Shown piece by piece: positions 1 to 64,000 of a DNA stretch of 64,000 nt. The notes under the pieces were generated by a model. The model ran no database searches. It worked only from the letters and a program-made list of their open reading frames with translations, and was not told the origin of the DNA. The DNA comes from a virus (taxonomy: Duplodnaviria > Caudoviricetes): the IMG/VR virus record IMGVR_UViG_2930734477_000003, positions 5,708 to 69,707 of that record; one strand, 5' to 3'. The first letter of the stretch is position 1; each line of letters begins with the position of its first letter. The position numbers were made by a program, and so were the translations under genes.

Positions 1-123
1 GACGTCCTTGCCGCCGATGATGATGGCGTCGGCGCCGTCGGCGAGGGTCTGGAAGTGCTCCCACAGCCGCGTGTGATCAGTCGACTGGGGGTAGGTGATG
101 CCCTTCGTCGTCTGGTCGCTCAT
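1..123 (-). CDS. Tail fiber/minor tail protein, N-terminus only (runs off window)
   Basis: Hand translation MSDQTTKGITYPQSTDHTRLWEHFQTLADGADAIIIGGKDV; GGAGG RBS upstream; follows minor tail genes. Confidence 0.7.
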   Translation of the reverse strand, partial: MSDQTTKGITYPQSTDHTRLWEHFQTLADGADAIIIGGKDV

Positions 124-147
124 GACGTGCGCCTCCATCGGGCATGC

Positions 148-173
148 AAAAGGCCCCGCATGAGCGGGGCCTT
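148..173 (-). terminator. Intrinsic terminator-like hairpin
   Basis: AGGCCCCGC-TCAT-GCGGGGCCT followed by TTT on minus strand, downstream of 216..1043. Confidence 0.6.
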
Positions 174-215
174 GGGGCGGGCGGGGTCAGGGGCCGGTCG
201 TTGCCGGCTTCGGCT

Positions 216-1043
216 TCACGAATTCCGGCGCCAATAGATCGTCAGAGTCCAGGCGGCGGACCACGAGCCGCGCCCCGCCAGATGGATGTAGGGCGAGTCG
301 GAGCCGATGGAGATGGCGAGGCCGCCGCGGGTGCCGTCGACCATGGCCTGGGCCCACGCGTCCGGGATCACGAAGGCCGAGGCTGTCGCGTTGACGGCGA
401 GGCTTGGCCCCGACGTGGTCTCGTTGAGGGTGGGAGCGCCGGAGGGCCTGGTGGACTGCGACACCAGGCGCAGGGTGGCGGTGCGGGCGGCGAAGTCGCC
501 GCCGGACAGCCGCTTCACCTTGAGGGTGGCCTTGGTGACGGTGGCTCCGGCGATGCTGCGCGGCTTGCTGCCGTAGAAGGCACAGCCCGTCATCCGGCCG
601 AAGGAGCTCCCGGAGTAGCGGCCCTGGTAGGTGTCGAAGCTGTTGACGGGGTTGCCGTCGGAGCGCCAGGAGCCGTCGCGGTAGCTCGCGGTGGCGACGG
701 GCGTGCACACGAGGGTGCCCGTCGTCACGGTCGGCTTGGTGGGCGGTGCGACGTCGCCGGTGTCCGGCGGGGGGTCCGTCGGCACGGCCGGGGCGGGGAT
801 GACGGTGGGGGCGGCCTGGATGATGCAGAGGGCGTAGTAGACGGAGCCGCTGCGCATGATGAGGAGCTTGTCGCCGGCGGCGACGGTCAGCGCGGACGGG
901 ACGCGTACGGCGACGGTGAGGCCGGCGATCGTGGCCACGCAGGCCCCGCCGGACGACGCGGACTGGGCGGTGCCGACGAGGGAGTCCCGCCGCGTCAGTT
1001 TGCCCTTGCGGCCGACGGTGCCCCTGCTCCAGGCGAGACTCAT
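216..1043 (-). CDS. Minor tail protein
   Basis: Start MSLAWSRG overlaps the upstream stop (ATGA); Ser/Thr/Gly-rich beta-type C-terminus; position after hub gene. Confidence 0.8.
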   Translation of the reverse strand: MSLAWSRGTVGRKGKLTRRDSLVGTAQSASSGGACVATIAGLTVAVRVPSALTVAAGDKLLIMRSGSVYYALCIIQAAPTVIPAPAVPTDPPPDTGDVAPPTKPTVTTGTLVCTPVATASYRDGSWRSDGNPVNSFDTYQGRYSGSSFGRMTGCAFYGSKPRSIAGATVTKATLKVKRLSGGDFAARTATLRLVSQSTRPSGAPTLNETTSGPSLAVNATASAFVIPDAWAQAMVDGTRGGLAISIGSDSPYIHLAGRGSWSAAWTLTIYWRRNS

Positions 1044-2128
1044 GACGGCAGCACCCTCACGGTCAGGGACATCTCGTCGGGACTGTAGGGCAGGGACAGC
1101 GACTCGATGACGCAGGGAGCGTTGCGCAGTCCCTGGCCGGTGACCGAGACGATGTCGCCGGTCATGAGGCCGGGGTGGGGAACCATCGTCACCCCCAGCC
1201 GTCGTCCGTTGGCCCGGCGCAGCCGCTGGAGGGTGGCCCGGGCGGCGGCGCGGCACTGGGCGACGGTGGTCAGCAGCGGGGAGGACTCGGTGTACGGGAC
1301 GGGCAGAGGGTTGAAGGTGCCCCCGTACAGGAAGGGGCTGCCTGCTTCCTCGTCGTAGGCGACGCCCTGGATCTGGTTGCCGGCGGAGTCCTCGCCCTGG
1401 CTGACGACGACGTTGAACGCGCCTTCGCGGCTGGTGGAGCCCTGCCAGCGGATGACGGTGCCGCCGACGCCGTCGGTGAGGCTGAGGACTGGGGTCCCGG
1501 TGTCGCCGAGGGGCGCCCACAGCAGCAGGGCGTCCTCGGTGACGCGGTATTCGGCGGCCCACGCGGAGGCGATGTCGTTGAGGCCCTCCATGCGGTCGGA
1601 GTCCCACTGCATCGACGACGACGCGGCCCGGTCGACGAGGGCGCCGTCGAAGGAGCATGTGAGGGCGGGTTCGACGAGGGCGCGGGCGGTGGAGGCGAGC
1701 GTGTCGGTCGTCGACGGCTGGAACGGGGCCACGAGCTTGGCTTCGTCGATGAGGGTGAGGAGCCCTTGCAGCTCGACGGAGACGGTGTCGCCGTCCACGT
1801 CCGAGTTCGTGATCAGGAACCAGCCGCGGTTGATCCACTCCCAGTGGCCGCCGACCTGGACGCCGTAGTCGATGCGGAGTTGCTGCCCGTAGGCGGCCAG
1901 CGGGTGCGCGGGATCGGCGCCGGGGTCCCAGGTGACGCCGCGGTCGCGGCGCGGCACGGTCAGGCTGATGCGCTCGGGGACGCCGAGGGACCGGTCGCGG
2001 TCCTCGCTGCCGTCGGTGACGGGGATCGCGTCGGTGACGAGTTCGCCGCCGAGCCAGCATTCGGCGCGGACGTCCATGGTGTAGGACCGCTCGACGACCG
2101 CGAGCGCCTCGTCCGACATGTCCAGCAC
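1040..2128 (-). CDS. Minor tail / baseplate hub protein (DUF5047-like)
   Basis: 362 aa; HPLAAYGQQLRI and PHPGLMTGD motifs typical of actinophage hub proteins; synteny. Confidence 0.8.
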   Translation of the reverse strand: MLDMSDEALAVVERSYTMDVRAECWLGGELVTDAIPVTDGSEDRDRSLGVPERISLTVPRRDRGVTWDPGADPAHPLAAYGQQLRIDYGVQVGGHWEWINRGWFLITNSDVDGDTVSVELQGLLTLIDEAKLVAPFQPSTTDTLASTARALVEPALTCSFDGALVDRAASSSMQWDSDRMEGLNDIASAWAAEYRVTEDALLLWAPLGDTGTPVLSLTDGVGGTVIRWQGSTSREGAFNVVVSQGEDSAGNQIQGVAYDEEAGSPFLYGGTFNPLPVPYTESSPLLTTVAQCRAAARATLQRLRRANGRRLGVTMVPHPGLMTGDIVSVTGQGLRNAPCVIESLSLPYSPDEMSLTVRVLPS

Positions 2129-2129
2129 G

Positions 2130-3602
2130 TCAGGCCCCGAAGTCGAACAGGGCGATGTCCAGGAGGTCGCCGGGCGTGAAGTCGCCGGCGATGTCCTGGA
2201 GCGAGCTGTAGTTGTCGGCGATGTCCTGGAGGGTGAAGCCGGCGGCCTCCAGGACCGACGGCCACGCCTCGGTCTGCTGCACCTCCAACTGGAACCACCG
2301 GTAGGAGTCGTACCAGTTGGGCGACTCGGTGTCGTCGGAGAGCGCGTAGTAGCCGTCGAGGCGGCTCAGCGAGTCCTGCTTGCGGAACAGCAGGACGCCC
2401 TCGGTGAGGTCCGCGAGGACGGCGTTGAGCGCGTCGCCGGCGGCGTCGGTCTCCGTGCGCACGGTCATCGTGGTGGACGGCGCGGACCGCGTCTTGCCGA
2501 CGACGATGATGCGGCCGCCCGCGTTGAACTTGGTCGCGTCGCGGGTGCGCTGCCACTCCAGCGGTGTCTCGATGCGCACCGCCGCGCCGATGCCGCGGAC
2601 GGCGTCGGAGATGACGTCGGAGTCGACGGTCGACGTGATCGTGCTGGAGTAGATCGTCCACTGGAGGCCGTTGACGTCGGTGAGGACCGCCAGGTACTCG
2701 TGCGCGACCCCGAACGGCTGCTCCGCGTCGACGCGGAGCAGCACGTCGCTGCCGCTCACGTCGACGTCGACGGCCGCGCGCACCGGGGTGAGGGTGTCGC
2801 CCACCTGCCGGTAGAGGCCGACACTGGCGATGTTGTCGGCGAGGAGCCCGGTCGCGGAGATCAGGTTGCGCGGCGGGAACACGGTCTGCGGGAAGGCTTC
2901 CATGTCGGTTCCGGCTTCGCGCAGGCGCAGCACGCCGGCGACGCCGGTGGACGCGGAGCTGAGTGTCGCGGCCAGGGTCGGCGCCTGGGTGCCTGATCCG
3001 GAGGAGACCGCGCCGGTCGCGGTGACGAAGCGGGAGTCGTGGCCCGCGGTGATGGCGTCGTCGGCGCGCTCGGTGATCGTGCCGAAGGTGATGCCGGACG
3101 CGGTGATCGCCTCGGCGCTGAAGCTGGCCGTGGACAGGGGGATGCCGTAGCCGATGACGGCCGTGTCGCCCGCGACCCAGGTCAGGGCGGTGCTCGAGGC
3201 GGCGGAGAAGCCGGTGCCGGAGGAGGTGTCCTCGCCGAAGGCGTACGCCCACCGCCAGCCGGTCCCGGCCGACCGCGTGAAGGAGTAGATGCGGGCGGCG
3301 ATCGTCGACCCGGTGCCGCCGGTGGGGATGGACACGGTGGGCGCGGTGTCGGAGGCCACCAGCTCCCGCACGAAGAAGGTGAGGCGGCGGGGCCCGGCGG
3401 CCGCGCCGAACGCGCCGCCGCCCCCGCTGGCGGAGCCCGCGAACGTCCACCCTGACGGGGTGGCCGGGACGGGATCGTCCTGGTGTCCGGACACGACCTG
3501 GAGCACGGCGAGCATCCCGGCGCTCGCTCCGGCCGGCAGGGCGGGCGTGACCGACTCCGCTGCCGACGAGGAGGCCCCGGCGGCGCCGAACGAGATCGTC
3601 AT
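2130..3602 (-). CDS. Minor tail (distal tail-like) protein with N-terminal beta-sandwich insert
   Basis: 490 aa immediately after tape measure gene. Confidence 0.75.
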   Translation of the reverse strand: MTISFGAAGASSSAAESVTPALPAGASAGMLAVLQVVSGHQDDPVPATPSGWTFAGSASGGGGAFGAAAGPRRLTFFVRELVASDTAPTVSIPTGGTGSTIAARIYSFTRSAGTGWRWAYAFGEDTSSGTGFSAASSTALTWVAGDTAVIGYGIPLSTASFSAEAITASGITFGTITERADDAITAGHDSRFVTATGAVSSGSGTQAPTLAATLSSASTGVAGVLRLREAGTDMEAFPQTVFPPRNLISATGLLADNIASVGLYRQVGDTLTPVRAAVDVDVSGSDVLLRVDAEQPFGVAHEYLAVLTDVNGLQWTIYSSTITSTVDSDVISDAVRGIGAAVRIETPLEWQRTRDATKFNAGGRIIVVGKTRSAPSTTMTVRTETDAAGDALNAVLADLTEGVLLFRKQDSLSRLDGYYALSDDTESPNWYDSYRWFQLEVQQTEAWPSVLEAAGFTLQDIADNYSSLQDIAGDFTPGDLLDIALFDFGA

Positions 3603-6600
3603 CCGCGCGGCCCCACCTTCGCCTCGTACGCCATCTTCTTCTCACTGGCCTTGATCATCGGGCGGACCACGCCCTGGAACATGCCGAGCAGCTCGCCGCT
3701 GTCGAGGCGCAGTTCGCCGGTGAGCTGGCCGTCGCCCGTGCCGCCGCTCGCCTGGACCGCGGCCGCCAGTTCCCGGACGGCCTGCGCCTGCCGGACGGCT
3801 TCGGTCCCGGCCGGGCTGGGGATGACGATGCGGCGGGTGGAGACGCCGACGGCGGCGTTGGCCATGCGCTGCGCGGAGGTGACGACGGTCGGGGTGTGGA
3901 CGTCGATGCCCTCGGCGACGCCGAGGGCGACGTTCTTGCCGATCTGGTCGCGCATGACCACCGACGGGCTTTTGATCTTGAGGGCTTTCTTGATCTGCTT
4001 GACCAGCTCGGACGCCAGTTTGCTGATCTGCTGGCCGAGCTCCTTCTCCTGGCTCTTCAGGCCCGCGAGGAAGCCCTTCCCGGCATCCTTGCCGCTGTCG
4101 AACATCAGATCGGCCATGTCCCGGCCGAAGCTGGTGGCGAGGCTGTTGCCCGACTTCATCAGCGAGTTCAGCTTGGCGATGTCCTGGGTGGTGACCGAGC
4201 GGTCCGACAGGAGCGTCGCGAGCTGGCTGCCCGGCCCGGCGTCCGACAACTGCTGGAGCAGATCCTTGGACGCGCCGCGCGCCTTCAGCGACTTGCTGAG
4301 CGAGACGAAGCCGGACGCGGTCTTCTGCTGCCCGGTGAGCTGCGATATCAGATCCTTGACCGAGCCGGCGGAGGTGCCGGCGATGGAGAGGAACTCCTTG
4401 ATGTTCCCGGCCTGGTCGGTGGCGTACTCGTTCGCGGCCTTGATCTGGGACTGGATGGAGGCCCGCTTGTCGGCGAGGGTCTGGAGCCTGGAGCCCTTCT
4501 TCTGGATGCTCGCGGCCGTCTTGTCGTAGCCGGCGTTGAGGAGTTTGGTCGCCAGGCTCTTGACCGTGGAGCCGATCTTCGCCGACGTGCCCGTCTGGAG
4601 CGTCTTGAGCAGGCCGGTCTTGATCGTGTTGGAGATCGAGTTCTTCGCCGACCGCTTCGCGTTCTTCAGGCTCACGTTCGCGGCCGCGAGCTCCTTCTGG
4701 GCCGCCTGGAGCTTCTTCTGCGCCGCGGCGAGGCCCTTGCGGCGCCGCTTCGCGGTGGCGACCGCCTCTTTGGCGTCCTCGACCTTGGCCCGCGCGCGGC
4801 GCTGGCGGTCGGATGCGTTCTGGATGGTGCCGGAGGCGTAGCCGGGCAGCTTGATGCCCATCTGGCCGGCCATGGCCATCGAGTCCTTGTTGGAGAAGAT
4901 GCGGGTCCCCTTCGGGGTGACCTGCATCAGCTCGGGGCCCTTCTCGCCCACCCACGCGGTCTGGCCGAACGGGGCGAGCCCGCCGCGGGTGCCCTTGGCG
5001 TAGCCGCCGGGCCTGGTCATGACGCTGACCCAGTTCGCGCCGTAGCGGTGCATGGCGTAGTTGACGCCGGCGTAGATGTTGGCGAGCGGGTCGTAGATGC
5101 CGCGGCTCTTGAAGGGGCCCGCGTACGCGGCGAACGTGCTGGGGATGGTCTGCATCAGGCCCTGGCTGGGGTGCCCGGCCTTGGCGTTGGAGTCCCACAG
5201 GTTGATGGCCATCGGGTTGCCGCCCGACTCCATCTGGATCCGCTTCAGCACCGGCTGGAGCGCGCTGCCCGGGGCGCCGAGCATGGCGAGGACCTGGGAG
5301 ACCAGCGGCGCCCACGTCCCGCCGCCCTTACCGCCGCCTCCGCCGCCGCCGCCGAAGAGGCTGCCGAAGATGTCGCCCAGCTTGGAGCCGAGGCCGCCGA
5401 GCGCCTTGAGCGCCTTGCCGGGCAGGCTGGAGACGGAGACGAGGCCCTTCTTCACGATGGAGCCCAGGGCGCTGGGCATGTCGCCGAAGATCTTCCGGGC
5501 GATGGCTCCGCCGCTGGTCTTGGCGAGGCCCTTGAAGAGGCCCGCGACCAGGTGGCCGCCGATGCCCTCGAACACCTTCGACGGCGAGTGGATCCCGAAG
5601 TAGCTCTTGACCGCGTTGACGACGGGGTCGACGACGTTCTTCTTGATCCACGACCCGACGCCCTTGATCGCGCCGGTGATGCCGGACTTCAGCCCGGAGA
5701 TCAGCGCGGTTCCCTTGGCCGTCAGCCACGTGCTCGCCTTGGAGAACGCGCCGGTCACGGGCGAGATCACATGGGTCTTCGTCCACCCGGCGATGCCCTT
5801 GGCCACGCCGATGGCGCCGGACTTGAAGCCGGCCACCAGCGCGCGGCCCTTGGCGAGCAGCCAGGTCCCGGCCGACCGGAACGCGCCCACGACGGGGTCG
5901 ACGACCCACTTCTTCCCGAAGGCGCCGATGCCCTTCGCCGTGGAGATGGCGCCGGACTTGAAGCCCGCTACCAGCGCGCGGCCCTTCGTCAGCAGCCAGG
6001 TGCCCGCGGACTTGAAGGCGCCCACGACCGGGTCGACGATCCACTTCTTGCCGAAGGACCCGATGCCGGTGGCCACGCGGATCGCGCCGGACTTGAAGCC
6101 GGACACGAGCGCCGAGCCCTTGGCGAGCAGCCAGGTCCCGGCCGACCGGAACGCGCCCACGATCGGGTCGATGATGATGCGCTTGGCGAAGCCGCCGATG
6201 CCCTTTGCCGCGGTGAGCAGTCCTCGCCCGAGGCCCTTGACGAGGGCGGTTCCCTTGGAGACCAGCCACCCGGCCGGCTTGGCGAAGGGTTTGAGGATGA
6301 GCCCGAGGAGTTCACCGATCTTCGACAGGACCCAGGTGGCGCCCTTTTGGAAGCCGGTGCCGAGGGACTTGAGGGCGCCCTTGCCCTTTTCGAGCAGCTC
6401 CAGGCCCCACAGGCCCAGGCGCGTGGTGATCAGCCCGGCCTCGCGCTCGATGACGGCCGCGCCCCGGGGGAAGATCTTGGCCAGGCCCTTCCAGAGGCCG
6501 GAGCCGATGAATTTGAAGATCTTTCCGAAGAGCTTCGAGATCGGCGCCGTGATCTTGGACAGGCCGGAGAACAGCGGCGCGAACATCTTCAGGATCGGGA

Positions 6601-8443
6601 TCTTCGACAGGACCTTGCTGATCGGTCCCGCGATCTTGCCGATGCCGAAGAGGGACAGCGCGGCGATCACCGTGTCCCAGAAGTGCTTCTTCCAGAAGTC
6701 CGCGGAGAACAGCTCCTGGCCGAAGCTGGCAATGAAGCCGATCATGAAGCCGAGGGTCTTGCCGCCGACCTGCTTGCCGATGTCGACCCAGTCCAGCGAC
6801 GCCATCGCCGACACGAGCTGCTTGGCGAGTTTCGCGCCGTTCTTCGCCAGCCACTGGAAACTCGTGCCGAGCGCACTGCCCAGCTTCTCGCCGACCTTGG
6901 TCCAGTCGACCGCGGAGATCCCGCCGGTGACGGCGTTGCGGATCTGCTCGCCCAGCTTCTGCGCCGTCGACTTCGGAGGTGCCGTCTTGACCTTCGCCAG
7001 AGGCGCGGTCAGCCCGGACCCGCCGTGCGGCATCGGCGCGAGCGCAGGCCCCTTGACGCCGGCCGCCGGCGCGACCTGCCCGACCCCGTAGTGCGGCTTC
7101 GGGGCGAGCGCGGGCCCCTTCGCGGCCGCCCCCGTCTTGCCGGAGCCGAGGTGCGGCGAGGAGTCGAACAGGCCGCCCATCAGGTCCTTGGCGGCCTTCT
7201 TCGTGCCGGTCAGGCCCGTGAAGAAGTCGCTCACCATGGTCTTGGCCTGGGTGAACCGGGACCTGATCTGCTCGACGGGCACGATGTCGGCGACCGCGTG
7301 GGAGAACGCCTTGACCTTCGGGATGCCGTCGTCGTTGACCCAGCCGGCCAGGTTGCGCACGGCGAGCGTGACCCCGGACAGCGCCTTGGTGGCGCCGGCC
7401 AGCAGGCCGGTGTCACCGACCTCGATCATCAGCCCTTCCCACGCGTTCTTCAGCCTGATGACCTCGCCGCGCCAGCCCTTCATCTGGATCTTCGCGATGC
7501 GGTCCGCGGTGCCGCCGGAAGCTTCCAGCTCCTTGGTCATCCGGGCGAGCTTGTCCGAGCCCTGCTGGATCAGCGCGGCCATACCGGGGCCCGCCCGCTG
7601 ACCGAAGATCGTCATGATGTCGCCGGTCGTCGCGCCCTTCTTGGCGAGCTGATCGACGATGGAGGTCAGCGGCCGCAGCTTCCCGTCGGCCGTCGACACG
7701 TTCACGCCCAGGTCCTTGAGCGTGGTGGCGATCTTCTTCGTGGGCGACAGGAGCCGGGTCACCGCGCCGCGCAGCGCGGTGCCCGCCATGGACGCCTTGA
7801 TGCCGGCGTTGCCCATGAGGGCCGTCGCCGCGACGGCCTCCTCGAACTGGAGCCCCGCCTGGTGTGCGATCGGCCCCGAGTACTTGAAGGCTTCGCCGAG
7901 GTCATCGACGCTGGTGTTGGCCTTCACGGACGCCTTGACCATGGCGTCGACGGCGTGCGGGATCTCCCCGATCTTCATGCCGTAGCCGGTCAGGACGTTC
8001 GTCGTGATCTCGGCGGCCCGCGTCAGGTTGAGCTGCTCCGACGACGCCAGCGACAGCACCGACGGCATCGCCCCGTAGATCTGGTTCACCGTCAGGCCGG
8101 CCGTGGCGAGCTGCGCCATGGCGTCAGCCGACTGCGCCGCCCCGTACTGGGTCGACTTGCCCAGATCTTTGGCCTGGTTGCGCAGCCGGGCCAACTGTTT
8201 GCCGGTCGCCCCGGACAGGGCGGCGACCCTGTTCATGTTCTTCTCGAAGTCGCCCGCGGCCTTGATCGACGCCGCGCCGAGCGCGCCCAGACCGATGGCC
8301 CCGACCGCCAGGCCCGCCTTGATGGCGGCGCCGACCTTCGTCGACGTGGACGCCAGCCGGTTCGCCGACCGGCCGACCTGCCGGAACGTCGCAGAAGCCC
8401 GGTCCCGGCCGATGAGGGCGTAGACGATCGCGGACGTGGCCAT
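3599..8443 (-). CDS. Tape measure protein with lytic transglycosylase (SLT) domain
   Basis: About 1614 aa; TP901-type core (GIKASMAGTALR); MESGGNP...SQGLMQ...YDPLANI SLT motifs; follows chaperone. Confidence 0.95.
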   Translation of the reverse strand: MATSAIVYALIGRDRASATFRQVGRSANRLASTSTKVGAAIKAGLAVGAIGLGALGAASIKAAGDFEKNMNRVAALSGATGKQLARLRNQAKDLGKSTQYGAAQSADAMAQLATAGLTVNQIYGAMPSVLSLASSEQLNLTRAAEITTNVLTGYGMKIGEIPHAVDAMVKASVKANTSVDDLGEAFKYSGPIAHQAGLQFEEAVAATALMGNAGIKASMAGTALRGAVTRLLSPTKKIATTLKDLGVNVSTADGKLRPLTSIVDQLAKKGATTGDIMTIFGQRAGPGMAALIQQGSDKLARMTKELEASGGTADRIAKIQMKGWRGEVIRLKNAWEGLMIEVGDTGLLAGATKALSGVTLAVRNLAGWVNDDGIPKVKAFSHAVADIVPVEQIRSRFTQAKTMVSDFFTGLTGTKKAAKDLMGGLFDSSPHLGSGKTGAAAKGPALAPKPHYGVGQVAPAAGVKGPALAPMPHGGSGLTAPLAKVKTAPPKSTAQKLGEQIRNAVTGGISAVDWTKVGEKLGSALGTSFQWLAKNGAKLAKQLVSAMASLDWVDIGKQVGGKTLGFMIGFIASFGQELFSADFWKKHFWDTVIAALSLFGIGKIAGPISKVLSKIPILKMFAPLFSGLSKITAPISKLFGKIFKFIGSGLWKGLAKIFPRGAAVIEREAGLITTRLGLWGLELLEKGKGALKSLGTGFQKGATWVLSKIGELLGLILKPFAKPAGWLVSKGTALVKGLGRGLLTAAKGIGGFAKRIIIDPIVGAFRSAGTWLLAKGSALVSGFKSGAIRVATGIGSFGKKWIVDPVVGAFKSAGTWLLTKGRALVAGFKSGAISTAKGIGAFGKKWVVDPVVGAFRSAGTWLLAKGRALVAGFKSGAIGVAKGIAGWTKTHVISPVTGAFSKASTWLTAKGTALISGLKSGITGAIKGVGSWIKKNVVDPVVNAVKSYFGIHSPSKVFEGIGGHLVAGLFKGLAKTSGGAIARKIFGDMPSALGSIVKKGLVSVSSLPGKALKALGGLGSKLGDIFGSLFGGGGGGGGKGGGTWAPLVSQVLAMLGAPGSALQPVLKRIQMESGGNPMAINLWDSNAKAGHPSQGLMQTIPSTFAAYAGPFKSRGIYDPLANIYAGVNYAMHRYGANWVSVMTRPGGYAKGTRGGLAPFGQTAWVGEKGPELMQVTPKGTRIFSNKDSMAMAGQMGIKLPGYASGTIQNASDRQRRARAKVEDAKEAVATAKRRRKGLAAAQKKLQAAQKELAAANVSLKNAKRSAKNSISNTIKTGLLKTLQTGTSAKIGSTVKSLATKLLNAGYDKTAASIQKKGSRLQTLADKRASIQSQIKAANEYATDQAGNIKEFLSIAGTSAGSVKDLISQLTGQQKTASGFVSLSKSLKARGASKDLLQQLSDAGPGSQLATLLSDRSVTTQDIAKLNSLMKSGNSLATSFGRDMADLMFDSGKDAGKGFLAGLKSQEKELGQQISKLASELVKQIKKALKIKSPSVVMRDQIGKNVALGVAEGIDVHTPTVVTSAQRMANAAVGVSTRRIVIPSPAGTEAVRQAQAVRELAAAVQASGGTGDGQLTGELRLDSGELLGMFQGVVRPMIKASEKKMAYEAKVGPRG
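5625..6300 (-). repeat. About 5 copies of a 135-bp (45-aa) repeat inside tape measure gene
   Basis: Recurrent DPVVGAF(R/K)SAGTWLL(A/T)KGxALVxGFKSGAI. Confidence 0.85.
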
Positions 8444-8496
8444 GGCTGCGCCCCCCATCTCGCGCTCGCGCGCGGTCCAGGGGCCGGTCGGCCGGT

Positions 8497-8703
8497 CTAC
8501 AGGTTCGGCATGCGGGACTTACTGGGGCCGCCTGCGGCCCTGCGCTCCTCCGCCTCGCGCTCCTCCAGCTCGATGCGGTAGAACGCGCGCCACTCGCTCA
8601 GCTCTCGGGAGCTGATCCGTCGGAGGAGCTCGTCGACGGTGCATCCGAGGTCTCGGGCGAGGACGAAGGCGAATCGCCGGTCTGGCCGGCCTCGGAGTTT
8701 CCC
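8497..8703 (-). CDS. Tail assembly chaperone -1 frameshift extension (gpGT-like)
   Basis: Slippery G-GGA-AAC at 8703-8697; -1 frame reads RRFAFVLARDLGCTVDELLRRISSRELSEWRAFY. Confidence 0.85.
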   Translation of the reverse strand, partial: GKLRGRPDRRFAFVLARDLGCTVDELLRRISSRELSEWRAFYRIELEEREAEERRAAGGPSKSRMPNL

Positions 8704-9065
8704 TCGATCTCCCGCTCGTTGGCGTCGCCCATGCCGGACAGCTCGGCCGCCACGTCGTACAGCATGTCGAGGATCGCGCCCGACTTCTTGCCGAGGGCGG
8801 GCGCGTCGGTGTCCTTGAAGAGCCGGTTGCCGCTGTCGTCGACGAGGCACTTGACCAGCAGCTTGGCGCGCGCGTTGTCGCGGACCAGGACGACTTCCTT
8901 CGTCCCGTCGGGCTTGGGCCGGATCTGCTGGATGCTCGCCTCGTAGGCGTCGCGCTCGATGCCGGTCAGGCCGCGCACGAGGACCTCGCCGCCCCACGCG
9001 GGGACGTCGACGGGCTTGATCTGGGTGTCCTCGGCTCCGAGGATCGCGTCTGCGGACAGCGCCAT
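8598..9065 (-). CDS. Tail assembly chaperone (gpG-like)
   Basis: VDVPAWGGEVLVRGLTG motif; position before tape measure. Confidence 0.85.
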   Translation of the reverse strand: MALSADAILGAEDTQIKPVDVPAWGGEVLVRGLTGIERDAYEASIQQIRPKPDGTKEVVLVRDNARAKLLVKCLVDDSGNRLFKDTDAPALGKKSGAILDMLYDVAAELSGMGDANEREIEGNSEAGQTGDSPSSSPETSDAPSTSSSDGSAPES

Positions 9066-9073
9066 GGGTGAAG

Positions 9074-9159
9074 TGCCTTTCTGGCGTTACGGATCATGAC
9101 GGCGGCCAGTGCCAGGCCGTGATGAGCCGTCGAGCGCCAGTGCCAGGCGGGCGACAGCG
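9074..9159 (-). promoter_or_regulatory. Structured 5' leader, copy 1 (twin UGGCACU-loop hairpins plus AGAAAGG RBS) before tail chaperone
   Basis: 85/86 identical to 17746-17831; hand-folded hairpins. Confidence 0.8.
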
Positions 9160-9171
9160 AAGGGTGCGACG

Positions 9172-9648
9172 TCAGCGGATGTCGCGGGTGATGGAGTCGA
9201 CGACCTGGGCCGCGGCGCGCCGTCCGGCGACGCCCGCGAGGCGGACGACCTTGAAGAAGTAGGGGTGCGGCTTCTGGGTGACCCAGTTCTCCCGGTTGCC
9301 GAAGACCGGGTGCCTCCACCGCTTGGTGCCCTCCATGCCCTTGGGCAGGGCTTTCATCGTCGGGGGCATCTTGCGGCCGTCGACGCGGATGGCGACGCCC
9401 GCATCCCGGCCGACCGTGCGGACCTCGATGCGGGTCGCCTTCACCATCCGGCCGCGCAGCCCGTCGGCGGTGTACGGCCGCTTGGAGGGGATGTTCCGGA
9501 TGGAGTTGCGCACCAGCGGCACGTAGGGCTGCGCGACAGCCCGCAGCTCCTTGCGGAACCGCTTCTTCAGCTCCTGGTTGTCCATCCGGTTCAGCTCGCG
9601 GGCGATGCGGCGCAGGTCGTCGCCCGTGCGCATGTCGACCCTGATCAC
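9172..9648 (-). CDS. HK97 gp10-like tail-component protein
   Basis: Basic 158 aa; WRHPVFGNRENWVTQKPHPYF motif. Confidence 0.7.
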   Translation of the reverse strand: MIRVDMRTGDDLRRIARELNRMDNQELKKRFRKELRAVAQPYVPLVRNSIRNIPSKRPYTADGLRGRMVKATRIEVRTVGRDAGVAIRVDGRKMPPTMKALPKGMEGTKRWRHPVFGNRENWVTQKPHPYFFKVVRLAGVAGRRAAAQVVDSITRDIR

Positions 9649-9657
9649 GGCGGGGCC

Positions 9658-10143
9658 TCAGGCCGCCGGGACCGTGACGTCCTCGGCCGGCTCCGACGTG
9701 ATCGTGAACTGCACTTCGATCTTCGCCGGGTCCTCGATGTCCGTCATCTTCGGCGCGGACGCCACCTTCACGGGGAAGACGTCCATGGTCTTGCCGGCCT
9801 CGTCGCCCTCGGGGAACTGGACGATGAAGCCGGTGGTGTCGCGCGGCAGGAGCTGACGCACGTCCTGGGAGTCCTCGGACGCGTACATCGTGATGCTGGA
9901 GTCGTCGGCGGTGATCCGGCCCGGGATCTTCGACGTGAACCGGGTGCCCAGGTCGGGGGTCTCCTGCGACTCCGACGTGGTCTGGAAACCGGAGACGTCG
10001 GCGATCTCGCCGGTCAGGTCGGTGCCCGCGTTCAGCTCGGCACGCGACGGGGCCGCCTTCGTGGCGATCGACGGGACGAAGTAGTACTGGCGTGTGCCCG
10101 GCGGGATGTAGCGGGACGACGCGGAGATCGGCGTGGCGGCCAT
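9658..10143 (-). CDS. Major tail tube protein
   Basis: APSRAELNAGTDLT and TPDLGTRFTSKIPGR motifs typical of actinophage tube proteins. Confidence 0.85.
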   Translation of the reverse strand: MAATPISASSRYIPPGTRQYYFVPSIATKAAPSRAELNAGTDLTGEIADVSGFQTTSESQETPDLGTRFTSKIPGRITADDSSITMYASEDSQDVRQLLPRDTTGFIVQFPEGDEAGKTMDVFPVKVASAPKMTDIEDPAKIEVQFTITSEPAEDVTVPAA

Positions 10144-10146
10144 GGG

Positions 10147-10428
10147 TCAGCTCTCCTCGGCCTCGGTGGATGCCCGGCGCGTGCGCCTGGGCTTGATGGC
10201 GGCCGCCTCGTCGGGGGCCGGGTCTTCGGGCAGGGCGCCCTCCTCGAGGGCGCCCGCGGCTGGCCCCGCCGTGACCCGCGCGGGGGCGGGGGGCAGCTTC
10301 GGCTCCGGGGCGGGCGGCTCGACGGTCTCCCATCCCGCGGCCTGGTGGTGCGGCACCGCCCGCTCCGGCACCTCGACGAGCTGCTCCGGCGGCAGCCCGG
10401 GGTGCCGCATCCACACGGTGGCGGCCAT
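10147..10428 (-). CDS. Small hypothetical virion-module protein
   Basis: MAATVWMRHPGLPPEQ...; start overlaps the upstream stop. Confidence 0.7.
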   Translation of the reverse strand: MAATVWMRHPGLPPEQLVEVPERAVPHHQAAGWETVEPPAPEPKLPPAPARVTAGPAAGALEEGALPEDPAPDEAAAIKPRRTRRASTEAEES

Positions 10429-10763
10429 CAGACGGACACCCGGATCACGCCGACGGTCACGGAGGTGACGCCGTCGTAGGAGATCGCGGCCCGGCCCGTG
10501 GACGGGTCGCGGTAGCGGTCGGTGACCGGGATGAGGAAGGTCTGGCTGGCCGGGACCGTGACCGTGCGGTCGGCGATGGCCAGTCCGTCGACGGTGCCGG
10601 GCGTGGCGAGGGTGACAGTGTGGCTCTCGCTGTCGCCGTTCTTGACGGCGAGGAACACTCCGGCGCCGGTCTGCGCGGTGTCCCCGCCGCCTGCGGCCGA
10701 GACGAGCTTGTCGTCGAAGCGCAGGCCGGCGAGCGGCACCACCTGTGTGGTGAGGGCGGCCAT
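10428..10763 (-). CDS. Hypothetical structural protein
   Basis: 111 aa beta-rich; GGGAG RBS. Confidence 0.75.
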   Translation of the reverse strand: MAALTTQVVPLAGLRFDDKLVSAAGGGDTAQTGAGVFLAVKNGDSESHTVTLATPGTVDGLAIADRTVTVPASQTFLIPVTDRYRDPSTGRAAISYDGVTSVTVGVIRVSV

Positions 10764-10864
10764 TGTCTACTCCCAACTGGGCTGTGAGCTGCGCTCGTTG
10801 CGCACCCGGGCGGCGCCTGGGACGATCCGAGCCGAAGGGGACGAAGAACTCAGAGGGGGGCGTC

Positions 10865-11332
10865 ATGCGGTTGAGCGACGCGAGGGCACGGGTCGAGCGG
10901 GAGCACCCGGAGCTGACCGGCACCGCGAAAGTCGAGGCGATCAAGGCGCTGCGCGAGCAGGCCGCCGCACAGGAAGCGAAGGAGGAGCCGCTGGCGGGGC
11001 TGCCGCGGTGCGGGCGCTGCGAGCGGTTCGTGAAGCCGCGCCGGCCGGGCGCCGCGGCGGGCCTGCTGGCCTTCCTTGCGCTGTGCCAGCTCGCCGCGGT
11101 GGCCGTGGCGGTCGTCGCCGTGGCGGGCGGCCCCCGGCCCGGCAGTGGGGGCATCTTCGTGATGCCGGCCGTCTGGCCCGCCCTGATCGACCCGGCGTGG
11201 CTCGGCCTGGCCGCCGCGGTGGCCGCCCTGCTCGTCACGGCCGGCCTGGCCAATGCGGCCGGCGAGCGGGCCGCGCGGCGGGCCGTGTGCCCGCACTGCG
11301 AAGCGCCGATGCCGGACGTCAGCGGCGGGTGA
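10865..11332 (+). CDS. Opposite-strand membrane protein, CxxC-hydrophobic-CxxC (LITAF-like zinc ribbon)
   Basis: GAGGGGG RBS; CGRC, two hydrophobic stretches, CPHC; fills the gap between tail genes. Confidence 0.75.
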   Translation: MRLSDARARVEREHPELTGTAKVEAIKALREQAAAQEAKEEPLAGLPRCGRCERFVKPRRPGAAAGLLAFLALCQLAAVAVAVVAVAGGPRPGSGGIFVMPAVWPALIDPAWLGLAAAVAALLVTAGLANAAGERAARRAVCPHCEAPMPDVSGG

Positions 11333-11777
11333 ACGCGTCGCAGTCCACGCCGAAGATCACCAGCGCCTGCGTGCCCGAGCTGGTCTGCATGTGCTTGAAG
11401 GTGTGCGTCCCGAGCCGCGCCCGCATCACCGCGCCGCCGAGACGGGGGTCGCGCGCGATGACGGCCCCGGCGGCCGCGTACAGCTCGTAGGCGCGCCGCC
11501 GCGCCGCCCTGGCCTTCCCGGAGCCGATGAGGACGGCGGCCGCGCAGCGGATGGTGAACGTCTCCCGGTCCCGGCCGGTCATGCCCTCCGGGACGGCACT
11601 GGAGTCGATGTCGGAGTCGTTCTCGTCGCCGGTGAACGCCACCGACAGCATCTCCTTCGGGACGGCCTTGGACAGTTCGGGACCGTCCCACACGGTGATG
11701 CCGGTGAACTCCTCAGCCACCGTGAAAGCGTCGACGAGGGCATCGGCCGCGTCCGGAACGGACGCCCCCCACACCAT
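11319..11777 (-). CDS. Tail terminator / completion protein
   Basis: MVWGASVPDA...VIARDPRLGGAV; synteny. Confidence 0.7.
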   Translation of the reverse strand: MVWGASVPDAADALVDAFTVAEEFTGITVWDGPELSKAVPKEMLSVAFTGDENDSDIDSSAVPEGMTGRDRETFTIRCAAAVLIGSGKARAARRRAYELYAAAGAVIARDPRLGGAVMRARLGTHTFKHMQTSSGTQALVIFGVDCDAFTRR

Positions 11778-12580
11778 CAGGCCACCCCCGGCAGGTTCGA
11801 GTCGAGCAGCTCGATCGCCCGGCGCGGGATGGAATAGCCGCGGCCCGGATTCCACGTCTCGCCCTCACCGCCGAGCTGCACGCCCATCGCGCCGCGCTTG
11901 GTCTCCCACAGGTGCTGCACGATGATCAGCGCGGCCTGCTGCTCGCCGTCGGGGATGGCGGACGGGCCGGCCTGGTAGGTGACGTCGACCGTGCGGCTCA
12001 GCGCGGGCCCGGCGAGGGCGGTGACCGTGCCGGCGGCGTCGACGTCGAGGTCGCCGGTGTCCCAGGTCTGCGAGCCGTCCGGCGTGGCAACGGCGGTGAG
12101 GGCGAAGACGGGGAGCGTGCCGAGGAGGAGCCGCCCGTACCGGTCGGGCGTGCACCGCTCGGTGACGGTGCGGCGCGCGACGGCCCGGCCCAGGTGCTTC
12201 TCGATGGCGTCGGTCGCCGACGCGATCCACGCGCGCAGGTCCTCGTCCTGGTCCGTGTCGGACGGGTCGATGCCCAGGTGCCGCTTGGTGCGGGCGAGGG
12301 AGACGATGCCGTCGGGCTCGCCGTCCTGGACGTCGAACGTGTCCGCGTAGGCCGTGACCGGCCCGGTGGTGACGAGCCGCCAGATGTGCCGGCCGGGCTG
12401 GACGGTGACGTAGTCGGCGCGGACCTCGCCCGGCGTGCCGCTCGGCAGGGGAACCGCGGGCGTCGTGGTGGTGCCGTCCGGCAGCGTGATGGTGAGCGCC
12501 GCGGTGTCGGGGTCGGTGAGGACGCCGTCGGCGTCGCGGACGTCGACGGCGATCTGGACGACGGACCCGAGGTCGATCAC
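11777..12580 (-). CDS. Head-tail adaptor with N-terminal Ig-like domain
   Basis: GTG start; IVSLARTKRHLGI...AALIIVQHLWETKRG resembles gp6/gp15-type adaptors. Confidence 0.8.
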   Translation of the reverse strand: MIDLGSVVQIAVDVRDADGVLTDPDTAALTITLPDGTTTTPAVPLPSGTPGEVRADYVTVQPGRHIWRLVTTGPVTAYADTFDVQDGEPDGIVSLARTKRHLGIDPSDTDQDEDLRAWIASATDAIEKHLGRAVARRTVTERCTPDRYGRLLLGTLPVFALTAVATPDGSQTWDTGDLDVDAAGTVTALAGPALSRTVDVTYQAGPSAIPDGEQQAALIIVQHLWETKRGAMGVQLGGEGETWNPGRGYSIPRRAIELLDSNLPGVA

Positions 12581-13506
12581 GTGCCGCCTCCCGTGGTCAG
12601 GCCCGGGCGGGCGGACGGCGTACGGGGCAGGCCGCCCGAGGCGGCGGGACGGCGGGACACTCCGGCACCGGCGCGGCCGCGGGCGACCGGGGACGAGACA
12701 CGGCCCGCCGCGGACAGGGTGGCCGAGGCCGACAGCACGGCCGCCGACCGGGTGACCGCCCGCCCGGCGCAGGCCGCGTTCGCCGCCGCGGCGAGAGCGG
12801 CCGCCCCGTGGACGCCGGCCGCCCCGTGCGCGGAGAGCTGGGCGCTGCCGGTCAGGGAGGCGGCCGCGCGGACGTTGGGGCGTCCGGCGGCCGCCAGGGT
12901 CGCGGACGCGGTGAGCGAGGCCGTACCGTTCACGACCGCCACGGGAGCGACGTTGACCGAGTCGAGCGCGATGGTGTCCGGCGTCCCGGCGTCGCGGTGC
13001 CCCTCGACCAGGAACGCCAGGTCGGTGTCGGCGGCCCAGGCCGGGGTGTCGGCGGTGCGCAGGGTGGTCCAGTCGAGGCCGTCCGGGGAGGCGTCCCACA
13101 GCAGGCTCCCGCTGTCCTCGCGCAGCCGCAGCCACGCGTGGTCGGTGGCCGAATAGGTGAGGAACACGGCGTCGCCGTCGGCGTAACCGGTGCGCGAGTA
13201 CAGGCCGAGCGCCGTCTGCGCGGAGTCCACGATGAACCCCGCGTCGGTGCCGCCGGTGCTGGTGAGGACCAGGACCGACGCGGCCGCCGAGGTGGCGCCG
13301 TCCGGCGCGGGCGCATGGACCCGGGCGGTGATCCCGGACCCGGTGAGCGTGTAGGCGGACGCCGATTTCAGGCCGGCATAGCCGGTCGTGCACGGGATGA
13401 GTGCCTGCCCGCCCGCCTCGGTCGGGTCGCCGTAGCTGCCCGACCACAGGCCGGTGTCGAGGGTGCCGTCCTCGAAGTCGTCGACAAGCTCGTCGAAGGA
13501 GGGCAC
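12577..13506 (-). CDS. Putative virion accessory protein (beta-sandwich plus Ala/Ser/Thr repeats)
   Basis: GTG start with GGAGG RBS; four ~20-aa repeats like GTASLTASATLAAAG. Confidence 0.7.
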   Translation of the reverse strand: MPSFDELVDDFEDGTLDTGLWSGSYGDPTEAGGQALIPCTTGYAGLKSASAYTLTGSGITARVHAPAPDGATSAAASVLVLTSTGGTDAGFIVDSAQTALGLYSRTGYADGDAVFLTYSATDHAWLRLREDSGSLLWDASPDGLDWTTLRTADTPAWAADTDLAFLVEGHRDAGTPDTIALDSVNVAPVAVVNGTASLTASATLAAAGRPNVRAAASLTGSAQLSAHGAAGVHGAAALAAAANAACAGRAVTRSAAVLSASATLSAAGRVSSPVARGRAGAGVSRRPAASGGLPRTPSARPGLTTGGGT

Positions 13507-13549
13507 GCCGAACCTCCCTCGTAGGGCGGGCGGCGCACGAGGGCGCCGG

Positions 13550-13942
13550 TCAGTCCAGCGACAGGTCCAGCGAACCGGCGTCGAGGGTGAAGGTGTCGCC
13601 GGCGTTCGCAATGGTCTTGGGCTCGGCGAGCGGGCCGGTCCACAGCCGGCGGGGGCTGCCGGACGAGTCGTAGATCGCCACGGCGACGACGTCCCCGACC
13701 GGCATGTCCGTGAACACGAGGTCCGCCGTGTTCGACGTGGCGCCGCCGGACGCCGCCGACAGGGTCACGTCCTGCCGGGCGTACCCGCCGCCGGTCACCT
13801 CGGTGCCCGCCGACCCGTCCGACCCGGCCGCACTGAGCAGCGCGACCTTGAGCGGCGACACCGGCCGGTCGGGCGCGGAGACGGCCGGGTTGAGCCAGTC
13901 CAGCACCAGGTTCTCCGCGACGTCGGTGAGATTCCCGGCCAC
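13550..13942 (-). CDS. Putative fiber/decoration protein
   Basis: GTEVTGGGYARQ...AIYDS...AGDTFTL motif common in phage structural genes. Confidence 0.75.
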   Translation of the reverse strand: MAGNLTDVAENLVLDWLNPAVSAPDRPVSPLKVALLSAAGSDGSAGTEVTGGGYARQDVTLSAASGGATSNTADLVFTDMPVGDVVAVAIYDSSGSPRRLWTGPLAEPKTIANAGDTFTLDAGSLDLSLD

Positions 13943-13944
13943 GG

Positions 13945-14256
13945 TCAGGCGTCCTTCGCGGCCGGCTTCGCCGCAGTCTTCTTCGCCGCAGTGCGGGGAC
14001 GGGCCGCGGTCTCCGGCTTCGCCTCGACGACCGTCTCCGGCAGCGCGGCCGCCGCGGTGTTCTCCGGCGCGGCCGGCTCGACCGCCTCCTCCCGCTCCTG
14101 CTCCGTCTCGCCCGCGTTCACGTCGTGCCCGTAGTCGGCGAGCAGCACCCTGGCGACGTGCGCGGCCTGCGCGGTCCGTCCGGCGGCCGCATACGACGCC
14201 CACTCCTCGATCATCGCCTGCCGGACCGCCGCGTCGACGTCACGGATCTCGCTCAT
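13945..14256 (-). CDS. Hypothetical protein
   Basis: MSEIRDVD...; ATGA overlap; Lys/Ala-rich tail. Confidence 0.7.
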   Translation of the reverse strand: MSEIRDVDAAVRQAMIEEWASYAAAGRTAQAAHVARVLLADYGHDVNAGETEQEREEAVEPAAPENTAAAALPETVVEAKPETAARPRTAAKKTAAKPAAKDA

Positions 14257-14948
14257 AGTTCCCTCACCTGCTCGATCTCGGGTAGCCGGGCGTAGTACTG
14301 GTCCTTCAGGGCGCGCCGCATCGCCGACCGCTGCCCCGTACGGTGCTCCAGGCGGACGTCCCACAGCGGCAGCGCCGGCTCGGCCCGGTGCACACTGTCG
14401 TTCCCGACCAGCACCCGCTTCCCGCCGTCCAGGCCCGGCGCCGTGACGACGTAGTGGGCCTGCTCGATCCGGATGCCGGGCAGCGCCCGGAACAGCACCC
14501 GCAGCGGGAACTGCGAGTCCTGGCCGTCGCCGCGCTCCCACAGCATCACCTCGGCGACATCGAGATCCGTCTCACCGAGGATCTTCTTCGTGTCCGGGGG
14601 GACCTGGGTGAACACCTCGTCCGCGTCCACCCGCAGCAGCCAGTCCACGCCCGGCTGCGCCATCGTCATCGCGAGGCGGAACATCCAGTCGCGCTTGGCG
14701 ACCTCGTTGCCCCACCACGGCTCGCGCGGCACATGGACCGTGCACCCGATCCCGGCGCCCGCCGCGGCGCGGGCGATCGTGTCGGCCTGCTCCGACCCGG
14801 ACGCCGGCTTGCGGACAGCACCGGGGAACAGGGCGTACGGGCCGTCGACGGCGACGATGTGGTCGCAGACCTGGGCGAGCCCGGCCACGCACTCCGCCAG
14901 CCACGGGGCGGGCTCCTCGTACCAGGACAGCAGGCCGATCACGCGCAC
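14253..14948 (-). CDS. GT-A fold (family 2-like) glycosyltransferase
   Basis: HIVAVDG and WLLRVDADE (DxD) motifs. Confidence 0.75.
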   Translation of the reverse strand: MRVIGLLSWYEEPAPWLAECVAGLAQVCDHIVAVDGPYALFPGAVRKPASGSEQADTIARAAAGAGIGCTVHVPREPWWGNEVAKRDWMFRLAMTMAQPGVDWLLRVDADEVFTQVPPDTKKILGETDLDVAEVMLWERGDGQDSQFPLRVLFRALPGIRIEQAHYVVTAPGLDGGKRVLVGNDSVHRAEPALPLWDVRLEHRTGQRSAMRRALKDQYYARLPEIEQVREL

Positions 14949-15664
14949 GCCGCACCCCCTGCCAGGCCCCGGGTGGCCGGATGCCGGCCGTAGTCTTCGG
15001 GGAAGTCGATGTCGTCGGTGGCGTCGTCGATCTCCACCCACCACGGCGGCTGCACGAGGTGCTCGCGCAGCGGCGTGCCCTGTAGCAGGCGCAGCATCGT
15101 CCACCCGTGCTTCGTGGGATCCGCACGGCCCGCGTCCTGCTCGCGGCGGACGGCGTAGGTGAGGCGGCCCATCTTCGCGCTGTCGTGGCCCCGCCACGAG
15201 TTCGCGAAGATCTCCCCCCACGGGGAGCCGGTGATCCGGGATGCCTGCGCGCGGCCGTAGAACTTGAAGCAGCTCTCGCCCCAGTGGATCACGTCCGCCT
15301 TGGTGAAGATCGTGTCCAGTGCCTGGTCGGTGAACCACACGTCGCCGAGCAGCAGCACGTTGACGCCTACGTGAGACCACACCGGCCGGGACGACTCGAA
15401 TTCGTTGCGGCAGCCGGGCGCTGCCCGGTGCGTCCGCACCCCGTAGGCGTGCGCCAGCTCCTCGTAAGGGCCTGGGTCGTCCGGCGGCACCGTCAGCCAC
15501 ACGTCGGCACTGAAGGCGGCCAGCCGCCCCAAGGTGAGCTCCAGCAGCGGAACCACCGGACCGTCAGCGTCCAGGGAGCCGCGCACCGGCGCGAAGTGCG
15601 AGCGCACCCCCAGATGCCCGCCCCACTTCGTCTGAGGCCCGGCCGCCGCCACGATCACCCGCAC
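14939..15664 (-). CDS. Sugar/choline-phosphate nucleotidyltransferase-like protein (NTP_transferase fold)
   Basis: IVAAAGPQTKWGG N-terminal signature; LLLGDVWF; DDIDFPEDY. Confidence 0.7.
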   Translation of the reverse strand: MRVIVAAAGPQTKWGGHLGVRSHFAPVRGSLDADGPVVPLLELTLGRLAAFSADVWLTVPPDDPGPYEELAHAYGVRTHRAAPGCRNEFESSRPVWSHVGVNVLLLGDVWFTDQALDTIFTKADVIHWGESCFKFYGRAQASRITGSPWGEIFANSWRGHDSAKMGRLTYAVRREQDAGRADPTKHGWTMLRLLQGTPLREHLVQPPWWVEIDDATDDIDFPEDYGRHPATRGLAGGAACA

Positions 15665-16311
15665 GCCAGCGCCTCCCGCACGAACACGACGTCGTTCACC
15701 CGGTCGTACGACGTGCCCTCGCCCGGGCCGCCCCGCACATACCAGGAGATCTCCTCGTAGCTGCGCTCCCACACCGCCGCCACCGCGAAGCCCTGCCCGG
15801 CCATGAACGCCACCACCTCGTCGTGCGGTGCGGCCATCGTGCGGTCCTCGAGGGTGCACGTCTCGCACACCACCACCTGGAAGCCGGCCAGGCGCTCTCC
15901 GGCGCCCTTCAGCACATCCAGCTCCAGCCCCTGCGCGTCCACCACCAGCATGTCGGCGTCCGGCGCAGCGATCGCCTCGACCGTCGTGACGTCCACCGCC
16001 ACCGTACTCAGGATCCGGTCCCCGGGATGCGGCTCGGCCAGGCTCGACGACGTCCTGATCACGTTCACCGACAGCGTGCCCCGGCCCGGCCGCGCGCCGC
16101 ACGCGGCCTCGACGACCGTGGCCCCGGGGAACGACTCGCGCAGCCGTCCGGCCGCGAACGGGCTCGGCTCCACCAGCGTGAACGCCCCGATCCCGGCCTG
16201 CCGGTAGAACGGAACCTCCTCACCCAGGTGGGCCCCGACGTGCAGCACATGCTGCACGTCGAGCCCGAGCCCGGCCAGGAGAGAGGGCAGCGCCTCGAAC
16301 GGGTTCGTCAT
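15655..16311 (-). CDS. FkbM-family SAM methyltransferase
   Basis: VLHVGAHLGEE and VVDAQGLELDVLKG motifs. Confidence 0.88.
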   Translation of the reverse strand: MTNPFEALPSLLAGLGLDVQHVLHVGAHLGEEVPFYRQAGIGAFTLVEPSPFAAGRLRESFPGATVVEAACGARPGRGTLSVNVIRTSSSLAEPHPGDRILSTVAVDVTTVEAIAAPDADMLVVDAQGLELDVLKGAGERLAGFQVVVCETCTLEDRTMAAPHDEVVAFMAGQGFAVAAVWERSYEEISWYVRGGPGEGTSYDRVNDVVFVREALACG

Positions 16312-16342
16312 GATGCTCCCCTCTCCCCTAACTGACGGCACG

Positions 16343-17737
16343 TCAGAACGATGGGGCGACCAAGCCGGTCCCCGCCACCTCGACGATCGACTTCGGGTAC
16401 CGGGCCGCCGTGAACGCCAGGTAGCCGTACACCTGGAGCCGCACCGTGAGCGTGCCCGAGCCCACGTCCGGCAGGACCCGGGAGCGGATGCCCGACTCGT
16501 ACAGCAGCAGGTCCGACGCGCGGACGATGTGCACCACGTCCTGGTTCGTGCCCGCGCCCAGCGTGGTGGGCATGTTCGGGTCGGTGATGACGGGCAGGCC
16601 GTGCATCTGGCCCACCACCTGCTCCGCGGCGACCGCGCCGAGCGTGGCGATGTTGTTCTGCGGGTTGCCCGCGTCCGGCGTCACCAGGGGACGGCCGTTG
16701 TTGTCCGTCGCCGCGAGCAGGTACGCCCACCGCCGCGGGTGCATGACGATCGCGGTCGGCGGCATGAACCGCAGCGTGTGGACCCGCTGCACCGCGTCCG
16801 CGATCTTCGAGTAGAGCTGGGCGACGGTCGGCGTGGCCGACGTGTAGGTGACCGTCTCGATGCTGCCCGTCGCCCGGACGCCGGTCACCTGGCCGGACAT
16901 GCCGGAGCCGGAGATGACCTGGAGGTCGAGCTTCGTCGCGTAGTCCGCCGTGAGGTCCCGGAAGACGACCTCGTCGAAGGAGACCGGGGACTGGTCGAGG
17001 AGCTGGATCGCCACGTCCTGCTGGCCGGCGATGGTGCGCACCGGGGCGGTGATGAACGTGTCGGTCAGGTCCGTCTCCGACACGGCGCCGTTGTCGGAGG
17101 TCTGGATCGCCGTGGTGGTGCCGGTGGCGACCTTGGGGATGTTGATGGAGTCGGTGCCGCCGGGCAGCGGCTGCGACAGCGCGAGGTTGGCGTACGCGCG
17201 GCCCGCGCGGGCGACCTCGATGAACTGGTTCATCAGCCACAGCGGCGGGACGGCGTAGCCGCCGTTGCCGTCGGTGCGGTTGAGGTCGCGGTACTCCTGC
17301 TCGGAGGCCACGTCCTGGGCGTGCCGCTGGAGACGGTCGCGCGCCTGCCCGTCGGTGTCCATGTTGAGCTGGACCTTCGCCAGGTCCTGGAGGTACGAGC
17401 GGCCGTTGCCGCGCACGTAGGTGCGCGCCTCGTTGACGGTCTCGACGCGGGCCTTGGCCCGCTTCACCGCGGCGGCGCCCTCGGTGACCGAGCGGGAGCG
17501 CTCGGCCTCCTCGGACAGCTCCGAGATGCGCTCGTCGAGCTGGCGCAGCTCGTCGTCCTTCGCCTTGATCTGCGCGGTGAACTCGCGGAACTCCGCGTCC
17601 TCCTCCGGGAGGAGGTCCTCGCGGGCCTCCTCCTCGGCGAGGTCGGTGATGGCCTTGCGCTTGGCGAGGATGTCCTCGCGCTCGCGGGCGGTCTGCTCGC
17701 GTCGTGCGACCAGCCGCCGGAAACGCTCGTCTGACAT
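16343..17737 (-). CDS. HK97-fold major capsid protein with N-terminal coiled-coil (delta-like) domain
   Basis: GGYAVPP, VMHPRRW and GLPVITDPNMP motifs; follows protease. Confidence 0.95.
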   Translation of the reverse strand: MSDERFRRLVARREQTAREREDILAKRKAITDLAEEEAREDLLPEEDAEFREFTAQIKAKDDELRQLDERISELSEEAERSRSVTEGAAAVKRAKARVETVNEARTYVRGNGRSYLQDLAKVQLNMDTDGQARDRLQRHAQDVASEQEYRDLNRTDGNGGYAVPPLWLMNQFIEVARAGRAYANLALSQPLPGGTDSINIPKVATGTTTAIQTSDNGAVSETDLTDTFITAPVRTIAGQQDVAIQLLDQSPVSFDEVVFRDLTADYATKLDLQVISGSGMSGQVTGVRATGSIETVTYTSATPTVAQLYSKIADAVQRVHTLRFMPPTAIVMHPRRWAYLLAATDNNGRPLVTPDAGNPQNNIATLGAVAAEQVVGQMHGLPVITDPNMPTTLGAGTNQDVVHIVRASDLLLYESGIRSRVLPDVGSGTLTVRLQVYGYLAFTAARYPKSIVEVAGTGLVAPSF

Positions 17738-17745
17738 GACGAGTC

Positions 17746-17831
17746 TGCCTTTCTGGCGTTACGGATCATGACGGCGGCCAGTGCCAGGCCGTGATGAGCC
17801 GTCGTGCGCCAGTGCCAGGCGGGCGACAGCG
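17746..17831 (-). promoter_or_regulatory. Structured 5' leader, copy 2, before major capsid gene
   Basis: 85/86 identical to 9074-9159. Confidence 0.8.
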
Positions 17832-17875
17832 GCCGTGGTCCGAGCTGGACCACGGGAAACTCAGGGGTGCCGACG

Positions 17876-18961
17876 TCAGTCGGCGGGCTCGCGGAACATC
17901 GGCTTGCCGGGGCCATCGAGGTGGCCACGCAGGTGCCGCTCCACGACGTCCTTCTGCTCCTGCGGTATGTCCGCCTTCGCCAGTTGCGCCAGGGCCTGCC
18001 GCACGGCGGGCAGGTTCGCGGGCGCGCCGACGCGCGGCTCGTGGTGTGCGAAGCGGTAGGAGGCGGCGTCGGTGGGGTCACCGTCGGGGTCGACCCAGGC
18101 GTGCATGTAGCGCAGCACGACCTCGCTGCCGCCCGCGGCGGCTGTCGCCGTCCGACGGTCGAAGCCGGGCTCGGTGCACACGCTGGTGGTGTGCGCCGGG
18201 ATCTGCGGTGACAGGCGCACCGCAACGTCGCCGCCCTCGGCGATCGCCTGCGCCTCGGCCACGGTGAGCCAGCCGGATTCCTTTGCCTTCGGCCGTGGCT
18301 TCATCTGCCGGTGCAGCGCGAGGACGTTGTCCCGGGCCCGCGTGAGCCGCTGGAGGTCGACGCCGTCCGAGCGGAGTTCCGCCATGGCGGCGTCGGGGTC
18401 GAGGGCGGCCAGGACCTCGAGGGCGCCGGCCGCGCTGTTGATCTCCGCGCTCGTGGCGGGGTTCGCGCCGAAGTTCACCACGCTGACGTCGCCCTTGTGC
18501 AGGGACACCTCCAGCAGGCGGCGTTCGGTGTAGTCCTCGTTCCACTCCTGCCGCTTCACCCGGAACCCGAACGACATCTCGTCCATGTCGCCGCGCCGCA
18601 TCTTCGTGCGCAGCCGCTGCACGTCCGGGTCATCAGGGTCGAGGTCGGCCTCGACGTGCAGGCCCTTGGTGTCGGCCGCGAGCTGGAGCGTGCCCGACTT
18701 CGTGCGCGCGAGCGGCATGCCCTCGTGGTTGATGAGCAGGTGGAGGTCCGGCTTCGCCTTCAGCGTGGTGTCGAACGCCTTCCGGTCGACGATCTCCGTC
18801 CAGCCGTACGGCGGGCCGCCGTACACGTCGTACGGCGACTCGAACACGGAGGCGTAGCCGGTGAGCGTCAGCTCCCCGCCGTCGGCCCGCAGCTCGAGGC
18901 CGCCGTTGATCTGGATCGCCCGCCGCTCGGGGACGTCGATGAGGTCGCGGCGGTCAGCCAT
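17876..18961 (-). CDS. HK97-family prohead protease with C-terminal extension
   Basis: GYASVF, LLINHEG, EMSFGF and DVSVVNFGANP motifs. Confidence 0.92.
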   Translation of the reverse strand: MADRRDLIDVPERRAIQINGGLELRADGGELTLTGYASVFESPYDVYGGPPYGWTEIVDRKAFDTTLKAKPDLHLLINHEGMPLARTKSGTLQLAADTKGLHVEADLDPDDPDVQRLRTKMRRGDMDEMSFGFRVKRQEWNEDYTERRLLEVSLHKGDVSVVNFGANPATSAEINSAAGALEVLAALDPDAAMAELRSDGVDLQRLTRARDNVLALHRQMKPRPKAKESGWLTVAEAQAIAEGGDVAVRLSPQIPAHTTSVCTEPGFDRRTATAAAGGSEVVLRYMHAWVDPDGDPTDAASYRFAHHEPRVGAPANLPAVRQALAQLAKADIPQEQKDVVERHLRGHLDGPGKPMFREPAD

Positions 18962-20234
18962 GGTTCCCCCTCGGGGCCTTGACGAGGCGCAGCCCCGTGT
19001 CGTGAGGCGGCCTCTCGCCGCGGATCTGTGGGACCGTGATGTTCGAGCCGGCCTGGATGGGCAGCGGCGTGTAGTCCTGGCCCTGGCCGTCCGGGATCGG
19101 CGGCTCGTCCTCGCGGGCGCGCAGCTCGTCGAGGTTGTTGAGGCCGATGAGGCGCGACTTCTCGTAGACGGAGTGCCGGGTGAGGATGTCCACCCGGATC
19201 AGCGCGTCGGCGTTGAACTTGATGAACTGGCCGCGCGGCAACTGCGCGGAGAGGTGGTTCTCGAGCTTCACCAGGTACGGCAGCAGCGCGTCCTGGATGA
19301 ACTCGATCTGCCGCTGCTCCGGGGAGCTGTAGGTGTAGGAGCCGCCGGTCTCGCCGCCGATCTTCTCCGGCGGGATGCCGTAGATCGCCGCGACCTGTGT
19401 GGCCGTCAGCCGCTGCGTCTCGCAGAACTGCGCCTCTTGGACGCTGATCGTGATCGGCTGGTACTCCCAGTCCTTGCCGTACACGATCGGCTCGTGCGAC
19501 CGGATCGCGGACACCAGACGCCGCTTGATCGTCCCCGCGTCCTTCTGCGTCAGCGTCTGCTGCGTGTTGCGGAAGTGCCCGGGCGGCTGCCCGCCCGAGC
19601 GGAAGTAGTCGTCGACGAACTTCTGCGCGGCCAGACCGGTCGACACCGTCACCGCGTACGCGGCGATCGGCGACAGCCCCCACACCCGGCCCGGCATCGT
19701 CATCCAGGGGATGTGCACGATGTCGTACGCCGGGATCTCGATCCCGCAGTACGTCCAGACCGGATCCGTGAACGACCCGCGCTGCCCCATCGGCATGCCG
19801 TCCTGGACGAACACATCCGCCGGGTTCAGCCACTCGATCCGCGTCGGGAACTCCAGCCAGTCCCGCTCCATGACCAGACCGACGGCGTTCCCGCGATAGA
19901 CCAGCGACGTCATCGCCCGCCACAGCCAGTCGTCGATCGTCCCCTGCGCCGACGGCCTCTGGAACAACGACGACAGCGACAGCTTCGACGTCGTCTCACC
20001 CACCCGCCGGTACTGCTTGATCGGCAGCGACGCCACCGACGACGCCAGCAGCCGGCCCGCCGCGAACACCGGAGTCAGCCGCAGCGCACCGTGCTCCGAC
20101 ACCGCCGTCGGCGACGCCAGATCGTCCACCGGCCACGACACGTCACCGACGCCGATGTCCCGCTGCTCCGCCGCCCTCGCTGCCGCGCCGTTGCCGCCGC
20201 GAGTCCAGCCCCACCGGCGGAAGGGGTTGCGCAT
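18954..20234 (-). CDS. Portal protein (HK97 family)
   Basis: GLSPI, AAIYGIPP and NELR-like (DELRARED) motifs. Confidence 0.93.
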   Translation of the reverse strand: MRNPFRRWGWTRGGNGAAARAAEQRDIGVGDVSWPVDDLASPTAVSEHGALRLTPVFAAGRLLASSVASLPIKQYRRVGETTSKLSLSSLFQRPSAQGTIDDWLWRAMTSLVYRGNAVGLVMERDWLEFPTRIEWLNPADVFVQDGMPMGQRGSFTDPVWTYCGIEIPAYDIVHIPWMTMPGRVWGLSPIAAYAVTVSTGLAAQKFVDDYFRSGGQPPGHFRNTQQTLTQKDAGTIKRRLVSAIRSHEPIVYGKDWEYQPITISVQEAQFCETQRLTATQVAAIYGIPPEKIGGETGGSYTYSSPEQRQIEFIQDALLPYLVKLENHLSAQLPRGQFIKFNADALIRVDILTRHSVYEKSRLIGLNNLDELRAREDEPPIPDGQGQDYTPLPIQAGSNITVPQIRGERPPHDTGLRLVKAPRGNHG

Positions 20235-20307
20235 GCGGCCCCCTCCCTGGGTGGGGCCGCTGACGGCCGCGGTTGTGGTCCTGGGGAGCTGCGGTTGTGG
20301 TTCTGCG

Positions 20308-21843
20308 TCAGAAGATCGAGTCGAGGACGTCGTACGACGCCTCGGCGAGCAGGAAGCTGCGGGCGACGTACACCCAGCGGGCCAGGGACATCGCGACCAG
20401 GGGGCTGATCTCCACGTCCGAACTGGCCGGAGCCCACGCGATGGTGTCGCCGCTCTGCTTGGTCTTCGCGCCGGCCACTGCGGTGTCGAGATGCTGGTTC
20501 GGCACGACCCGGAAGGACTGCTCGCGCACCCCGTCGAGGACCTGGCCCGCGGCGGCCGCCATCTCCACCGCGCCGGTCACCGCCAGATCGCCCGCCTCGG
20601 GCGAGTCCTTGTCCTCCGGGAGCTGGAACCCGGCCGCCTTGAGGTCCGTGTCCAGGTAGGCGTGCGTGCCGCGGCCCATGGCGATCGCGATCGGACCGAG
20701 CGCATCCCGCAGTTCCACCAGGCGCGGGATGACCCACTTCGTACCGGACCGGTAGTCCGCGAGCTGCACGTGCCCGAGACCGTCGTCACGGACGCCGTAC
20801 ACGCACACCGCGGCGTAGTCCCGCAGCGGGCTGATGTCGACGCCGAGCGCGACCCCGCCGGCCGCGGTACGCGCCGACTGCTCGTCGGCCATCGCCGCCC
20901 ACGACTTCGGATCGATGACGATGTTGCCCTGCGAGCGGCGCGGCCAGATCCCGAGGATCTCCCGCGCGAACCCCTTGGGCGACATGCCGCGACGGTCACG
21001 CACCATGGCCTCCGGGGTCACCCGGGTGCCCCAGGCCGGGTTCGTCGCCGCCCACAGCCGCCGGTCGTCGAGGTCGACATCGTCCAGGTGGTCGAGGTCA
21101 CCGGCCGCGCCCCAGTCCCGGTAGCCGAGCGAGTCGTCGCCCCCGTCTTCGGCTCGCGCGCGCAGCATGTACAGGACGTCGCCGGAATCACCGTCGAGCG
21201 GCGGCGACGAGGTGTAGATGATCTGCGGGTTGGGGCGGGCCCGCATGGTCGGCATCAGCGCGTCCTGCTGGATCAGCGTGTAGGCGAAAGCCTCGTCGAT
21301 GATGACCAGATCGCCGGAGAAGCCGCGGCCGCTGCCCTTGGACCTGGCCACGAACTTGATCCGGGCCTCGGTGTCCAGCCGCTCGAAACCCTCTTCACCG
21401 TTGGTGTTCGAGATCTTGATGCGGACGCCGTCGACCTCGTAGAGGTTCTCGTTGTTCCCGACCTGCTTGCCGAGCCTCTTGATCAGCCGCCGGACGCGCC
21501 GGAACGCCTCCATCGACGTCTTGTACTCGTGCGCGGACCAGAGGATGACTTCCTCGCCGAGCACCAGGAACCCGAGCAGGACGCGGATCTCGAGGATGCC
21601 GCCCTTGCCGTTCTGGCGGGCGACCAGCTCGGCGTACTCGAAGCAGGCCCACTTGCCGTCCTCGCGGCAGGCGAACAGCAGGTCGACGGCGTCGCGCTGC
21701 CACTGGTCGGCGATCAGCCCGGCACGGGCGGCCAGATCACAGGCTTCCGCTCCGAGGGTGTAGGCGTACGGCGGGTGGACCTCAACCCTCGGCCTTGCGG
21801 CGGCGGTCAGCGATCCGCTTGGTGAGGTCGGAGACACCCACAC
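20308..21843 (-). CDS. Terminase large subunit
   Basis: VARQNGKG Walker A; GRGFSGDLVIIDEA Walker B; GVDIS nuclease motif. Confidence 0.93.
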   Translation of the reverse strand: MWVSPTSPSGSLTAAARPRVEVHPPYAYTLGAEACDLAARAGLIADQWQRDAVDLLFACREDGKWACFEYAELVARQNGKGGILEIRVLLGFLVLGEEVILWSAHEYKTSMEAFRRVRRLIKRLGKQVGNNENLYEVDGVRIKISNTNGEEGFERLDTEARIKFVARSKGSGRGFSGDLVIIDEAFAYTLIQQDALMPTMRARPNPQIIYTSSPPLDGDSGDVLYMLRARAEDGGDDSLGYRDWGAAGDLDHLDDVDLDDRRLWAATNPAWGTRVTPEAMVRDRRGMSPKGFAREILGIWPRRSQGNIVIDPKSWAAMADEQSARTAAGGVALGVDISPLRDYAAVCVYGVRDDGLGHVQLADYRSGTKWVIPRLVELRDALGPIAIAMGRGTHAYLDTDLKAAGFQLPEDKDSPEAGDLAVTGAVEMAAAAGQVLDGVREQSFRVVPNQHLDTAVAGAKTKQSGDTIAWAPASSDVEISPLVAMSLARWVYVARSFLLAEASYDVLDSIF

Positions 21844-22188
21844 CCCCCGACGGCTCCTCGTCCTTCGCCGGGCCGACGCCCACCTGACCTTGGCGAATCT
21901 CCGTCAGCAGGAGCTTGAGGGCACTGGATTGCTGCCGGGTCTCCGCCAACAGCCCGGAAAAATCAGCGAATTGGGCGACATCGGGCTTGACTTCTCCCGA
22001 CTGCACCCTCAACATGGAGTCCAGAAGGTCAAGCCGGTCAGCGATCCGACAAGCCTCCTCCAGCAGCACCAGATGCGCCGGAGTCAGAGACCAGATCGCG
22101 AGGGACTCCTCCCACATCCGCCGGCCCCGATCCCCCAGTCCGGGGGGCACCTCCACGAAGATCACCCACCCTGGGAGACCCCTGGCCA
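21782..22188 (-). CDS. Terminase small subunit (start uncertain)
   Basis: PPGLGDRGRRMW...LLEEACRIADRLD...ETRQQ motif; position. Confidence 0.8.
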
Positions 22189-22194
22189 TCTCAG

Positions 22195-22260
22195 CGGGGG
22201 GATATTTTTTTGAGTTGGGCGCGGGGTCAATGAGTCGATCATGAAAAAAATGGATTCGCA
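22195..22260. other. Probable cos/packaging region
   Basis: AT-rich runs (A7, T7) flanking GACCCCGCGCCC between HNH and small terminase. Confidence 0.5.
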
Positions 22261-22444
22261 CACGCGCATTTGCGCAAACATGCTCTGACCTGCACGTATC
22301 CGATTTGACCGTCTTCGCGTGAGCGAAGTTGATCTATCCACCATGATCATTCCCATGGCTCAAGATCACCGGGAGCGGCACGACGATCATGGGGCGCGCC
22401 GGGCATGGGCGGTGAACGGCCTGGTCAGGCGACGGACGCGCGGG

Positions 22445-22771
22445 TCAGAGGGCTGTGGCCGGCACGGTGTGGGCTGGGCGTGGGCGCTGTGCCCCTCTGA
22501 GGCGGTTGTTCCTGATGGTGTTGCAGCGGCGGTGGGCGAGTCGGCAGTTCGATCGGTCGAGCGGTTCGCCGCCGAGCCAGAGCGGGTGGACGTGGTCCAC
22601 GGTGCGTGCCATGGGGTGGGTGCGGCCTGGGAGGGACTGGTCTACGTAGCGGTGGCAGATCCAGCAGTGGGTCTCTTCGGTGTAGACCTGCGCTTGGAGG
22701 GTGGTCCAGGGCCGGCCGCTGCGGGCGAGTGCTGTGCGGCGGGCGATCTCTTGGGGGCTGAGCTGGGGCAT
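22445..22771 (-). CDS. HNH endonuclease (terminase-associated)
   Basis: CWIC...TVDHVHP...NCRLAHRRCN. Confidence 0.9.
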   Translation of the reverse strand: MPQLSPQEIARRTALARSGRPWTTLQAQVYTEETHCWICHRYVDQSLPGRTHPMARTVDHVHPLWLGGEPLDRSNCRLAHRRCNTIRNNRLRGAQRPRPAHTVPATAL

Positions 22772-22789
22772 GGTGCTGTGGGTCAGCGG

Positions 22790-22903
22790 TCAGCGGGTGG
22801 GGTGCTCGCGGTGGTGCAGGATGCGGGTGCCGATCTGCCACCAGGTGGCGGTGTAGCGGCCCTTGCCGGGGACTTCGTACTGGGTGCTGTGTCGGCGGAG
22901 CAT
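22790..22903 (-). CDS. 37-aa hypothetical protein (not in ORF track)
   Basis: GGAGG RBS; MLRRHSTQYEVPGKGRYTATWWQIGTRILHHREHPTR. Confidence 0.5.
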   Translation of the reverse strand: MLRRHSTQYEVPGKGRYTATWWQIGTRILHHREHPTR

Positions 22904-23012
22904 GGGTCCTCCCGGCATGGGGAAGCCCGGCGCGGTGGCCGGGCTGGGAGTGTGGGGGTGGTGGCAGGTGTGGGGGGGGGTGAGACCTCAGGGACACCGC
23001 AGCCACCGTCTC

Positions 23013-23044
23013 ACAGAATGATCGGCATGCGGATCTTCTGTCAA
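23013..23044 (-). promoter_or_regulatory. Putative late promoter TTGACA-18-CATTCT with dyad in spacer
   Basis: Imperfect inverted repeat ACAGAA-T-GATC-GGCATGCG-GATC-TTCTGT overlapping both hexamers. Confidence 0.6.
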
Positions 23045-23061
23045 GCGGTGTGTGTTGGGGT

Positions 23062-23283
23062 CTATTCACCGGTGGGTGTCTTGTGCTGGGTGGCTTCTGT
23101 GATGTCGGCGAGGTCCCAGAGGGCGAGGGCTTGGCCGCGTGCGGGGTTGGGGCGGGAGCTGGCGGGGGTGAGGTGGCGTCGGCGGGCCCAGTCGCGGAAG
23201 CGTTTGGGGGTCATGCCGAGGGAGTAGGCGGCCAGGTCGGTGGTGACGAGGGGACGGCCGTCGCGGCCGTGCTGGGTGGTCAT
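23062..23283 (-). CDS. Small MerR/Xis-like HTH protein
   Basis: TTDLAAYSLGMTPKRFRDWARRRHL. Confidence 0.7.
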   Translation of the reverse strand: MTTQHGRDGRPLVTTDLAAYSLGMTPKRFRDWARRRHLTPASSRPNPARGQALALWDLADITEATQHKTPTGE

Positions 23284-23570
23284 GGTGTGAGCCGCTCTCG
23301 GCAGCAGCACCGGCCGTCCATCATCACGCCGGTGCCTGCCTGGTACTCGTCCTCACAGGAGGAGCAGCACGGGCCGGTGTGGGCCAGTGAGTGGATGTAG
23401 TACTGGCCCCAGTCGCGGCGGGGCTTGAGGTGGTCGGCGAAGCGCCGGAACCAGCGCAGTTGTGATCGCGGTCCCCATAGAGCGACGACGTGGGGCACCT
23501 CGCCTTTGAGAGGCGGGTGCTGCGGCGTGTACGCGGGGTCATCGAGCGGGGCGAGGAGGGGAGAGTTCAC
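23280..23570 (-). CDS. Hypothetical Cys-rich protein
   Basis: GGAGG RBS; HTGPCCSSC...RCCCR; coupled to downstream gene. Confidence 0.6.
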   Translation of the reverse strand: MNSPLLAPLDDPAYTPQHPPLKGEVPHVVALWGPRSQLRWFRRFADHLKPRRDWGQYYIHSLAHTGPCCSSCEDEYQAGTGVMMDGRCCCRERLTP

Positions 23571-23612
23571 CCCTCCAGTGTTCCCCGGCGCACGGGATCG
23601 ACGGAGGTGCGC

Positions 23613-24245
23613 TTACAAGACTGCCTTCCACGCCTCCGTGCAGACGTGGCATCCCCGTCGGCCCGGCAGATCGGGCAGGTCGTACCCGTTGTCACCACTC
23701 ACGTCGTGTCCGCGAGGGCAGCGGATCATCCTGCTCGCCTTGCTCTTGTACCCTCGGCGCCGGTCAGTCTTCTTCTTGACCGGCCCTTCGGCGAGGCAGT
23801 CGAAGCAGATGCGTACCCATCCGTCGAGTCGGAACACGGGCACAAGGCTGCTCCAGTCGTGACCACGGCGACACACCGGCCTCCGCAGGTCGATTCGCCG
23901 CTGATTCTCCAAGGTGGTCACCCACTCCAAGTGGGCAACATTCAGGCAGTCGCGGACCTGGCAGAGGTGGTCGACTTCCAGCCCCGTGTCCTCGGGAATC
24001 GCCCCGAAGGCGATCGCCCAGGCGACATGGTGAGCAGGGACATGGTGACGGCGATCGCTGATCTTGGCACGGCCCCAGCCGCCTTTGTTGACCTTGCCGC
24101 GCCAGTGAATGCACCCAACGTCGTCGAGCACGGTGCAGAGCGGGCGTCCGTCCGGCTCACTGCACAGGGAACGGAACAGTTCAATGTCCGCGTCGGTAAG
24201 CGCAAGTTGCCTACGAGGAGCAGGCGTGGAAGTACGCTGAAGCAC
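23613..24245 (-). CDS. Free-standing HNH homing-type endonuclease
   Basis: CIHWRG...VDHLCQVRDCLNVAHLE...EN; two CxRGH zinc motifs; lower GC. Confidence 0.88.
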   Translation of the reverse strand: MLQRTSTPAPRRQLALTDADIELFRSLCSEPDGRPLCTVLDDVGCIHWRGKVNKGGWGRAKISDRRHHVPAHHVAWAIAFGAIPEDTGLEVDHLCQVRDCLNVAHLEWVTTLENQRRIDLRRPVCRRGHDWSSLVPVFRLDGWVRICFDCLAEGPVKKKTDRRRGYKSKASRMIRCPRGHDVSGDNGYDLPDLPGRRGCHVCTEAWKAVL

Positions 24246-24457
24246 GTCGATCTCCTAGTCGGATCGGCCATGCCCCGGGACGGTTGCACCCGTCGCCGGG
24301 GTCTCTCTGTGTTCTCTCATTCTCCCATTCGCCACTGACAATCGGGCCTGACCTGCGGAAATGGAGTCCCCGGTTCTGAGGCGTGGCGGCTGGGACGCCG
24401 GCGGATATGGGGCCCGACGACCGGATTGGCCGGGGGTTCTGGCGTGGCGCGAGACAT

Positions 24458-24485
24458 GGCCCCCACCGCCGAAGCGGTGGGGGCC
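24458..24485. terminator. 12-bp hairpin with cUUCGg loop on minus strand
   Basis: GGCCCCCACCGC-CGAA-GCGGTGGGGGCC. Confidence 0.55.
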
Positions 24486-24627
24486 TTCGTCGTGCTCTGG
24501 GGCAGGTAACCGGCGGCGGATTTGCGGGATTGGCCGTCGGGCGAGCCGTCGCCGTGTCATCCTTGTCTCGCAGAGCCGGGGAGCAGGTGGGTGTCCTTCA
24601 CCTTCTCCCCCGTTGCTCACGACTTCC

Positions 24628-24662
24628 GGCGTCCCACTACGTCTCTCAGGTAGTGGGGCGCC
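24628..24662 (-). terminator. Hairpin immediately after 24672..25547
   Basis: GGCGTCCCACTAC / GTAGTGGGGCGCC. Confidence 0.5.
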
Positions 24663-24671
24663 GAAGCGTTT

Positions 24672-25547
24672 CTACCGACGCCACACGTTGACCTTCTCCG
24701 TCGACAGCAGCGGCGCCCCCTCCGGACCCTTCACATAGGAGGGCACCCATGTCTGCCGGCGCAGGGACTGGCCCGGTCCGTGCGCCTGGTTCCTCCAGTG
24801 GCCGGACACGATCCACCGGTGTCGGTAGTGCCGGCCGTTCCCAGCATCCGGGTCCCGGTCCTGCGGCGTGTACTGGCGGCGCAGATCGACTACGGTCACG
24901 TCCGGTGCGGGCAGGTCGTCGCGGGCGTAGGCGCGGGCGGTCGGTTTGTCGGCCCGTTCCCGGGTGCGATCGACGAGTAGGGGCTGCTGCATCAGCAGCC
25001 ACGCTGACGCCAGCGCGGCAATCACGGCCGGCGTGAGCTGGGGGTCGACCTCGGCCATCGACAGTGGCTCGTCCGTGATCGGGATCGTGCCACCGTAGAT
25101 CGGGAGCAGCGGCGGCATCCGGGACTCATCCAGCGTGAGCGCCTGGGCGAGCGGGGCGATCTCTGCGGCCATCCGGGTCCGGGACATCAGCAGCCACACC
25201 ATCAGATCGCCCTGGTACGGGCCCCACGCGCACGCTTCGACCGGGACCTGTACGCCCTCGGCGTTCATGTGGCCGATGCCGTCCTGCCAGTACAGCAGCC
25301 CGCACGGGGCGGGCCGGTCGGCGGTCGCCCACCGTGCGGCGGCCAGCTCCCCGCCGGCGTGCATCGCGAGGGCGGCCATGTCCTGCTGCACCCAGAAGAG
25401 TTCCCCGACCTCCAGCATGGAGGCGAGAGCGTCCAGCCCGGGTGCGACGTCTGGGCTGGTCTTGGACCGGAGGGACGATGCCGGGTCCCGAAGGTGCCGC
25501 AGCGTCTGCCGCCGCACCTTCGGGAGTTGGGAAGGACGCAGGGTCAC
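24672..25547 (-). CDS. Hypothetical protein with C-terminal RWIVSGHWRNQ...WVPSYVKGP motif
   Basis: GTGA overlap; basic His/Trp motif recurrent in phage proteins. Confidence 0.8.
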   Translation of the reverse strand: MTLRPSQLPKVRRQTLRHLRDPASSLRSKTSPDVAPGLDALASMLEVGELFWVQQDMAALAMHAGGELAAARWATADRPAPCGLLYWQDGIGHMNAEGVQVPVEACAWGPYQGDLMVWLLMSRTRMAAEIAPLAQALTLDESRMPPLLPIYGGTIPITDEPLSMAEVDPQLTPAVIAALASAWLLMQQPLLVDRTRERADKPTARAYARDDLPAPDVTVVDLRRQYTPQDRDPDAGNGRHYRHRWIVSGHWRNQAHGPGQSLRRQTWVPSYVKGPEGAPLLSTEKVNVWRR

Positions 25548-26116
25548 TGGCTGTCCCTGAGGTCGGTGCGGGTGCCGCGGCCGGGCCGCTTGGCGAGGGC
25601 CTCCAGGACGGCGCCCCTGAGGTAGATGGCCTGCGGCCGGCCCGACTCCGGGTGCGGCAGGTAGGTGTACGGCTTCAGCCCGAGCCGCGACAGCACACCC
25701 GAGGCGACCTTCGCCGGGCTGGCCGCCGTCGACTTCAGGTCTTCCCGGCCGATCTCCTCCAGGGTGACCGGGTCGTGGTAGTCGACGATCGGCGTAAGGT
25801 CGATGTCCTCCAGGCAGGCGGCGATGTCCAGGCCGCCGTCCTCGGTGGTGGGGTAGCCCTCCCACTCGTCGTCCTCGGGCTGCCACGGGCCGATGAACTC
25901 GTCCCCGCACAGGGACACGCTCGGCGGGAGGGCGTCCTCGATGGCGCTCCGGTAGCAGGCCTTCATCTTGTCCAGCGCGCCGGACTTCTCGACGCGCTCC
26001 AGCCAGTCGCTGTCGGCGCCGCCGATGAAGTCGACGACGTCGACGTCGGGGCTGGTGGAGTACGTGTTGACCTGGTTGCACCAGGTGCCGTAGCTGGTCG
26101 TTGTGCGGTAGCTCAC
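25544..26116 (-). CDS. Hypothetical protein, acidic N-domain plus C-terminal putative DNA-binding domain
   Basis: GAAGGGA RBS, GTG start; ends RPGRGTRTDL. Confidence 0.75.
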   Translation of the reverse strand: MSYRTTTSYGTWCNQVNTYSTSPDVDVVDFIGGADSDWLERVEKSGALDKMKACYRSAIEDALPPSVSLCGDEFIGPWQPEDDEWEGYPTTEDGGLDIAACLEDIDLTPIVDYHDPVTLEEIGREDLKSTAASPAKVASGVLSRLGLKPYTYLPHPESGRPQAIYLRGAVLEALAKRPGRGTRTDLRDSQ

Positions 26117-26151
26117 GGGATGTCCCTTCCGGGGGTGGTGGAGTGGCGGGT

Positions 26152-26661
26152 TCAGAGGGCGTCGGTTGCGGCGCGGACGCCGGCGACGACGGCGTCCCAC
26201 AGCTCGTCGCGGTCGGCGACGCGGGACTCGTCGATGCCGTAGCGGCAGTGGAGCTTGCCGTCTGCGGTGTCGAACCAGACCTTGTTGATCGACCAGAGCA
26301 GCTTGTACGCCTGCCGGTTGGAGATGCCGTTGCCCTGGTAGGAGGCGGAGGCGATGTTGCCGGTGCCGTAGTGGCTGATCTCCAGGCCGGCGAAGGCGGG
26401 CCAGTCGTTGAGGTAGACGCGGTCCATGCCGTTCTTCTGCCAGCGCCGACCGCCGATGGCGACGATCATTTCGGCGGTCCAGGGGGCACGCTTCGTGGCG
26501 GGGCGCTTCATCTTTCCGATGGCGATGCGGGCGGCGAGGGAGGCGGTGTCGATGACCCACCGGCCGGCGGCCTTGGCGGCGGCGACGGCGCCGATCCGGC
26601 ACCAGGTGCGGATGGTGGCGACGGTGACGCGGGCTTCGGTGGCGGCGGCGGTGGTGTTCAT
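26152..26661 (-). CDS. Xis/HTH_17-type DNA-binding protein with C-terminal domain
   Basis: AAATEARVTVATIRTWCRIGAVAAAKAAGRWVID; GGAGG RBS. Confidence 0.8.
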   Translation of the reverse strand: MNTTAAATEARVTVATIRTWCRIGAVAAAKAAGRWVIDTASLAARIAIGKMKRPATKRAPWTAEMIVAIGGRRWQKNGMDRVYLNDWPAFAGLEISHYGTGNIASASYQGNGISNRQAYKLLWSINKVWFDTADGKLHCRYGIDESRVADRDELWDAVVAGVRAATDAL

Positions 26662-26690
26662 CGTGGGCTCCCTCCCCTTGCGATGACCCA

Positions 26691-26720
26691 ACTATGACGT
26701 ACGTACGTCGATGTTGTCAA
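26691..26720 (-). promoter_or_regulatory. Promoter TTGACA-18-CATAGT with perfect 14-bp palindrome
   Basis: GACGTACGTACGTC at 26696-26709. Confidence 0.7.
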
Positions 26721-26796
26721 GAAGGGTCCCCGGGGCACAGAAAGTCGCCCGCCACCTGAGAGAGATCACCTCAGGCGACGGGCCGCTTCGTGCGGG

Positions 26797-27012
26797 TCAG
26801 TTCGTCCAGATGTCGGGGCCGCCGCCGCGCCATTCGATCAGTTCGGAGCGGACCACGTCCATCTCGTCGAACTCGTGCAGGCCGGCTTGTTGCATGAAGG
26901 CGGCCACGTCCCGTGCGGAGTAGGCGCGGCCGGAGATCGTGCCGTCGATGCGGACGCGCCGGCCGCCGTCCTCGTCGGGCGGGTAGATCACCACGGGGTG
27001 TGAGCCGGTCAT
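26797..27012 (-). CDS. Small hypothetical protein (Streptomyces-type)
   Basis: PVVIYPPDEDGGRRVRIDG...IEWRGGGPDIW. Confidence 0.75.
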   Translation of the reverse strand: MTGSHPVVIYPPDEDGGRRVRIDGTISGRAYSARDVAAFMQQAGLHEFDEMDVVRSELIEWRGGGPDIWTN

Positions 27013-27078
27013 GTTCCCAGGGTGCGCGCGGTTGACGCGTACGGCATGCGGGGCTGCTCCGTCTGTCATCCTGGCGGG

Positions 27079-27288
27079 ATGAGCGACTCTCCCGAGCAGT
27101 CCATCCGCGGCGAGCTGCTGGCCGCGATCCGGAGCCAGGCCGACCGTGCGCGTGTCCTCGACCCTCAGGCGGGGGCGGCCGCGTTGCGGGACCTCGCCGA
27201 GGCGTACTCCATCCTCACCGCCCAGCCGCTGCCGCTCCTGGGCGACGAAATGCCCCCGGCCGGCACGTACCAGATGACCTCCCGCTGA
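27079..27288 (+). CDS. Small hypothetical protein, probably leaderless
   Basis: MSDSPEQ...ALRDLAEAY; CATCCT 6 nt before ATG. Confidence 0.6.
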   Translation: MSDSPEQSIRGELLAAIRSQADRARVLDPQAGAAALRDLAEAYSILTAQPLPLLGDEMPPAGTYQMTSR

Positions 27289-27580
27289 CCCGACAGCCGC
27301 GGCCCCCGTCGACGCAGGATGGCCGTGGCATTCTGAGCCCAGGGGCGTCCCGTGCGTGGCTGGCCAGCACGCGCCCTCAGCGCGGCCGGTTGCAGGGAAA
27401 CGGGTAGTGCCGGACCTTGACCGCTGCGGCCGTCCGACGGCGGGACCCGGACGGCACAGCGTGGTGGTCCGGAAGGCCGGGTAGCGTCCGGTGCCGGCGG
27501 GAGACGGGAACCCGCCCGGACCGCCCCCGAGGGCCCCCGCCGACCTGGGAACGGCTGGGGCCTTCGGCGTGCGGCAGACG

Positions 27581-28033
27581 CTACGGCCGCCACTCCTCCC
27601 GGAACCCCGGCCGATCCGCGTACACGGCGGCCTTGCGCTTGGCCCACCGCTCCAGCACGTGCAGCATCGCAGGCAGGTAGTCGGCCTCACGGCGCAGCGC
27701 GGCTCTGCGGATCGGGTCGTCGTCTCCGGCCTCTGTCAGCCTGCTCGACTCTCGCCGGTGCGCCTCGTGAGCGCGGATGAGGCGGTCGTATTCGGCGAGC
27801 AATTCGCGGTCGGCCTCGATCTCCATCAGCACCCGCGCCGGATCCCACGCCGCGATGTGCGCCCGCGTCTCCTCCAGGGGAACGTATGCCACGGTCCCGG
27901 CGTTGGCGTCGTCGCGGAGCTCTCCGTCCATGTCGAAGTTTCTCCACGCTGTTCCCGGCTGTCTGGTGCCCCGCGCGATCCGCTCGTCCTCCTCAAGTTG
28001 GGCGCTCACGAAGTTCACCAGGTCGCTGCTCAT
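27581..28033 (-). CDS. DUF6221-family protein (copy 3)
   Basis: FxxAQLEEDERIA...HIAAWDPARVL..EIEADR...YADRPGFREEW. Confidence 0.85.
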   Translation of the reverse strand: MSSDLVNFVSAQLEEDERIARGTRQPGTAWRNFDMDGELRDDANAGTVAYVPLEETRAHIAAWDPARVLMEIEADRELLAEYDRLIRAHEAHRRESSRLTEAGDDDPIRRAALRREADYLPAMLHVLERWAKRKAAVYADRPGFREEWRP

Positions 28034-28476
28034 GTCGTCGGCCTCGCGTCCGGGCGCCACTCTTCCCGGTAGCCGGGCCGGTCCGCGTAGGCGAAGGCGT
28101 CCCGGCGGACGACACGCCGCAAGACCGTCCACTCGGCGCGCACCGTGTTGTAGCGGGCGGTGTCTCGGTCCCGCGCCGCCTGGTCCATCTTCACCTCGGC
28201 GGCCGCCAGTTCGGCCAGGTTCTGCCGCTTGGCCGCAAGCTCCGCCACCGCCCGCGTCGGATCATGTGCGAGCAGATACTCGATCGCGGGGCGCTCGGGC
28301 CAGCAGGAGACGCGACCGTCGAGTGTCCCGCCGACCGAGCAGATCACGTGGCTGCCGCCCGCATCCACGATGCTGCCGCTGCCGGTGAGGGACCACGGGC
28401 CGAATGGGGCAGCCCACGCGATCCGCTCGTCCTCCTCGAGCTGGACGGTCATGAAGTTCACCAGGTCGCTGCTCAT
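28030..28476 (-). CDS. DUF6221-family protein (copy 2)
   Basis: QLEEDERIA...HDPTRAVAELAAKR...YADRPGYREEW. Confidence 0.85.
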   Translation of the reverse strand: MSSDLVNFMTVQLEEDERIAWAAPFGPWSLTGSGSIVDAGGSHVICSVGGTLDGRVSCWPERPAIEYLLAHDPTRAVAELAAKRQNLAELAAAEVKMDQAARDRDTARYNTVRAEWTVLRRVVRRDAFAYADRPGYREEWRPDARPTT

Positions 28477-28910
28477 GTCGTCGGCCCCGCCTCCGGACGC
28501 CATGACGCCTGGTAGCCCGGCCTGTGCGCGTAGGGCAGGGCGGCCAGGCGTACGGCGATGGCGAGTGCGTTGGCGTACCCGTTCGCGTATTCCCAGTCGT
28601 TGATGTCGCTCGCGGCGACCTTGGTGTAGGCCGTGAGGAGCTGCCGCTTGGCGTCGATCTCCTGGAGCACCCGCGCCGGATCGTGCTCCGCGACATGGGG
28701 GACCAGGCCGGGCGTCCCGATCTTGGGGTATCGCCAGTCGTCCGCAGTCACCGCCGTCGACTGGCGTCCCGAAGGAGTCAGCCGGGCGGCGAGCACGACG
28801 TTCCGCGCCACGTCTACCCGCCAGTGGGCATCCACGAAATGGAGGGCCCCGGTCGCGATCCGCTCATCCTCGTCGAGCTGCGCGTGCAGCCACTGCACCA
28901 GTTCATGCAT
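28473..28910 (-). CDS. DUF6221-family protein (copy 1)
   Basis: QLDEDERIA...HDPARVLQEIDAKR...PYAHRPGYQASW. Confidence 0.85.
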   Translation of the reverse strand: MHELVQWLHAQLDEDERIATGALHFVDAHWRVDVARNVVLAARLTPSGRQSTAVTADDWRYPKIGTPGLVPHVAEHDPARVLQEIDAKRQLLTAYTKVAASDINDWEYANGYANALAIAVRLAALPYAHRPGYQASWRPEAGPTT

Positions 28911-29124
28911 CCTGCGTCTCCGTGGCGGGCTGCTCGGTGATGGTGGTGATGCGTTCCATCAGGCGGTGCTGCCAGTTCGGCTGCTGCTCACGCCGCCAGG
29001 CGAGCTTCTCCAGCGCCTTGGCCTTCGACTCCCACGAGAAGCGGAGTCCCTGCTGTTGCCATGACTGGCTGGGGGCGGGCCGGGACTGGATGAAGTACGC
29101 CACCGTGGTGGTGTTGTCGGGCAT
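28903..29124 (-). CDS. Hypothetical protein
   Basis: 73 aa; coupled; GGAAGGA RBS. Confidence 0.65.
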   Translation of the reverse strand: MPDNTTTVAYFIQSRPAPSQSWQQQGLRFSWESKAKALEKLAWRREQQPNWQHRLMERITTITEQPATETQDA

Positions 29125-29127
29125 GGG

Positions 29128-29349
29128 TCAGTCCTTCCAGGTGATGCCGTTGTTGGCGAACGCGCGGACGATCGCCGGGTCGTCGAGGAAGAGCTGAAGC
29201 GAGTCCAGCTCCGTGTCCCAGTCCTCCTGCTGGAGGTTGGCGATCAAGTCGCTGAGGACGCGCTCCTTCACCTCGTCGGACGCGCCGGCCTCGATCAGCG
29301 AGCGGGCGACCGGGTCGAAGAACGTGTAGCCAGCACTACCGAATCCCAT
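29128..29349 (-). CDS. Hypothetical acidic protein
   Basis: MGFGSAGYTFFDPVA...QEDWDT; GAGGAGG RBS. Confidence 0.7.
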   Translation of the reverse strand: MGFGSAGYTFFDPVARSLIEAGASDEVKERVLSDLIANLQQEDWDTELDSLQLFLDDPAIVRAFANNGITWKD

Positions 29350-29351
29350 GG

Positions 29352-29708
29352 TCAGCGCCTCCTCGTTGGTGGTCCGTACGGGGACTGCCAGGCCGGGCGA
29401 TCCCGTCGAGCGACAGGGCGGCCTTCCTGGTCGATGAGACCGGCTTGGCGGAGCGCCTGGCCGTACGCCTCGATGCCGCGCGCGAGTGCCTCCACGACCG
29501 GCTTGACGGCTTCGGCGTACGCCCAGACGAAGGCGATGGCGGCGTCGCGGACGGCCCGGCTCTGTTCGGTGTGGTGGAGCTGGAGCAGCGGGGTGCGCTC
29601 CGAGGCAGGTGGCGGGTCGGGGATGTCGGCGCGCAGTTCGACGGAGGTGACGCCGGGGATCTCGTGCCACTCGCCGTCCTCGCCGAGGGCCTCCAGGCGG
29701 GCTGTCAT
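29352..29708 (-). CDS. Hypothetical protein
   Basis: Ends RDRPAWQSPYGPP; coupled. Confidence 0.7.
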   Translation of the reverse strand: MTARLEALGEDGEWHEIPGVTSVELRADIPDPPPASERTPLLQLHHTEQSRAVRDAAIAFVWAYAEAVKPVVEALARGIEAYGQALRQAGLIDQEGRPVARRDRPAWQSPYGPPTRRR

Positions 29709-30382
29709 GACGGGTCCTCGGGGGTGTTGGCGGGCGGGAGGATGGCGTTGCGGATGCGGGCGGCGGTCTCGTAGCGGTTGGCGGTCCAGGGCGCGCCAGC
29801 GTGGATGAGAGCAGCGACGTGGTGGACGCGTACGAGGGCGGCCTCGGCCTGCTCCGCGCGGGCCAGCGTCTCGCGCGCCTTCACGATCGGGTCCTTGTGG
29901 GGGCCGCCGAACACGTCGCAGACGGCTCGCAGCATGTTGTCGGCGGCGAGCCGTCCGGCTTCGGCCTGCTCGGCGCGCTGCAACAGTTTGTGTCCGAGTG
30001 TCGCGGACTCGCCCAGCTTGGCTTCGGCCTGCTCGGCGAGGGTTCGCATCTCCTCCCAGTCCAGCCGGAGCCGATCGGCCTCGCGCCCCAGCGAGTCCCG
30101 CTCCGCCGCCACGGTCTCGGGCTGGGGCGGGAGTTTACCCGCGAGGTACGCCTCGCCGATCGCGGCCGACAGCCGCTGCACCATCGCCTCCATCGCACCC
30201 TCAGCCGTACCTCCGTCGAGGATCTCCACGGAGGCGGCAAGGCCGGAGAGCATGCCGGAGAGGAACATCTGCGTCGGCGTCGGTGCGTCTTCGAGCTGGT
30301 GCTTGATCTCGTCGGCGACGGCTTTGATGTGGCGGCGGGCGCGGTCGGCGGATGTCCGCGCGGGTGGGGTCGGGCGGCTCAT
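29705..30382 (-). CDS. Hypothetical coiled-coil protein
   Basis: Repeated RAEQAEA; ATGA overlaps. Confidence 0.7.
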   Translation of the reverse strand: MSRPTPPARTSADRARRHIKAVADEIKHQLEDAPTPTQMFLSGMLSGLAASVEILDGGTAEGAMEAMVQRLSAAIGEAYLAGKLPPQPETVAAERDSLGREADRLRLDWEEMRTLAEQAEAKLGESATLGHKLLQRAEQAEAGRLAADNMLRAVCDVFGGPHKDPIVKARETLARAEQAEAALVRVHHVAALIHAGAPWTANRYETAARIRNAILPPANTPEDPS

Positions 30383-30723
30383 CGGCTGCTCCAGGGGTGG
30401 TCGGGGAGGTGGAGGGTGATGCGGCGGAACTCGTCCGTGCACCGGGCGTCGTGTGCCTGCCCGCTGGACGTGTGGGCGAGGAGGCAGCAGGGGTTCAACG
30501 GGGGAGGCGCCTCCCCGAGTACGCGACGGCGTTCCCATGCGGCTTCGGCGGTGGTGCGGTAGCACCAGCCGTACGCGGCGCATCCGTGCGGGTCGTCGTC
30601 GTGCACGCACACGAGGCGGTGGTTGACGAGCATGGGTACGGCGATCCACCGGCAGCCGGACTCGTGCGCGATGACGAGGCCTTGCCACAGGGGGTCCGTC
30701 CGGGGGTTCTCGATGAGGTTCAT
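30379..30723 (-). CDS. Hypothetical protein
   Basis: MNLIENP...YGWCY; coupled. Confidence 0.6.
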   Translation of the reverse strand: MNLIENPRTDPLWQGLVIAHESGCRWIAVPMLVNHRLVCVHDDDPHGCAAYGWCYRTTAEAAWERRRVLGEAPPPLNPCCLLAHTSSGQAHDARCTDEFRRITLHLPDHPWSSR

Positions 30724-32027
30724 CCTGCGCTGTCCCCGTCCTCCGGCTGCCGCTTCTGGCTGGCCCGCCAGGTAGCGACGACGCATTCCTGTGAGCAGTA
30801 CGGCCGGCCATCACCTGTCAGGAACACGTGGTCGTCCGCCGCGTAGTCGGTGAGGTCGTCGCCGCAACGCGGGCAGCGGGGACGCTCCGGTGTGCCAGGA
30901 CACGAGTCCGACGCTTCCTCGTCGTCGGCGTCGTTGAGTGCGGCGGTCAGTGCGCGCCGCAGACGAGCCGCCTCGTCGAGCGGGAGGACAAGCTGGCCCG
31001 CCGGGACCGACCGGGCGAGGTTGACCGCCCTGCTGATCGGCACGGTGATCCGGCCGTCTTCGTGGGTGACGTCTGCGGACTCGCCCCAGAGCAGTAGCGG
31101 CAACGACTCCGGCTCGTCGGCGGCGGGTGTCTCCGGGGCGGCGGGCTGGGCCTCGGCGTCAGCCACCAGGCGCGGCCACGGCCCACCATGACGGCCGGTC
31201 AGACGCCGCTCCGGGTGCACGACGCTGAAATGTGCGCTCGCCCCGCTCGGCGTGTGGAGGGTGACGGGGTGCGGGCAGAGGGGGCAAGGACCGGCGGTGA
31301 GGTCGATGTCGGCGGCCTCCCGGAGTACGGCGGCCCGGGCGGTGGCCGGGTAGTGATGTGCGCGGACGCGGTGCAGCCAGGCGTCGACGGCGGCCTCGTC
31401 GGGCTGGTCGGGGAGGGCGGAGCGGTTCTCGTCGAAGGCGGTTTCGTACCGGGCGAGGAGGGGTCGGGCGGCTGCCGGGTCGGCGGCGACCTGTGCGCCG
31501 AAGTCGTGGTAGGCGTCGGGGTCGTCGACGCGGATGGTGAGCCGGCCGGTGGTGTACAGCTCCAGGCCCTGGTGGCAGAGCCGCTTGAGGTGGCGGGCGT
31601 GCTTGGCGGTGCGCTTGCGGGTGTCGGCGGAGAAGCTGCCGTCGCCGCGGGCTTCGAGGCGGCGGAACTGCTGGGTGGCGTAGCCGAGGTAGGCGTCGCG
31701 GACCTTCTTCGCGGACAGGAATGCGGTGCGGATGCCGATCAGCTCGTCGCCGAGGGGGGTGCGGACTTCGTACAGCTCGTCGGGGAGCCAGACGAGTTCC
31801 ATGACGGTGGGGTTGCCGCCGAGGGCGAGGCGGCACCACTTGGCGGCTTCGTGGAGGGTGCGGTCCGGGCTGGTGGTGACGTGGGACTCGGCCGGCTTGT
31901 GGAGGCCGTGCAACTGCTGGGTGGGGGTGGCGAAGATGCCGAGCCGGTCGGTGTCGGAGCCGGGCCGGGCGAGGCCGTACGCGGTCGAGCCGACGATCCC
32001 GGACAGGAGCACGTTGATGTGCTTCAT
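30720..32027 (-). CDS. Pol-beta-superfamily nucleotidyltransferase (YcgL/RlaP-like) with Zn-finger C-terminal extension
   Basis: VGSTAYGLARPGSDTDRLG; NPTVMELVW; GYATQQ; KHARHLKRL. Confidence 0.85.
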   Translation of the reverse strand: MKHINVLLSGIVGSTAYGLARPGSDTDRLGIFATPTQQLHGLHKPAESHVTTSPDRTLHEAAKWCRLALGGNPTVMELVWLPDELYEVRTPLGDELIGIRTAFLSAKKVRDAYLGYATQQFRRLEARGDGSFSADTRKRTAKHARHLKRLCHQGLELYTTGRLTIRVDDPDAYHDFGAQVAADPAAARPLLARYETAFDENRSALPDQPDEAAVDAWLHRVRAHHYPATARAAVLREAADIDLTAGPCPLCPHPVTLHTPSGASAHFSVVHPERRLTGRHGGPWPRLVADAEAQPAAPETPAADEPESLPLLLWGESADVTHEDGRITVPISRAVNLARSVPAGQLVLPLDEAARLRRALTAALNDADDEEASDSCPGTPERPRCPRCGDDLTDYAADDHVFLTGDGRPYCSQECVVATWRASQKRQPEDGDSAG

Positions 32028-32509
32028 CGGGGCTCCTCAACTGGGCTGAGACGAGGTTCGATGTAGGCGTGTCGGTAGTGCGGGATGGGGTCGACGGCCG
32101 GGAGCAGGACGCGCTCGCCGCCGTCGATCTCCTCGCCGTCCCGGTGGTAGACCGGCCCGTCGGGGTCTTCGTGCTCGGCTTCCCACTGGGTCAGGTCTTC
32201 CGGGGACAGGCCGTCGGGTGGGGTCTCGCCTCGGTACCAGTCCTCGGTGATGCCGAGCCGGGTCATCTGCTGTTCGGTCAGGTCGGACACCTGATGCTCG
32301 GTGGCGGCTTCGACCTTGAAGCGCTCGGGCTGCTCGATGTGCCCGTAGGCGGCATGGAGTTCCTCGAGGCAGGCGACCATGCGTTCCTGCCATTCGATGG
32401 GCATGGACTGCATAAGGGTTCGGTGGAGTACCAGGTAGTTGCAGTAGCTGAGGCTGAACCATCCGTGGATGGGGCCGTCGGTGAGGTTGCTGGCGCTCTG
32501 CCGTGTCAC
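32024..32509 (-). CDS. Hypothetical protein
   Basis: IHGWFSLSYCNYLVLHRTLMQSMPIEWQ...DPIPHYRH. Confidence 0.75.
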   Translation of the reverse strand: MTRQSASNLTDGPIHGWFSLSYCNYLVLHRTLMQSMPIEWQERMVACLEELHAAYGHIEQPERFKVEAATEHQVSDLTEQQMTRLGITEDWYRGETPPDGLSPEDLTQWEAEHEDPDGPVYHRDGEEIDGGERVLLPAVDPIPHYRHAYIEPRLSPVEEPR

Positions 32510-32727
32510 AGCCGTCCTCCTTGGGTGTGCTGGGTGATGTGGGCGTGGGCGGCCGCCATGCAGGCGTGCCATCCGGGGCGGTCCAGGGACGACGAGCGGG
32601 CGATGAGCATCGGCACGCCTCCGCTGCCGCAGGGCCGGCAGACGGCGCCCCAGGCGCGGCCGGCGGCGGTGTTGCTGAAGCCGACGGGCGGGAAGCTCGC
32701 GGCGCGGACCTGGAGGGGCGCGGTCAT
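32506..32727 (-). CDS. Small Zn-finger-like protein
   Basis: CRPC...AHAH; coupled. Confidence 0.55.
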   Translation of the reverse strand: MTAPLQVRAASFPPVGFSNTAAGRAWGAVCRPCGSGGVPMLIARSSSLDRPGWHACMAAAHAHITQHTQGGRL

Positions 32728-33713
32728 CGGGTGGCCTCCACGGCGGGCGAGTCGGCGGCGTCGAAGTCGAGGACGCCTTGGGCGAACCGCTGCTTGGCGA
32801 GGTCGTGGTACGCCGGCTTGAGGTCGACGCCGACATACTTCCGACCGAGCTGGCGGGCCGCGGCGCCCGTGGTGCCGGACCCGGAGAACGGGTCGAGGAC
32901 AGTCCCGCCCGGCCGGCAGCCGGCCTTGATGCAGCGCAGCGGCAGGTCGATCGGGAACACGGCGAAGTGGGCGCCAGGAAACGGGCGGGGCGAGATGTTC
33001 CAGACCGTTCCGGGATTCGGCCCCTTCTCGCTCGGAGCCAGCGAGGGGACGGTCTCCGTGGCGGCCGCGCCGGCCAGGCCATGTCGGGCCGGTGCTCCCA
33101 TGGCCTTGCGTTGTTCCCACGTGAGGCCGGGGCGTCCGCCCTTGGCCCGGATGGAGTCGAGGTCGAACCAGTACCGCGACGACTTCGTGAGCAGGAAGAG
33201 GTGCTCGTGCTTGACGGCGAGCCGGTCCTGGACGGACTCGGGCATGGCAGTCGACTTCGCCCAGATGATCTCGTTGCGGAGGATCCAGCCGTCGTCCTGG
33301 AGCGCGAGCGCCACACGCCACGGAATGCCCATCAGGTTCTTCTTGGGCAACGCTCGGGTGCCGGGCAGTCCTTCGGCGGTGTGCCTGCGCCCCTGCCGCT
33401 GTCCGCCGCCCTGCCGGCCGGCGCTGCCGGGCGGGTAGACGTAGCTGTCGCCGAGGTTGAGCCAGAGCGTGCCGTCGTCGGCGTGGACCCGCCGCGCCTC
33501 GGCAAACACGGCGCGCATCGTCTCGACGTAGGCCGCGGGCGTGGCCTCCAGGCCGTACTGGCCGTCGGTGCCGTAGTCGCGGAGCCCAAAGTAAGGCGGG
33601 GATGTGCAGATCATGTTGACTGACCGGTCGGGCATCTGACGCAGCGTCTCCAGCGCGTCTCCCAGCCAGAGCGTCACCTGCTCGTCGCGGTAGTACGTGG
33701 CGGGTGCGGTCAT
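32724..33713 (-). CDS. Orphan beta-class DNA methyltransferase (N4-cytosine type motif)
   Basis: TSPPY motif IV precedes DPFSGSGTT motif I. Confidence 0.92.
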   Translation of the reverse strand: MTAPATYYRDEQVTLWLGDALETLRQMPDRSVNMICTSPPYFGLRDYGTDGQYGLEATPAAYVETMRAVFAEARRVHADDGTLWLNLGDSYVYPPGSAGRQGGGQRQGRRHTAEGLPGTRALPKKNLMGIPWRVALALQDDGWILRNEIIWAKSTAMPESVQDRLAVKHEHLFLLTKSSRYWFDLDSIRAKGGRPGLTWEQRKAMGAPARHGLAGAAATETVPSLAPSEKGPNPGTVWNISPRPFPGAHFAVFPIDLPLRCIKAGCRPGGTVLDPFSGSGTTGAAARQLGRKYVGVDLKPAYHDLAKQRFAQGVLDFDAADSPAVEATR

Positions 33714-34081
33714 TCGCCGGTCACCTCCGCGTCGTCGGCCAGGCGGAGACCGCATGTGCTGTCTCCCCCGTGGCAGCGGACACCGTCCCGACCCGCGACG
33801 TGGACGTGCTGACCGGCCTTCACAGCCTGGTCGGCGATCGCCGCGGTGATGGCGGACTTCCCGGTCTGCCTGGCGTGCTGCACAGCGAGCCGCTGAAACG
33901 TCCGCTCCGTGGTCTCGCGAAGCCGCCGCATGGCCTGCTGGAACGCGTAGGTGTTAGGGAAGATGTGCGTCTCGGCGATCATGCCGTCGGGCAGCCGCCG
34001 CACGTAGTGGTACGGGCGGACCCGGCCGCGCTCGACCTGGTGCAGGGCGCGGTCGGCGTCCGGGTAGGGGCGGTGGCCCAT
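33710..34081 (-). CDS. Hypothetical protein
   Basis: 123 aa; coupled; ARQTGKS degenerate P-loop-like segment. Confidence 0.6.
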   Translation of the reverse strand: MGHRPYPDADRALHQVERGRVRPYHYVRRLPDGMIAETHIFPNTYAFQQAMRRLRETTERTFQRLAVQHARQTGKSAITAAIADQAVKAGQHVHVAGRDGVRCHGGDSTCGLRLADDAEVTGE

Positions 34082-34276
34082 TCAGATCACCTTCGTTCCG
34101 ATGAGCCACACGGCGCCGATGCCGGCGCAGAGCAGCAGCAGGCCCAGGAGGACGGCGGCGGCGACGGCCCTGCCCAGGGGTTCGCGCAGCAGTTCCCACA
34201 GCCAGACGCCGGCGAGCACGAGGAAGAGGACGGCGACGAGGCCGAGGCTGGTGTAGGCGAACAGGTCCATCGTCAT
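34082..34276 (-). CDS. Small two-TM membrane protein
   Basis: Two hydrophobic segments. Confidence 0.65.
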   Translation of the reverse strand: MTMDLFAYTSLGLVAVLFLVLAGVWLWELLREPLGRAVAAAVLLGLLLLCAGIGAVWLIGTKVI

Positions 34277-34623
34277 GACGGCTCCCCGATGCGTTGGAAC
34301 GCCCAGTCGCGGGGGCCGAGGTGGATGGCCCGGTACCGGCCCGGGCCCTCGGCGGGCGGCCCGGAGCGGCTGACGCAGAAGCGGTGCAGCTCGCAGTGCA
34401 TGAGGGCGTCGTCGAGGCGTTCGCGCAGCGGGTGGCGGATGGTGAAGCCGTCCGGGTCGAACTGGACGATGTGTTCGGTCTCGCGTTCCAGCAGGATGGC
34501 GGTGATGGCGTGGGGCCGGGGGCAGGTCGTGTCGGTGCAGGCGACGGTGCCGTCGGGGGCGCGCTGGAGGGTCTCGCCGCAGCCCATCGGGCAGTAGCCG
34601 GTGACCGGTATTGGTGTGCTCAC
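34273..34623 (-). CDS. DUF6085-like hypothetical protein
   Basis: GYCPMGCGETL...FTIRHPLRERL. Confidence 0.7.
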   Translation of the reverse strand: MSTPIPVTGYCPMGCGETLQRAPDGTVACTDTTCPRPHAITAILLERETEHIVQFDPDGFTIRHPLRERLDDALMHCELHRFCVSRSGPPAEGPGRYRAIHLGPRDWAFQRIGEPS

Positions 34624-35102
34624 GGGGTGGGGCCTTCCTGGCCGGTCTCTGGGGCGCGGCCCCAGAGCTTGCCGGCCTCGTTCTCGGTGATCGGGATCTC
34701 GCGGTACGGCCGGTCCGGGAGTGCCTCGCCGGTCTTGATGGCCCACCAGCCGGCGCAGACCATGGCGCCGAGCGGCAGGCCGCGGAACGTGGCGACCGGG
34801 GTGTAGGCGCCGAACGCGGAGACGGGCAGCCCCTGGTGGCAGTAGAACGGTTCGTCGTCGGGCAGTTGTACGCCGTTGGCCTCCAGTTCCGGGGAGCCTG
34901 GCCGGTAGGCGCAGTCGCCGCACGGGGTGCGCATCACGCCGGGTGGCCGCGGGGCGCGTTCGGCCGGGCCGCACGGGTCGTCGGTGAGCCCGGTGCCGGA
35001 GCAGTGGATGCAGCGCTCGCGGCTCTGGCCGTCCTTGCTGGGCTCGATGCCGCCGACGCAGAACGGGCATTTCCACGGGGTGATCGACAGTTCGCAGGTC
35101 AC
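34620..35102 (-). CDS. Cys-rich hypothetical protein
   Basis: CPFC, CIHC, CGDCAYRPGSPE, FYCHQG, CAGW. Confidence 0.7.
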   Translation of the reverse strand: MTCELSITPWKCPFCVGGIEPSKDGQSRERCIHCSGTGLTDDPCGPAERAPRPPGVMRTPCGDCAYRPGSPELEANGVQLPDDEPFYCHQGLPVSAFGAYTPVATFRGLPLGAMVCAGWWAIKTGEALPDRPYREIPITENEAGKLWGRAPETGQEGPTP

Positions 35103-35995
35103 CGGCCGTCCTCCGGGGTGAGTGCGCGGTCCAGGCGCTCCTGCCAGTCCGGGGCGAAGAGGTCGAGCACTGTCAGCCGGTGCTCGAACCGGAATGCCTT
35201 CCAGTGGTCGGGCGTCATCTCGAGGCCGTCGGGCGACGCGCGCAGGCCCTCCATGGAGATCCGCCACTGCTCGGAGTCCTCGAGGTCGTACCAGGCGTCC
35301 TGCAGTGCGCGCCGCTCGTGCTGCTGCTCTTCGGTGAGGGCGTCCCAGCGTTGTGCGCGCCCGTCGGGCCACGGCGGCATCCAGTCGCCCACGGAGGAGC
35401 TGGGGAAGTCGTCGGTGATCGAGAAGGAGGTGACCACCGGTTCGTCGTCGCGTTCCCGCAGGAGTGCGATCACGTCGTCCCAGCCCTGGCTGGTCCATCG
35501 TCCGGGCTCGGGGCCGTCGGCCCCGTGGTAGGGCATGCGCCGGCGGAAGACGCCGGAGTCGAGGCCGCCTTGCATGATGTCGGCGAGCCAGGCCCGGTTC
35601 GGGCCGTCGACCCAGGTGTGCAGTTCGCAGGCGCCGTGCAGGCGGGCGGCGAGCTTGACCTCGTCGCTGCCGACCTGGAGGGCGGTGTTGAGCGCCAGGG
35701 TGAACGTGTCGATGCGGCGGCCGGCGTGCTGAATCAGCGGGTCGTCGTCCGAGTAGTCGTGGAGGAAGGCGATGCGGTAGGCGGAGGCGGCGGGCATGCG
35801 GCCCGGGCGCCGGCCGGCGAACTCGGCGATGTAGTGGTCGGGCGAGGCCATGCTGATGAGACGGTCGACGCGCTCCGCGTCGTCGAGGCCGAGCACGCCG
35901 ACGGCCAGGTCCTCCACCAGGCTGCGCATCCATGCGCGTTCGGAGCCGCGCAGTTCGGCGGTGCGGGTGGGGCTGAGGAAATAGACGCGGGACAC
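35099..35995 (-). CDS. Hypothetical protein
   Basis: AGAAAGG RBS; AELRGSERAW...ARLHGACELH. Confidence 0.75.
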   Translation of the reverse strand: MSRVYFLSPTRTAELRGSERAWMRSLVEDLAVGVLGLDDAERVDRLISMASPDHYIAEFAGRRPGRMPAASAYRIAFLHDYSDDDPLIQHAGRRIDTFTLALNTALQVGSDEVKLAARLHGACELHTWVDGPNRAWLADIMQGGLDSGVFRRRMPYHGADGPEPGRWTSQGWDDVIALLRERDDEPVVTSFSITDDFPSSSVGDWMPPWPDGRAQRWDALTEEQQHERRALQDAWYDLEDSEQWRISMEGLRASPDGLEMTPDHWKAFRFEHRLTVLDLFAPDWQERLDRALTPEDGR

Positions 35996-36051
35996 GGGGT
36001 GCCTTTCTGTGGTGTGGTGTCGAGGCGGCCGCCTGGCGGCTGCCGGGCGGG

Positions 36052-36972
36052 TCATGCCGCGCTGCCGAAGATCCGGGCGTACAGGCGGTCGAGCTTCCTC
36101 TCCTGCTGTCTCGCCCGTCGCTCCTGCTGCCGGCGGTCCTGGCGCATCGGCCGGTCCTCCAGGTGCGCGGCGGCCACGCAGTACGGCATGTCGCAGCGGG
36201 ACGTCACGGTGCCCTCGGGCTCACGCCCGTGCTCGATCCGGAAGGCGATCTTGTACGCGGAGTGCACGGTGTTCGCGAACGAGACGGTCGGGGTGGTGTG
36301 CGATGTCCGCCCCGTCCATCTGATGTGGCCGTCCTCTGCCGGCTCGGCATGCCGGGCGAACGCCTCGTCCACCGATGTCGGGAGCAGGCGTATGCGGCGC
36401 GGCGCCGACGGATCGCGTTGGGCCCGTTTGTCGAGGACTTTGCACCGGCCGCAGTACGCGGTGCCGTCGGCTTTGAACTTCGCGTGCTTGCTCATGCTGT
36501 GGCCGCTGACGCATGTGGCCGGGATGTCGCCGAGTCCTCGCTCGGCGCGCGTCCGCAGCCGATCGCTCTCGCGGGCGGCCGTGTCGTTGACGTGGTCGGG
36601 GGCGACGCAGTGGGGGTAGTCGCAGTCCGCCTTGACGTATCCCCGTGCCGGCCGGCCGTGGTGTTTCTCGAAGGCGATGGCGGCCGGACTGTAGGTGTCT
36701 CCCTTGTAGCGCATCAGCGGGGTGCCGGTGGCCTTCGCGCGCTCGCCCGTCCATTCGAGGTGGCCGCCGTCGACCGGGCGGGTCTTGCTGGCCCACTTCT
36801 CCTCGAGGGTGAGCGGCTGCAAGGGGGTATTGGGGATGCCGAGTTCGCGGCGGATGCGGGCGACGCGGTGCTTGTCGCAGTGAAGGTCGCGTGCGATCCG
36901 CAGGTTGCTGTGGCCCTGCCGGAGTGCCGCGACGATTTCGGCGTGGGTGGCGTTCTGCCGGCCCGGGCTCAT
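36052..36972 (-). CDS. HTH plus two degenerate HNH-like zinc-binding domains
   Basis: HLEWTG...CDYPHCVAPDHV and HIRWTG...CDMPYCVAAAHL. Confidence 0.8.
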   Translation of the reverse strand: MSPGRQNATHAEIVAALRQGHSNLRIARDLHCDKHRVARIRRELGIPNTPLQPLTLEEKWASKTRPVDGGHLEWTGERAKATGTPLMRYKGDTYSPAAIAFEKHHGRPARGYVKADCDYPHCVAPDHVNDTAARESDRLRTRAERGLGDIPATCVSGHSMSKHAKFKADGTAYCGRCKVLDKRAQRDPSAPRRIRLLPTSVDEAFARHAEPAEDGHIRWTGRTSHTTPTVSFANTVHSAYKIAFRIEHGREPEGTVTSRCDMPYCVAAAHLEDRPMRQDRRQQERRARQQERKLDRLYARIFGSAA

Positions 36973-37460
36973 CGGACCTCCGTGCGGGATGCCGGGCCGA
37001 GGAGTCCGGCCTCCCAGGCGACGGCGACGGCCCGGGCCATGCACGGGGCGCCGAGTTTGCGGAGGAGGCGTTCGCGGTGCATGCGGACGGTCTCCGTGCT
37101 GATGCCGAGGTCGGCGGCGGTCGCCCGCGCTCCGAGGCCGCGCACCGTGCACTCCAGGACGTGGGTCAGGCGGTCTGTGAGCGGGGGCAGGGTGCGCTGC
37201 CGGATGACGACCAGGTGGCCGTGCCGGTAGGCGCGGTCGACGAGGGCGGCGTGGTGGGCTCCGGTGATCTGCCACAGGACGGCCATGCGGCGGGTCCGTG
37301 ATTTCACGGACGTCTCGGTGGTGTCCAGGTGGCGGGCGATCGTGGCGGCCGTGTGGCCGCGGGCGAGCCCGGCGAGGATCTGGACGTCGCGCGGGCTCAG
37401 CCTCCCGGTGCCGCTTCCGGCCGGTATGCGGCGGACCGGTCCGCCCGTCAGGGTCGTCAC
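36969..37460 (-). CDS. Tandem LuxR-type HTH regulator
   Basis: LSPRDVQILAGLARG and LTDRLTHVL...LGISTETVRMH. Confidence 0.8.
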   Translation of the reverse strand: MTTLTGGPVRRIPAGSGTGRLSPRDVQILAGLARGHTAATIARHLDTTETSVKSRTRRMAVLWQITGAHHAALVDRAYRHGHLVVIRQRTLPPLTDRLTHVLECTVRGLGARATAADLGISTETVRMHRERLLRKLGAPCMARAVAVAWEAGLLGPASRTEVR

Positions 37461-38089
37461 CGGCGCGGCCCCCGGGGTGCTGCCGGATGCTGCGGGGGCG
37501 CGGGCTTGATGACGTTCGTGAGCTGGGCGACGGCGTTGACGACGTCCCCGGACAGGCTGCGGCTGTCCGTGCGGGGGAAGTAGTGGACGGTCGGGGTGGT
37601 TGCCTCCGGCCGGCCGTCGGTGATGCGGGTGGCGCTGGCCATGTAGCGGCCGCCGTCGGCGTCCACGGCCGTCATGCACCTCTGTTCGGACCGGCCGGGG
37701 ATGCCCTTGAAGCTGGGCACCGACCCGCCGGCGGACTTGCGGAGGGCGGCCTCCCGGGCGGCCGGGTCCGGCGCATCGGAGGAGACCGTCCACGCCTCGT
37801 ACCGGAAGGCGACGGCGAGCAGCGGGCCCAGGGCGCGCGCCACCATCAGGTGGGTGCCGTCCGGGCGGCGCCCCCGGCCGGCCGCCCCGACGGCCAGGTT
37901 GGACACCACGGCCGACGGGCGGTCCAGCTCCCACACGAAGTCCGGGAGCGGAATCCGGCTCAGGAAGACGCAGCCGCCGTCGCCGTGGTGGACGGTGTAC
38001 ACGCCGGGCGGCTCGTCCCATCGGATGCGTGCACGCAGGTGGCCGGTCAGCTCGTCTCGGATCGCGTCGACGGTCGCGGGGCTGATCAC
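37457..38089 (-). CDS. Hypothetical protein
   Basis: 210 aa; coupled. Confidence 0.7.
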   Translation of the reverse strand: MISPATVDAIRDELTGHLRARIRWDEPPGVYTVHHGDGGCVFLSRIPLPDFVWELDRPSAVVSNLAVGAAGRGRRPDGTHLMVARALGPLLAVAFRYEAWTVSSDAPDPAAREAALRKSAGGSVPSFKGIPGRSEQRCMTAVDADGGRYMASATRITDGRPEATTPTVHYFPRTDSRSLSGDVVNAVAQLTNVIKPAPPQHPAAPRGPRR

Positions 38090-38478
38090 GGGGTGCCTCC
38101 CTGGGCGATGCCGTCGGCGACCGCGCGGATCGCGGCGCGGGCGACGGCGGTGTTGTGCGCCGGGGTGTCGGGCGAGCCCGTCTGGCCGCGCAGGACGGCG
38201 AGGGCCTGTCGCATCGGCTCGTCGAGGTGGAGCACGACGGTGTCGCCCTGGCGCACCGGCTCCGGCGCGGGCGGCGCGGACTCCTGCACCGCGGCGGCGG
38301 CTTCGGCGGCGCGCTGGCGCTGCGCCGTCTCGATCTCGTCGATGTCGCGGATGATGGTGTCCTTGCCGACCCCGAGCCGGGCGGCGATTTTCCTGGAGCT
38401 GATGCCTGGCTCCTGGCGGCGCAGCTCCTGGACCATGGCGCGCCGGGCGGCGATGGTGAGTGGCGCGGGCATGTTCAC
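38086..38478 (-). CDS. HTH DNA-binding protein
   Basis: ISSRKIAARLGVGKDTIIRDI. Confidence 0.75.
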   Translation of the reverse strand: MNMPAPLTIAARRAMVQELRRQEPGISSRKIAARLGVGKDTIIRDIDEIETAQRQRAAEAAAAVQESAPPAPEPVRQGDTVVLHLDEPMRQALAVLRGQTGSPDTPAHNTAVARAAIRAVADGIAQGGTP

Positions 38479-39545
38479 TGTCTGGTCCCTTCGGGGCTGG
38501 TGGCGTGCGACGTGTCGTACGCCGTCGCGTCGGGGTGCGGTGTCGGGGAGACTGTGGCGTGCGCCGTCGTGTCCGGGCCGCAGGTGCAGTCGGGGCCGAT
38601 TCCGCCGGCGTACGAGCAGAGGGGGTCGTGTCCGCCGTTGGGTGGCCAGCGGTCGGGGGTCTGCTGGCCGGGGTCGACGGCGGCGGCCTGGTCGGCGAGG
38701 GCGAGGTCTTGGCCGGCGCGCTGCATGGCGGCGTTGACGCAGCCGGGTGAGCAGTACCAGCGCGGGCCGTCGTCCAGGCCGCCGACGGTGAGGCGGAACC
38801 AGCCGAACATGTCGGCTTCGTCGAGGTCGTGATCGCTGCCGCAGGCCGCGTCGTGCGGGCACGGCGCGTCGGCGTCGCGGGTGGTCTCGGCGTCGGCGGC
38901 GCGCTGCTGGGCGCGCTCGGCCAGGGCGGCGAAGGTGTTGCGCAGTTCCCGGACCCGGCTGGCGAGGGTGACGACGCGCACCACGACAGGCGTCTCGCCC
39001 TCGTCCTCGGCCACGTTGGTCACCTCGAACGTGGTGTAGCCGTCCTCCGGGGTCACCGTCAGCTTGTCGCCCGTGTGGTCGGTGAATGCTGCCGTGCGCC
39101 GGTCGCGGAGCGCCTGGTCGAGGTCGGCGGCCTGGCCGGGCGTCAGCCACACCGTGGCCACGGCGCCTCCGGCAGCAAGGTTTTCCGCCTCGACCCATAC
39201 GTACGGGCGCAGCAGGCCGTCGAGAACGGTGTCCAGTGTCAGCCGGTGGTTGTGGGCGTCGGTGTAGGTGTACGGGTGCAGTCGGTCGGCCAGCTCGTCG
39301 CGGAGCCGGTCGATCTCGGTCTCGGCGTCGAGCAGTCGGCGAAGAACCGGCGCGGCCCGCTCCCCCATCCATGAGGAGAGGTTGTGGCAGAACAGGTCTT
39401 CCCACGTGGGGTGTTCGTGATCCCGCCTGTCTCGGATCGACTGGCCGAAGGACATCAGCAGTCCGCTGGTGGCGGGCTTTGCGTCACCGAGCTGGTCGGT
39501 GAGCAGCGCGCGCTGCCCGGGCGTCAGCTCCTCGCGGGCGCTCAC
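38475..39545 (-). CDS. Multi-domain hypothetical protein
   Basis: 356 aa; C-terminal CPHDAAC...WYCSPGC. Confidence 0.7.
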   Translation of the reverse strand: MSAREELTPGQRALLTDQLGDAKPATSGLLMSFGQSIRDRRDHEHPTWEDLFCHNLSSWMGERAAPVLRRLLDAETEIDRLRDELADRLHPYTYTDAHNHRLTLDTVLDGLLRPYVWVEAENLAAGGAVATVWLTPGQAADLDQALRDRRTAAFTDHTGDKLTVTPEDGYTTFEVTNVAEDEGETPVVVRVVTLASRVRELRNTFAALAERAQQRAADAETTRDADAPCPHDAACGSDHDLDEADMFGWFRLTVGGLDDGPRWYCSPGCVNAAMQRAGQDLALADQAAAVDPGQQTPDRWPPNGGHDPLCSYAGGIGPDCTCGPDTTAHATVSPTPHPDATAYDTSHATSPEGTRQ

Positions 39546-40165
39546 GACCGCTCACCACCTTCCGCGGCGATGGCCGGGAGCACGGTCGTACGGAACCAAG
39601 CGGATGCCTCGAAGCCTCCCGACGCGAGGTCGATGAGCCTGGAGTAGCCGGTGTGGATCTCGCCGGTGAACTCGTTCATCCACTCCCAGCGCACCCCCCG
39701 CCCGTCGAGCCACTGGCCCAGCTTCGCGACCAGTTCGGCATGCAGGTCACCGCAGCCGTAGCCGCGCTCGTCGCGGTAGCCGTAGCCGGTGTCGAACGAG
39801 ACGGTCAGCCAGCAGGCTCGGCTGAACGGATGGACGCCGTCGCACGGGCCTGCCTCTGCGTCGTACCAGTCGCGTTCGGGGAGGTTGCAGATGTCCTCGT
39901 CGTGCTCGGCCGCCTGCTCCGGTGTGCGCAGTGGCGCATCGGGCCGGTAGCTGATGGCGAGGATCGCGGGGAGGCCCTGGCCCAGCCGGTTGGCCACAGT
40001 CCACGGGCTTCCGGGGCGGACGGCCCACTCGCCGTCGGCGTAGGTGCTGTCCTGCCTGTCGAACCAGACGTGACGGTCCGTGGCGCCGAGCAGTTCACGG
40101 CAGAAGCGGAACGTCTCGTGCGGATCGACCTTGTCGAGGACGTAGACCCGTGTGTTGAGCGTCAT
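39542..40165 (-). CDS. Hypothetical protein
   Basis: VSFDTGYGY...WMNEFTGEIH. Confidence 0.75.
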   Translation of the reverse strand: MTLNTRVYVLDKVDPHETFRFCRELLGATDRHVWFDRQDSTYADGEWAVRPGSPWTVANRLGQGLPAILAISYRPDAPLRTPEQAAEHDEDICNLPERDWYDAEAGPCDGVHPFSRACWLTVSFDTGYGYRDERGYGCGDLHAELVAKLGQWLDGRGVRWEWMNEFTGEIHTGYSRLIDLASGGFEASAWFRTTVLPAIAAEGGERS

Positions 40166-40521
40166 GCCGCACCGCCTTCGGCGACGGTGACCAGGAGGTC
40201 GATGGCCTGCTTGGCGGACATCAGGCCCCTGCGGTGGATGACGGCCGACTGGATCCGCGCGGCCTCGGCGGTGTGGCCGTGTTCGGCGAGGAGCGTGGCG
40301 GCCTGCTTGCCGGACCGGATCGTGCGCGCGGCGACGGCGTCGGCGACGATCTGGGCGGCCGGGACGGCGGCGATGCGGGCGGTCTCCCAGGCGGCGGTGC
40401 GGGCCTGGTGGAAGCCGTGTCGGGTGCGGGTGCCGCCGTGGCTCAGGCAGGGTTCACCGGCGGTCGCGGCGCAGCCGGCCGGGGGCGGCGGGCAGTCCAC
40501 GCGGCGTGGGGTGTTCTCCAT
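40162..40521 (-). CDS. Zinc-finger hypothetical protein
   Basis: CP...CAATAGEPC...FHQAR. Confidence 0.7.
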   Translation of the reverse strand: MENTPRRVDCPPPPAGCAATAGEPCLSHGGTRTRHGFHQARTAAWETARIAAVPAAQIVADAVAARTIRSGKQAATLLAEHGHTAEAARIQSAVIHRRGLMSAKQAIDLLVTVAEGGAA

Positions 40522-40526
40522 GGTGG

Positions 40527-40901
40527 TCAGTCCTCGAACTCGGGGAGGCCGCGGGTGTCCAGGCCCATCGGCGAGCTGGCGGAGTGCATGCGGTCCACGG
40601 CCGCGCTCAGGTCGGCCGCCAGGACTACGGCGCGGGCGGCGGCCTTGCGCAGCTCGTCGACGGCGGCCGCAGGGTCGCCGCCGCCGTCGACGGTGACGCG
40701 CCTCTGGTCGTGCGTGCCCTGGACGGGGAGCAGGGTCTGCTCGATGGCCTGCGGCAGCATTCGCACCAGGTAGGCGAGCGACCCGATCGCGGCGTAGGCG
40801 TGCGGCGGGAATCGCCAGTCGTCGCCGCTGGTGATGGTCTCGTGGTTGAACTCGCGGATGAGGTCGCCTGCCTGGGAGACGATCCGGCCGGGTGCCTTCA
40901 T
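40527..40901 (-). CDS. Hypothetical protein
   Basis: IREFNHET; coupled. Confidence 0.7.
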   Translation of the reverse strand: MKAPGRIVSQAGDLIREFNHETITSGDDWRFPPHAYAAIGSLAYLVRMLPQAIEQTLLPVQGTHDQRRVTVDGGGDPAAAVDELRKAAARAVVLAADLSAAVDRMHSASSPMGLDTRGLPEFED

Positions 40902-41110
40902 GAGGTGGCCTCCTGGGCATCTCGGCTGCGGTCGTTGGCGAAGGCGCTGGAGGACTCGCGGAGGATCCGAAGCAGGTCCTTGGTCGACTGGAATGCCTCG
41001 GGGGTGTCGACCCCGGCGAGGTCGTCGAGGAGGTCCTCGATCTCGTTTTCGTCGATCTCGATGTGGATGCGGCGTTCGCCGTGGCGGTGGTTGGTGTAGA
41101 TGCGGTCCAT
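40898..41110 (-). CDS. Small acidic hypothetical protein
   Basis: GAGGAGG RBS. Confidence 0.65.
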   Translation of the reverse strand: MDRIYTNHRHGERRIHIEIDENEIEDLLDDLAGVDTPEAFQSTKDLLRILRESSSAFANDRSRDAQEATS

Positions 41111-41125
41111 GACGGCCTCCTCGGG

Positions 41126-41551
41126 TCAGAGGCCGGCGATCTCGCGCAGGCGGGCGAGGGCGCGCGGCTCGGTGTCGTACCAGAACGTCTGCGTCTCGCT
41201 GAGGCCGAGAGCGTCGCGGGCGACGTCGGGGATGGCCCGGCGCTCGCCGTCCTTCTCCGCGTAGAGGGTCATGTACCGGGCGTACTGCCTGCCGTCGTCG
41301 TAGGTGCGGGTGACCTGCGCACCGGCGCCGTCCCAGACGATGGTCCAGCCGGTGACGTGCGCGGCCCATCCGGCGGCGCAGAGCGTGGTGCCGCAGACCG
41401 GCGTCTGGGCCGGGGTCAGCCGGTTGCTGACCATGAGGCCGGCCCAGATGTCCATGCAGAAGGCGTCGGGCTGGCTGTCGATCCCGTCGAGGACGGCGGC
41501 CGCCACGGCGGCGGGGGTGTCGGGGTACTGCTTGACCGGGGTGTCGGCCAT
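41126..41551 (-). CDS. Hypothetical protein (CGTTLCAAGW motif)
   Basis: GGAG RBS; true start lies downstream of the tRNA. Confidence 0.75.
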   Translation of the reverse strand: MADTPVKQYPDTPAAVAAAVLDGIDSQPDAFCMDIWAGLMVSNRLTPAQTPVCGTTLCAAGWAAHVTGWTIVWDGAGAQVTRTYDDGRQYARYMTLYAEKDGERRAIPDVARDALGLSETQTFWYDTEPRALARLREIAGL

Positions 41552-41618
41552 CGCAACTCCATTGCTGAGAGGCGTTGTTCGGAAGGCCACGCTGTTGTGG
41601 TGGCGGGAAGCTGTGCGG

Positions 41619-41692
41619 TACGCCCGGCGAGGTTCGAACTCGCACTTGGCCGCTTTTAAGGCGGTGCCTCTGACCAGTTGGGCTACGGGCAT
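41619..41692 (-). tRNA. tRNA-Leu (anticodon UAA, reads UUA), atypical: short variable loop, 4-bp anticodon stem, no encoded CCA
   Basis: ATGCCCG-TA-GCC-CAACTGGTCAGA-GGC-A-CCGC-CTTAAAA-GCGG-CCAAGT-GCGAG-TTCGAAC-CTCGC-CGGGCGT-A folds as a cloverleaf. Confidence 0.85.
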
Positions 41693-41697
41693 GTGGT

Positions 41698-41742
41698 GGA
41701 CCGCGCCCCGCCCGGGACGGGGAGGAGCGCGGGGCGCGGTCC
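41698..41742. other. Perfect 14-bp inverted repeat just 5' of the tRNA
   Basis: GGACCGCGCCCCGC / GCGGGGCGCGGTCC. Confidence 0.6.
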
Positions 41743-41788
41743 GGGGTGGCGGCCGGGAGGGGGGATGTCCCGGCCGCCGGTCTGTGGG

Positions 41789-42043
41789 TCAGGTGAAGCA
41801 GGTGAAGTCGAAGGTGACGTCGTGGCCGTTGCGGTCGGTGACGGAGATGTCCCAGACCTCGCCGCGTTCGCCGAGCCGGTTGACGAGGCGGCCGATGGTC
41901 TGGATGCCGCGTGCGGGGAGGGTGCGCGTGTGGGTGCCGTGCTCGCTGGTGTAGCTGAGTGTGTAGATCTTCACGAACCGGCCGGTGCGGGGGTCGCGGC
42001 GGAGGATTCCGTGGTGGTGGGCGGGTTGGGTTCTGGTGGCCAC
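41789..42043 (-). CDS. Small hypothetical protein
   Basis: AGGAGG RBS, GTG start; RRDPRTGRF. Confidence 0.65.
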   Translation of the reverse strand: MATRTQPAHHHGILRRDPRTGRFVKIYTLSYTSEHGTHTRTLPARGIQTIGRLVNRLGERGEVWDISVTDRNGHDVTFDFTCFT

Positions 42044-42089
42044 GGCGCCTCCTGGTGGCTGGTTCGGATGGGGGCTGTACGCCGCCCTC

Positions 42090-42154
42090 ATGTCAAACAG
42101 AGTACAAGTATGTACGACACCGCACAATGCTTTGGGTCGTACTTTCTTTGACAT
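42090..42154 (-). promoter_or_regulatory. Promoter TTGTGC-17-TACTCT within nested inverted repeats
   Basis: AT-rich island; ATGTCAAA/TTTGACAT and GTACGAC/GTCGTAC. Confidence 0.55.
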
Positions 42155-42187
42155 CCCCCACGGCGGCCCTGCCGGGTCGGCCGCCGG

Positions 42188-42766
42188 TCACCCGGGCCCT
42201 TCCGCGGCGTTCCTCGTCAGGAGGTACAGGCGGCTGCCGGAATACCGGGCCGGGCGGCCCGTCTCCTCGTCCTCGCAGCCCGGGTTGACGCACCAGGCGC
42301 GCGGCCGGTCGTCGTCCGGCCGGCAGTGGATCGTCCTCTGGCCGCACACCAGGCAGACGACGCCGCGCATCTCCCGCGACGGCGCCTGGAGCCCGAGCAC
42401 GGTACGCACCGTGGAGTGCCAGGTGCCGACGGTGGACGCCACCTCACGGACCCGGCCGGTCGCCTCCGCCCCCGCGGGGAGCGCCTTCAGCGCGCGGTCC
42501 CAGCGCTGCATGTGGCTGGAGGCCCGCAACTGCATGTCGAGGATGCGGGCCTGGGCCTTGATCGATGTGGACCAGTGGATGGGGTCGAGCGAGGCCGGGG
42601 GCCGGGAGCCGGGCGTGGCCCCGCCCCCGGCCTGGCGGGGCTGCGCGGTGCGGATCGCGAGCCGGTCGAGGCGTTCCATGAGGCCGGGGCCGCGGTCCCC
42701 GGGGTGGTCCTCGTCGCCGGTCCAGCGGTCCACGAGGTCGGCGACGAGGGCGTCAAGCGTCTGCAT
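42188..42766 (-). CDS. Zinc-ribbon protein, possible late-gene regulator
   Basis: PGSRPPASLD...CLVC...WCVNPGC. Confidence 0.7.
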   Translation of the reverse strand: MQTLDALVADLVDRWTGDEDHPGDRGPGLMERLDRLAIRTAQPRQAGGGATPGSRPPASLDPIHWSTSIKAQARILDMQLRASSHMQRWDRALKALPAGAEATGRVREVASTVGTWHSTVRTVLGLQAPSREMRGVVCLVCGQRTIHCRPDDDRPRAWCVNPGCEDEETGRPARYSGSRLYLLTRNAAEGPG

Positions 42767-43736
42767 CGGCGCTCCCGGCAGGCGCGACGTTCGGGTCGTC
42801 GATCTGGGCAGATCGCCATGCCGTCGGCGGCGGCCAGCCCTTCTTGCGTGCCATGGTGCGTGCGATCCTCGCGCCCTTGGATTCAGGCGCTGGGATGTTC
42901 TGCAATTCGGCGTAGAGGAGGGTCATGGCCTCCGCCGTCGCCCGGACCACGCCAGAGCCTTGGCGCCCGCGCTTCATGATGTTCGCGGCCCACCAAGGTG
43001 AAAGCCCCAGACGGCGGACGATCTCACTCACGGGATATCCGATCGCGGCAAGCGCTTGGATGCGCCGCACAGTTCCGGTCGAATCGATGACCTCGTGTGT
43101 TCCGTCGAAGTCGCGGCGTCGCCGGGAGCGCTCCTTCTCGCATGCCCGGCATGTGCGAGAGCCATCCTCATTGACTCGCGTGTTCTGCGGCGTCCATGCA
43201 TGACCGTGCTTGCAGGTCTCTTTGGCCCGCCGTGTTTCGCTGGCCTTGGCTGCGTTCGCCAGTCGCTCTTCGTCCGTCAGTTTCTTGTTCACGCCGACGA
43301 TCGTGTTGCGGTTCTTTTCGCGGCCAGCCGACGTCCATCTCTGGGGGCGGCGGCCATTTCGCGACCTAGACGGTTTCTCATGCAGCTTGTTGCGCATGGC
43401 GTTGTCACGGGCTCGGCTGGAATGTTCGGGCGCACAGATAGTGTCCTGGGTGGTCAGCCCGGCCATTTCGCGCAGCTCCCACTTATCAATGCCATGGATC
43501 TTGTTCGTGTGCACAGCGACGACCTTGTACGGACCTCGTCCGCAGATCGGGCACAGCTGCGCTTTGATGGCCGCCTGCACGGCTTCTGGCTCGTATGACA
43601 CGGCGCGCTCTGTCTGGCCCGCCGGCGTCTTTCCGTTCATGGCCGCCGCACGCAGCGCCTCGGCGGTGGCGCCGCGAAAGCCTTTGACCTTGAAGCGATT
43701 CGGGTCGCCGAGCCGCTTCGGCTTAGGAGTTGGCAT
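42753..43736 (-). CDS. Multi-module DNA-binding protein (MucR-like Zn finger, CxxGH Zn motif, C-terminal HTH)
   Basis: CPICG...HTNKIHG; CKHGH...CRAC; GTVRRIQALAAIGY; lower GC. Confidence 0.75.
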   Translation of the reverse strand: MPTPKPKRLGDPNRFKVKGFRGATAEALRAAAMNGKTPAGQTERAVSYEPEAVQAAIKAQLCPICGRGPYKVVAVHTNKIHGIDKWELREMAGLTTQDTICAPEHSSRARDNAMRNKLHEKPSRSRNGRRPQRWTSAGREKNRNTIVGVNKKLTDEERLANAAKASETRRAKETCKHGHAWTPQNTRVNEDGSRTCRACEKERSRRRRDFDGTHEVIDSTGTVRRIQALAAIGYPVSEIVRRLGLSPWWAANIMKRGRQGSGVVRATAEAMTLLYAELQNIPAPESKGARIARTMARKKGWPPPTAWRSAQIDDPNVAPAGSADADA

Positions 43737-43995
43737 CGGTCGTCTCCGCGCAGTCCATGGCGAAGGTGGCGCCTCCCCGCTTGGGGTTCTTGGGCCGCTC
43801 GGCCTCGAAGGAGATGACCAGCTCGGTGTCGTCGCCGTGTACGTGGACGTCTCCTGCGCGTACACCCTTGGAGGCGAGGGTGCCGCGTTCGAGGTCGGCG
43901 ACGCGTACGGCCTTCTCGACTTCGGTGTGGTGGGCGGGCTGTTTCAATACCCATTCGTGGCGGTCGATCGTGATGACGCGCTTCTCAGCGTCCAT
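43723..43995 (-). CDS. Hypothetical protein
   Basis: AAGGAG RBS; 90 aa. Confidence 0.65.
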   Translation of the reverse strand: MDAEKRVITIDRHEWVLKQPAHHTEVEKAVRVADLERGTLASKGVRAGDVHVHGDDTELVISFEAERPKNPKRGGATFAMDCAETTDANS

Positions 43996-44809
43996 CGGGG
44001 TTCTCCTTGCGGTAGTTCTCGCGGGCGCCCTGAACGCCTGTCAGCCTGGGAAGTTGCGGGATGGTGGTGGCGAGCCATGAGCCGGGCTCCGTGGTGAACG
44101 GCAAGGGTGCGAAGGTCTCCCACCAGGAGCGCAGCGCGGTGGACCGCACGGCCTCCTTCGTCCGCCGGTCGACGTACTCGACGGGCCGCTCCCCGGTGCG
44201 GCGTACGGTGACCCGGCCGCGCTTACAGCCCTCGGGGTAGTCGTTCCAGTTCACCCCGACCTCGGACCACAGCAGCTCCTGCATGCCGCCCGTCGAGACG
44301 CCGTGCAGGCGCCGATGCGAGAAGTAGGCCTGAGCAGCCATGGAGATGCTGTTGCGTACGGCGTCGCGCTGACGCCAGATCAGGTAGTTCGCGACTTCCA
44401 CGGGGTCGGAAAGCGTAAACAGGCGCGAGTCGAACAGCGCCCGACGGCCCGGCCGGCGCTCGTTGAGTACGGCGGTGGCCAGGGCTGCGCTGATGCTGAG
44501 CTGCTTGGCGGCCACCCCGCCGAACCAGGGCTCGGTCTGCTCGCCGGCGAAGTCGCAGGCGAGGACGCTGATCTCGTCGGACTGGGTGTAGGCCAGCACG
44601 GCTCCGGTGATCTCCTGGCAGAGGGCCTCGGCGACGGCGTCCATGTCGGCCATGAACGTCTCGTCGAAGGGCTTCTCGGCGCCGCGCAGGTAGGAGTGGA
44701 ACGCGCGGCCGTCCACACGGAGCACCGTGTAGGTGCGGCGTGGCAGGAGCAGCCGGTAGGGGGCTTCGTGGCGCTTCATGCGGTCGCCGATGGCATCGCG
44801 GTTGCTCAT
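43985..44809 (-). CDS. Thg1-like 3'-5' nucleotidyltransferase (tRNA-His guanylyltransferase family)
   Basis: GDRMKRHE, LRVDGRAFH, YTQSDEIS, FDSR and WRQRDAVRNSI motifs. Confidence 0.92.
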   Translation of the reverse strand: MSNRDAIGDRMKRHEAPYRLLLPRRTYTVLRVDGRAFHSYLRGAEKPFDETFMADMDAVAEALCQEITGAVLAYTQSDEISVLACDFAGEQTEPWFGGVAAKQLSISAALATAVLNERRPGRRALFDSRLFTLSDPVEVANYLIWRQRDAVRNSISMAAQAYFSHRRLHGVSTGGMQELLWSEVGVNWNDYPEGCKRGRVTVRRTGERPVEYVDRRTKEAVRSTALRSWWETFAPLPFTTEPGSWLATTIPQLPRLTGVQGARENYRKENPDGR

Positions 44810-45003
44810 ATGCCGCACCTCGGGCAGTTCTGGTGTTCGAGGTCCCGGCAGACGATGCAGGTGGTCTCTTCGTCGCCGTCGCCCCAGGGCAGGCCGGCGA
44901 CGTCGGTGCCGCACAGGGCGACGTCGGGGTTGCAGCAGACGACATGCACCTCGTCGTCCGCCGGCGCCAACGTGGTGACCGGTTCGGGCGCGATACTGGT
45001 CAT
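44806..45003 (-). CDS. Small Cys-rich protein
   Basis: HVVCC...ALCG...CIVC...CPRC. Confidence 0.65.
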   Translation of the reverse strand: MTSIAPEPVTTLAPADDEVHVVCCNPDVALCGTDVAGLPWGDGDEETTCIVCRDLEHQNCPRCGI

Positions 45004-45365
45004 ATGGGGTCACCCGCCGCCCGCATCAACTGCTCGTAGAGGGACCGCCCGCTGCGCCGGTCCTCGATGTGTCCGGCGGCGCCGCGGGCCGGCTCGACGG
45101 TGCTGTTGAGGGCGCGCGCCACGGCGAGCGCCGGGCACGGCAGCCCGAGCGGATTGCGGGGACCGGCGCACCAGCCGCACTCGTTGTCCGGCAGGTGGAC
45201 AGTCGCCTGGTCCTCCAGCAAACGGATCAGGGGTTCGCGGGCTCCGAGCAGGAGACGGATCATCTCCAGCAGCTCCCGGCTGTCGGAGTCCACCGACCCA
45301 GCGGTGATGTTGCGGTCGTCGCGGAGCCGGGCGGCGGCCGCGCGGAGTTCCTCCGTGGGGGTCAT
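45000..45365 (-). CDS. Hypothetical protein
   Basis: TPTEELRAAAARLR...ALAVARAL. Confidence 0.7.
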   Translation of the reverse strand: MTPTEELRAAAARLRDDRNITAGSVDSDSRELLEMIRLLLGAREPLIRLLEDQATVHLPDNECGWCAGPRNPLGLPCPALAVARALNSTVEPARGAAGHIEDRRSGRSLYEQLMRAAGDPI

Positions 45366-45679
45366 CCTTCACCGCCCGTCGTGGTCAGCCACTCCTGGTC
45401 GGGGGCGAGGCGGAGGATGGCCGTGCGGTCCTCGGAGGCCGCGAACCCCGAGCCGTCCGGGTCGACGTACCTGTGGCCGTCCTCGTTGCGCAGGTAGGCG
45501 GTGTAGCGGATGACAAGGCCGAACGCACTGTCCTCGATCACGATCTCCGAGTCCAGCGGTACGTCCGCCGGGTTGATGTCGTGCGCGAGCAGCCAGAGGT
45601 GTACCGGCTTCAAGCCGTCGGGGCGGCCGGCCAGCTTCTCCCACAGCTCGCGGCAGTCGATGACGTGACGGTTGTTCAT
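45362..45679 (-). CDS. Hypothetical protein
   Basis: WLLAHDINPADVP; coupled. Confidence 0.7.
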   Translation of the reverse strand: MNNRHVIDCRELWEKLAGRPDGLKPVHLWLLAHDINPADVPLDSEIVIEDSAFGLVIRYTAYLRNEDGHRYVDPDGSGFAASEDRTAILRLAPDQEWLTTTGGEG

Positions 45680-46020
45680 GCCTCAGCCCCACATTTCTTG
45701 CACGAGAACCCACTCGGCGGCATGTCCATGCACGTCTCGCAGTTCGGTCCGTTCAGGAGCGCGACTGGGGCAACACCGAGCGCCTCGGCAATGGCCACGA
45801 GTTCATCGACTGTCACGGCACGCAGGCTTCCCGATTCGTGCTGCCCGGTCTCAATCCGCGTGAGGACGGCCGGGTGCGTCGGGCGCCCACGCCCGCGGAG
45901 CATCGAGGCCAGCGCAGTGACGCTTAGGCCCTGCGCAACACGGAGGCGCCGAATATTCGCGCCTACTGCCCTGGATACCTTCACGTCCTCTTGCGTACGG
46001 GCCTGGGGTCCACGCTTCAC
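45676..46020 (-). CDS. XRE-family HTH protein with C-terminal CxxC pair
   Basis: VGANIRRLR...RIETG...TVDELVAIAEALGV; CETC, CKKC. Confidence 0.8.
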   Translation of the reverse strand: MKRGPQARTQEDVKVSRAVGANIRRLRVAQGLSVTALASMLRGRGRPTHPAVLTRIETGQHESGSLRAVTVDELVAIAEALGVAPVALLNGPNCETCMDMPPSGFSCKKCGAEA

Positions 46021-46214
46021 GGGCGGATCGCCTCCGGGCAGTCGGTCCAGCAGGAGTTGTTGTGACGGCGGCAGTAGCCGTCGTAGGTGAACCAGCGCCA
46101 GCACGGCAGCCGGAGCCGGTGTGAGCGGTGGCCGCAGTACCGCCAGTGGTAGCCCCCGACGACGGCCGTCCTGCGGTGACGGCCGAGGAGGCGCAGGTGC
46201 GCGAGGAGACTCAC
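46017..46214 (-). CDS. Small Cys/His-rich protein
   Basis: GTGA overlaps at both ends. Confidence 0.5.
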   Translation of the reverse strand: MSLLAHLRLLGRHRRTAVVGGYHWRYCGHRSHRLRLPCWRWFTYDGYCRRHNNSCWTDCPEAIRP

Positions 46215-46477
46215 GGCAAGGTCACCTCCAGGCGCCGGCGGCCGCCACGGTCCTGCTGTGTGGGGACGACGTGGTAGTCGGCCGCGCGCAGTTCGGCGGT
46301 GATGGCCTCGAGCTGGCCGGCCTCGCCCGGCCCGTCCCAGAAGACGTTGACCTGCCGGGGCCCGGCCTGGGCGACGCGTACGCCGGGGTCCCAGTCGCCG
46401 CCCTCGAACTCGGAGAACTCGTGGCCCTGGCAGCGGAGGAAGTCCTCCACCGCGGCGGCCCTGATGCGGCGCGCCAC
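46211..46477 (-). CDS. Hypothetical protein
   Basis: GTG start after GAAGGGG. Confidence 0.6.
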   Translation of the reverse strand: MARRIRAAAVEDFLRCQGHEFSEFEGGDWDPGVRVAQAGPRQVNVFWDGPGEAGQLEAITAELRAADYHVVPTQQDRGGRRRLEVTLP

Positions 46478-46479
46478 AG

Positions 46480-47193
46480 TCAGGCCCCCTTCGCGGTGTC
46501 GCGGCGGCCGCCGGGCGGGATTGCGGACAGTTCCCGTACCCGCGTGAGGTTGGCATCGGTGAAGCCGAAGGGCCGGAACAGCCCGCAGCGGGCGCACTTC
46601 CCGTAGACGTCGTGGTCCAGCACGGGCCGCGTGCACACACAGGTCGAGTGCGCGCGCTTGATCGATGAGCAGTCCTGGTGGAACAGCCCCTTTTCGCCCT
46701 GCCACCAGCGGGCCCGTGGGCCGTGCCACTGGTGGGAGACATTGACGGCGTCGCCCCTGCGGCTGCGTCCGCCGCACCAGGCGCAGCGGGTGAGGAGCCG
46801 TCGACGAAGCCGCTGATAGGTCCTGAACTGGAGCCTGTAGTGGTGGATGTGCCAGCGCCAGCCGCGCGTGTGCCTCCAAGTGCCGTCGCGGCGTTGGACA
46901 CGTTCGCTGCACACGGTCAGGCCGTCACGTCCGCCGGGCTCGTGGTGCCACACGGTGATCAAGGACGGGAAGTAGTAGTCCCTGCCCTTCAGCCGCCAGA
47001 ACGCGCTGTAACTGGAAGGCTTCCACCAGGGGAACGCGCCGTCGCTGTGGGCCGGGTCGTCGGCGCACCAGGTTCCGCAGTCGTGGTGAAGACGGACGCG
47101 CCAGCGCACGCCCTTGTCACCTGTAGCCGGGAGAGATGAACGCTCCGGCCACGGGCGACGGATCTCGAACACGACGGTCAGCGGGTCATGCAT
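46480..47193 (-). CDS. Trp/His/Cys-rich hypothetical protein
   Basis: MHDPLTVVFEIRRPW...WRWHIHHYRLQ...CAWCGG. Confidence 0.75.
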   Translation of the reverse strand: MHDPLTVVFEIRRPWPERSSLPATGDKGVRWRVRLHHDCGTWCADDPAHSDGAFPWWKPSSYSAFWRLKGRDYYFPSLITVWHHEPGGRDGLTVCSERVQRRDGTWRHTRGWRWHIHHYRLQFRTYQRLRRRLLTRCAWCGGRSRRGDAVNVSHQWHGPRARWWQGEKGLFHQDCSSIKRAHSTCVCTRPVLDHDVYGKCARCGLFRPFGFTDANLTRVRELSAIPPGGRRDTAKGA

Positions 47194-47344
47194 GGCCATC
47201 CTCCGTCGGGGCGTCGGTGCGGCGTACGGGCGGCCGGTGCTGGCAGGTGCAAGCCCAGGAGGCGCGGCCCGGGTTGGCGGGCTCGTCGCAGTGTTCGGCG
47301 CCGGGAGCGCCGTCGGCGGCGTCCATGCAGGGACGGCAGATCAA
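47186..47344 (-). CDS. Small Cys-rich protein (not in ORF track)
   Basis: GGAGG plus TTG start; ICRPC...HC...CTCQH. Confidence 0.55.
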   Translation of the reverse strand: MICRPCMDAADGAPGAEHCDEPANPGRASWACTCQHRPPVRRTDAPTEDGHA

Positions 47345-47346
47345 GG

Positions 47347-48441
47347 TCAGGCCTCCATCTCGTGCGGGAGGGTGCAGAGCGACTCAGCGGACTGGGCGCG
47401 GTGCTTGTAGTCGTACATCCCGCAGCGGGCGTAGAAGCCCGTGTCCTGCGGGTCGGTCGGCGGCTGATAGACGTCGCAGACGACGGGCCCGGTCGCCGCC
47501 GTGACCTCCTGCTTGTCCGGCTCGTCACCCCCGTTGACCTGGTGATTCGGGATTGTGGGCCCGTTCTTGTCCGCCTGGTTGTCCGCCGAGGTGTCCGGTG
47601 CCACATGCGCCCGGAGAGCCCGGCACATCGGAGGGCGGCCGGGAACCAGGCGGTGCGGCATCTGGCACTCAGGGCAGCGCGGCCGCGCACTCGGGCACGT
47701 CGTGTCCGAGCCGGGCGAGTGGATCCAGCCCGGGTCGAAGGAGTGCTCCGTCCACTCGGTCCGGGCGCCGCACACGCACACGAGCCCGGACTCGCCCACC
47801 CCCGGCAGGTCTGTGACCTGGGGCTGCGCTGCCGAGTGGACGACATCGCCGTGTCCGGCTCGTGATTCGTCCAGCGCCTCGCGCAGCTCCGTTCCGGCCG
47901 CCCGCACGAGGAACGCGGACGCGCCGTGAGCGCCCTGCCAGCGGTACGCCAGCGTGTAGGCGCGGCCGGCCAGGTTCCTCCAGCGGCCCCGTTCCTCGAG
48001 GACCTTGCCGACGACCGGCATGACGGCCTCGACGATCCGCTCGTCACCGGCCTCGACCGGAGCGGCGCGCCCGTCCTGCACCGCCTGGACGGCACGCGCC
48101 ACCTCCCGGCGCAGGTACGCGGTCTCGGCCTCCGGCCCGCACCACTGCGGGGGCACGTCGAACGCGTCCACGACGTCGACCATCAGCTCCCGGCGGGCAG
48201 CCTCGAACTCGTCGGCCCAGATGATGTGGAGGTCGCCCTGCCCGCCGTGGTCGTGGATGTCGACGATGGAGGCGACGCCGTCCGGGTGCGGGGTGGTCAG
48301 CGCCCACTTGCCGCGCCAGTGGATGACCGCGTGCCCGTCGGGGAACTCGACGCCGTCGGCGACGATGCCCGTGCCGGACACGCCACTCAGGTCACGGTCC
48401 CTGCGCAGGACGAACGGGCGGCCGAAGACCATGTCGCTCAC
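47347..48441 (-). CDS. Multi-domain hypothetical protein
   Basis: FVLRRDRDLSGVSGTGIVADGVEFPDG N-domain recurrent in actinophages. Confidence 0.75.
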   Translation of the reverse strand: MSDMVFGRPFVLRRDRDLSGVSGTGIVADGVEFPDGHAVIHWRGKWALTTPHPDGVASIVDIHDHGGQGDLHIIWADEFEAARRELMVDVVDAFDVPPQWCGPEAETAYLRREVARAVQAVQDGRAAPVEAGDERIVEAVMPVVGKVLEERGRWRNLAGRAYTLAYRWQGAHGASAFLVRAAGTELREALDESRAGHGDVVHSAAQPQVTDLPGVGESGLVCVCGARTEWTEHSFDPGWIHSPGSDTTCPSARPRCPECQMPHRLVPGRPPMCRALRAHVAPDTSADNQADKNGPTIPNHQVNGGDEPDKQEVTAATGPVVCDVYQPPTDPQDTGFYARCGMYDYKHRAQSAESLCTLPHEMEA

Positions 48442-48833
48442 GTCGACGCCCCCTCGGCATGCTCGGGACCGGCCGCCCGGGCGGCCGTCTCGCGGGTGGG
48501 CCACCACGCTTCGTGCTTGTCCTGGCGGCACAGCGCGCACAGGGCGCCGTGCCAGGTCCGCGTGCCGCACTCACCGCACTGCGACCGCGGCCGCTGCGGG
48601 GGTTCGCCGCCCTGCATGACGTGCACGCAGTCCGGGCACAGCCCCTCGGGCAGCGCGGCGTCCGGACCGGTCTTCAAGAGTTCCTCGGGGACGACAGCCA
48701 TGGCCTCGCAGGCGGTCAGGGCGAGGACGCCGGCCACCGGCTCGGGCAGAAACACGGGCGACGGAAAGATGTGCCGGTGCTGCGGGTCTGCGTCGGCGTA
48801 GGGGCTGTGCGGGTTCGGGGCGAGTCGGGTCAT
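48438..48833 (-). CDS. Zinc-binding hypothetical protein
   Basis: GAAAGGA RBS; three CxxC motifs. Confidence 0.7.
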   Translation of the reverse strand: MTRLAPNPHSPYADADPQHRHIFPSPVFLPEPVAGVLALTACEAMAVVPEELLKTGPDAALPEGLCPDCVHVMQGGEPPQRPRSQCGECGTRTWHGALCALCRQDKHEAWWPTRETAARAAGPEHAEGAST

Positions 48834-48857
48834 AGCGATGGTTCCTTTCGTCCTGTC

Positions 48858-48890
48858 GGGCACGGCCCCCGCGGGTAGGGGGCCGTGCCC
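48858..48890. terminator. 13-bp hairpin after DUF6745 partner gene
   Basis: GGGCACGGCCCCC / GGGGGCCGTGCCC. Confidence 0.55.
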
Positions 48891-48924
48891 TGAGTGGCCG
48901 CCGGTTCAGGCGTTCACCGGTGGA

Positions 48925-49338
48925 TCAGTCGGCGACCGTGCGCCACGCGCCCGCCCACTCCCGCTGGCGGCCGATGCGGTAGGTGCCGGGGGCGATGGCC
49001 ATTCCCCCGTGCTCCGGGTGGAGCAGGTACGCCTCCGCGCCCTCGGGGACGGTGAGCGTGCCGAGGACCAGCTCGTCGCCGCGGCCGTCGGCCGGGGTGA
49101 AGCACACGCCGGCGCCGGGTGCAGCGTGGAGGCTGTGCGTGTTGCCGCCGGCCTCGCCCCGGACGACCGGGTAGCCGGCCTGCGGCAGGGCGGTGGTGGC
49201 GGGCGGGGTGGTGACGCGGAGGACGCTGACGTCGCCCTGGCAGGCGGCGCGGGTGACGACGGGCAGGGTGGCCTGGCGGTCGAGGTGGTCGAGGACGCGG
49301 GTGGCGGCCAGGGTCTCCAGCTCGGACAGGGTGATCAT
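48925..49338 (-). CDS. DUF6745-associated His-motif protein
   Basis: QGDV...GE.GGNTH...HPEHG...PGTYRIGRQRE. Confidence 0.8.
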   Translation of the reverse strand: MITLSELETLAATRVLDHLDRQATLPVVTRAACQGDVSVLRVTTPPATTALPQAGYPVVRGEAGGNTHSLHAAPGAGVCFTPADGRGDELVLGTLTVPEGAEAYLLHPEHGGMAIAPGTYRIGRQREWAGAWRTVAD

Positions 49339-49357
49339 GATGGTGCCTTTCGGTGGG

Positions 49358-50662
49358 TTAGCGGCGGACTTCGAGCTGCTGGTAGGCGGCTGTGGGCATG
49401 CCGTACATCTCGGCGGCGGCCGCGATGGGGTCGGTGTGGTGTGCGGGGACGGGGAGGCCGAACCGACGGTGCTCGCCGTCGGGTTCGGGGCTGCCGTTGA
49501 CACACAGGAGGATGCGGGCGGGCTCCTCGTAGAGGTCATCGAGTCCCTCGGGAAGGTCGTAGAGGGCGAGGTGATAGGGGTGGTTGCCGGGGTCCGGCGC
49601 GGAGGCGATCTTGCGGAGCCCGGAGTCCTGGATGAACCGGTCCCAGCCGAGACGCTCGATGGCGCAGCGGCGAATCTCCGCGTTGGGCTCGTCAAAGATC
49701 TGCTTGAGAGACCAGTCGGTCTCGATCAGGGATCGGGGGACGCGCACGCCATGCCAGGCCCAGACGCTGAAGCCGTCCGGGTAGGCGAGCGCGGGGCCGT
49801 CCTCGCAGTGCAGGCGCGCCTGCCCGTCGCGGTGCAGCACGGTCGGGCGTTCGGTGAGGATGACCGCGTTCTGGAAGGGCCACCACCAGCCCGCGGAGCG
49901 CGCGACGCGCATCATTCCGGCGAGGCGGTCGGCGTCCTGGATGGTGCAGTGGGTGCGGAAGTAGTCGTAGAAGGCGAGCCAGCCGGCGTCGTGCTGGCCG
50001 AATACGGCTTCCCGGACCTGGTCCCGGACCTGGTCCCGGACCTGGTCCCCGACCTGGTCCCGGACCTGGTCCCAGACCTGGTCCCGGACCTGGTCCCCGA
50101 CCTGGCCCCAGACCTGGTCCCGGACCTGGTCCCGGACCTGGTCCCAGACCTGGTCCCAGACCTGGTCCCAGACCTGGTCCCGGACCTGGTCCCGGACCTG
50201 GTCCCAGACCTGGTCCCCGACCTGGCCCCAGACCTGGTCCCGGACCTGGTCCCAGACCTGGTCCCGGACCTGGTCCCGGACCTGGTCCCGGACCTGGTCC
50301 CGGACCTGGTCCCAGACCTGGTCCCCGACCTGGTCCCCGACCTGGTCCCCGACCTGGTCCCCGACCTGGTCCCCGACCTGGTCCCCGACCTGGCCCCGGA
50401 CCTGGTCCCCGACCTGGTCCCGGACCTGGTCCCGTGCGGTTGTCAGCATCCATGCCCCGATCGCGCCGGCCATCGGCGAGTTCAGCCAGATCACCGTCTG
50501 CGGCGGTTCCAGTCCTGCGGCGCGGTACGCCTCCGCGACGCCTGCTTCGGCCTCCGGCCGGTCGGCGGGTCCTGTGGCGAGGCCGTGGGCGAGCCAGGCG
50601 TCGCGGGTGGTAGCGAGGGCCGCGATCTGTTGGTCGGTGAGTTGGGTGATCCTGCTGGTCAT
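49358..50662 (-). CDS. DUF6745 domain protein with (D/G)QV(R/G/W) x35 repeat
   Basis: GQHDAGWL; GWWWPF; LHRDGQARLHCEDGPALAYPDGFSVWAWHG; NAEIRR. Confidence 0.9.
   Translation of the reverse strand: MTSRITQLTDQQIAALATTRDAWLAHGLATGPADRPEAEAGVAEAYRAAGLEPPQTVIWLNSPMAGAIGAWMLTTARDQVRDQVGDQVRGQVGDQVGDQVGDQVGDQVGDQVGDQVWDQVRDQVRDQVRDQVRDQVWDQVRDQVWGQVGDQVWDQVRDQVRDQVWDQVWDQVWDQVRDQVRDQVWGQVGDQVRDQVWDQVRDQVGDQVRDQVRDQVREAVFGQHDAGWLAFYDYFRTHCTIQDADRLAGMMRVARSAGWWWPFQNAVILTERPTVLHRDGQARLHCEDGPALAYPDGFSVWAWHGVRVPRSLIETDWSLKQIFDEPNAEIRRCAIERLGWDRFIQDSGLRKIASAPDPGNHPYHLALYDLPEGLDDLYEEPARILLCVNGSPEPDGEHRRFGLPVPAHHTDPIAAAAEMYGMPTAAYQQLEVRR
50012..50431 (-). repeat. 35 x 12-bp tandem repeat G(A/G)CCAGGTC(C/G/T)GG
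   Basis: Counted from translation and sequence; 420 bp. Confidence 0.95.
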
Positions 50663-52173
50663 CGCATGGCTCCTTCATGCCGGGCCGCGGTGGTGCGCTG
50701 GCGCGGGATGGGCAGGGTGAGCGTGGTCTCGGTCTCCGGGTCCAGGAGCTTCACGACGGGGGGCCGGCGGAGTGTCACGGTGTCGTCGTCCGGCAGGGCG
50801 GCCGGCTCGGAGGCCGGGGTGTCGAGGGCGACTTCGGCGCCGTTCTGGCGGGTGCCCCAGCCGGTGCGGGCGCAGGTGGCCATGCCGTACCAGCGCATGA
50901 CCCGCAGCACGGTCCACGAGCCGGCCACGGCGAGCGGCATCAGCAGCCAGGTGACGAGCCGGCCGCCGAGGCGCTCGTCGCTGCGGGCGATGGACAGGTA
51001 CCGCAGGGCCTGGGCCCACCCGATGAGGAAGGGCACCACCAGGAACGAGGCGGGCGGTGTGCGCCCGTACAGGGCGGGCTCGACGACGAGCAGCCAGCCG
51101 AGGACCGCGGTGGACAGGGCGACCTGGACCCAGCGCAGGAGGTGGGCCCAGTACGCCCAGCCGGTCAGTGGGAGGTAGCGGAAGCGCCACACGGAGCGGA
51201 TGGTGGAGCCGCGCATCCAGCGCATGTACATGCGGGCGAAGTGCGAGGCGCGTTCGGGCAGGGCGGTGAACACGACGGCGGACGGCTGCTGGACCGTGCG
51301 GCCGCGCAGGAGCGCGTACAGGGTGAGCAGGGAGTCGTCGGAGAACATCACCGGGCGGCCCATGAAGCGCTCGTTCAGGTAGGAGTTGAGGTTGTCGCGG
51401 ACGACGGGGGCCCGGTAGGCGGCCAGCGGGCCGGAGTTGACGAGGACCGAGCCGGTCGCGGACAGGGCGGAGCGGTCGGTGAGCTGGCCGGTCGTGAACC
51501 ACAGGTCGGTGACGCGGGTGAGGAGGTTCCGGCGGGCGTTCGTGGCGAGGACGATTCCCGCGACGGACTGCACCCGGGCTTTCGCGAACGGCAGCAGCAG
51601 TTCCTCGAGGGCGTTGGGTGCCAGGCACGAGTCGGAGTCCACGGTGACGTACACGGCCGCGTCCGGGGATGCGTGGACGGCGGCGGCCTGCGCGTGGCGC
51701 TTGCCGCCGTTGGGGGTGCGCTGCCAGGTGGTGGCGATGCCGGCGATCCGTGCGGCCTGGGTCCACCAGGCGCGCACGTCGCCGTAGGTGCTGCTGGTGG
51801 AGCCGTCGTCGACGATGTGGACGCTGTCGGGGCGGCGGGTCTGGGCGAGCATCGACTCCAGACCGAGCCGCAGGTAGCCGGGGTCTTCGTTGTAGACGGG
51901 CAGCAGTACTGCCACGTGCAGCGCGTCGAGCTGGCGGCGGGCGCGGCTGGTGGTGCGCCGGGGCCGCTCGCAGTGGTACATGACGGTCTGGGTGGCCAGC
52001 AGCAGGAAGGTGGCTGCCCAGACCGCGGCGAGGCGGGATCCGCCGGGGCCCGTGTAGTGGGCGGCCTGCACGCCGTGGTGTACGGCCCATGCGGCGGCCA
52101 GGGTGAGGCATATGGCGCCGGTGAGGAGTACTCCGGAGCGGTGCCGGTGGGCGGTGAGGGGTCGCATGGTCAC
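50659..52173 (-). CDS. Membrane processive GT2 glycosyltransferase (hyaluronan synthase/NodC-like)
   Basis: PVYNE, VDDGS, GGKRHAQ, TVDSDS, SGPLAAYR, SDDSLLT, MYMRW (QxxRW variant), terminal WGTR; flanking TM helices. Confidence 0.9.
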   Translation of the reverse strand: MTMRPLTAHRHRSGVLLTGAICLTLAAAWAVHHGVQAAHYTGPGGSRLAAVWAATFLLLATQTVMYHCERPRRTTSRARRQLDALHVAVLLPVYNEDPGYLRLGLESMLAQTRRPDSVHIVDDGSTSSTYGDVRAWWTQAARIAGIATTWQRTPNGGKRHAQAAAVHASPDAAVYVTVDSDSCLAPNALEELLLPFAKARVQSVAGIVLATNARRNLLTRVTDLWFTTGQLTDRSALSATGSVLVNSGPLAAYRAPVVRDNLNSYLNERFMGRPVMFSDDSLLTLYALLRGRTVQQPSAVVFTALPERASHFARMYMRWMRGSTIRSVWRFRYLPLTGWAYWAHLLRWVQVALSTAVLGWLLVVEPALYGRTPPASFLVVPFLIGWAQALRYLSIARSDERLGGRLVTWLLMPLAVAGSWTVLRVMRWYGMATCARTGWGTRQNGAEVALDTPASEPAALPDDDTVTLRRPPVVKLLDPETETTLTLPIPRQRTTAARHEGAMR

Positions 52174-52334
52174 CGGTCGCCGGCCTTCCGGCCGCGGCGG
52201 AAGCCGGCGCGGATGCACAGGGCGCCGACGGTGACGACGGCGAGGGCGGCGGCCAGCAGGTACCAGCCGGTGACGGCGACCCCGCCGATGACGAGGGCTC
52301 CGGCCGTTCCGGTGCGGGCGAGCTGGTCGGACAT
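52170..52334 (-). CDS. 54-aa membrane peptide with LARTG sorting-signal-like motif (not in ORF track)
   Basis: MSDQLARTGTAGALVIGGVAVTGWYLLAAALAVVTVGALCIRAGFRRGRKAGDR; GGAG RBS; stop overlaps the GT2 start. Confidence 0.75.
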   Translation of the reverse strand: MSDQLARTGTAGALVIGGVAVTGWYLLAAALAVVTVGALCIRAGFRRGRKAGDR

Positions 52335-52338
52335 GGGA

Positions 52339-52557
52339 CTACTCCGTGGGGTGGTTGGTGGTGCCGAGCCGTTCGATGGCCCGGCAGGTGGCGAGGGTGC
52401 GGCGCCGTTCCCGGCGCGCTGTGCGCCGTTCGCGGAGGTCGGCGATCCGGCCGAGGGCGGCGTGGACGGCGAAGCAGAGGAAGACGAAGGCCAGGAGGCC
52501 GGCGGCGGCGCTCTGGCCGCCGATCACGGCGATGGTGCAGGTCTGGACGGGTGTCAT
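52339..52557 (-). CDS. Small membrane protein
   Basis: One TM plus basic tail. Confidence 0.6.
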   Translation of the reverse strand: MTPVQTCTIAVIGGQSAAAGLLAFVFLCFAVHAALGRIADLRERRTARRERRRTLATCRAIERLGTTNHPTE

Positions 52558-52799
52558 GGCCGTCCTCGCTCCCGGCGGGGCCGGAGCGCGGCGTGGAGGG
52601 CTGCCCCGGACAGTGCGACGGCGAGGGCGAGGAGGCCGACGGTCCAGCCGGTGAGGTCGCGGTACGCGGTGTCGGCGGACCCGAGGACGGCGGCGAGGGC
52701 CAGGAGGCCGCAGAACCAACTGTCGGGCAGGCCGAAGAAGACGGCCGTGAGGAACGCGGCCGCGCCGACGGTGAACGCGGCGATGGCGATCGGGGACAC
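52554..52799 (-). CDS. Small membrane protein
   Basis: GAAAGG RBS; hydrophobic. Confidence 0.6.
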   Translation of the reverse strand: MSPIAIAAFTVGAAAFLTAVFFGLPDSWFCGLLALAAVLGSADTAYRDLTGWTVGLLALAVALSGAALHAALRPRRERGRP

Positions 52800-52813
52800 G
52801 GGGGTGCTGCCTT

Positions 52814-53158
52814 TCATGCGGTGGCGGGTGCGGTACGGCGGACGCCCTGGAACCGGCGGGCCAGGCGGCGGAGTCTGCGGCGGGTGCCGTCGCCTCCGCC
52901 GCCGGACCACCACCGCCACAGGCACACCGCGCAGACGGCCCCGTTCACCAGGGCGACGGGCCAGACGCCGGAACGGATGGCGTCCCAGCCGCACAGGCCG
53001 TTGCCCACCCCGAGCAGTCCATCCGCCTGGCGATCGGTGAGGCGCCGGCTGAGGACTCCTGCGAAGGCGAGCAGCGCCACCGTCATGCCGATAGTGCCGA
53101 GAGAGGGCATGGGGACTCCGGGAGTTCGAAGCGGTTGAGGAGAGGGCGGGCGCGTCAT
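52814..53158 (-). CDS. Small membrane protein
   Basis: TM segments; WRWWSGGGGDGTRRRLR. Confidence 0.65.
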   Translation of the reverse strand: MTRPPSPQPLRTPGVPMPSLGTIGMTVALLAFAGVLSRRLTDRQADGLLGVGNGLCGWDAIRSGVWPVALVNGAVCAVCLWRWWSGGGGDGTRRRLRRLARRFQGVRRTAPATA

Positions 53159-53838
53159 GCCGGTCTCTTGTGGGCGAGCAGGCCGAGCCGCTCGCGGACG
53201 CGCTGCACCTGCGTGGTGCTGAGGGCCATCCGGCGGGCGATCTGGAGGTCGTCGAGCCCTTCCGACCACAGGCGGTACACGCGCCGCTCGTGCGGGGTGG
53301 AGCCCTTCACCGGGGGCTGTTTCCGCGGGCTCCGGCCGCTGTCCGTACCGGCGGGCGCGGGCTGCCCGGCGGTGGCTTCGGCGGCGAGCTGGGTACGCGC
53401 CGTCTCCCGCTGCGAGACGAGGCCGAGCATGCCGCGGTCGCGCAGCAGCTTGCCCGTCCAGCACTTCGGATCGACCGGCTCGTCCAGCCACAGATGCCTG
53501 AGCAGCGCCTGATACGTACCGCACCGTTCGTGGCCGCTCAGGGCGACCCGGGCGGGGTCGTCCGCCCGGCGCGCCGCCTTGCGGTCGAGGCGGAACCGCT
53601 CGGTGGGGGTGAGGCCGGCGGCGACCGATTCACGGTTGTCCTTGTGCAGGCCGGCCTCGGACTCTTTCGTGTAGGCGAGGCATTCGGAGCGGACCGGGCA
53701 GCGGACGATGCAGATGGTGCGTGCTTCGTGCTCGCGCTCGATGTCGTCGAAGACGGCGCGTTCGTCGGCGCAGGCGGCGCGGGCCATCCACTCGTAGTGG
53801 CTGTGGCGGATGTCGGGTACGGATCCGGTGTAGGCCAT
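53155..53838 (-). CDS. WhiB-family protein with extra Zn-like motif and C-terminal HTH
   Basis: WMARAAC...ARTICIVRCPVRSECL...AGLTPTER. Confidence 0.85.
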   Translation of the reverse strand: MAYTGSVPDIRHSHYEWMARAACADERAVFDDIEREHEARTICIVRCPVRSECLAYTKESEAGLHKDNRESVAAGLTPTERFRLDRKAARRADDPARVALSGHERCGTYQALLRHLWLDEPVDPKCWTGKLLRDRGMLGLVSQRETARTQLAAEATAGQPAPAGTDSGRSPRKQPPVKGSTPHERRVYRLWSEGLDDLQIARRMALSTTQVQRVRERLGLLAHKRPA

Positions 53839-53841
53839 GGG

Positions 53842-54204
53842 TCACCGACCGGCGGCCTTCGCGCCTTGGGGCGCCTTGCGGATGGTGACGGTGCGGTCGC
53901 CGCGGCGGACGGCGGCGGCCAGGTGCGGGCTGACCCGGAAGCGGGTCTTGTTGTGCGCGGGCATGGGGACCGGCTCGCCGTTCTGCGGGTTGCGGGCCTG
54001 GCGTGCCGCGGTGCGGTAGGCGAACCAGGTGCCGAAGTTGGTGACCGAGACGTCGTGACCGGCGACGGCGGCGCGGGCGATGGCGTCGAACGTCGCGATG
54101 ATCGTGTCGCGGACCTGGGCGGGCGTGGTGTCGAGGTCTGCGGCCACGACCTCGATGAGCGTGGTCGTGGTCAGCCGCTGCGTGATGATGGTGGGCTTCT
54201 TCAT
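53842..54204 (-). CDS. HU/IHF-family DNA-binding protein
   Basis: VSVTNFGTW...AARQARNPQNGEPV. Confidence 0.9.
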   Translation of the reverse strand: MKKPTIITQRLTTTTLIEVVAADLDTTPAQVRDTIIATFDAIARAAVAGHDVSVTNFGTWFAYRTAARQARNPQNGEPVPMPAHNKTRFRVSPHLAAAVRRGDRTVTIRKAPQGAKAAGR

Positions 54205-54274
54205 GGCGTTCTCCAGATGGAGGTGGGGGCACCGGGCCGGGGACGGGGCCCGGCGCCGGACACCTGCCGGGGGG

Positions 54275-54547
54275 TCAGGTGCAGGTGGGGTCTTGGGGGA
54301 CGACGGCGATCGCGGCGTACGGCGAGTCGCCGTGGTAGGCGATGTAGAGGCGATTGCCGTGGTCGCACTTGGTCGCCGCGTTGGAGAAGCCGTCGGGCAT
54401 GCGGATCAGGTCGGCTGGGGAACCGTTGTCCTTGCCGGAGCGGGGCGCGTCCTTGAAGGGCTCGCTGTACTTGGAGCTGCACCCGGCCAGCGCCAGGAGA
54501 GTGAGGGCGGCGACGGCGGCCGCGAGTGCGCGGGCGGGACGCTTCAC
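54275..54547 (-). CDS. Small lipoprotein
   Basis: Signal peptide with LAGC lipobox; MPDGFSNAATKC. Confidence 0.8.
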   Translation of the reverse strand: MKRPARALAAAVAALTLLALAGCSSKYSEPFKDAPRSGKDNGSPADLIRMPDGFSNAATKCDHGNRLYIAYHGDSPYAAIAVVPQDPTCT

Positions 54548-55299
54548 GCCAGGATTCCCTTCGTACGGGCTGCGGCCAGCCAGGTGCCGTACTCCGCGGT
54601 GATGCCGTCGTAGAGGTCGGCGTCGGGGACGCTCATCGGGTCTGCGCCGGCGTGGAAGTACGCGGCGTTGTCGACGGCCCGGCCGCCCAGCGTGTCCAGT
54701 TGCCTCAGGAACGGCACCCGGTGCGGGCCGAAACCGACGAAGGACCAGAAGAGGGGCAGCTTGGACGCCCGGGCGAGTTCGAGGCGGGTCGCCTCCTCGT
54801 CCTGCGGTGCGCCGTCGGTCTGGAAGACGACGAGCGCCGGGTCTCCGGCCTCGGACGCCAGGTAGTGATCGATGACCGCCCTCATCGCGAGGGTGTACCG
54901 GGTACCGCCCATCGTGTGCTCGCCGCCGTGGAACTGGTGCTGGCGCGCCACGACGCCCTCGTACTGGTCGAGGCAGATGTCGACGATCGGGTACGGACGG
55001 CTGTCGAAGAAGACGAGCGGGACCGCGCCGTCGTCGTCCAGATTGACGCAGAGCCCGAGGACCCGGTCGGCGAGATGCTGCACGCTGCCGTCACGGAAGT
55101 AGTCGGCCATGGAACCGGAGCGGTCGACCACCAGATAGACGGCCGCCCGCCGCTCTGCGGCGCCGTGCTTCTCCAGTGACGCGGCGGCCGTCTTCGCGAG
55201 GGAGACGAGCCCGGCCGGCACGCCGACGAGCGGCTCCGCCGGTGCCGGTCGCGGAGGCGCGGGCGGGGTTGGCCGGTCGGATTTCCTGCTGAACAGCAT
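54544..55299 (-). CDS. vWA domain protein (TerF-associated type)
   Basis: LVVDRSGSM MIDAS; GGTRY; FQTDG; FWSFVGFG; RAVDNA. Confidence 0.88.
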   Translation of the reverse strand: MLFSRKSDRPTPPAPPRPAPAEPLVGVPAGLVSLAKTAAASLEKHGAAERRAAVYLVVDRSGSMADYFRDGSVQHLADRVLGLCVNLDDDGAVPLVFFDSRPYPIVDICLDQYEGVVARQHQFHGGEHTMGGTRYTLAMRAVIDHYLASEAGDPALVVFQTDGAPQDEEATRLELARASKLPLFWSFVGFGPHRVPFLRQLDTLGGRAVDNAAYFHAGADPMSVPDADLYDGITAEYGTWLAAARTKGILA

Positions 55300-55368
55300 G
55301 TGGTTCTCCTTGGGTTGGGCCGCCCGCCGCCGGGCCTGTGTCATCCCGGCGGCAGGCGGGGTCTGGGG

Positions 55369-55818
55369 TCAGCTCGGCTCGGCGGCCGGGCCGGGCGTCA
55401 GCGGCGCCGCATGCAGGGGCACGACCACCGACGACGGCACCGGTGTGGCCGGGGGCGTCAGCGGCACCACCGCCGCCAGGGGCCGGATGGCCGTGGCGTT
55501 GGCCAGCCGCGCCTTCAGCGCCTGGTGCGCCTCCCGCAGTTGCTTCGCGTCGGCCTCGCAGTCCTTGACGAGCTGCTCCGCCTTTCCGAGCAGCGCCAGG
55601 GCCTGGTCCCGCTCGCCCGTCACGGCGTCGAGTTCGGCGGCCAGGCCGACCAGATTCGACGTCAGCTCTTCGGCCTGGCGCTCGGCGCGGGCGAGGTCGG
55701 CGCGCAGCCGGGAGCGGGGCACCACGTAGCGGTGCAGGCCCCGACCGGCGGGGGCCACGGCGTAGACGACCGCGGCCGTGCCGCCCACGCCGAGGACGAG
55801 GAGAAAGGAGGCGATCAC
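55369..55818 (-). CDS. Membrane-anchored coiled-coil protein
   Basis: N-terminal TM, then heptad pattern. Confidence 0.65.
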   Translation of the reverse strand: MIASFLLVLGVGGTAAVVYAVAPAGRGLHRYVVPRSRLRADLARAERQAEELTSNLVGLAAELDAVTGERDQALALLGKAEQLVKDCEADAKQLREAHQALKARLANATAIRPLAAVVPLTPPATPVPSSVVVPLHAAPLTPGPAAEPS

Positions 55819-56066
55819 TGGACGCCGCCTCTCGTCGCCGGGATCTGCCCGAAGGGCTGCGACGTGTCGAAGCGCGGGCCGCCGGTCGCCTGCCGCAGCT
55901 CCCTGTAGGCGCCCTCGTTGGCGGCCTGGAGTGCGGCGAGCTGCTCGTCGAGGCGGCGTGCACGGTCGACGGCGGCGGCGAGCTGCGCGCGCAGGCGGCG
56001 GACCTCCGCGTCGGTGATGAGAGTGCGCAGGCGGCGGACGCCGGTGTGGATGAAGTCGAGACCCAT
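55815..56066 (-). CDS. Small coiled-coil protein
   Basis: GGAGG RBS; LAALQAANE. Confidence 0.65.
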   Translation of the reverse strand: MGLDFIHTGVRRLRTLITDAEVRRLRAQLAAAVDRARRLDEQLAALQAANEGAYRELRQATGGPRFDTSQPFGQIPATRGGVQ

Positions 56067-56410
56067 CAGGTCCTCCGGGTGGCGGTGGCGGCCGCGTCGA
56101 GGCGGCGGGAGAAGTGGTCGAAGGACTCGGTGAGCCCGCCGGCGACGGAGTCGCGGAAGTCGCGGGCGGCCCGGTCCAGGTAGCGGACCCACAGGTCGGC
56201 GCCGTCCTCGGTCAGCCGGGCCCGACCTTCGAAGGAGCCGGGCGGCCGGTAGGCGGGCAGCTTCTCGGCGGTGCGCACCTGGAGTGCGGCCGACGTGGCG
56301 CTGGCCCCGCTGCCGTACCGTCCGGCGAGCACCCACTGGCCGGGCATCTGCCTGGCCTGGGAGGCGGCGTGCTGGTGGTCGGTCTCCGACCTGGCCGTGT
56401 GGCGTTTCAC
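56066..56410 (-). CDS. Hypothetical protein (paralogous small domain A)
   Basis: PGQWVLAGRY...YRPPGSFEGR...LWVRY. Confidence 0.7.
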   Translation of the reverse strand: MKRHTARSETDHQHAASQARQMPGQWVLAGRYGSGASATSAALQVRTAEKLPAYRPPGSFEGRARLTEDGADLWVRYLDRAARDFRDSVAGGLTESFDHFSRRLDAAATATRRT

Positions 56411-56739
56411 CGGCGCTCACCGCGCAGACTGGCCGGGGTCCGCACGAGGTGCTCGCGCAGGATCCCGGTGGTGACGTCGTAGTCCTGCGCGCGGGTCCAG
56501 TTCGCGTGGGGGAAAGCGTCGCGCAGGATGAGGGCCGCAACGTGGTGGAGGCCGCCTTCGCGCAGCGGGACCTCCTTGCCGCCGACGCCGACCGCCATGG
56601 CCACCCACCGGTAGCCGTCCGGCCAGTTCACGCGGGTGAGGCGGATCTCGCGCACCGCGCGTCCGACCAGGGTGTAGAGCTGTTCGCGCAGCGCCCGCTT
56701 CTTCGCGGCGTCCACGGTGAACTCGGTCTGGGTGCTCAT
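56407..56739 (-). CDS. Hypothetical protein
   Basis: AFPHANWTRAQDYDVTTG; coupled. Confidence 0.7.
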   Translation of the reverse strand: MSTQTEFTVDAAKKRALREQLYTLVGRAVREIRLTRVNWPDGYRWVAMAVGVGGKEVPLREGGLHHVAALILRDAFPHANWTRAQDYDVTTGILREHLVRTPASLRGERR

Positions 56740-57155
56740 GCCTCACCGCCGGGGTGGAAGCAGCCGTGGACGTCGGCCATGAGCCGGTTGTAGGCGGCGA
56801 GCGTTGCGGGGCTCCAGCGGTGCTCGGGGCCGGCGTGGGCGTCGCGGAACCAGCGGTCGCAGACGGCGAGGAGCAGGGTTTCGCGGTCGGCGTCGCGGGC
56901 GGCCTGCGCGCGGTCGGCGGGGGTCGTCTCGGGGTGGTCGGCGGCGAGTTGGGCGAACGCGGCCTCGAGGGCCGGGGCGTCCAGGGCGTGCCGGTCCGGG
57001 TCGTCGAGGGGCAGTGCGTCGTGCAGCTCGGCGAAGTAGGCGGCCTGCGCGCGGCGGGAGTGCCGCAGTGTGAAGGCGGCCCAGCGTTCGCGGAGGCCGG
57101 TGCGCGGGTGGCGCGGGGTGGTGCGACGGCTGATGTGCAGCGTTGCCATCGCCAT
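56736..57155 (-). CDS. Hypothetical protein
   Basis: GGAGG RBS; coupled. Confidence 0.65.
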   Translation of the reverse strand: MAMATLHISRRTTPRHPRTGLRERWAAFTLRHSRRAQAAYFAELHDALPLDDPDRHALDAPALEAAFAQLAADHPETTPADRAQAARDADRETLLLAVCDRWFRDAHAGPEHRWSPATLAAYNRLMADVHGCFHPGGEA

Positions 57156-57164
57156 CGCCTCCCT

Positions 57165-57509
57165 TCAGGAGCAGTCGGATTCGGGGTTGTGGTGCTGTGC
57201 CGCTCGTGCGGCGGCGTTCGCCGCCCGGGCGGCTGCGGCACCGCGCTGGTAGGTCTCGGGGCCCGGTGGGCGGCGGCTGTGGCGCCAGGGCTCCTGGCCG
57301 CCGGCCAGCAGGTCGGGGGGTTCGGCCTGCGGGTCGGCGATCAGTTGGGCCACGGCGACGAGGAGGCGGCCGAAGGAGATGTCCTCCCGGCAGCGGATCT
57401 GTGCGAGGACGTCGCGCAGGTGGTCGGGTGACCAGTCCGGTCGGGCGGCTGCGGCCAGGGCGAGCAGCGGGCCGGTGGCCGGGCGGGGGACGCCGGTGTC
57501 GTCGGTCAT
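57165..57509 (-). CDS. Hypothetical protein
   Basis: LAAAARPDW motif; follows replication gene. Confidence 0.65.
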   Translation of the reverse strand: MTDDTGVPRPATGPLLALAAAARPDWSPDHLRDVLAQIRCREDISFGRLLVAVAQLIADPQAEPPDLLAGGQEPWRHSRRPPGPETYQRGAAAARAANAAARAAQHHNPESDCS

Positions 57510-58813
57510 GACTGCCACCTCCTCAGCAGGGTCAGGGGCTCGGGCGGGCGGCAGGCCCGGCAGACGCCGTCCGGGAGCGGGGTTCGCGACGGGGCGCGGC
57601 AGGCGTCGCATTCGTGCCAGCGGCTGCGGTGGCCGGGCGGCTCGGGGCGGCGGGCCGACGGATGCCAGGCGGGCGGCCGGAGGTCACCGGCGGCGCGCAG
57701 TTCGGCGCAGACATCGCAGCGGACGCCGGTGTGCCAGATCCGGCCCGACTCACACGCGGTCAGCCCGCAGCCGTTGCGCTTGAGGGCGGGGCCGAGGAGC
57801 CAGCGCGCCGGGGTCTGGATGGTCCTGGTGGACGCGAACCGGTACTCCAGCCGGGCGCGCAGCCGTTCGGGTTCCTGGCCCTCGTCGAGCTGGCGGGCGA
57901 TCTCCCGCCACAGTGCGTCGGTCTCCCAGGGCGTCAGGCTCGGCAGCAGGGGCGCCACCGGCTCGATCACCTTCCGGAGCACTGCCCACATCCGCGGAGC
58001 GAACGTCAGGCGCGGCCCGCCGTACGGTCGGCGCTTCTGCGGCGGGAGCGGGACGAGGTCCTCGCCCGCGCTACTGCCTGAGGTTCGCCTGCGGCGGATG
58101 GAACCACCGGCCGGCGGTTCTTCCGGTGAGTCAGTCTGGTGGTGTTCCTTATACGCGAGGGACCCCTCACCAAGATCCCCAGCCGATCCCTCTTCAGTGT
58201 CCGCGGTCAGCGCGGCCTGGACCGGCTCGTCGTACACGGTGTAGTGGTGGCGGCCCCGGAATCCGGCCCGGCGCTCGACGCCGATCCAGCCCAGGTCCTC
58301 CAGGTTCCGCAGGATCCGGCGCACCGAGCGAACGTTGAGTGCCTGGCCGGCCTTCTTGCCGGACCGGTTCCGCAGGACGCGCGCCAGTTCGGCCAGGGTG
58401 ATTTCCTGGCCCACCGCGGTGGCGTAGCTGATCGCGGCGTAGCAGCGCAGTTCACGGGAGTTGAGGGCCTCGGCGGCCCGTGTCGGCACCCAGGCGCCGT
58501 GCTCGGACCGGGACACCTTGCGTATCCAGCGCGCCGCGGTACGGCCGGTGCCGCTGACTTCCCACGTGCGCCGGTCGCTGATCAGCTCGACGACGTCGTC
58601 CACGGGGTCCGGGCGCATCATCTCCGTGAACGCCCGCTCGATCGTGGACCGGCCGACCCCCAGGAGACCGGCGAGGTAGGCGACCCCGGCCTCGCAGCCT
58701 GTCTCGCGCCGCATGAGCGCCGCGACCTTGACGTACACGGGTAGCACGCAGTCGCTGTACGAGCCGACGATCACGCGGAGCGGGACACGGACGCGTTGGG
58801 GCATGGGGGTCAC
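57506..58813 (-). CDS. Putative replication initiator (two winged-HTH regions, C-terminal Cys motifs)
   Basis: LAGLLGVGRSTIER; VRSVRRILRNLEDLGWIGV; position near RuvC-like gene. Confidence 0.65.
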   Translation of the reverse strand: MTPMPQRVRVPLRVIVGSYSDCVLPVYVKVAALMRRETGCEAGVAYLAGLLGVGRSTIERAFTEMMRPDPVDDVVELISDRRTWEVSGTGRTAARWIRKVSRSEHGAWVPTRAAEALNSRELRCYAAISYATAVGQEITLAELARVLRNRSGKKAGQALNVRSVRRILRNLEDLGWIGVERRAGFRGRHHYTVYDEPVQAALTADTEEGSAGDLGEGSLAYKEHHQTDSPEEPPAGGSIRRRRTSGSSAGEDLVPLPPQKRRPYGGPRLTFAPRMWAVLRKVIEPVAPLLPSLTPWETDALWREIARQLDEGQEPERLRARLEYRFASTRTIQTPARWLLGPALKRNGCGLTACESGRIWHTGVRCDVCAELRAAGDLRPPAWHPSARRPEPPGHRSRWHECDACRAPSRTPLPDGVCRACRPPEPLTLLRRWQS

Positions 58814-58856
58814 CTCCTCTCAGGGGCGAGCAGGGTGGGGGCAGGTCAGCAGCAGA

Positions 58857-59432
58857 TCAAGGTCTCGCCGGATCCCTCGCGATGGTGAATTCGGATCGGT
58901 AGGCGCGGCGGAACGCAATCTCGCCGGGGCCGAAGAGGTGATTGAAATGACAGATCCCTCGCGCGCGAGGCGAGCAGCGGCGGCACGCGAGGGACAGGCT
59001 CGGCCGTACCCATGAATGGGATCCGCAACCCGCGCACTTTCCCAGCAGGCAATTCACTGCGAGAGTGTCCTGCCAGTTCATGGAACCTGAGTGCATGTCT
59101 GCCATTTCGCGGGCTGGATGGCCGATCAGCACGATTTCGCCGCCCGCCCATGCGCAGCGGCAGACTCCTACGCATCGGCAAGCCAAATAGTTAGCAAGAC
59201 GGTACGGCTTCTCAATGCGCGGGACCCCGGGGCCTTTCACCTCGATCCACGTTCCGATCTCTGGCAGGTGAAAGTCGGGAACGTAGCGATCCCCGGAAGG
59301 GAGCGTGAAATAGCGAGGTTCGTACTCCCACTTGATGCCGAGGCTTTCCAGCGTTGCGGCCCAGTCGGCTTCGAGGGAGGAACGGAATGCCACCCCACTG
59401 TGGAGCCTGGGAATCGCGTTAGGAGCCGCCAT
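58857..59432 (-). CDS. PD-(D/E)XK nuclease with C-terminal Cys motifs
   Basis: FRSSLEADWA...WEYEP...YVPDF...IEVKG; lower GC. Confidence 0.85.
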   Translation of the reverse strand: MAAPNAIPRLHSGVAFRSSLEADWAATLESLGIKWEYEPRYFTLPSGDRYVPDFHLPEIGTWIEVKGPGVPRIEKPYRLANYLACRCVGVCRCAWAGGEIVLIGHPAREMADMHSGSMNWQDTLAVNCLLGKCAGCGSHSWVRPSLSLACRRCSPRARGICHFNHLFGPGEIAFRRAYRSEFTIARDPARP

Positions 59433-59435
59433 GGG

Positions 59436-59945
59436 TCACTCGCCTCCGTCGCCGAGGGCGCCGTCGAGGCCGGCGGTCAGGCCGTCGGCGACGGTCTTCA
59501 TCTCGTGCATCACCTCGGAGACCGTCAGGTTCGAGGTGTGCAGGACGCGCCGGGCGTACGACGCCCAGTGGCCGAGCGCGGCCCGCAGGCGGGCGGTCTC
59601 GAGGTAGGCGAGCTGCCCGCCGGTCAGGCGCAGCGTGTCCTCGTCCAGCTCGAGCTGACCGTCCTCGTCGAGGGTTCCGCGGGCCGTCCGCTGCAAGTGC
59701 AGGAACCGCAGCGCCTCCCGGACGTAGCCTTCCTGCGACTCGTTCGGCAGCTCCAGGGCGACGATGCGGACCCGGACCGACGGCTCCTTCTCCGACCCGG
59801 GCGCGGGCTCCATGCGCTCGGTCGCGGCGAACTCGCCGATGAAGAGACGGCGCGCGGCGGGCGTGGAGTACACGGGGCGGACATGCGGCTCGAGCGCCTC
59901 CTGCGCCGAAGCGGACACCTTGGATTCGAACTTCAGTTGAGTCAC
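59436..59945 (-). CDS. Hypothetical protein
   Basis: GAAAGG RBS; LQRTARGTL. Confidence 0.7.
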   Translation of the reverse strand: MTQLKFESKVSASAQEALEPHVRPVYSTPAARRLFIGEFAATERMEPAPGSEKEPSVRVRIVALELPNESQEGYVREALRFLHLQRTARGTLDEDGQLELDEDTLRLTGGQLAYLETARLRAALGHWASYARRVLHTSNLTVSEVMHEMKTVADGLTAGLDGALGDGGE

Positions 59946-60487
59946 GACGGATTGCCTTTCGGGACGGGCCAGGTGGCCCTGGTGAGCCGGTCGCGCTGGG
60001 CGGCGGGCAGCGAGAACTCGGGGCGGCCGAGCCAGTCGAGGCCGGCCCATCGCAGCCAGGCGGCGTCGCACTGGTCGCTGTCGGCGAACTCACGGCCGGT
60101 GCGCTTGTACGCGGCCATGGCCATCGCCGTCTTGTCCGCGGAGGTGCTGCCGGTGGCGTACGCCTTGAGGACCGTCGGGTTGATCACGGCGTAGGGGGTG
60201 CCGAAGTCGATCAGCCGGAGCCTCACGGCGCCGTGGACCATGTGGATGGCCTTGATCGCCGGTCCCTTGAGGCCGGGCGGCGCCTCCTCCATGACGACCA
60301 GGTCGCAGCCGTCACGGGTGCCGTCGGCCTCGTCGCCGAGGGCCAGGCCGACCTGGTCGACGATGTGCTGGAGACGCCGGTCGCCGTCCTTCTGAACGGT
60401 CTTGATCGTCTTCGTGGTGCCGTCGGGCAGACAGATGCCCGACGCGGTCATGGACAGATCGAGTCCGAGGACACGGAAGCCGGTCAC
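59942..60487 (-). CDS. RuvC-like Holliday junction resolvase
   Basis: VLGLDLSMTASG; VVMEE; LKAYATG...ADK; DQCDA. Confidence 0.88.
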   Translation of the reverse strand: MTGFRVLGLDLSMTASGICLPDGTTKTIKTVQKDGDRRLQHIVDQVGLALGDEADGTRDGCDLVVMEEAPPGLKGPAIKAIHMVHGAVRLRLIDFGTPYAVINPTVLKAYATGSTSADKTAMAMAAYKRTGREFADSDQCDAAWLRWAGLDWLGRPEFSLPAAQRDRLTRATWPVPKGNPS

Positions 60488-60750
60488 GCTGCACCGCCCT
60501 CCCGGCGGGCGGCGACGCGCGCCTGCCACTCCTCCTCGGTCAGGTACTGCGTCTGTCTGCGCACCCGCCGCTTGTCCGGGTTCCGGGCGTACCACGCGCG
60601 CTGGTAGGCGTTCTCGGCGTCGAGGCACGGCCGGCACAGCGGCTCCTTGCGGTACCGGTGCTGGCGGGCGCCCCGGTAGGTGCCGTGCGCGATCGGCTTG
60701 CGCGGCCTGCCGACGCAGCGCTTCTTCGGCCCGGACTCGTGTTCGCTCAC
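60484..60750 (-). CDS. Small Zn-binding protein (may extend to GTG at 61203)
   Basis: HGTYRGARQHRYRKEPLCRPC; AGGAG RBS. Confidence 0.7.
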   Translation of the reverse strand: MSEHESGPKKRCVGRPRKPIAHGTYRGARQHRYRKEPLCRPCLDAENAYQRAWYARNPDKRRVRRQTQYLTEEEWQARVAARREGGAA

Positions 60751-60917
60751 GGGAAGTGCTCCTGTGTCTTGCTGGTCTGGGTGACCGGGCCGGAGGGTGA
60801 GACGGGGGCCTCCGGCCCGGTCGCGGTCCCGTACGGCGCAGGCCGGGTCTTCGGCGCCGGAAAGTGGCGGCGCCTCTTCGGCCTTCACTCCCGCCATGCC
60901 GCTGGTCGGACAGGCGA

Positions 60918-61104
60918 CGGCAGGTGATGTTGACGCCGTACGGGTGGTCTGGGGTCCGCCCGGAGCAGGCGGCGTCACCGGAGCAGAGTCGATCAACTCC
61001 TCTGCCGCCTTGGATCCCGGCTCGGCGCTGAGGACGCCGGCGGGTGACGTTGACTCCGGGCGGACGGTCTGGGGCCCGCCCGACGCAGGCAGGCTCACAG
61101 GGGC
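60918..61104. repeat. Imperfect ~67-bp direct repeat, period 120 bp
   Basis: 60918-60984 vs 61038-61104 share GGTGAYGTTGAC and GGTCTGGGGYCCGCCCG. Confidence 0.8.
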
Positions 61105-61199
61105 GGCACGGAGAGAGCACCCCTCCCCTGCCTTCGCTTCCGCAGCGCCGGGAGCGCGCACGATGGCGGCGGACGACGTGAACGTCGGGCGGGCGGTCT

Positions 61200-61517
61200 T
61201 CACGGGCCGGTCACCTCGCCGGAGGTGCGCGCAGTGCTCTGGCCCACGTGGCGGACGTACACGCGGTACTCGCCGAACATGGTGTGCGACTCGGCTTCGA
61301 ACGAGCCGGAGGGTGCGAACGGCCGGTCCTTCGGGGCCTGGGCGACACGGAGTTCGTGCGCCGCCTGCCGCATCGCGCCTTGCGTGGAGTACTTGCCGAG
61401 CAGGGCCCACTCACCGGTGCGGGCCCGAAGGGCGTCGGCGAAAGCCTGCCGGGACGTGACGCCGCGGAGGGCATCGTGCGCAGGCACTTCGAACGCGACG
61501 TTGACCATGGTGGTCAC
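61200..61517 (-). CDS. Hypothetical protein (paralogous small domain A)
   Basis: TGEWALLGKY...FAPSGSFEAE...VYVRHVG. Confidence 0.7.
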   Translation of the reverse strand: MTTMVNVAFEVPAHDALRGVTSRQAFADALRARTGEWALLGKYSTQGAMRQAAHELRVAQAPKDRPFAPSGSFEAESHTMFGEYRVYVRHVGQSTARTSGEVTGP

Positions 61518-61993
61518 GGCAGCCTCACCGTCCGGATCGTGATGCCGGGGGTGTGGGCGGTGCGGCAGTGCTCGGCGATCTCGCGGACCGACTCGGCCCA
61601 CGAGGGGGAGAAGTCGCGCGGGGTCTGTCCGGCGAGGGCCTTGAGGACGCCGCCGTGCACGGTGTCCAGGACGGTCACCGGCTGCGGCAGCGGTTCGATC
61701 TCGATCAGGCCGCGCGCGGTGTTGGCCGGGTTCCAGCCGGTGAAGACGATGCTGCCGTGGTAGGGCTGGACCGCAGCGCCGAGCACGGCAAGCAGGCAGG
61801 AGGCCACCTCGTTGTACGGGTAGCGCTTCGGGTAGAGCAGGCCGCAGTCGTTGGCCCAGCCGGCCGCGGCGACGCCGGGCAGGCTGATGCGGGCCTTGCC
61901 CTCGGGGCCGACGAGCGCCTCCCAGTCGAGGCGGCCGTCGTGGTGGGTGAGCGTGCCGTCCGGGGTGACGACCGCATACCTGAAGGTGCTCAT
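61514..61993 (-). CDS. Hypothetical protein
   Basis: WANDCGL...NEVAS...YHGSIVFTG. Confidence 0.7.
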   Translation of the reverse strand: MSTFRYAVVTPDGTLTHHDGRLDWEALVGPEGKARISLPGVAAAGWANDCGLLYPKRYPYNEVASCLLAVLGAAVQPYHGSIVFTGWNPANTARGLIEIEPLPQPVTVLDTVHGGVLKALAGQTPRDFSPSWAESVREIAEHCRTAHTPGITIRTVRLP

Positions 61994-62646
61994 CGGGGGG
62001 CCTCCGTAGGGGCGGGGTCGCCGACGTAGTGGACGCGCAGCACCCAGCGCCTGTCGGCGTCGCGGACGGAGCGGGCATGGAAGGCGCCGGCGGGGGCGAA
62101 GGGGGCGAGCAGGCCCTTGTTGATGCGCCGGCTCGCCTTCTGGGTGGAGTTGCGCTGCGCGTACGGGCCGATGTCGATGAATCCGTCCGGGTCCCGGCGT
62201 AGCTGTTCGGCGACCTGGGCGTACAGCTTCTGCCAGTTGGGGGTGCCTTTTGCGGGTGCGGGCCTGGGCTCGCCGGGGAGGCCGGCGGCGGTGATCCACC
62301 CGTAGTGCACGGCGACAGCGACTGCCTGTGCCGCCCCGCGCGCACCGACCTTGCTGAAGGCCCTGCCGCAGAGGATCCGCACGGTGTTCAGGCTGAGCGT
62401 GAGCGTGTGGGCGGTCTGCCGGTACGTCAGGCCCTGCGCCAGCAGGGTGAGGACCTCCGCCTCCCGCTCCGTGAGCGGGGACGGCGGGCGCCTCGGGCGG
62501 TGGGCGGCGATGACCTTCTCCACCGCGTCGAGGGTGGCCATACCGGTCTCGCCGGACGCGGCCGCCCACAGCTCTTCGAGGAACTCGCCGAGCTGCTCGG
62601 CCGGCAGCGTGCGGGCCCACGGGAAGGCGTACCTTCTACCGGCCAT
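61990..62646 (-). CDS. LuxR-type HTH protein fused to domain A
   Basis: LTEREAEVLTLLAQGLTYRQTA...TVR; C-terminal FAPAGAFHAR...VHYVG. Confidence 0.8.
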   Translation of the reverse strand: MAGRRYAFPWARTLPAEQLGEFLEELWAAASGETGMATLDAVEKVIAAHRPRRPPSPLTEREAEVLTLLAQGLTYRQTAHTLTLSLNTVRILCGRAFSKVGARGAAQAVAVAVHYGWITAAGLPGEPRPAPAKGTPNWQKLYAQVAEQLRRDPDGFIDIGPYAQRNSTQKASRRINKGLLAPFAPAGAFHARSVRDADRRWVLRVHYVGDPAPTEAPR

Positions 62647-62941
62647 GGTGCGCACCGCCGTTCGCGCGCTCGAGCTGGCTGATGCGGGCCTTGAGGATGC
62701 GGATCTCGTTGCGCTGGCGGGAGACCTCGCCGACATACCGGGGCAGGGCCTCTCGGGCATGCCGGACGAACTCGATGACGGCCAGGTGCACGGTGTCGTC
62801 GAAGCACTCCAGGAAGCTGATGGGGCCCAGCGCGTCGGGCATCCCGTAGTCGTTGGGGACGGGCTCCCAGGGGCCGTTGGGGACGGCCGCGACGATCTGC
62901 TGCGTCGTGCGCAGGTAGTCGGCGTCCATCGGCTCAGGCAT
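62636..62941 (-). CDS. Ead/Ea22-like hypothetical protein
   Basis: PNGPW...EFVRHAREALP; C-terminal coiled coil. Confidence 0.6.
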   Translation of the reverse strand: MPEPMDADYLRTTQQIVAAVPNGPWEPVPNDYGMPDALGPISFLECFDDTVHLAVIEFVRHAREALPRYVGEVSRQRNEIRILKARISQLERANGGAHHGR

Positions 62942-63167
62942 GACGCACGTACTCGGCGTCGAAGGCGGCCAGGACCTGGCGCAGGGCCTCACACAGCTCG
63001 CCGTACCGTCCGGCGAGCTCGAAGGATCCGGTGATGTCGAGGTCGAGGGCGTCCGCCTCGCCGAGGACGCGCCGGGCCTGGGCGCGGGCGACGTCGAGCG
63101 GAGGGGTGTACGTCGCCGCCGCCGGGGGTGGTGCGGTGTGTGCGATGCTGTTGCGCATCGGGTCCAC
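62934..63167 (-). CDS. Hypothetical protein
   Basis: 77 aa; coupled. Confidence 0.6.
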   Translation of the reverse strand: MDPMRNSIAHTAPPPAAATYTPPLDVARAQARRVLGEADALDLDITGSFELAGRYGELCEALRQVLAAFDAEYVRHA

Positions 63168-63237
63168 CTCGTTCTGTCTCAGGGTGATGGGCGGTGGGCC
63201 GAGGGTCCGCCGGGTGCACGGCGGGCCCTCATTGCTT

Positions 63238-63345
63238 TCAGGGCCGTGGGGTTCGGCAACGGCGGCACTCGAACCGGAAGACCGGGTTGCGATGGCCGCA
63301 TGTCCCGCAGACCCAGCGGCAGACGACGTCGACGGCGGAGCGCAT
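63238..63345 (-). CDS. 35-aa RanBP2-type zinc-finger mini-protein
   Basis: WVCGTCGHRNPVFRFECRRC matches W-x-C-x2-C-x3-N-x6-C-x2-C; TGATG coupling. Confidence 0.65.
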   Translation of the reverse strand: MRSAVDVVCRWVCGTCGHRNPVFRFECRRCRTPRP

Positions 63346-63530
63346 CAGGCCGCTGCCTGTCCGGCTGGCGCCGTTGGGGCCAAGTGGCCGAGCAGGACGG
63401 CGAGTCGCGCGATCTCTGTGCCGGTGAGCCCGCAGGCGGGGCACTCCGCCGGGTCGAGGTCGTGGTCGCAGGTCTCGGACCAGCCAGCCTGGAACGCCTC
63501 TTCCTCGGTGCGGCATATCCGCCCGGGCAT
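63345..63530 (-). CDS. Small hypothetical protein
   Basis: GGAGG RBS; CDH...CPAC. Confidence 0.6.
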   Translation of the reverse strand: MPGRICRTEEEAFQAGWSETCDHDLDPAECPACGLTGTEIARLAVLLGHLAPTAPAGQAAA

Positions 63531-63958
63531 CAGACTGTCCTCCGCGCGATGCCGGCCGGTTCGGTGTCTTCCTCCGGCAGCAGGTCCTTGATGTCGCAGC
63601 CGAGCACGCCGGCGACGGTGGCGAGGTCTTCTGCCGGGAGGTCGGCGAGGTCGCATCCGAGGATCTCTGCGACTTTGCCGAGGTCCTGAGGGCCGACCGT
63701 CACCGTGCCGACCGACACGAGGTCCACGAACTGCCGGACGCGGTCACGGGCTTCGTCGACAGGCAGCAGGTCCTCGATGTCGCAGCCGAGCACGTCGGCG
63801 ACGGTGGCGAGCTTCCGGGGGGAGAAGCTCGCCTTGCCGAGGCTTACGGCGGACACGAGCTGCTTGCTGACCCCTATCGCCTCAGCCAGATCGTTCTGGC
63901 TGAGACCCGCTTTGACCCGGCGGCGCGTGAGTCGCTGGGGATCCACTGGGGTTCTCAT
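63530..63958 (-). CDS. Cro/XRE-family regulator with triplicated C-terminal motif
   Basis: GLSQNDLAEAIGVSKQLVS; VAxxLGCDxxDL occurs three times. Confidence 0.85.
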   Translation of the reverse strand: MRTPVDPQRLTRRRVKAGLSQNDLAEAIGVSKQLVSAVSLGKASFSPRKLATVADVLGCDIEDLLPVDEARDRVRQFVDLVSVGTVTVGPQDLGKVAEILGCDLADLPAEDLATVAGVLGCDIKDLLPEEDTEPAGIARRTV

Positions 63959-63965
63959 GTGCAGG

Positions 63966-63994
63966 ACTGTATGTGACTTGCTCGTACAGTACAA
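63966..63994 (-). promoter_or_regulatory. Early promoter TTGTAC-17-TACAGT, probably giving leaderless cro mRNA
   Basis: -10 hexamer ends 7 nt before ATG; no RBS. Confidence 0.6.
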
Positions 63995-64000
63995 GCACAT

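What the first reader, a model, noticed from the sequence alone, without database searches (positions are those of the whole stretch)
9074..9159. 86-bp twin-hairpin leader duplicated in front of the tail-chaperone and major capsid genes
Seen: 9074-9159 and 17746-17831 are identical at 85/86 positions. Both are non-coding and end in the AGAAAGG RBS 8 nt before an ATG. On the mRNA each folds into two hairpins with the same 7-nt loop: GCUGUCG-CC-CGCC[UGGCACU]GGCG-C(U/A)-CGACGGC and AUCA-CGGCC[UGGCACU]GGCCG-CCGUCA-UGAU. The only difference between copies falls in an unpaired internal loop. Inference: tandem identical loops suggest a binding site for a dimeric RNA-binding protein, i.e. a cis-regulatory RNA coordinating translation or processing of two morphogenesis proteins needed in high copy. 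I do not recognise it as a named RNA family.
Basis: partly seen in the sequence, partly recalled or inferred. Interest (0 to 1): 0.8.

Follow-up and report, generated by a model that had tools for sequence, protein, structure and literature searches.

The report
Capsid mRNA leader with GGCAC hairpins
A short non-coding stretch in front of a prophage's capsid gene, copied once more in front of a tail gene, folds into hairpins with an invariant loop that recurs before capsid genes of many phages of Streptomyces, Nocardia and Mycobacterium, and is probably an undescribed RNA control element for making the most abundant virion protein.

Summary
Window 9074-9159 and 17746-17831 match at 85 of 86 bases. 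Both lie on the minus (sense) strand just 5' of the tail assembly chaperone and major capsid genes of a 69.7-kb provirus.

The hairpins are real. Among 70 distinct hairpins from capsid-homologue loci, chosen by loop sequence alone, the loop core GGCAC never varies. The four stem pairs nearest the loop are paired in 57-70 of 70, with many compensatory changes. G-U outnumbers A-C 12 to 2, which points to sense-strand RNA.

The element is primarily a capsid-gene leader. It sits in the gap between the protease and capsid genes of many actinobacterial phages, including Mycobacterium phages MiaZeal, Wanda and Bipper. In five complete genomes every hit of 23 bits or more lies there. The chaperone copy is a lineage-specific insertion, since relatives have a directly coupled start instead.

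Rfam has no match, and I found no description in print.

Only terminase, portal, protease and capsid are shared with MiaZeal and Bipper. I therefore infer a host factor that binds the loops and raises capsid translation or mRNA stability. That mechanism is untested.

The parts
17746..17831 (-). Leader copy B (H1 + H2 + SD), 5' of the major capsid gene
   Evidence: Homologous leaders lie in the same place in capsid-homologue loci.
9074..9159 (-). Leader copy A (H1 + H2 + SD), 5' of the tail assembly chaperone gene. It is a derived insertion.
   Evidence: Relatives G003 and G004 lack it and have TAGGAG(C/A)CC|ATG instead.
17803..17825 (-). Hairpin H1 of copy B (loop UGGCACU at 17811-17817)
   Evidence: Model R1, 28.4 bits; consensus fold.
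17772..17794 (-). Hairpin H2 of copy B (loop at 17780-17786)
   Evidence: Model R1, 30.8 bits; consensus fold.
9131..9153 (-). Hairpin H1 of copy A (loop at 9139-9145)
   Evidence: Model R1, 27.4 bits.
9100..9122 (-). Hairpin H2 of copy A (loop at 9108-9114)
   Evidence: Model R1, 30.8 bits.
17833..17855 (-). Hairpin H0: a 9-bp stem with loop AGCUC, just after the protease stop codon. It is present only at the capsid copy. In many relatives this hairpin carries a UGGCACU, CGGCACG or AGGCACU loop.
17748..17754 (-). Shine-Dalgarno AGAAAGG of the capsid gene, inside the repeat
   Evidence: Read from the sequence.
9076..9082 (-). Shine-Dalgarno AGAAAGG of the chaperone gene, inside the repeat
   Evidence: Read from the sequence.
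17726..17743 (-). Predicted small hairpin CUCGUC-AUGUCA-GACGAG with the capsid AUG in its loop (prediction only)
   Evidence: Predicted in the capsid-type leaders folded. Not tested for covariation.
16343..17737 (-). Major capsid protein gene (HK97 type)
   Evidence: PF05065 and phrog_2263. It is 62% identical to the capsids of MiaZeal and Bipper.
17876..18961 (-). Prohead protease gene (S78), upstream of leader B
   Evidence: PF04586, E 1.2e-33; phrog_7053.
8598..9065 (-). Tail assembly chaperone gene, downstream of leader A
   Evidence: phrog_344, E 5.8e-26.
9172..9648 (-). ORF of unknown function upstream of leader A. In relatives its stop codon abuts the chaperone gene's SD.
   Evidence: phrog_11991.

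Best explanation
The 86-nt unit is a cis-acting leader on the late (sense, minus-strand) mRNA. It holds two hairpins, H1 and H2. Each presents the invariant pentaloop GGCAC, closed by U.U. About 25 nt further on comes the Shine-Dalgarno AGAAAGG.

Shown here:
- The hairpins form on a single strand, and the pattern of wobble pairs points to the sense strand.
- Their loops are under strong purifying selection.
- The element is tied to one gene, the major capsid gene, across phages of at least three actinobacterial genera.
- The unit H1+H2+SD was copied as a block in front of the chaperone gene in this lineage.

Inferred, not shown:
- The loops are docking sites for a trans-acting factor.
- Only terminase, portal, the protease domain and capsid are shared between this prophage, MiaZeal and Bipper. 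The factor is therefore most likely a conserved actinobacterial host component rather than a dedicated phage protein.
- A phage would not keep, or copy to a second gene, a site that lets a host factor shut off its capsid. I therefore commit to a positive role. Binding raises translation initiation at the adjacent structured start region, or shields the capsid part of the polycistronic mRNA from decay. Either effect would give far more capsid than protease from neighbouring genes.
For: Hairpin structure:
- One search counted 70 distinct hairpins taken from capsid-homologue loci by loop sequence alone. The four pairs next to the loop are paired in 70, 69, 66 and 57 of 70.
- The covariation score is 0.451, against 0.199 in shuffles (0 of 500 shuffles reach it) and at most 0.169 when partners are slid.
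- Stems differ completely between lineages, for example CGUCG/CGACG, GGCUCU/AGAGCC and GGGAGGC/GCCUCCC.
- GGCAC windows upstream of capsid genes are paired at stem positions 1-4 in 73-82% of 113 windows. The figure is 35-42% in 1352 windows elsewhere in the same loci.

Strand and loop:
- G-U outnumbers A-C 12 to 2 in those four pairs. The loop ends are U..U in 55, C..G in 14 and A..U in 1.

Selection:
- Among 27 Streptomyces-type leaders the H1-H2 core is 85.9% identical. The capsid coding DNA is 79.7% identical and the protease 3' end 64.7%. The core is the more conserved of the two in 297 of 351 pairs.

Specificity:
- The window has four R1 hits of 27-31 bits; the next best is 17.5 bits.
- In MiaZeal, Bipper and three complete Streptomyces proviruses, every hit of 23 bits or more lies in the capsid leader.
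- 42 of 71 viral pattern loci and 10 of 122 genome pattern loci lie 5' of a capsid-type ORF. One locus in each set lies 5' of a chaperone gene.
- In annotated MiaZeal, Wanda and Bipper the hairpins fall in or at the unannotated gap between protease and capsid.

Portability: the chaperone copy replaces a directly coupled stop-SD-ATG junction.

A trans factor rather than RNA-only pairing: only 3 of 54 distinct leaders have a downstream complement to the loop at p <= 0.05, and 23 of 54 have none.

Shared genes.
Against: - No expression, 5'-end or binding data exist. No usable RNA run was found.
- No binder is identified. No RNA-binding domain was found in the four candidate sequences scanned against Pfam at E up to 0.1.
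- Within the Streptomyces subfamily the H1 and H2 stems hardly vary. The covariation therefore comes from the wider family, whose members are related and not independent.
- A single-sequence fold offers an alternative that pairs the 3' half of H1 with the pre-SD segment.
- Capsid relatives at lower identity carry quite different repeats or hairpins in the same gap. The GGCAC hairpins are thus replaceable.
- The direction of the effect (activation) and the host origin of the factor rest on argument alone.
Confidence: 0.45

Rival explanations
1. Processing and stability element. The single-stranded C-containing loops are endonuclease (RNase E) entry sites, or the GC-rich hairpins are barriers to exonucleases. 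Either way the capsid segment would be cut loose from the protease segment and would outlive it. No dedicated binder would be needed.
For: - The location is intergenic, inside a polycistronic late operon.
- The loop GGCAC offers two such cytidines.
- The hairpins come in tandem arrays of 2-4.
Against: - A barrier or a generic cleavage site would not need five invariant loop bases across phages of three host genera.
- The copied unit runs exactly through the SD, which suggests a link to translation.
Confidence: 0.2
2. Autogenous control by a protein of the protease-capsid module. Free capsid or protease protein would bind the loops and repress further translation, as described for P22 scaffolding protein and for RNA-phage coat proteins (recalled).
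For: - Protease (57-59% identity) and capsid (62%) are the only well-conserved proteins shared with MiaZeal and Bipper.
- The leader travels with these two genes.
Against: - The capsid N-terminus differs in the MiaZeal/Courthouse group of Cluster J, whose tblastn match starts at residue 25, although the loops are the same.
- The protease C-terminal part is not conserved.
- Capsids with the same N-terminal motif carry other leader types.
- Putting the chaperone gene under repression by capsid protein has no evident logic.
Confidence: 0.1
3. Processive antitermination site (nut- or put-like). The hairpins would load a factor onto RNA polymerase, or modify it directly, so that it reads through terminators in the long late operon.
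For: - Tandem hairpins with identical loops resemble boxB and put elements (recalled).
- A second copy ahead of the long tail-gene block would make sense as a re-loading site.
Against: - The site lies mid-operon and directly abuts an SD.
- There is only one site per genome in five complete relatives.
- No intrinsic-terminator-like site was found by the scan around either copy.
- No phage-encoded N-like protein is shared between the phages that carry it.
Confidence: 0.08
4. Direct pairing of the loop with ribosomal RNA. CUGGCAC is complementary to the universally conserved 16S rRNA stretch GUGCCAG at positions 515-521 (recalled, not from a call). The hairpins would then act as a protein-free translational enhancer.
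For: - The loop is invariant across host genera.
- The CGGCACG variant keeps 6 nt of complementarity, shifted by one position (my own reading of the recalled rRNA sequence).
Against: - A 7-mer match somewhere in a 1.5-kb rRNA is expected by chance in roughly one case in ten.
- That rRNA region is structured and lies in the decoding centre (recalled).
- The U/C and U/G changes at the loop ends are explained more simply by pairing with each other.
Confidence: 0.05
5. DNA-level site: an operator, a promoter element or a single-stranded DNA hairpin.
For: TGGCAC resembles the -24 element of sigma-54 promoters (recalled). In DNA the hairpins are inverted repeats.
Against: - The arms vary and covary while the asymmetric centre is fixed. 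This is the opposite of an operator.
- G-U outnumbers A-C 12 to 2.
- The orientation is always that of the gene.
- No sequence of fixed identity lies at the -12 distance, because that position falls in the variable stems.
- No sigma-70-like promoter was found.
Confidence: 0.04

Closest known systems
ANTAR-target RNAs (dual stem-loops bound by ANTAR response regulators, common in actinobacteria)
   Same: Two tandem hairpins with alike loops, separated by a short linker and placed in a 5' leader close to the SD. In actinobacteria these RNAs act on translation (PMC8164766, passages seen).
   Different: ANTAR loops are hexanucleotides with A at position 1 and G at position 4. Here the loop is UGGCACU, or a GGCAC pentaloop. 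The number of hairpins is 2-4, and the element is specific to a phage capsid gene.
CsrA/RsmA-regulated leaders (GGA motifs in hairpin loops, one overlapping the SD) (recalled)
   Same: A short motif is shown repeatedly in hairpin loops upstream of an SD. In 24 of the 34 Streptomyces-type leaders a further GGCA lies at the SD itself (AGGCA or GGGCA).
   Different: The motif is GGCAC, not GGA. CsrA is not known in actinobacteria (recalled). The extra GGCA at the SD is missing in the other 10 of 34 leaders.
Lambda nut boxB and HK022 put RNAs (recalled)
   Same: Phage-borne RNA hairpins with a conserved loop or paired stem-loops, present at two places in a genome.
   Different: Those sit promoter-proximal in early operons and act on transcription elongation. 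BoxB has a GNRA-like pentaloop. This element lies mid-operon, next to an SD, and occurs once per genome in most relatives.
Repeated short sequences near start sites in mycobacteriophages: start-associated sequences of Cluster K and the 17-bp repeats of Cluster O (recalled)
   Same: Conserved non-coding motifs placed just upstream of translation starts in actinobacteriophage structural or early genes.
   Different: Those are many copies per genome and are conserved in primary sequence. This is a single hairpin array before one gene, with covarying stems.
Phage Mu Com/mom translational activation (recalled)
   Same: A factor binding a hairpin just upstream of a structured translation start could open it.
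   Different: Com is a phage protein with a single target. No such phage protein is shared among the phages that carry this leader.

Membership tests
ANTAR-target RNA | [quoted passage not shown] | tested here: met
   H1 and H2 inner stems are 15 nt apart. The definition is from PMC8164766.
ANTAR-target RNA | Hexanucleotide loops | tested here: not met
   The loops are 7 nt (UGGCACU), or 5 nt if the end positions pair, in 70 of 70 hairpins.
ANTAR-target RNA | A at loop position 1 and G at position 4 | tested here: not met
   Sense-strand loop position 1 is U, C or A (55, 14 and 1 of 70). Position 4 is C.
Any Rfam 15 family | Covariance-model match at or near the gathering score | tested here: not met
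   The whole window at gathering threshold gives only a tRNA. Seven leader loci at E <= 1 give only a chance miRNA hit well below threshold.
Lambda-type boxB (nut) | GNRA-like pentaloop (GAAAA/GAAGA type; recalled) | tested here: not met
   The loop core is GGCAC, which ends in C, not A.
Lambda-type boxB (nut) | Promoter-proximal site in an early operon with a boxA partner and a phage N-like protein | tested here: inconclusive
   The site lies mid late operon. No small shared phage protein was found. BoxA was not searched for.
CsrA-binding leader | GGA core in hairpin loops and at the SD | tested here: not met
   The loops have GGC, not GGA.
Sigma-54 promoter | TGGCAC at -24 with a conserved TTGC at -12 (recalled) | tested here: not met
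   The bases 4-5 nt after TGGCAC belong to the variable stem (GGCG CUCG and GGCC GCCG in the window; others in relatives).

The most novel reading that the evidence does not exclude
Arrays of GGCAC-pentaloop hairpins are a previously unrecognised class of portable phage translation or stability enhancer. They would recruit a conserved actinobacterial host component, either an unknown RNA-binding protein or the small ribosomal subunit itself, to the capsid mRNA. This would set the large capsid-to-protease output ratio from adjacent genes. The unit would be modular enough to be copied in front of another gene, as happened here with the tail assembly chaperone.
Probability: 0.3. Interest if true: 0.8.

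Novelty: new variant of a known kind. Interest (0 to 1): 0.6.

Why it matters
How tailed phages obtain hundreds of capsid subunits per particle but far fewer protease molecules from neighbouring genes in one operon is mostly unexplained. Post-transcriptional control in actinobacteria, which lack Hfq and CsrA (recalled), is also poorly known.

This element offers a compact test case. It has five invariant loop bases, covarying stems and one target gene. It is also present in isolated phages of the laboratory host Mycolicibacterium smegmatis (MiaZeal, Wanda, Bipper).

Identifying the partner could reveal a new RNA-binding factor of Mycobacterium and Streptomyces. It could also yield a small portable expression element for these hosts.

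Tried and rejected
- RNA-only explanation for loop conservation. I looked for downstream complements of the loop in 54 distinct leaders. Only 3 reach p <= 0.05 and 23 have none of 4 nt or more. It is not general, although L143 (CCGUGCC) and the Cluster J type (AGUGCC) do have one.
- A switch that sequesters the SD. The single-sequence minimum-energy fold pairs the 3' half of H1 with CGCCAG and AGGC. The pre-SD segment and SD are not conserved in a way that keeps this helix, and the consensus fold does not recover it.
- Nucleotide searches. Blastn of the leader against 50,697 phage records gave no match. Blastn of L143 gave none.
- Promoter and terminator scans around both copies found nothing.
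- Sequencing runs. Only assembled contigs were found, plus one metatranscriptome holding 5% of the sampled words. I did not use read laying, because contigs cannot show RNA ends.
- Pfam scan of four candidate sequences: the only further weakly shared ORF (42753-43865), the protease C-terminal part, the ORF upstream of the chaperone gene, and the capsid N-terminal part. Nothing was above threshold.
- Earlier findings of this scan: none.
- Literature:
  - The Cluster J genome paper has no occurrence of stem-loop, hairpin or leader (PMC3706429; term search of the main text).
  - In the catalogue of about 10,000 viral structured-RNA candidates (PMC10690425), the readable spreadsheets hold no UGGCAC or TGGCAC. 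Its largest capsid-associated candidate found in the search (DNAVirus_1925) is aquatic. Its alignment archives could not be read, so prior inclusion there cannot be excluded.
  - Searches gave no description of the element. One search (the motif as text) returned only unrelated primer matches.

Full report
**1. The observation**

The + strand stretches 9074-9159 and 17746-17831 are identical at 85 of 86 positions. The one difference is 9133 A versus 17805 T (family D12). They are the only copies in the 69,707-base provirus record that contains the window.

All neighbouring genes run on the minus strand. They form a siphovirus late operon:
- small and large terminase, 21782-22261 and 20308-21843
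- portal, 18954-20234
- S78 prohead protease, 17876-18961
- major capsid, 16343-17737
- glycosyl- and methyltransferase-like genes and connector genes
- tail tube, 9658-10143
- an ORF of unknown function, 9172-9648
- tail assembly chaperone, 8598-9065
- tape measure, 3599-8458

On the sense strand each repeat ends in AGAAAGGCA, followed by 8 nt and the ATG of the chaperone or the capsid gene.

**2. Are the hairpins real?**

A single sequence does not settle this. The folding z-scores are modest, -1.8 and -2.7. The 100-nt core also has an alternative fold in which the 3' half of H1 pairs with the segment before the SD. Comparative data decide the matter.

I collected sequences in two ways.
- A pattern scan of IMG/VR for two copies of the 11-nt hairpin core gave 71 loci.
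- A search with the capsid protein, which takes no account of the motif, gave 80 loci. Many of these show 2-4 hairpins with loop UGGCACU, CGGCACG or AGGCACU in the 200 nt before the capsid gene.

Taking every GGCAC within 220 nt upstream of those capsid genes gave 113 distinct windows. Their flanks are paired at stem positions 1-4 in 79, 82, 82 and 73%. In 1352 GGCAC windows elsewhere in the same loci the figures are 40, 35, 42 and 36%.

I then took the 70 distinct windows whose 7-mer is one of the three loop forms. They were chosen by loop only. GGCAC is invariant in all of them.
- The four pairs next to the loop are standard pairs in 70, 69, 66 and 57 of 70.
- All eight tested pairs show changes on both sides.
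- The covariation score is 0.451, against 0.199 in shuffles (0 of 500 reach it) and at most 0.169 when partners are slid.
- In the first four pairs G-U occurs 12 times and A-C or C-A twice. That asymmetry is expected if the sense strand folds as RNA.
- The loop's end positions are U..U in 55, C..G in 14 and A..U in 1. The conserved unit is therefore a GGCAC pentaloop on a U.U, C-G or A-U closing position.

For the 34 leaders closest to the window, the consensus fold returns the following:
- H0, a hairpin just after the protease stop codon
- H1, with outer stem GCUGUCG/CGACGGC and inner stem GCC/GGC, 96.5% paired
- the inner stem of H2, 98.2% paired

Within this subfamily H1 and H2 hardly vary, so the covariation evidence comes from the wider family. 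These sequences are related, and the counts are not independent events.

**3. What the element is tied to**

Downstream of nearly all true hits lies an ORF that starts like the window's capsid protein, M(D/E/N)ERLKRLIARRE...KRKAITDL.
- By a simple rule (at least two hairpins with stems of 4 or more, then such an ORF), 42 of 71 viral pattern loci are capsid leaders and 1 is a chaperone leader.
- Another 7 have hairpins but no recognised start. At least three of these contigs are capsid-homologue contigs.
- The remaining 21 are mostly coding Pro-Gly-Thr-Gly-type repeats.
- Among 122 genome pattern loci, 10 are capsid leaders, in Streptomyces, Nocardia and a Nocardioidaceae genome. One is a chaperone leader, in Streptomyces hayashii. 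The rest are chance or coding matches.

A 23-position covariance model of the hairpin (R1) finds four hits of 27-31 bits in the window, which are the four hairpins. The next best hit is 17.5 bits. In five complete records, every hit of 23 bits or more lies in the capsid leader. Those records are a 110,764-base record that matches Mycobacterium phage MiaZeal in length and gene coordinates, a 77,832-base record that matches Bipper, and three Streptomyces proviruses.

In the annotated GenBank records the hairpins fall in the gap between 'capsid maturation protease' and 'major capsid protein'. These are MiaZeal and Wanda (Cluster J by my recollection; Omegavirus in the record) and Bipper. Wanda's first stem (AACCCUC/GAGGGUU) differs from MiaZeal's (CCCCC/GGGGG) by compensatory changes.

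The non-coding H1-H2 core is more conserved than the genes around it. Over 351 pairs of 27 leaders it is 85.9% identical. The capsid's first 900 nt are 79.7% identical, the protease 3' end 64.7% and the stretch between H2 and the SD 56.4%. The core beats the coding sequence in 297 of 351 pairs.

**4. The second copy**

In two Streptomyces proviruses whose chaperone proteins are 76-81% identical to the window's, the upstream ORF ends ...TRDI(R/T)*. Its stop codon runs straight into the SD and the start (TAGGAGCACC|ATG and TAGGAGACCC|ATG). In the window the same upstream ORF ends ...TRDIR*. Then come 12 nt, the 86-nt unit, 8 nt and the ATG.

The chaperone copy is thus a derived insertion of H1+H2+SD, without H0. 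It is shared only with a 98%-identical sibling (L005/L006) and one S. hayashii contig (L217). In that contig it has already diverged at 3 positions. The unit therefore behaves as a portable block that includes its own SD.

**5. Who could read the loops?**

I ran tblastn with all window ORFs of 50 aa or more against the MiaZeal and Bipper records. The shared genes are:
- large terminase, 26-32% identity
- portal, 30-34%
- the protease domain, 57-59%
- capsid, 62%
- one weak 110-aa match (ORF 42753-43865, with sub-threshold Ros/MucR and HTH hits)
- with MiaZeal only: a glycosyltransferase, plus two further weak matches of 30-40% over about 100-110 aa (ORFs 23613-24245 and 36052-37275)

Protease-leader-capsid is therefore a module that moves between otherwise unrelated phages. 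A dedicated phage-encoded binder is unlikely unless it is protease or capsid. Two facts argue against those. The protease C-terminal part is not conserved. The capsid N-terminus differs in the MiaZeal/Courthouse group of Cluster J, whose tblastn match starts at residue 25, while Wanda-type Cluster J capsids match from residue 4.

An RNA-only explanation, in which the loop pairs with a downstream segment, fails as a general rule. Only 3 of 54 distinct leaders have a complement at p <= 0.05 and 23 have none. A few lineages do have striking ones, such as CCGUGCC with CGGCACG loops in L143 and AGUGCC in the Cluster J type.

I infer that a host component conserved across Mycobacterium, Nocardia and Streptomyces reads the loops.

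**6. Mechanism to which I commit**

A phage would not keep, and would not copy to a second gene, a site that lets a host factor silence its most needed protein. The copied unit also carries the SD. I therefore favour a positive element on the mRNA. The GGCAC hairpins would recruit a host factor that increases initiation at the nearby start region, or protects the capsid segment from decay. That start region is itself predicted to be structured. A small hairpin holds part of the SD, and another holds the AUG in most of the capsid-type leaders folded (prediction only). The outcome would be far more capsid than protease from adjacent genes.

Confidence is 0.45 for this reading. For the broader statement, a cis-regulatory mRNA leader whose loops are read in trans, it is about 0.7.

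Shown: structure, strand, selection, gene specificity and portability. Inferred: the existence, origin and sign of action of the factor.

**7. Rivals**

- Processing or stability element (0.2). [quoted passage not shown]
- Autogenous repression by capsid or protease (0.1).
- Antitermination site (0.08).
- Direct pairing with 16S rRNA 515-521 (0.05; the complementarity is recalled).
- A DNA-level site (0.04). This is contradicted by variable covarying arms around a fixed asymmetric centre and by the G-U excess.

**8. Comparison with what is known**

The closest architecture is the ANTAR-target RNA. It has dual stem-loops, a linker of 2-25 nt, hexaloops with A1 and G4, and often a translational effect in actinobacteria (PMC8164766, passages). 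The arrangement and linker fit, but loop length and loop identity do not. This element works like that class but is not a member of it.

CsrA-type leaders, boxB/put and Mu Com/mom are functional analogies only; the comparisons are recalled. Rfam 15 has no match.

I found no description in print.
- The Cluster J paper has no mention.
- The viral structured-RNA catalogue has no loop string in its readable tables. Its alignment archives were unreadable.
- Searches gave nothing.

This absence claim is limited to those searches.

**9. Verdict**

This is a real, conserved and apparently undescribed RNA element.

Novelty: a new variant of a known kind, namely tandem-hairpin cis-regulatory leaders. 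Interest: 0.6.

Noticed in passing
L289 (MiaZeal, NC_028953.1, record 7929) and L291 (Wanda, NC_022067.1, record 7827): The annotated capsid starts (GTG) lie inside the leader, at the small hairpin GUGCCC...GGGC. A start preceded by GAAAGGA that aligns with other capsid N-termini (MEKHLE/VEKHLE) lies 45 nt downstream, at about 7974 in MiaZeal and 7872 in Wanda. The annotated starts may be too far upstream.
   Followed up: partly
L128, L134, L140, L098-L102, L109, L123-L126; L142, L146-L152; L112-L118, L127, L133, L139 (upstream of the capsid genes): More distant capsid relatives carry other repeated elements in the same protease-capsid gap. One type has 3-4 copies of CGCCGC(A/U)GCACC. A second has 3 copies of CGCGCCGGA. 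A third has twin hairpins with loop CGCUC, in loci whose capsid identity (64-65%) matches that of the M. abscessus prophage records. The window's own H0 loop is AGCUC and its sibling's is CGCUC.
   Followed up: partly
window 17726-17760 and homologous leaders (alignment A2): Most of the capsid-type leaders folded are predicted to form two small hairpins. One holds part of the SD, with stems such as UGCC/GGCA, UCCA/UGGA, CUCA/UGAG and CCCC/GGGG. The other holds the AUG, with stems CUCGUC/GACGAG or CGCUCA/UGAGCG. The differing stem sequences suggest compensation, but this was not tested formally.
   Followed up: partly
window 14253-16341 (-): Glycosyltransferase-like and FkbM-type methyltransferase-like genes sit between the capsid and connector genes. 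The glycosyltransferase is 55% identical to a MiaZeal gene, and MiaZeal has an O-methyltransferase next to its capsid gene. This may be a virion glycosylation module travelling near the capsid gene.
   Followed up: no
window 49910-50500: A long array of 12-nt tandem repeats, with 36 or more copies in register.
   Followed up: no
window 5656-6286 (-): Four to five 135-nt (45-codon) repeats lie inside the tape measure gene.
   Followed up: no
window 41619-41692 (-): A tRNA gene (Rfam RF00005, 44 bits) lies inside the provirus window. It may be an attachment-site tRNA or a phage tRNA.
   Followed up: no
L143/L144, L135/L136, L138, L148 (between the last hairpin and the SD): In these lineages a 6-7 nt segment just 5' of the SD-proximal hairpin is complementary to the loop. 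It is AGUGCC where UGGCACU loops are present and CCGUGCC with CGGCACG loops. This is a local compensatory pattern that the general test did not find elsewhere.
   Followed up: partly

Follow-up and report, generated by a model that had tools for sequence, protein, structure and literature searches.

We report that a temperate Streptomyces siphophage carries a single tRNA gene, a type I tRNA-Leu with a UAA anticodon, and that this tRNA sits behind a conserved double hairpin, in a slot whose tRNA can be swapped. The analysis covered a window of 64,000 nt (positions 5,708 to 69,707 of the provirus record IMGVR_UViG_2930734477_000003), and all coordinates below are those of this window. The reading that we favor, held tentatively and at slightly less than an even chance, is that the tRNA would be a bldA-independent UUA decoder for which the recorded sequence offers no phage client. 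In Streptomyces, development and antibiotic production are under a classic translational switch made up of the UUA codon and its bldA tRNA. A mobile and natural UUA-reading tRNA, on a scaffold accepted by the host synthetase, could release phage genes from bldA control or shift this control in lysogens.

The tRNA gene and its slot

ARAGORN was run on the window and on the whole 69,707-nt provirus record, the earlier note having described a UUA-reading tRNA as the only one found. A sole tRNA, tRNA-Leu(taa) on the minus strand, was called in the window and no second one in the record, which bears out both points. The Rfam scan of the window agreed, with an RF00005 match at 41619-41692 (44 bits, gathering score 29; E 4.6e-06 over the entire window), and nothing besides. 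ARAGORN calls of "tRNA-Ala" or "tRNA-Ser" of 93-99 nt in several records were ignored, as Rfam did not confirm them. The locus is organized as follows.

41617-41692, minus strand: tRNA-Leu(UAA), type I (short variable loop), from ARAGORN, Rfam RF00005 and the family model R1 described below
41656-41658, minus strand: anticodon U34-A35-A36, reading UUA, from ARAGORN and the sequence
41698-41742, minus strand: hairpin 2, a perfect 14-bp stem with a 17-nt loop, 5 nt (ACCAC) upstream of the tRNA, from sequence and fold
41748-41778, minus strand: hairpin 1, an 11-bp stem (CAGACCGGCGGCCG...CGGCCGCCACC) from the fold, directly after the stop of the upstream gene and marking the tRNA slot
41789-42043, minus strand: upstream gene of 84 aa (121 aa from an earlier start) with a TGA stop, no family match
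41126-41551, minus strand: downstream gene of 141 aa, matching phrog_889, with a GGAG ribosome-binding site before its ATG

The tRNA is 74 nt long through A73, followed by CC (C74-C75) and then by G, not A. Its anticodon loop is C-U-U-A-A-A-A, with U34-A35-A36 at 41658-41656, and A14, A15, G18 and G19 are present. The anticodon stem has four Watson-Crick pairs and an A.C mismatch. Counting C43 as part of this stem, the variable loop is CAAGU, 5 nt with U48 last; leaving the A.C at 27:43 unpaired lengthens it to 6 nt, a length shared by 8 of the 111 family members parsed below. The D arm (GCCC-AACUGGUCAG-A-GGC) has a 3-bp stem and a C13.A22 mismatch, which is the tRNA-Leu type; the generic 4-bp D-stem model of Rfam scores it as two mismatches. 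Pair 2:71 is U.G, and the acceptor and T arms are intact. The CU-UAA-AA loop, A73, A15 with U48, four anticodon-stem pairs and CCG end listed in the earlier note were thus all found again. Besides UUA, a UAA anticodon probably decodes UUG by wobble. The minimum-free-energy fold of the tRNA alone showed no cloverleaf (z = -0.98); unmodified tRNAs frequently misfold in such predictions, and we gave this result little weight. The tRNA begins with ATG, in frame with the downstream gene, so that a gene caller could report a false 188-aa open reading frame whose sole TTA is the anticodon.

The perfect hairpin described previously at 5 nt upstream of the tRNA is hairpin 2, and its stem sequence is kept in most of 16 related loci. 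Hairpin 1 is absent from that description; its exact pattern was recovered from 6 IMG/VR proviruses and 10 Streptomyces genomes. A scan for intrinsic terminators called neither hairpin, because both lack the T run of a classic terminator, and no promoter was found in the space of only 5 nt between the hairpins and the tRNA. Directly after the double hairpin, 10 of the 16 related Streptomyces prophage loci carry a tRNA-Ile(UAU), which reads AUA, another very rare codon. The slot tRNA is decayed or absent in four of these loci (L016, L019, L011 and L023), indicating that slot tRNAs are dispensable, and slot anticodons are nearly always UAU or UAA. A homologue of the downstream gene follows the slot tRNA in the relatives G001 (54% identity) and G004, and the upstream gene is not homologous to that of G001. 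An origin of the phage tRNA by point mutation of the slot tRNA-Ile(UAU) was rejected, with 62% identity to the G001 copy and a different D arm.

The slot hairpin occurs in 10 named genomes, all of them Streptomyces, which establishes at the genus level the streptomycete host that had been supposed from the sequence. Megablast retrieved no close DNA relative among deposited phages, and the terminase shares no more than 36.5% identity with known phages (all 1437 matching records below 60%). Using blastn with the phage tRNA and with one high-GC peer, no named Streptomyces phage was matched. The same prophage was not found in 401 sampled Streptomyces genomes; 9 of these genomes gave partial matches, the best at 83% identity and none crossing the tRNA. 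Both ends of the provirus record are trimmed at gene borders, with the junctions of the phage itself outside the record, and the integrase type is deduced from a relative.

A type I tRNA-Leu scaffold shared among phages

The short variable loop and the missing CCA had been taken as signs of a non-canonical structure. Both features, like A73, belong to the usual type I tRNA-Leu scaffold, and the phage tRNA has a mostly ordinary shape of this type. Its true oddity is one nucleotide missing at the 26/27 junction, which results in the 4-bp anticodon stem. A pattern search revealed that the type I tRNA-Leu(UAA) design is widespread in phages, on at least 120 IMG/VR contigs; 119 of 120 matches were called tRNA-Leu(taa), and 117 of those measure 73-79 nt. 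Six of the 117 could not be parsed by regular expression, and collapsing identical sequences among the remaining 111 left 98 distinct genes, which were aligned and used to build a covariance model, R1. In this alignment, 99.2% of the cloverleaf cells are paired (73.0% in shuffles) and the covariation score is 0.724 (0.196 in shuffles), a value reached by none of 500 shuffles.

On R1, the phage tRNA scored 72.9 bits (E 2.2e-17), within the range of the family: the listed training members span 77.6-95.6 bits, 18 lone tRNA-Leu(UAA) genes of high-GC phages 67.4-84.5 bits, and other isotypes reach 62.5 bits at most. The type II bldA-type tRNA of the host scored 44 bits. G10-C13, A14 and A15 are invariant across the 98 sequences, and the phage tRNA has the Leu-type D arm in full (3-bp stem, non-paired 13.22, A14, A15, G18, G19). 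Among the 111 parsed members, A73 is universal and CCA is encoded in 50; the variable loop is 5 nt in 103 and ends with U in 106, as in the phage tRNA. Nucleotide 26 is present in all 111 and a 5-bp anticodon stem in 103; the phage tRNA has neither a separate nucleotide 26 nor a fifth pair. It further departs from the family by the U.G at 2:71, found in none of the 111, and by a D loop longer than the norm.

The unusual junction was found once more, in a S. bullii copy (L025) with the same A, 4-bp stem and unpaired C. Between the S. bullii copy and the phage tRNA, the anticodon stem differs by a compensatory change (CCGC/GCGG vs CCGG/CCGG). The S. bullii copy combines the Leu-type scaffold with a UAU anticodon, which shows that this scaffold does undergo anticodon switching. 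The exact 30-nt pattern of the phage tRNA had no match in IMG/VR, and a strict scaffold-plus-UAA pattern matched once in 401 Streptomyces genomes, on an odd tRNA to which ARAGORN gave no isotype.

Compact tRNA-Leu genes of Gordonia phage Boopy and of the Felix O1-like phage wV8 have the same scaffold, at 76.7-78.6% identity (blastn), and compact genes of phage arrays and IMG/VR contigs scored 62-84 bits on R1. These genes come mostly from lower-GC phages (locus GC 0.31-0.65, median 0.41) in which UUA is common, and often stand in arrays. In contrast, the studied phage has 71% GC and a single tRNA, and its host hardly uses UUA. As a practical lesson, a short variable loop is not the mark of an aberrant tRNA-Leu, either in Streptomyces or in phages.

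Predicted UUA decoding and TTA codons

The best R1 match in the whole S. canus genome is the type I tRNA-Leu(CAA) of the host (L160, 79.6 bits), which has the same D arm. Streptomyces tRNA-Leu(CAA) shares with the phage tRNA the D arm GUAGCCCAA..GG..AG.AGGC, the 5-nt variable loop, A73 and C74, and the S. canus gene is 67% identical to it. The phage tRNA differs in being phage-borne, in its natural UAA anticodon and in having one nucleotide fewer at 26/27. According to PMC6614811, a single LeuRS of S. coelicolor (ScoLeuRS) leucylates both the type I tRNA-Leu(CAA) and the type II tRNA-Leu(UAA); for this enzyme, the length of the variable loop (critical), U8-A14 and C74 matter and A73 does not. 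That paper states, citing its reference 38, that a tRNA-Leu(CAA) given a UAA anticodon can substitute for the bldA tRNA, and also reports that a human mitochondrial type I tRNA-Leu is not charged by the S. coelicolor LeuRS. By analogy, the phage tRNA, with its UAA anticodon, would act as this engineered version is reported to, and its charging is predicted. Given that the type I tRNA-Leu(CAA) of Streptomyces is a substrate of its LeuRS, the host enzyme most likely would leucylate the phage tRNA if it is expressed, and the leucylated tRNA would then read UUA without the bldA tRNA of the host.

The earlier note had called this gene a bldA equivalent. The anticodon, hence the codon read, is indeed that of bldA. 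The homology is not: the bldA-type host gene (L032) is a type II tRNA of 84 nt with a long variable arm and only 53% identity to the phage tRNA, which has neither this arm nor the sequence kinship, and the phage tRNA can be a functional analogue at most. An origin from the host bldA was rejected on these features and on the 44 bits of the host tRNA on R1.

We examined all of the 28 TTA triplets (17 on the plus and 11 on the minus strand), and none is in frame in a plausible gene. Our own GC3-based gene caller, whose use is a caveat of this census, gave 0 TTA in 20,296 codons, and 0 in 19,992 with a stricter cut-off. The earlier impression from a partial check, that no called gene contains an in-frame TTA, thus extends to the full set, and simple codon supply does not account for the tRNA in this phage.

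At least 19 other IMG/VR loci carry a lone type I tRNA-Leu(UAA) gene with the same anticodon stem-loop; 18 of the 19 have a GC content of 0.68-0.73, and each holds exactly one tRNA, a tRNA-Leu(taa) of 74-78 nt. Among the 15 whole records scanned from these loci, it is the only tRNA in 13. One locus (L184, GC 0.53) was left out of the local TTA census. For the census of whole records, carriers were 10 of the 15 scanned records together with G000 and G004, that is 12 records including the studied phage. These 12 contain 25 TTA in 198,940 codons, with at least one in 10 of them; the studied phage and G415 are the two carriers without any. Six relatives without the tRNA contain 1 TTA in 95,780 codons, in one record. 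The Fisher p was 6e-4 when codons were counted (0.018 once G422 was left out) and 0.013 when records were counted, for six controls that form one phage family, records that are not independent and several TTA genes that lie near record ends, possibly in host flank. In the G422 lineage, TTA is found in the portal, prohead protease and major capsid genes, and the tRNA is 356 nt from the portal gene. In G004, the tRNA coexists with a TTA in a YqaJ-type recombinase gene.

An association of a lone tRNA-Leu(UAA) with TTA in high-GC phages was not found described in our literature search. TTA codons in the terminase are described for the Streptomyces phage phiHau3 and the StrepC.1 prophage in PMC10732093. 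Both cases involve an interplay of phage with the UUA/bldA switch; those phages depend on UUA decoding by the host, whereas the studied phage brings its own decoder and lacks TTA. The recurrence of the gene in high-GC phages and its association with TTA may matter more than the single gene.

Because most high-GC phage peers have a few TTA, the selected role in the class of lone tRNAs would most likely be self-supply of a UUA decoder. Such a supply would free TTA-bearing phage genes from a scarce and developmentally regulated host tRNA. With no TTA in the 69.7 kb on record, the tRNA would be spare capacity here, and its possible clients would be genes acquired by mosaic exchange, or genes of the lysogeny end lying outside the record. 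We counted against this reading the absence of TTA, the departures from the family, the fold without a cloverleaf, the decayed slot tRNAs of related loci and the uncharged human mitochondrial tRNA-Leu. Three functions had been proposed earlier (overriding bldA control, replacing a tRNA cut by an anticodon nuclease, and acting as a decoy). The comparative data, namely TTA in the other lone-tRNA phages and an AUA-reading tRNA in the slot of relatives, point first to a plainer role.

Other possible roles for the tRNA

Two further genes of the window provide context for the tRNA, with a putative link to repair.

43985-44809, minus strand: Thg1-like protein (3'-5' nucleotidyl transferase); Pfam PF04446 6.6e-20, phrog_4717 1.4e-68, best solved structure 4kgk 2.8e-48
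30720-32027, minus strand: RlaP-family Pol-beta nucleotidyltransferase; Pfam PF10127 1.5e-18, phrog_388

A tRNA provided by the prophage, or early in infection, could let host TTA mRNAs such as adpA be translated regardless of bldA timing, shifting host development or physiology to the benefit of the phage. We consider this host manipulation rather unlikely. It would suit a phage with no TTA of its own for the tRNA to serve, and the R1 score within the range of high-GC peers gives no sign of tRNA decay. The scaffold is one accepted by Streptomyces LeuRS, on which a UAA anticodon is reported to replace bldA (PMC6614811), and since the six studied Streptomyces genomes have a single UUA tRNA gene each (PMC4932002), an extra copy would alter supply. 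However, most other carriers have TTA codons of their own, a simpler reason for keeping the tRNA, the slot of close relatives holds a tRNA-Ile(UAU) without known developmental role, and our literature search found no paper reporting such an effect on the host. A more specific version, to which we give a low probability, is a natural bldA bypass as lysogenic conversion, in which lysogens would translate TTA-containing developmental and antibiotic genes off-schedule, perhaps aided by the Thg1-like enzyme, which might repair or edit the tRNA at its imperfect 5' end (U2.G71). The same enzyme enters a counter-defence reading, in which the tRNA would replace, or act as a decoy for, a host tRNA damaged by a nuclease or toxin, alongside 5' repair by the Thg1-like protein and 3' addition by RlaP. 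Thg1-family enzymes repair tRNA 5' ends, RlaP extends RNA 3' ends with nucleotides during RNA repair (preprint 10.64898/2025.12.29.696909), and both families are linked to tRNA repair (PMC3061083, PMC4820378 and the same preprint); PMC10264068 describes phage tRNAs able to evade defences that target tRNAs. The presence of both genes in the phage, their spacing of about 0.8 kb in the relative G004 and an A at anticodon-loop position 38, where the bldA-type tRNA of the host has C, are consistent with counter-defence. Against it, a phage without TTA gains nothing for its own genes from a rescue of UUA decoding, a nuclease or toxin targeting the phage tRNA is neither known nor was identified in this analysis, and no RNA ligase was detected among the 10 neighbours scanned of the RlaP and Thg1-like genes. 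In addition, only 4 of the 18 records compared have the Thg1-like gene, one of which (G001) is without tRNA-Leu(UAA), and we regard counter-defence as improbable.

Lysogeny could also require the tRNA, if the phage integrated into the host tRNA-Leu(UAA), destroyed this gene and brought a replacement copy. This tRNA-dependent lysogeny is established in actinophages, including cases with tRNA-Leu and tRNA-Ile2 (PMC10865867), which are temperate phages with a single tRNA gene like the one studied here, and the trimming of the provirus record at both ends leaves the junctions out of view. It needs a tyrosine integrase and an attB in a host tRNA gene of the same isotype that integration does not rebuild, and neither was found in the studied phage family: a tyrosine integrase (PF00589) is encoded in none of the five records G000-G004, and the S. 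canus relative has a large serine recombinase at its flank with no tyrosine integrase nearby. ARAGORN called no flanking tRNA in 140 kb around that relative, and the bldA-type gene of S. canus is intact elsewhere in the genome. We therefore disfavor this mechanism and judge it very improbable. A tRNA that no longer decodes, and that is either a relic drifting to loss or retained only as a site where RNase P/RNase Z would cut between the hairpin-capped mRNA upstream and the gene that follows, also seems unlikely. The missing client codon, the departures from the family (4-bp anticodon stem, missing 26/27 nucleotide and U2.G71, beside intact acceptor and T arms), the degenerate or absent tRNA at 4 of 16 related loci and the changing identity of the slot tRNA among relatives would all be expected of a relic. 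Nevertheless, the slot anticodons are non-random, the odd junction is common to the S. bullii copy with its compensatory stem change, and the R1 score of the phage tRNA falls within the spread of peers from TTA-using phages (75.2 bits for L175, for example).

The window tRNA and its compact type I family

ARAGORN made a single call in the 64-kb window, a tRNA-Leu with anticodon taa at 41617-41692 (-). The Rfam tRNA model gave its sole match in the window at 41619-41692 (44 bits, gathering score 29), and no further tRNA was found in the whole 69,707-nt record, in agreement with an earlier note made from the sequence. The minus strand reads AUGCCCG-UA-GCCC-AACUGGUCAG-A-GGC-A-CCGC-CUUAAAA-GCGG-C-CAAGU-GCGAG-UUCGAAC-CUCGC-CGGGCGU-A-CCG. 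The features described in that note were recovered: the anticodon loop CU-UAA-AA, A73, A15 and U48, a short variable loop (5 nt), four Watson-Crick anticodon-stem pairs (plus an A.C), CCG in place of CCA at the 3' end, and a perfect 14-bp hairpin (41698-41742) separated from the tRNA by 5 nt.

Using blastn, we observed relatives among short tRNA-Leu-annotated genes of Gordonia phages and Felix O1-like phages, and in a high-GC metagenomic phage. The scaffold with its UAA anticodon was present as a pattern in at least 120 IMG/VR contigs; among the matches listed, 119/120 were called tRNA-Leu(taa), 117 of these 119 were 73-79 nt long, and locus GC ranged from 31 to 65%. An alignment of 98 distinct members from the matches listed supports a cloverleaf in which the D stem has 3 bp, the anticodon stem has 5 bp and the variable loop is short, with 99.2% paired cells (73.0% in shuffles), a covariation score of 0.724 versus 0.196 in shuffles (0/500 shuffles as high) and both-sided changes at 15 of 20 pairs. 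A covariance model, R1, was built from this alignment.

Scores against R1, the covariance model of compact tRNA-Leu(UAA) genes
Window tRNA: 72.9 bits
Training members listed: 77.6-95.6 bits
High-GC peers: 67.4-84.5 bits
tRNA-Ile copies: 55-62.5 bits
Host bldA-type tRNA: 44 bits

In the whole S. canus genome, the top R1 match was the host tRNA-Leu(CAA) (79.6 bits), which has the same D arm as the window tRNA and likewise a 5-nt variable loop. Passages of PMC6614811 describe the S. coelicolor tRNA-Leu(CAA) as a type I tRNA, charged by the one LeuRS that also charges the type II bldA tRNA; variable-loop length, U8-A14 and C74 are important there and A73 is unimportant, and a UAA-anticodon version of tRNA-Leu(CAA) can replace the bldA tRNA (PMC6614811, citing its reference 38). 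An encoded CCA was present in only 50/111 family members among the matches listed. Therefore, the short loop, A73 and unencoded CCA are ordinary for the type I tRNA-Leu class. The oddity of the window tRNA is one nucleotide absent at the 26/27 junction: among the matches listed, nucleotide 26 was found in 111/111 parsed family members and a 5-bp anticodon stem in 103/111, and the window tRNA has no separate base 26. Also unusual are its U2.G71 pair and its D loop of 10 nt.

A tRNA slot behind a double hairpin in Streptomyces prophages

The tRNA stands between two hairpins and a downstream gene, with hairpin 1 directly past the TGA stop of the upstream gene:

41748-41778 (-), hairpin 1, 11 bp
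41698-41742 (-), hairpin 2, 14 bp
41617-41692 (-), tRNA-Leu(UAA)
41126-41551 (-), gene for a 141-aa protein

In the related provirus G001, a homologue of the 141-aa gene is preceded by the same two hairpins and a tRNA-Ile(UAU). The sequence of hairpin 1 was found in 6 IMG/VR proviruses and 10 named genomes, all ten of them Streptomyces. Immediately behind the hairpins, 10 of these 16 other loci carry a tRNA-Ile(UAU). One locus, in the provirus G004, whose gene order is syntenic with the window phage over most genes, has a tRNA-Leu(UAA) in the slot and a tRNA-Ile(UAU) 1.3 kb beyond; another ends at the hairpin, with a tRNA-Ile 2.8 kb away in its record. The slot is empty in two loci and holds decayed tRNA remnants in the last two. 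The tRNA thus occupies a conserved but labile slot, used for tRNAs that read AUA or UUA, both of them among the rarest codons of these genomes.

The remnants, in Streptomyces echiniscabiei and Streptomyces sp. Ru71 (L016, L019), lie behind the conserved hairpins; one combines a CTTGTAA loop with a broken acceptor stem and the other is truncated past the anticodon loop, which shows that slot tRNAs get lost. The double hairpin (41698-41778 (-); L010-L025) is conserved in sequence, beyond pairing, in the 16 other Streptomyces prophage loci, including those with different flanking genes. It lacks a T run, and might act as a terminator, as an RNA-processing site or as a protective 3' cap. In a Streptomyces bullii prophage (L025), a Leu-type scaffold at 6966-7040 (-), 79% identical to the window tRNA and with the same 26/27 junction, carries anticodon UAU and U73, 5 nt past an ordinary slot tRNA-Ile(UAU); anticodon and discriminator have been switched on one scaffold.

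TTA codons and lone tRNA-Leu(UAA) genes

The earlier note had seen no in-frame TTA among the minus-strand triplets it checked. This was borne out when all 28 triplets of the record were framed: none fell in frame within GC3- or homology-supported genes (0 of 20,296 codons). Just one long ORF contains a TTA, and that ORF, at 41126-41692 (-), is spurious: the tRNA opens with an ATG and reads on in frame through the 141-aa gene; automatic annotation could yield a false 188-aa protein there, whose TTA codon is really the anticodon. ATA codons number 9 in the window phage, without a tRNA-Ile(UAU), and 7 in G001, with one; codon counts thus do not predict the slot tRNA.

A search with the window anticodon stem-loop retrieved 19 further IMG/VR loci (GC 0.68-0.73 in 18/19), each with exactly one tRNA, a tRNA-Leu(taa) of 74-78 nt, and of 15 records scanned whole, 13 held no other tRNA. 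We then compared 12 whole records with tRNA-Leu(UAA), window phage included, with 6 relatives without it.

TTA census (analyst's own GC3-based gene calls; all 6 controls from one phage family)
With tRNA-Leu(UAA): 12 records; TTA 25/198,940 codons; genes with TTA 22/1002; records with at least one TTA, 10
Without tRNA-Leu(UAA): 6 records; TTA 1/95,780 codons; genes with TTA 1/482; records with at least one TTA, 1

Fisher's test gave p = 6e-4 when codons were counted, 0.018 once G422, the richest record, was removed, and 0.013 when records were counted; some of the TTA-bearing genes are close to record ends and could belong to host flank. In 3 of the 10 records that contain TTA, the tRNA has a TTA-bearing gene no more than 2.5 kb away, with the terminal-repeat genome counted as circular. 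In the high-GC lineage of G422, L175, L179 and L183, which has a lone type I tRNA-Leu(UAA), TTA occurs in the portal, ClpP-like (prohead) protease and major capsid genes, and the tRNA is 356 nt from the portal gene. Two near-identical 131-aa proteins near provirus record ends (G416 3524-3919, G410 74535-74930), both with TTA at codon 36, may belong either to phage lysogeny genes or to host flank.

Possible roles and phage context

The record (bases 5708-69707 being the window) is classed as a provirus, with a GC of ~71% and ~105 genes from a GC3-based caller, of which nearly all are minus-strand genes. By family match, the phage encodes small and large terminase subunits, portal, major head protein and a 1614-aa tape measure protein, together with several HNH endonucleases, LuxR-type and Cro/CI-type regulators, a DNA methylase and a glycosyltransferase. 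No close relative at the DNA level was found among deposited phages, and the terminase shares no more than 36.5% identity with those known from actinophages. In the complete S. canus genome, the relative covers ~52 kb and has a 475-aa large serine recombinase at its flank; we found no tyrosine integrase near it or in related records (0/5), and no ARAGORN tRNA call in the surrounding 140 kb. Lysogeny of the tRNA-dependent kind (PMC10865867) is therefore unlikely. These findings also suggest that the present record lost its integrase end by trimming; the record ends exactly at the start codon of a Cro/CI-type gene.

The most economical reading is that the window tRNA is a functional bldA-independent UUA decoder, of a kind with which high-GC phages serve TTA codons of their own; its expression, charging and decoding are predicted. 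No client TTA codon is visible in this phage's record, and the genes that the tRNA serves may lie in the missing lysogeny end; alternatively, it may be spare capacity within a mosaic gene pool. It may instead act on host messages, the most interesting of the readings and one made more plausible by the chargeable scaffold. The tRNA may also be a relic on its way to loss; however, the S. bullii copy keeps the unusual junction with a compensatory stem change, which argues against simple decay.

A role in counter-defence would have some context in two RNA-repair genes of this phage:

43985-44809 (-), Thg1-like protein (3'-5' nucleotidyl transferase); best solved relative the bacterial Thg1-like protein 4kgk, E 2.8e-48
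30720-32027 (-), Pol-beta nucleotidyltransferase of the RlaP family (PF10127), by family match

The Thg1-like family repairs tRNA 5' ends, and homologues were present in only 4/18 compared records (the window record G000, G001, G004 and G416). In G004, the RlaP gene lies ~0.8 kb from the Thg1-like gene. No RNA ligase was found among the neighbouring genes scanned. The RlaP family adds 1-2 nucleotides onto damaged RNA 3' ends, according to a 2025 preprint (10.64898/2025.12.29.696909). However, a need to rescue UUA decoding is hard to see in a phage without TTA.

Full-text searches, whose coverage left subscription journals mostly outside, returned no description of a UUA-reading tRNA in a Streptomyces phage or prophage, nor of the compact phage tRNA-Leu family; this absence is no proof of an unpublished pattern. 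The accessible text of PMC10732093 covers TTA codons in phage terminase genes and not phage tRNAs, that of PMC4932002 gives one UUA tRNA gene per genome in six Streptomyces genomes, and that of PMC7650747 reports 41 tRNAs in phage Coruscant without discussing UUA.

Three genes match HNH endonucleases (36052-36972, 23613-24245 and 42753-43865, all (-)). For the first, there is a further match to a PHROG family with the annotation WhiB transcription factor; the last, 1 kb upstream of the tRNA slot, could be involved in cassette exchange. The 15-mer CTGGCGTTACGGATC has two exact copies (9081-9095 and 17753-17767), against a chance expectation of 0.12. On the minus strand, each copy shortly precedes the start of a structural gene (8598-9065 and, for the other, the major head gene at 16343-17737), and the 15-mer may be a late regulatory or leader motif.
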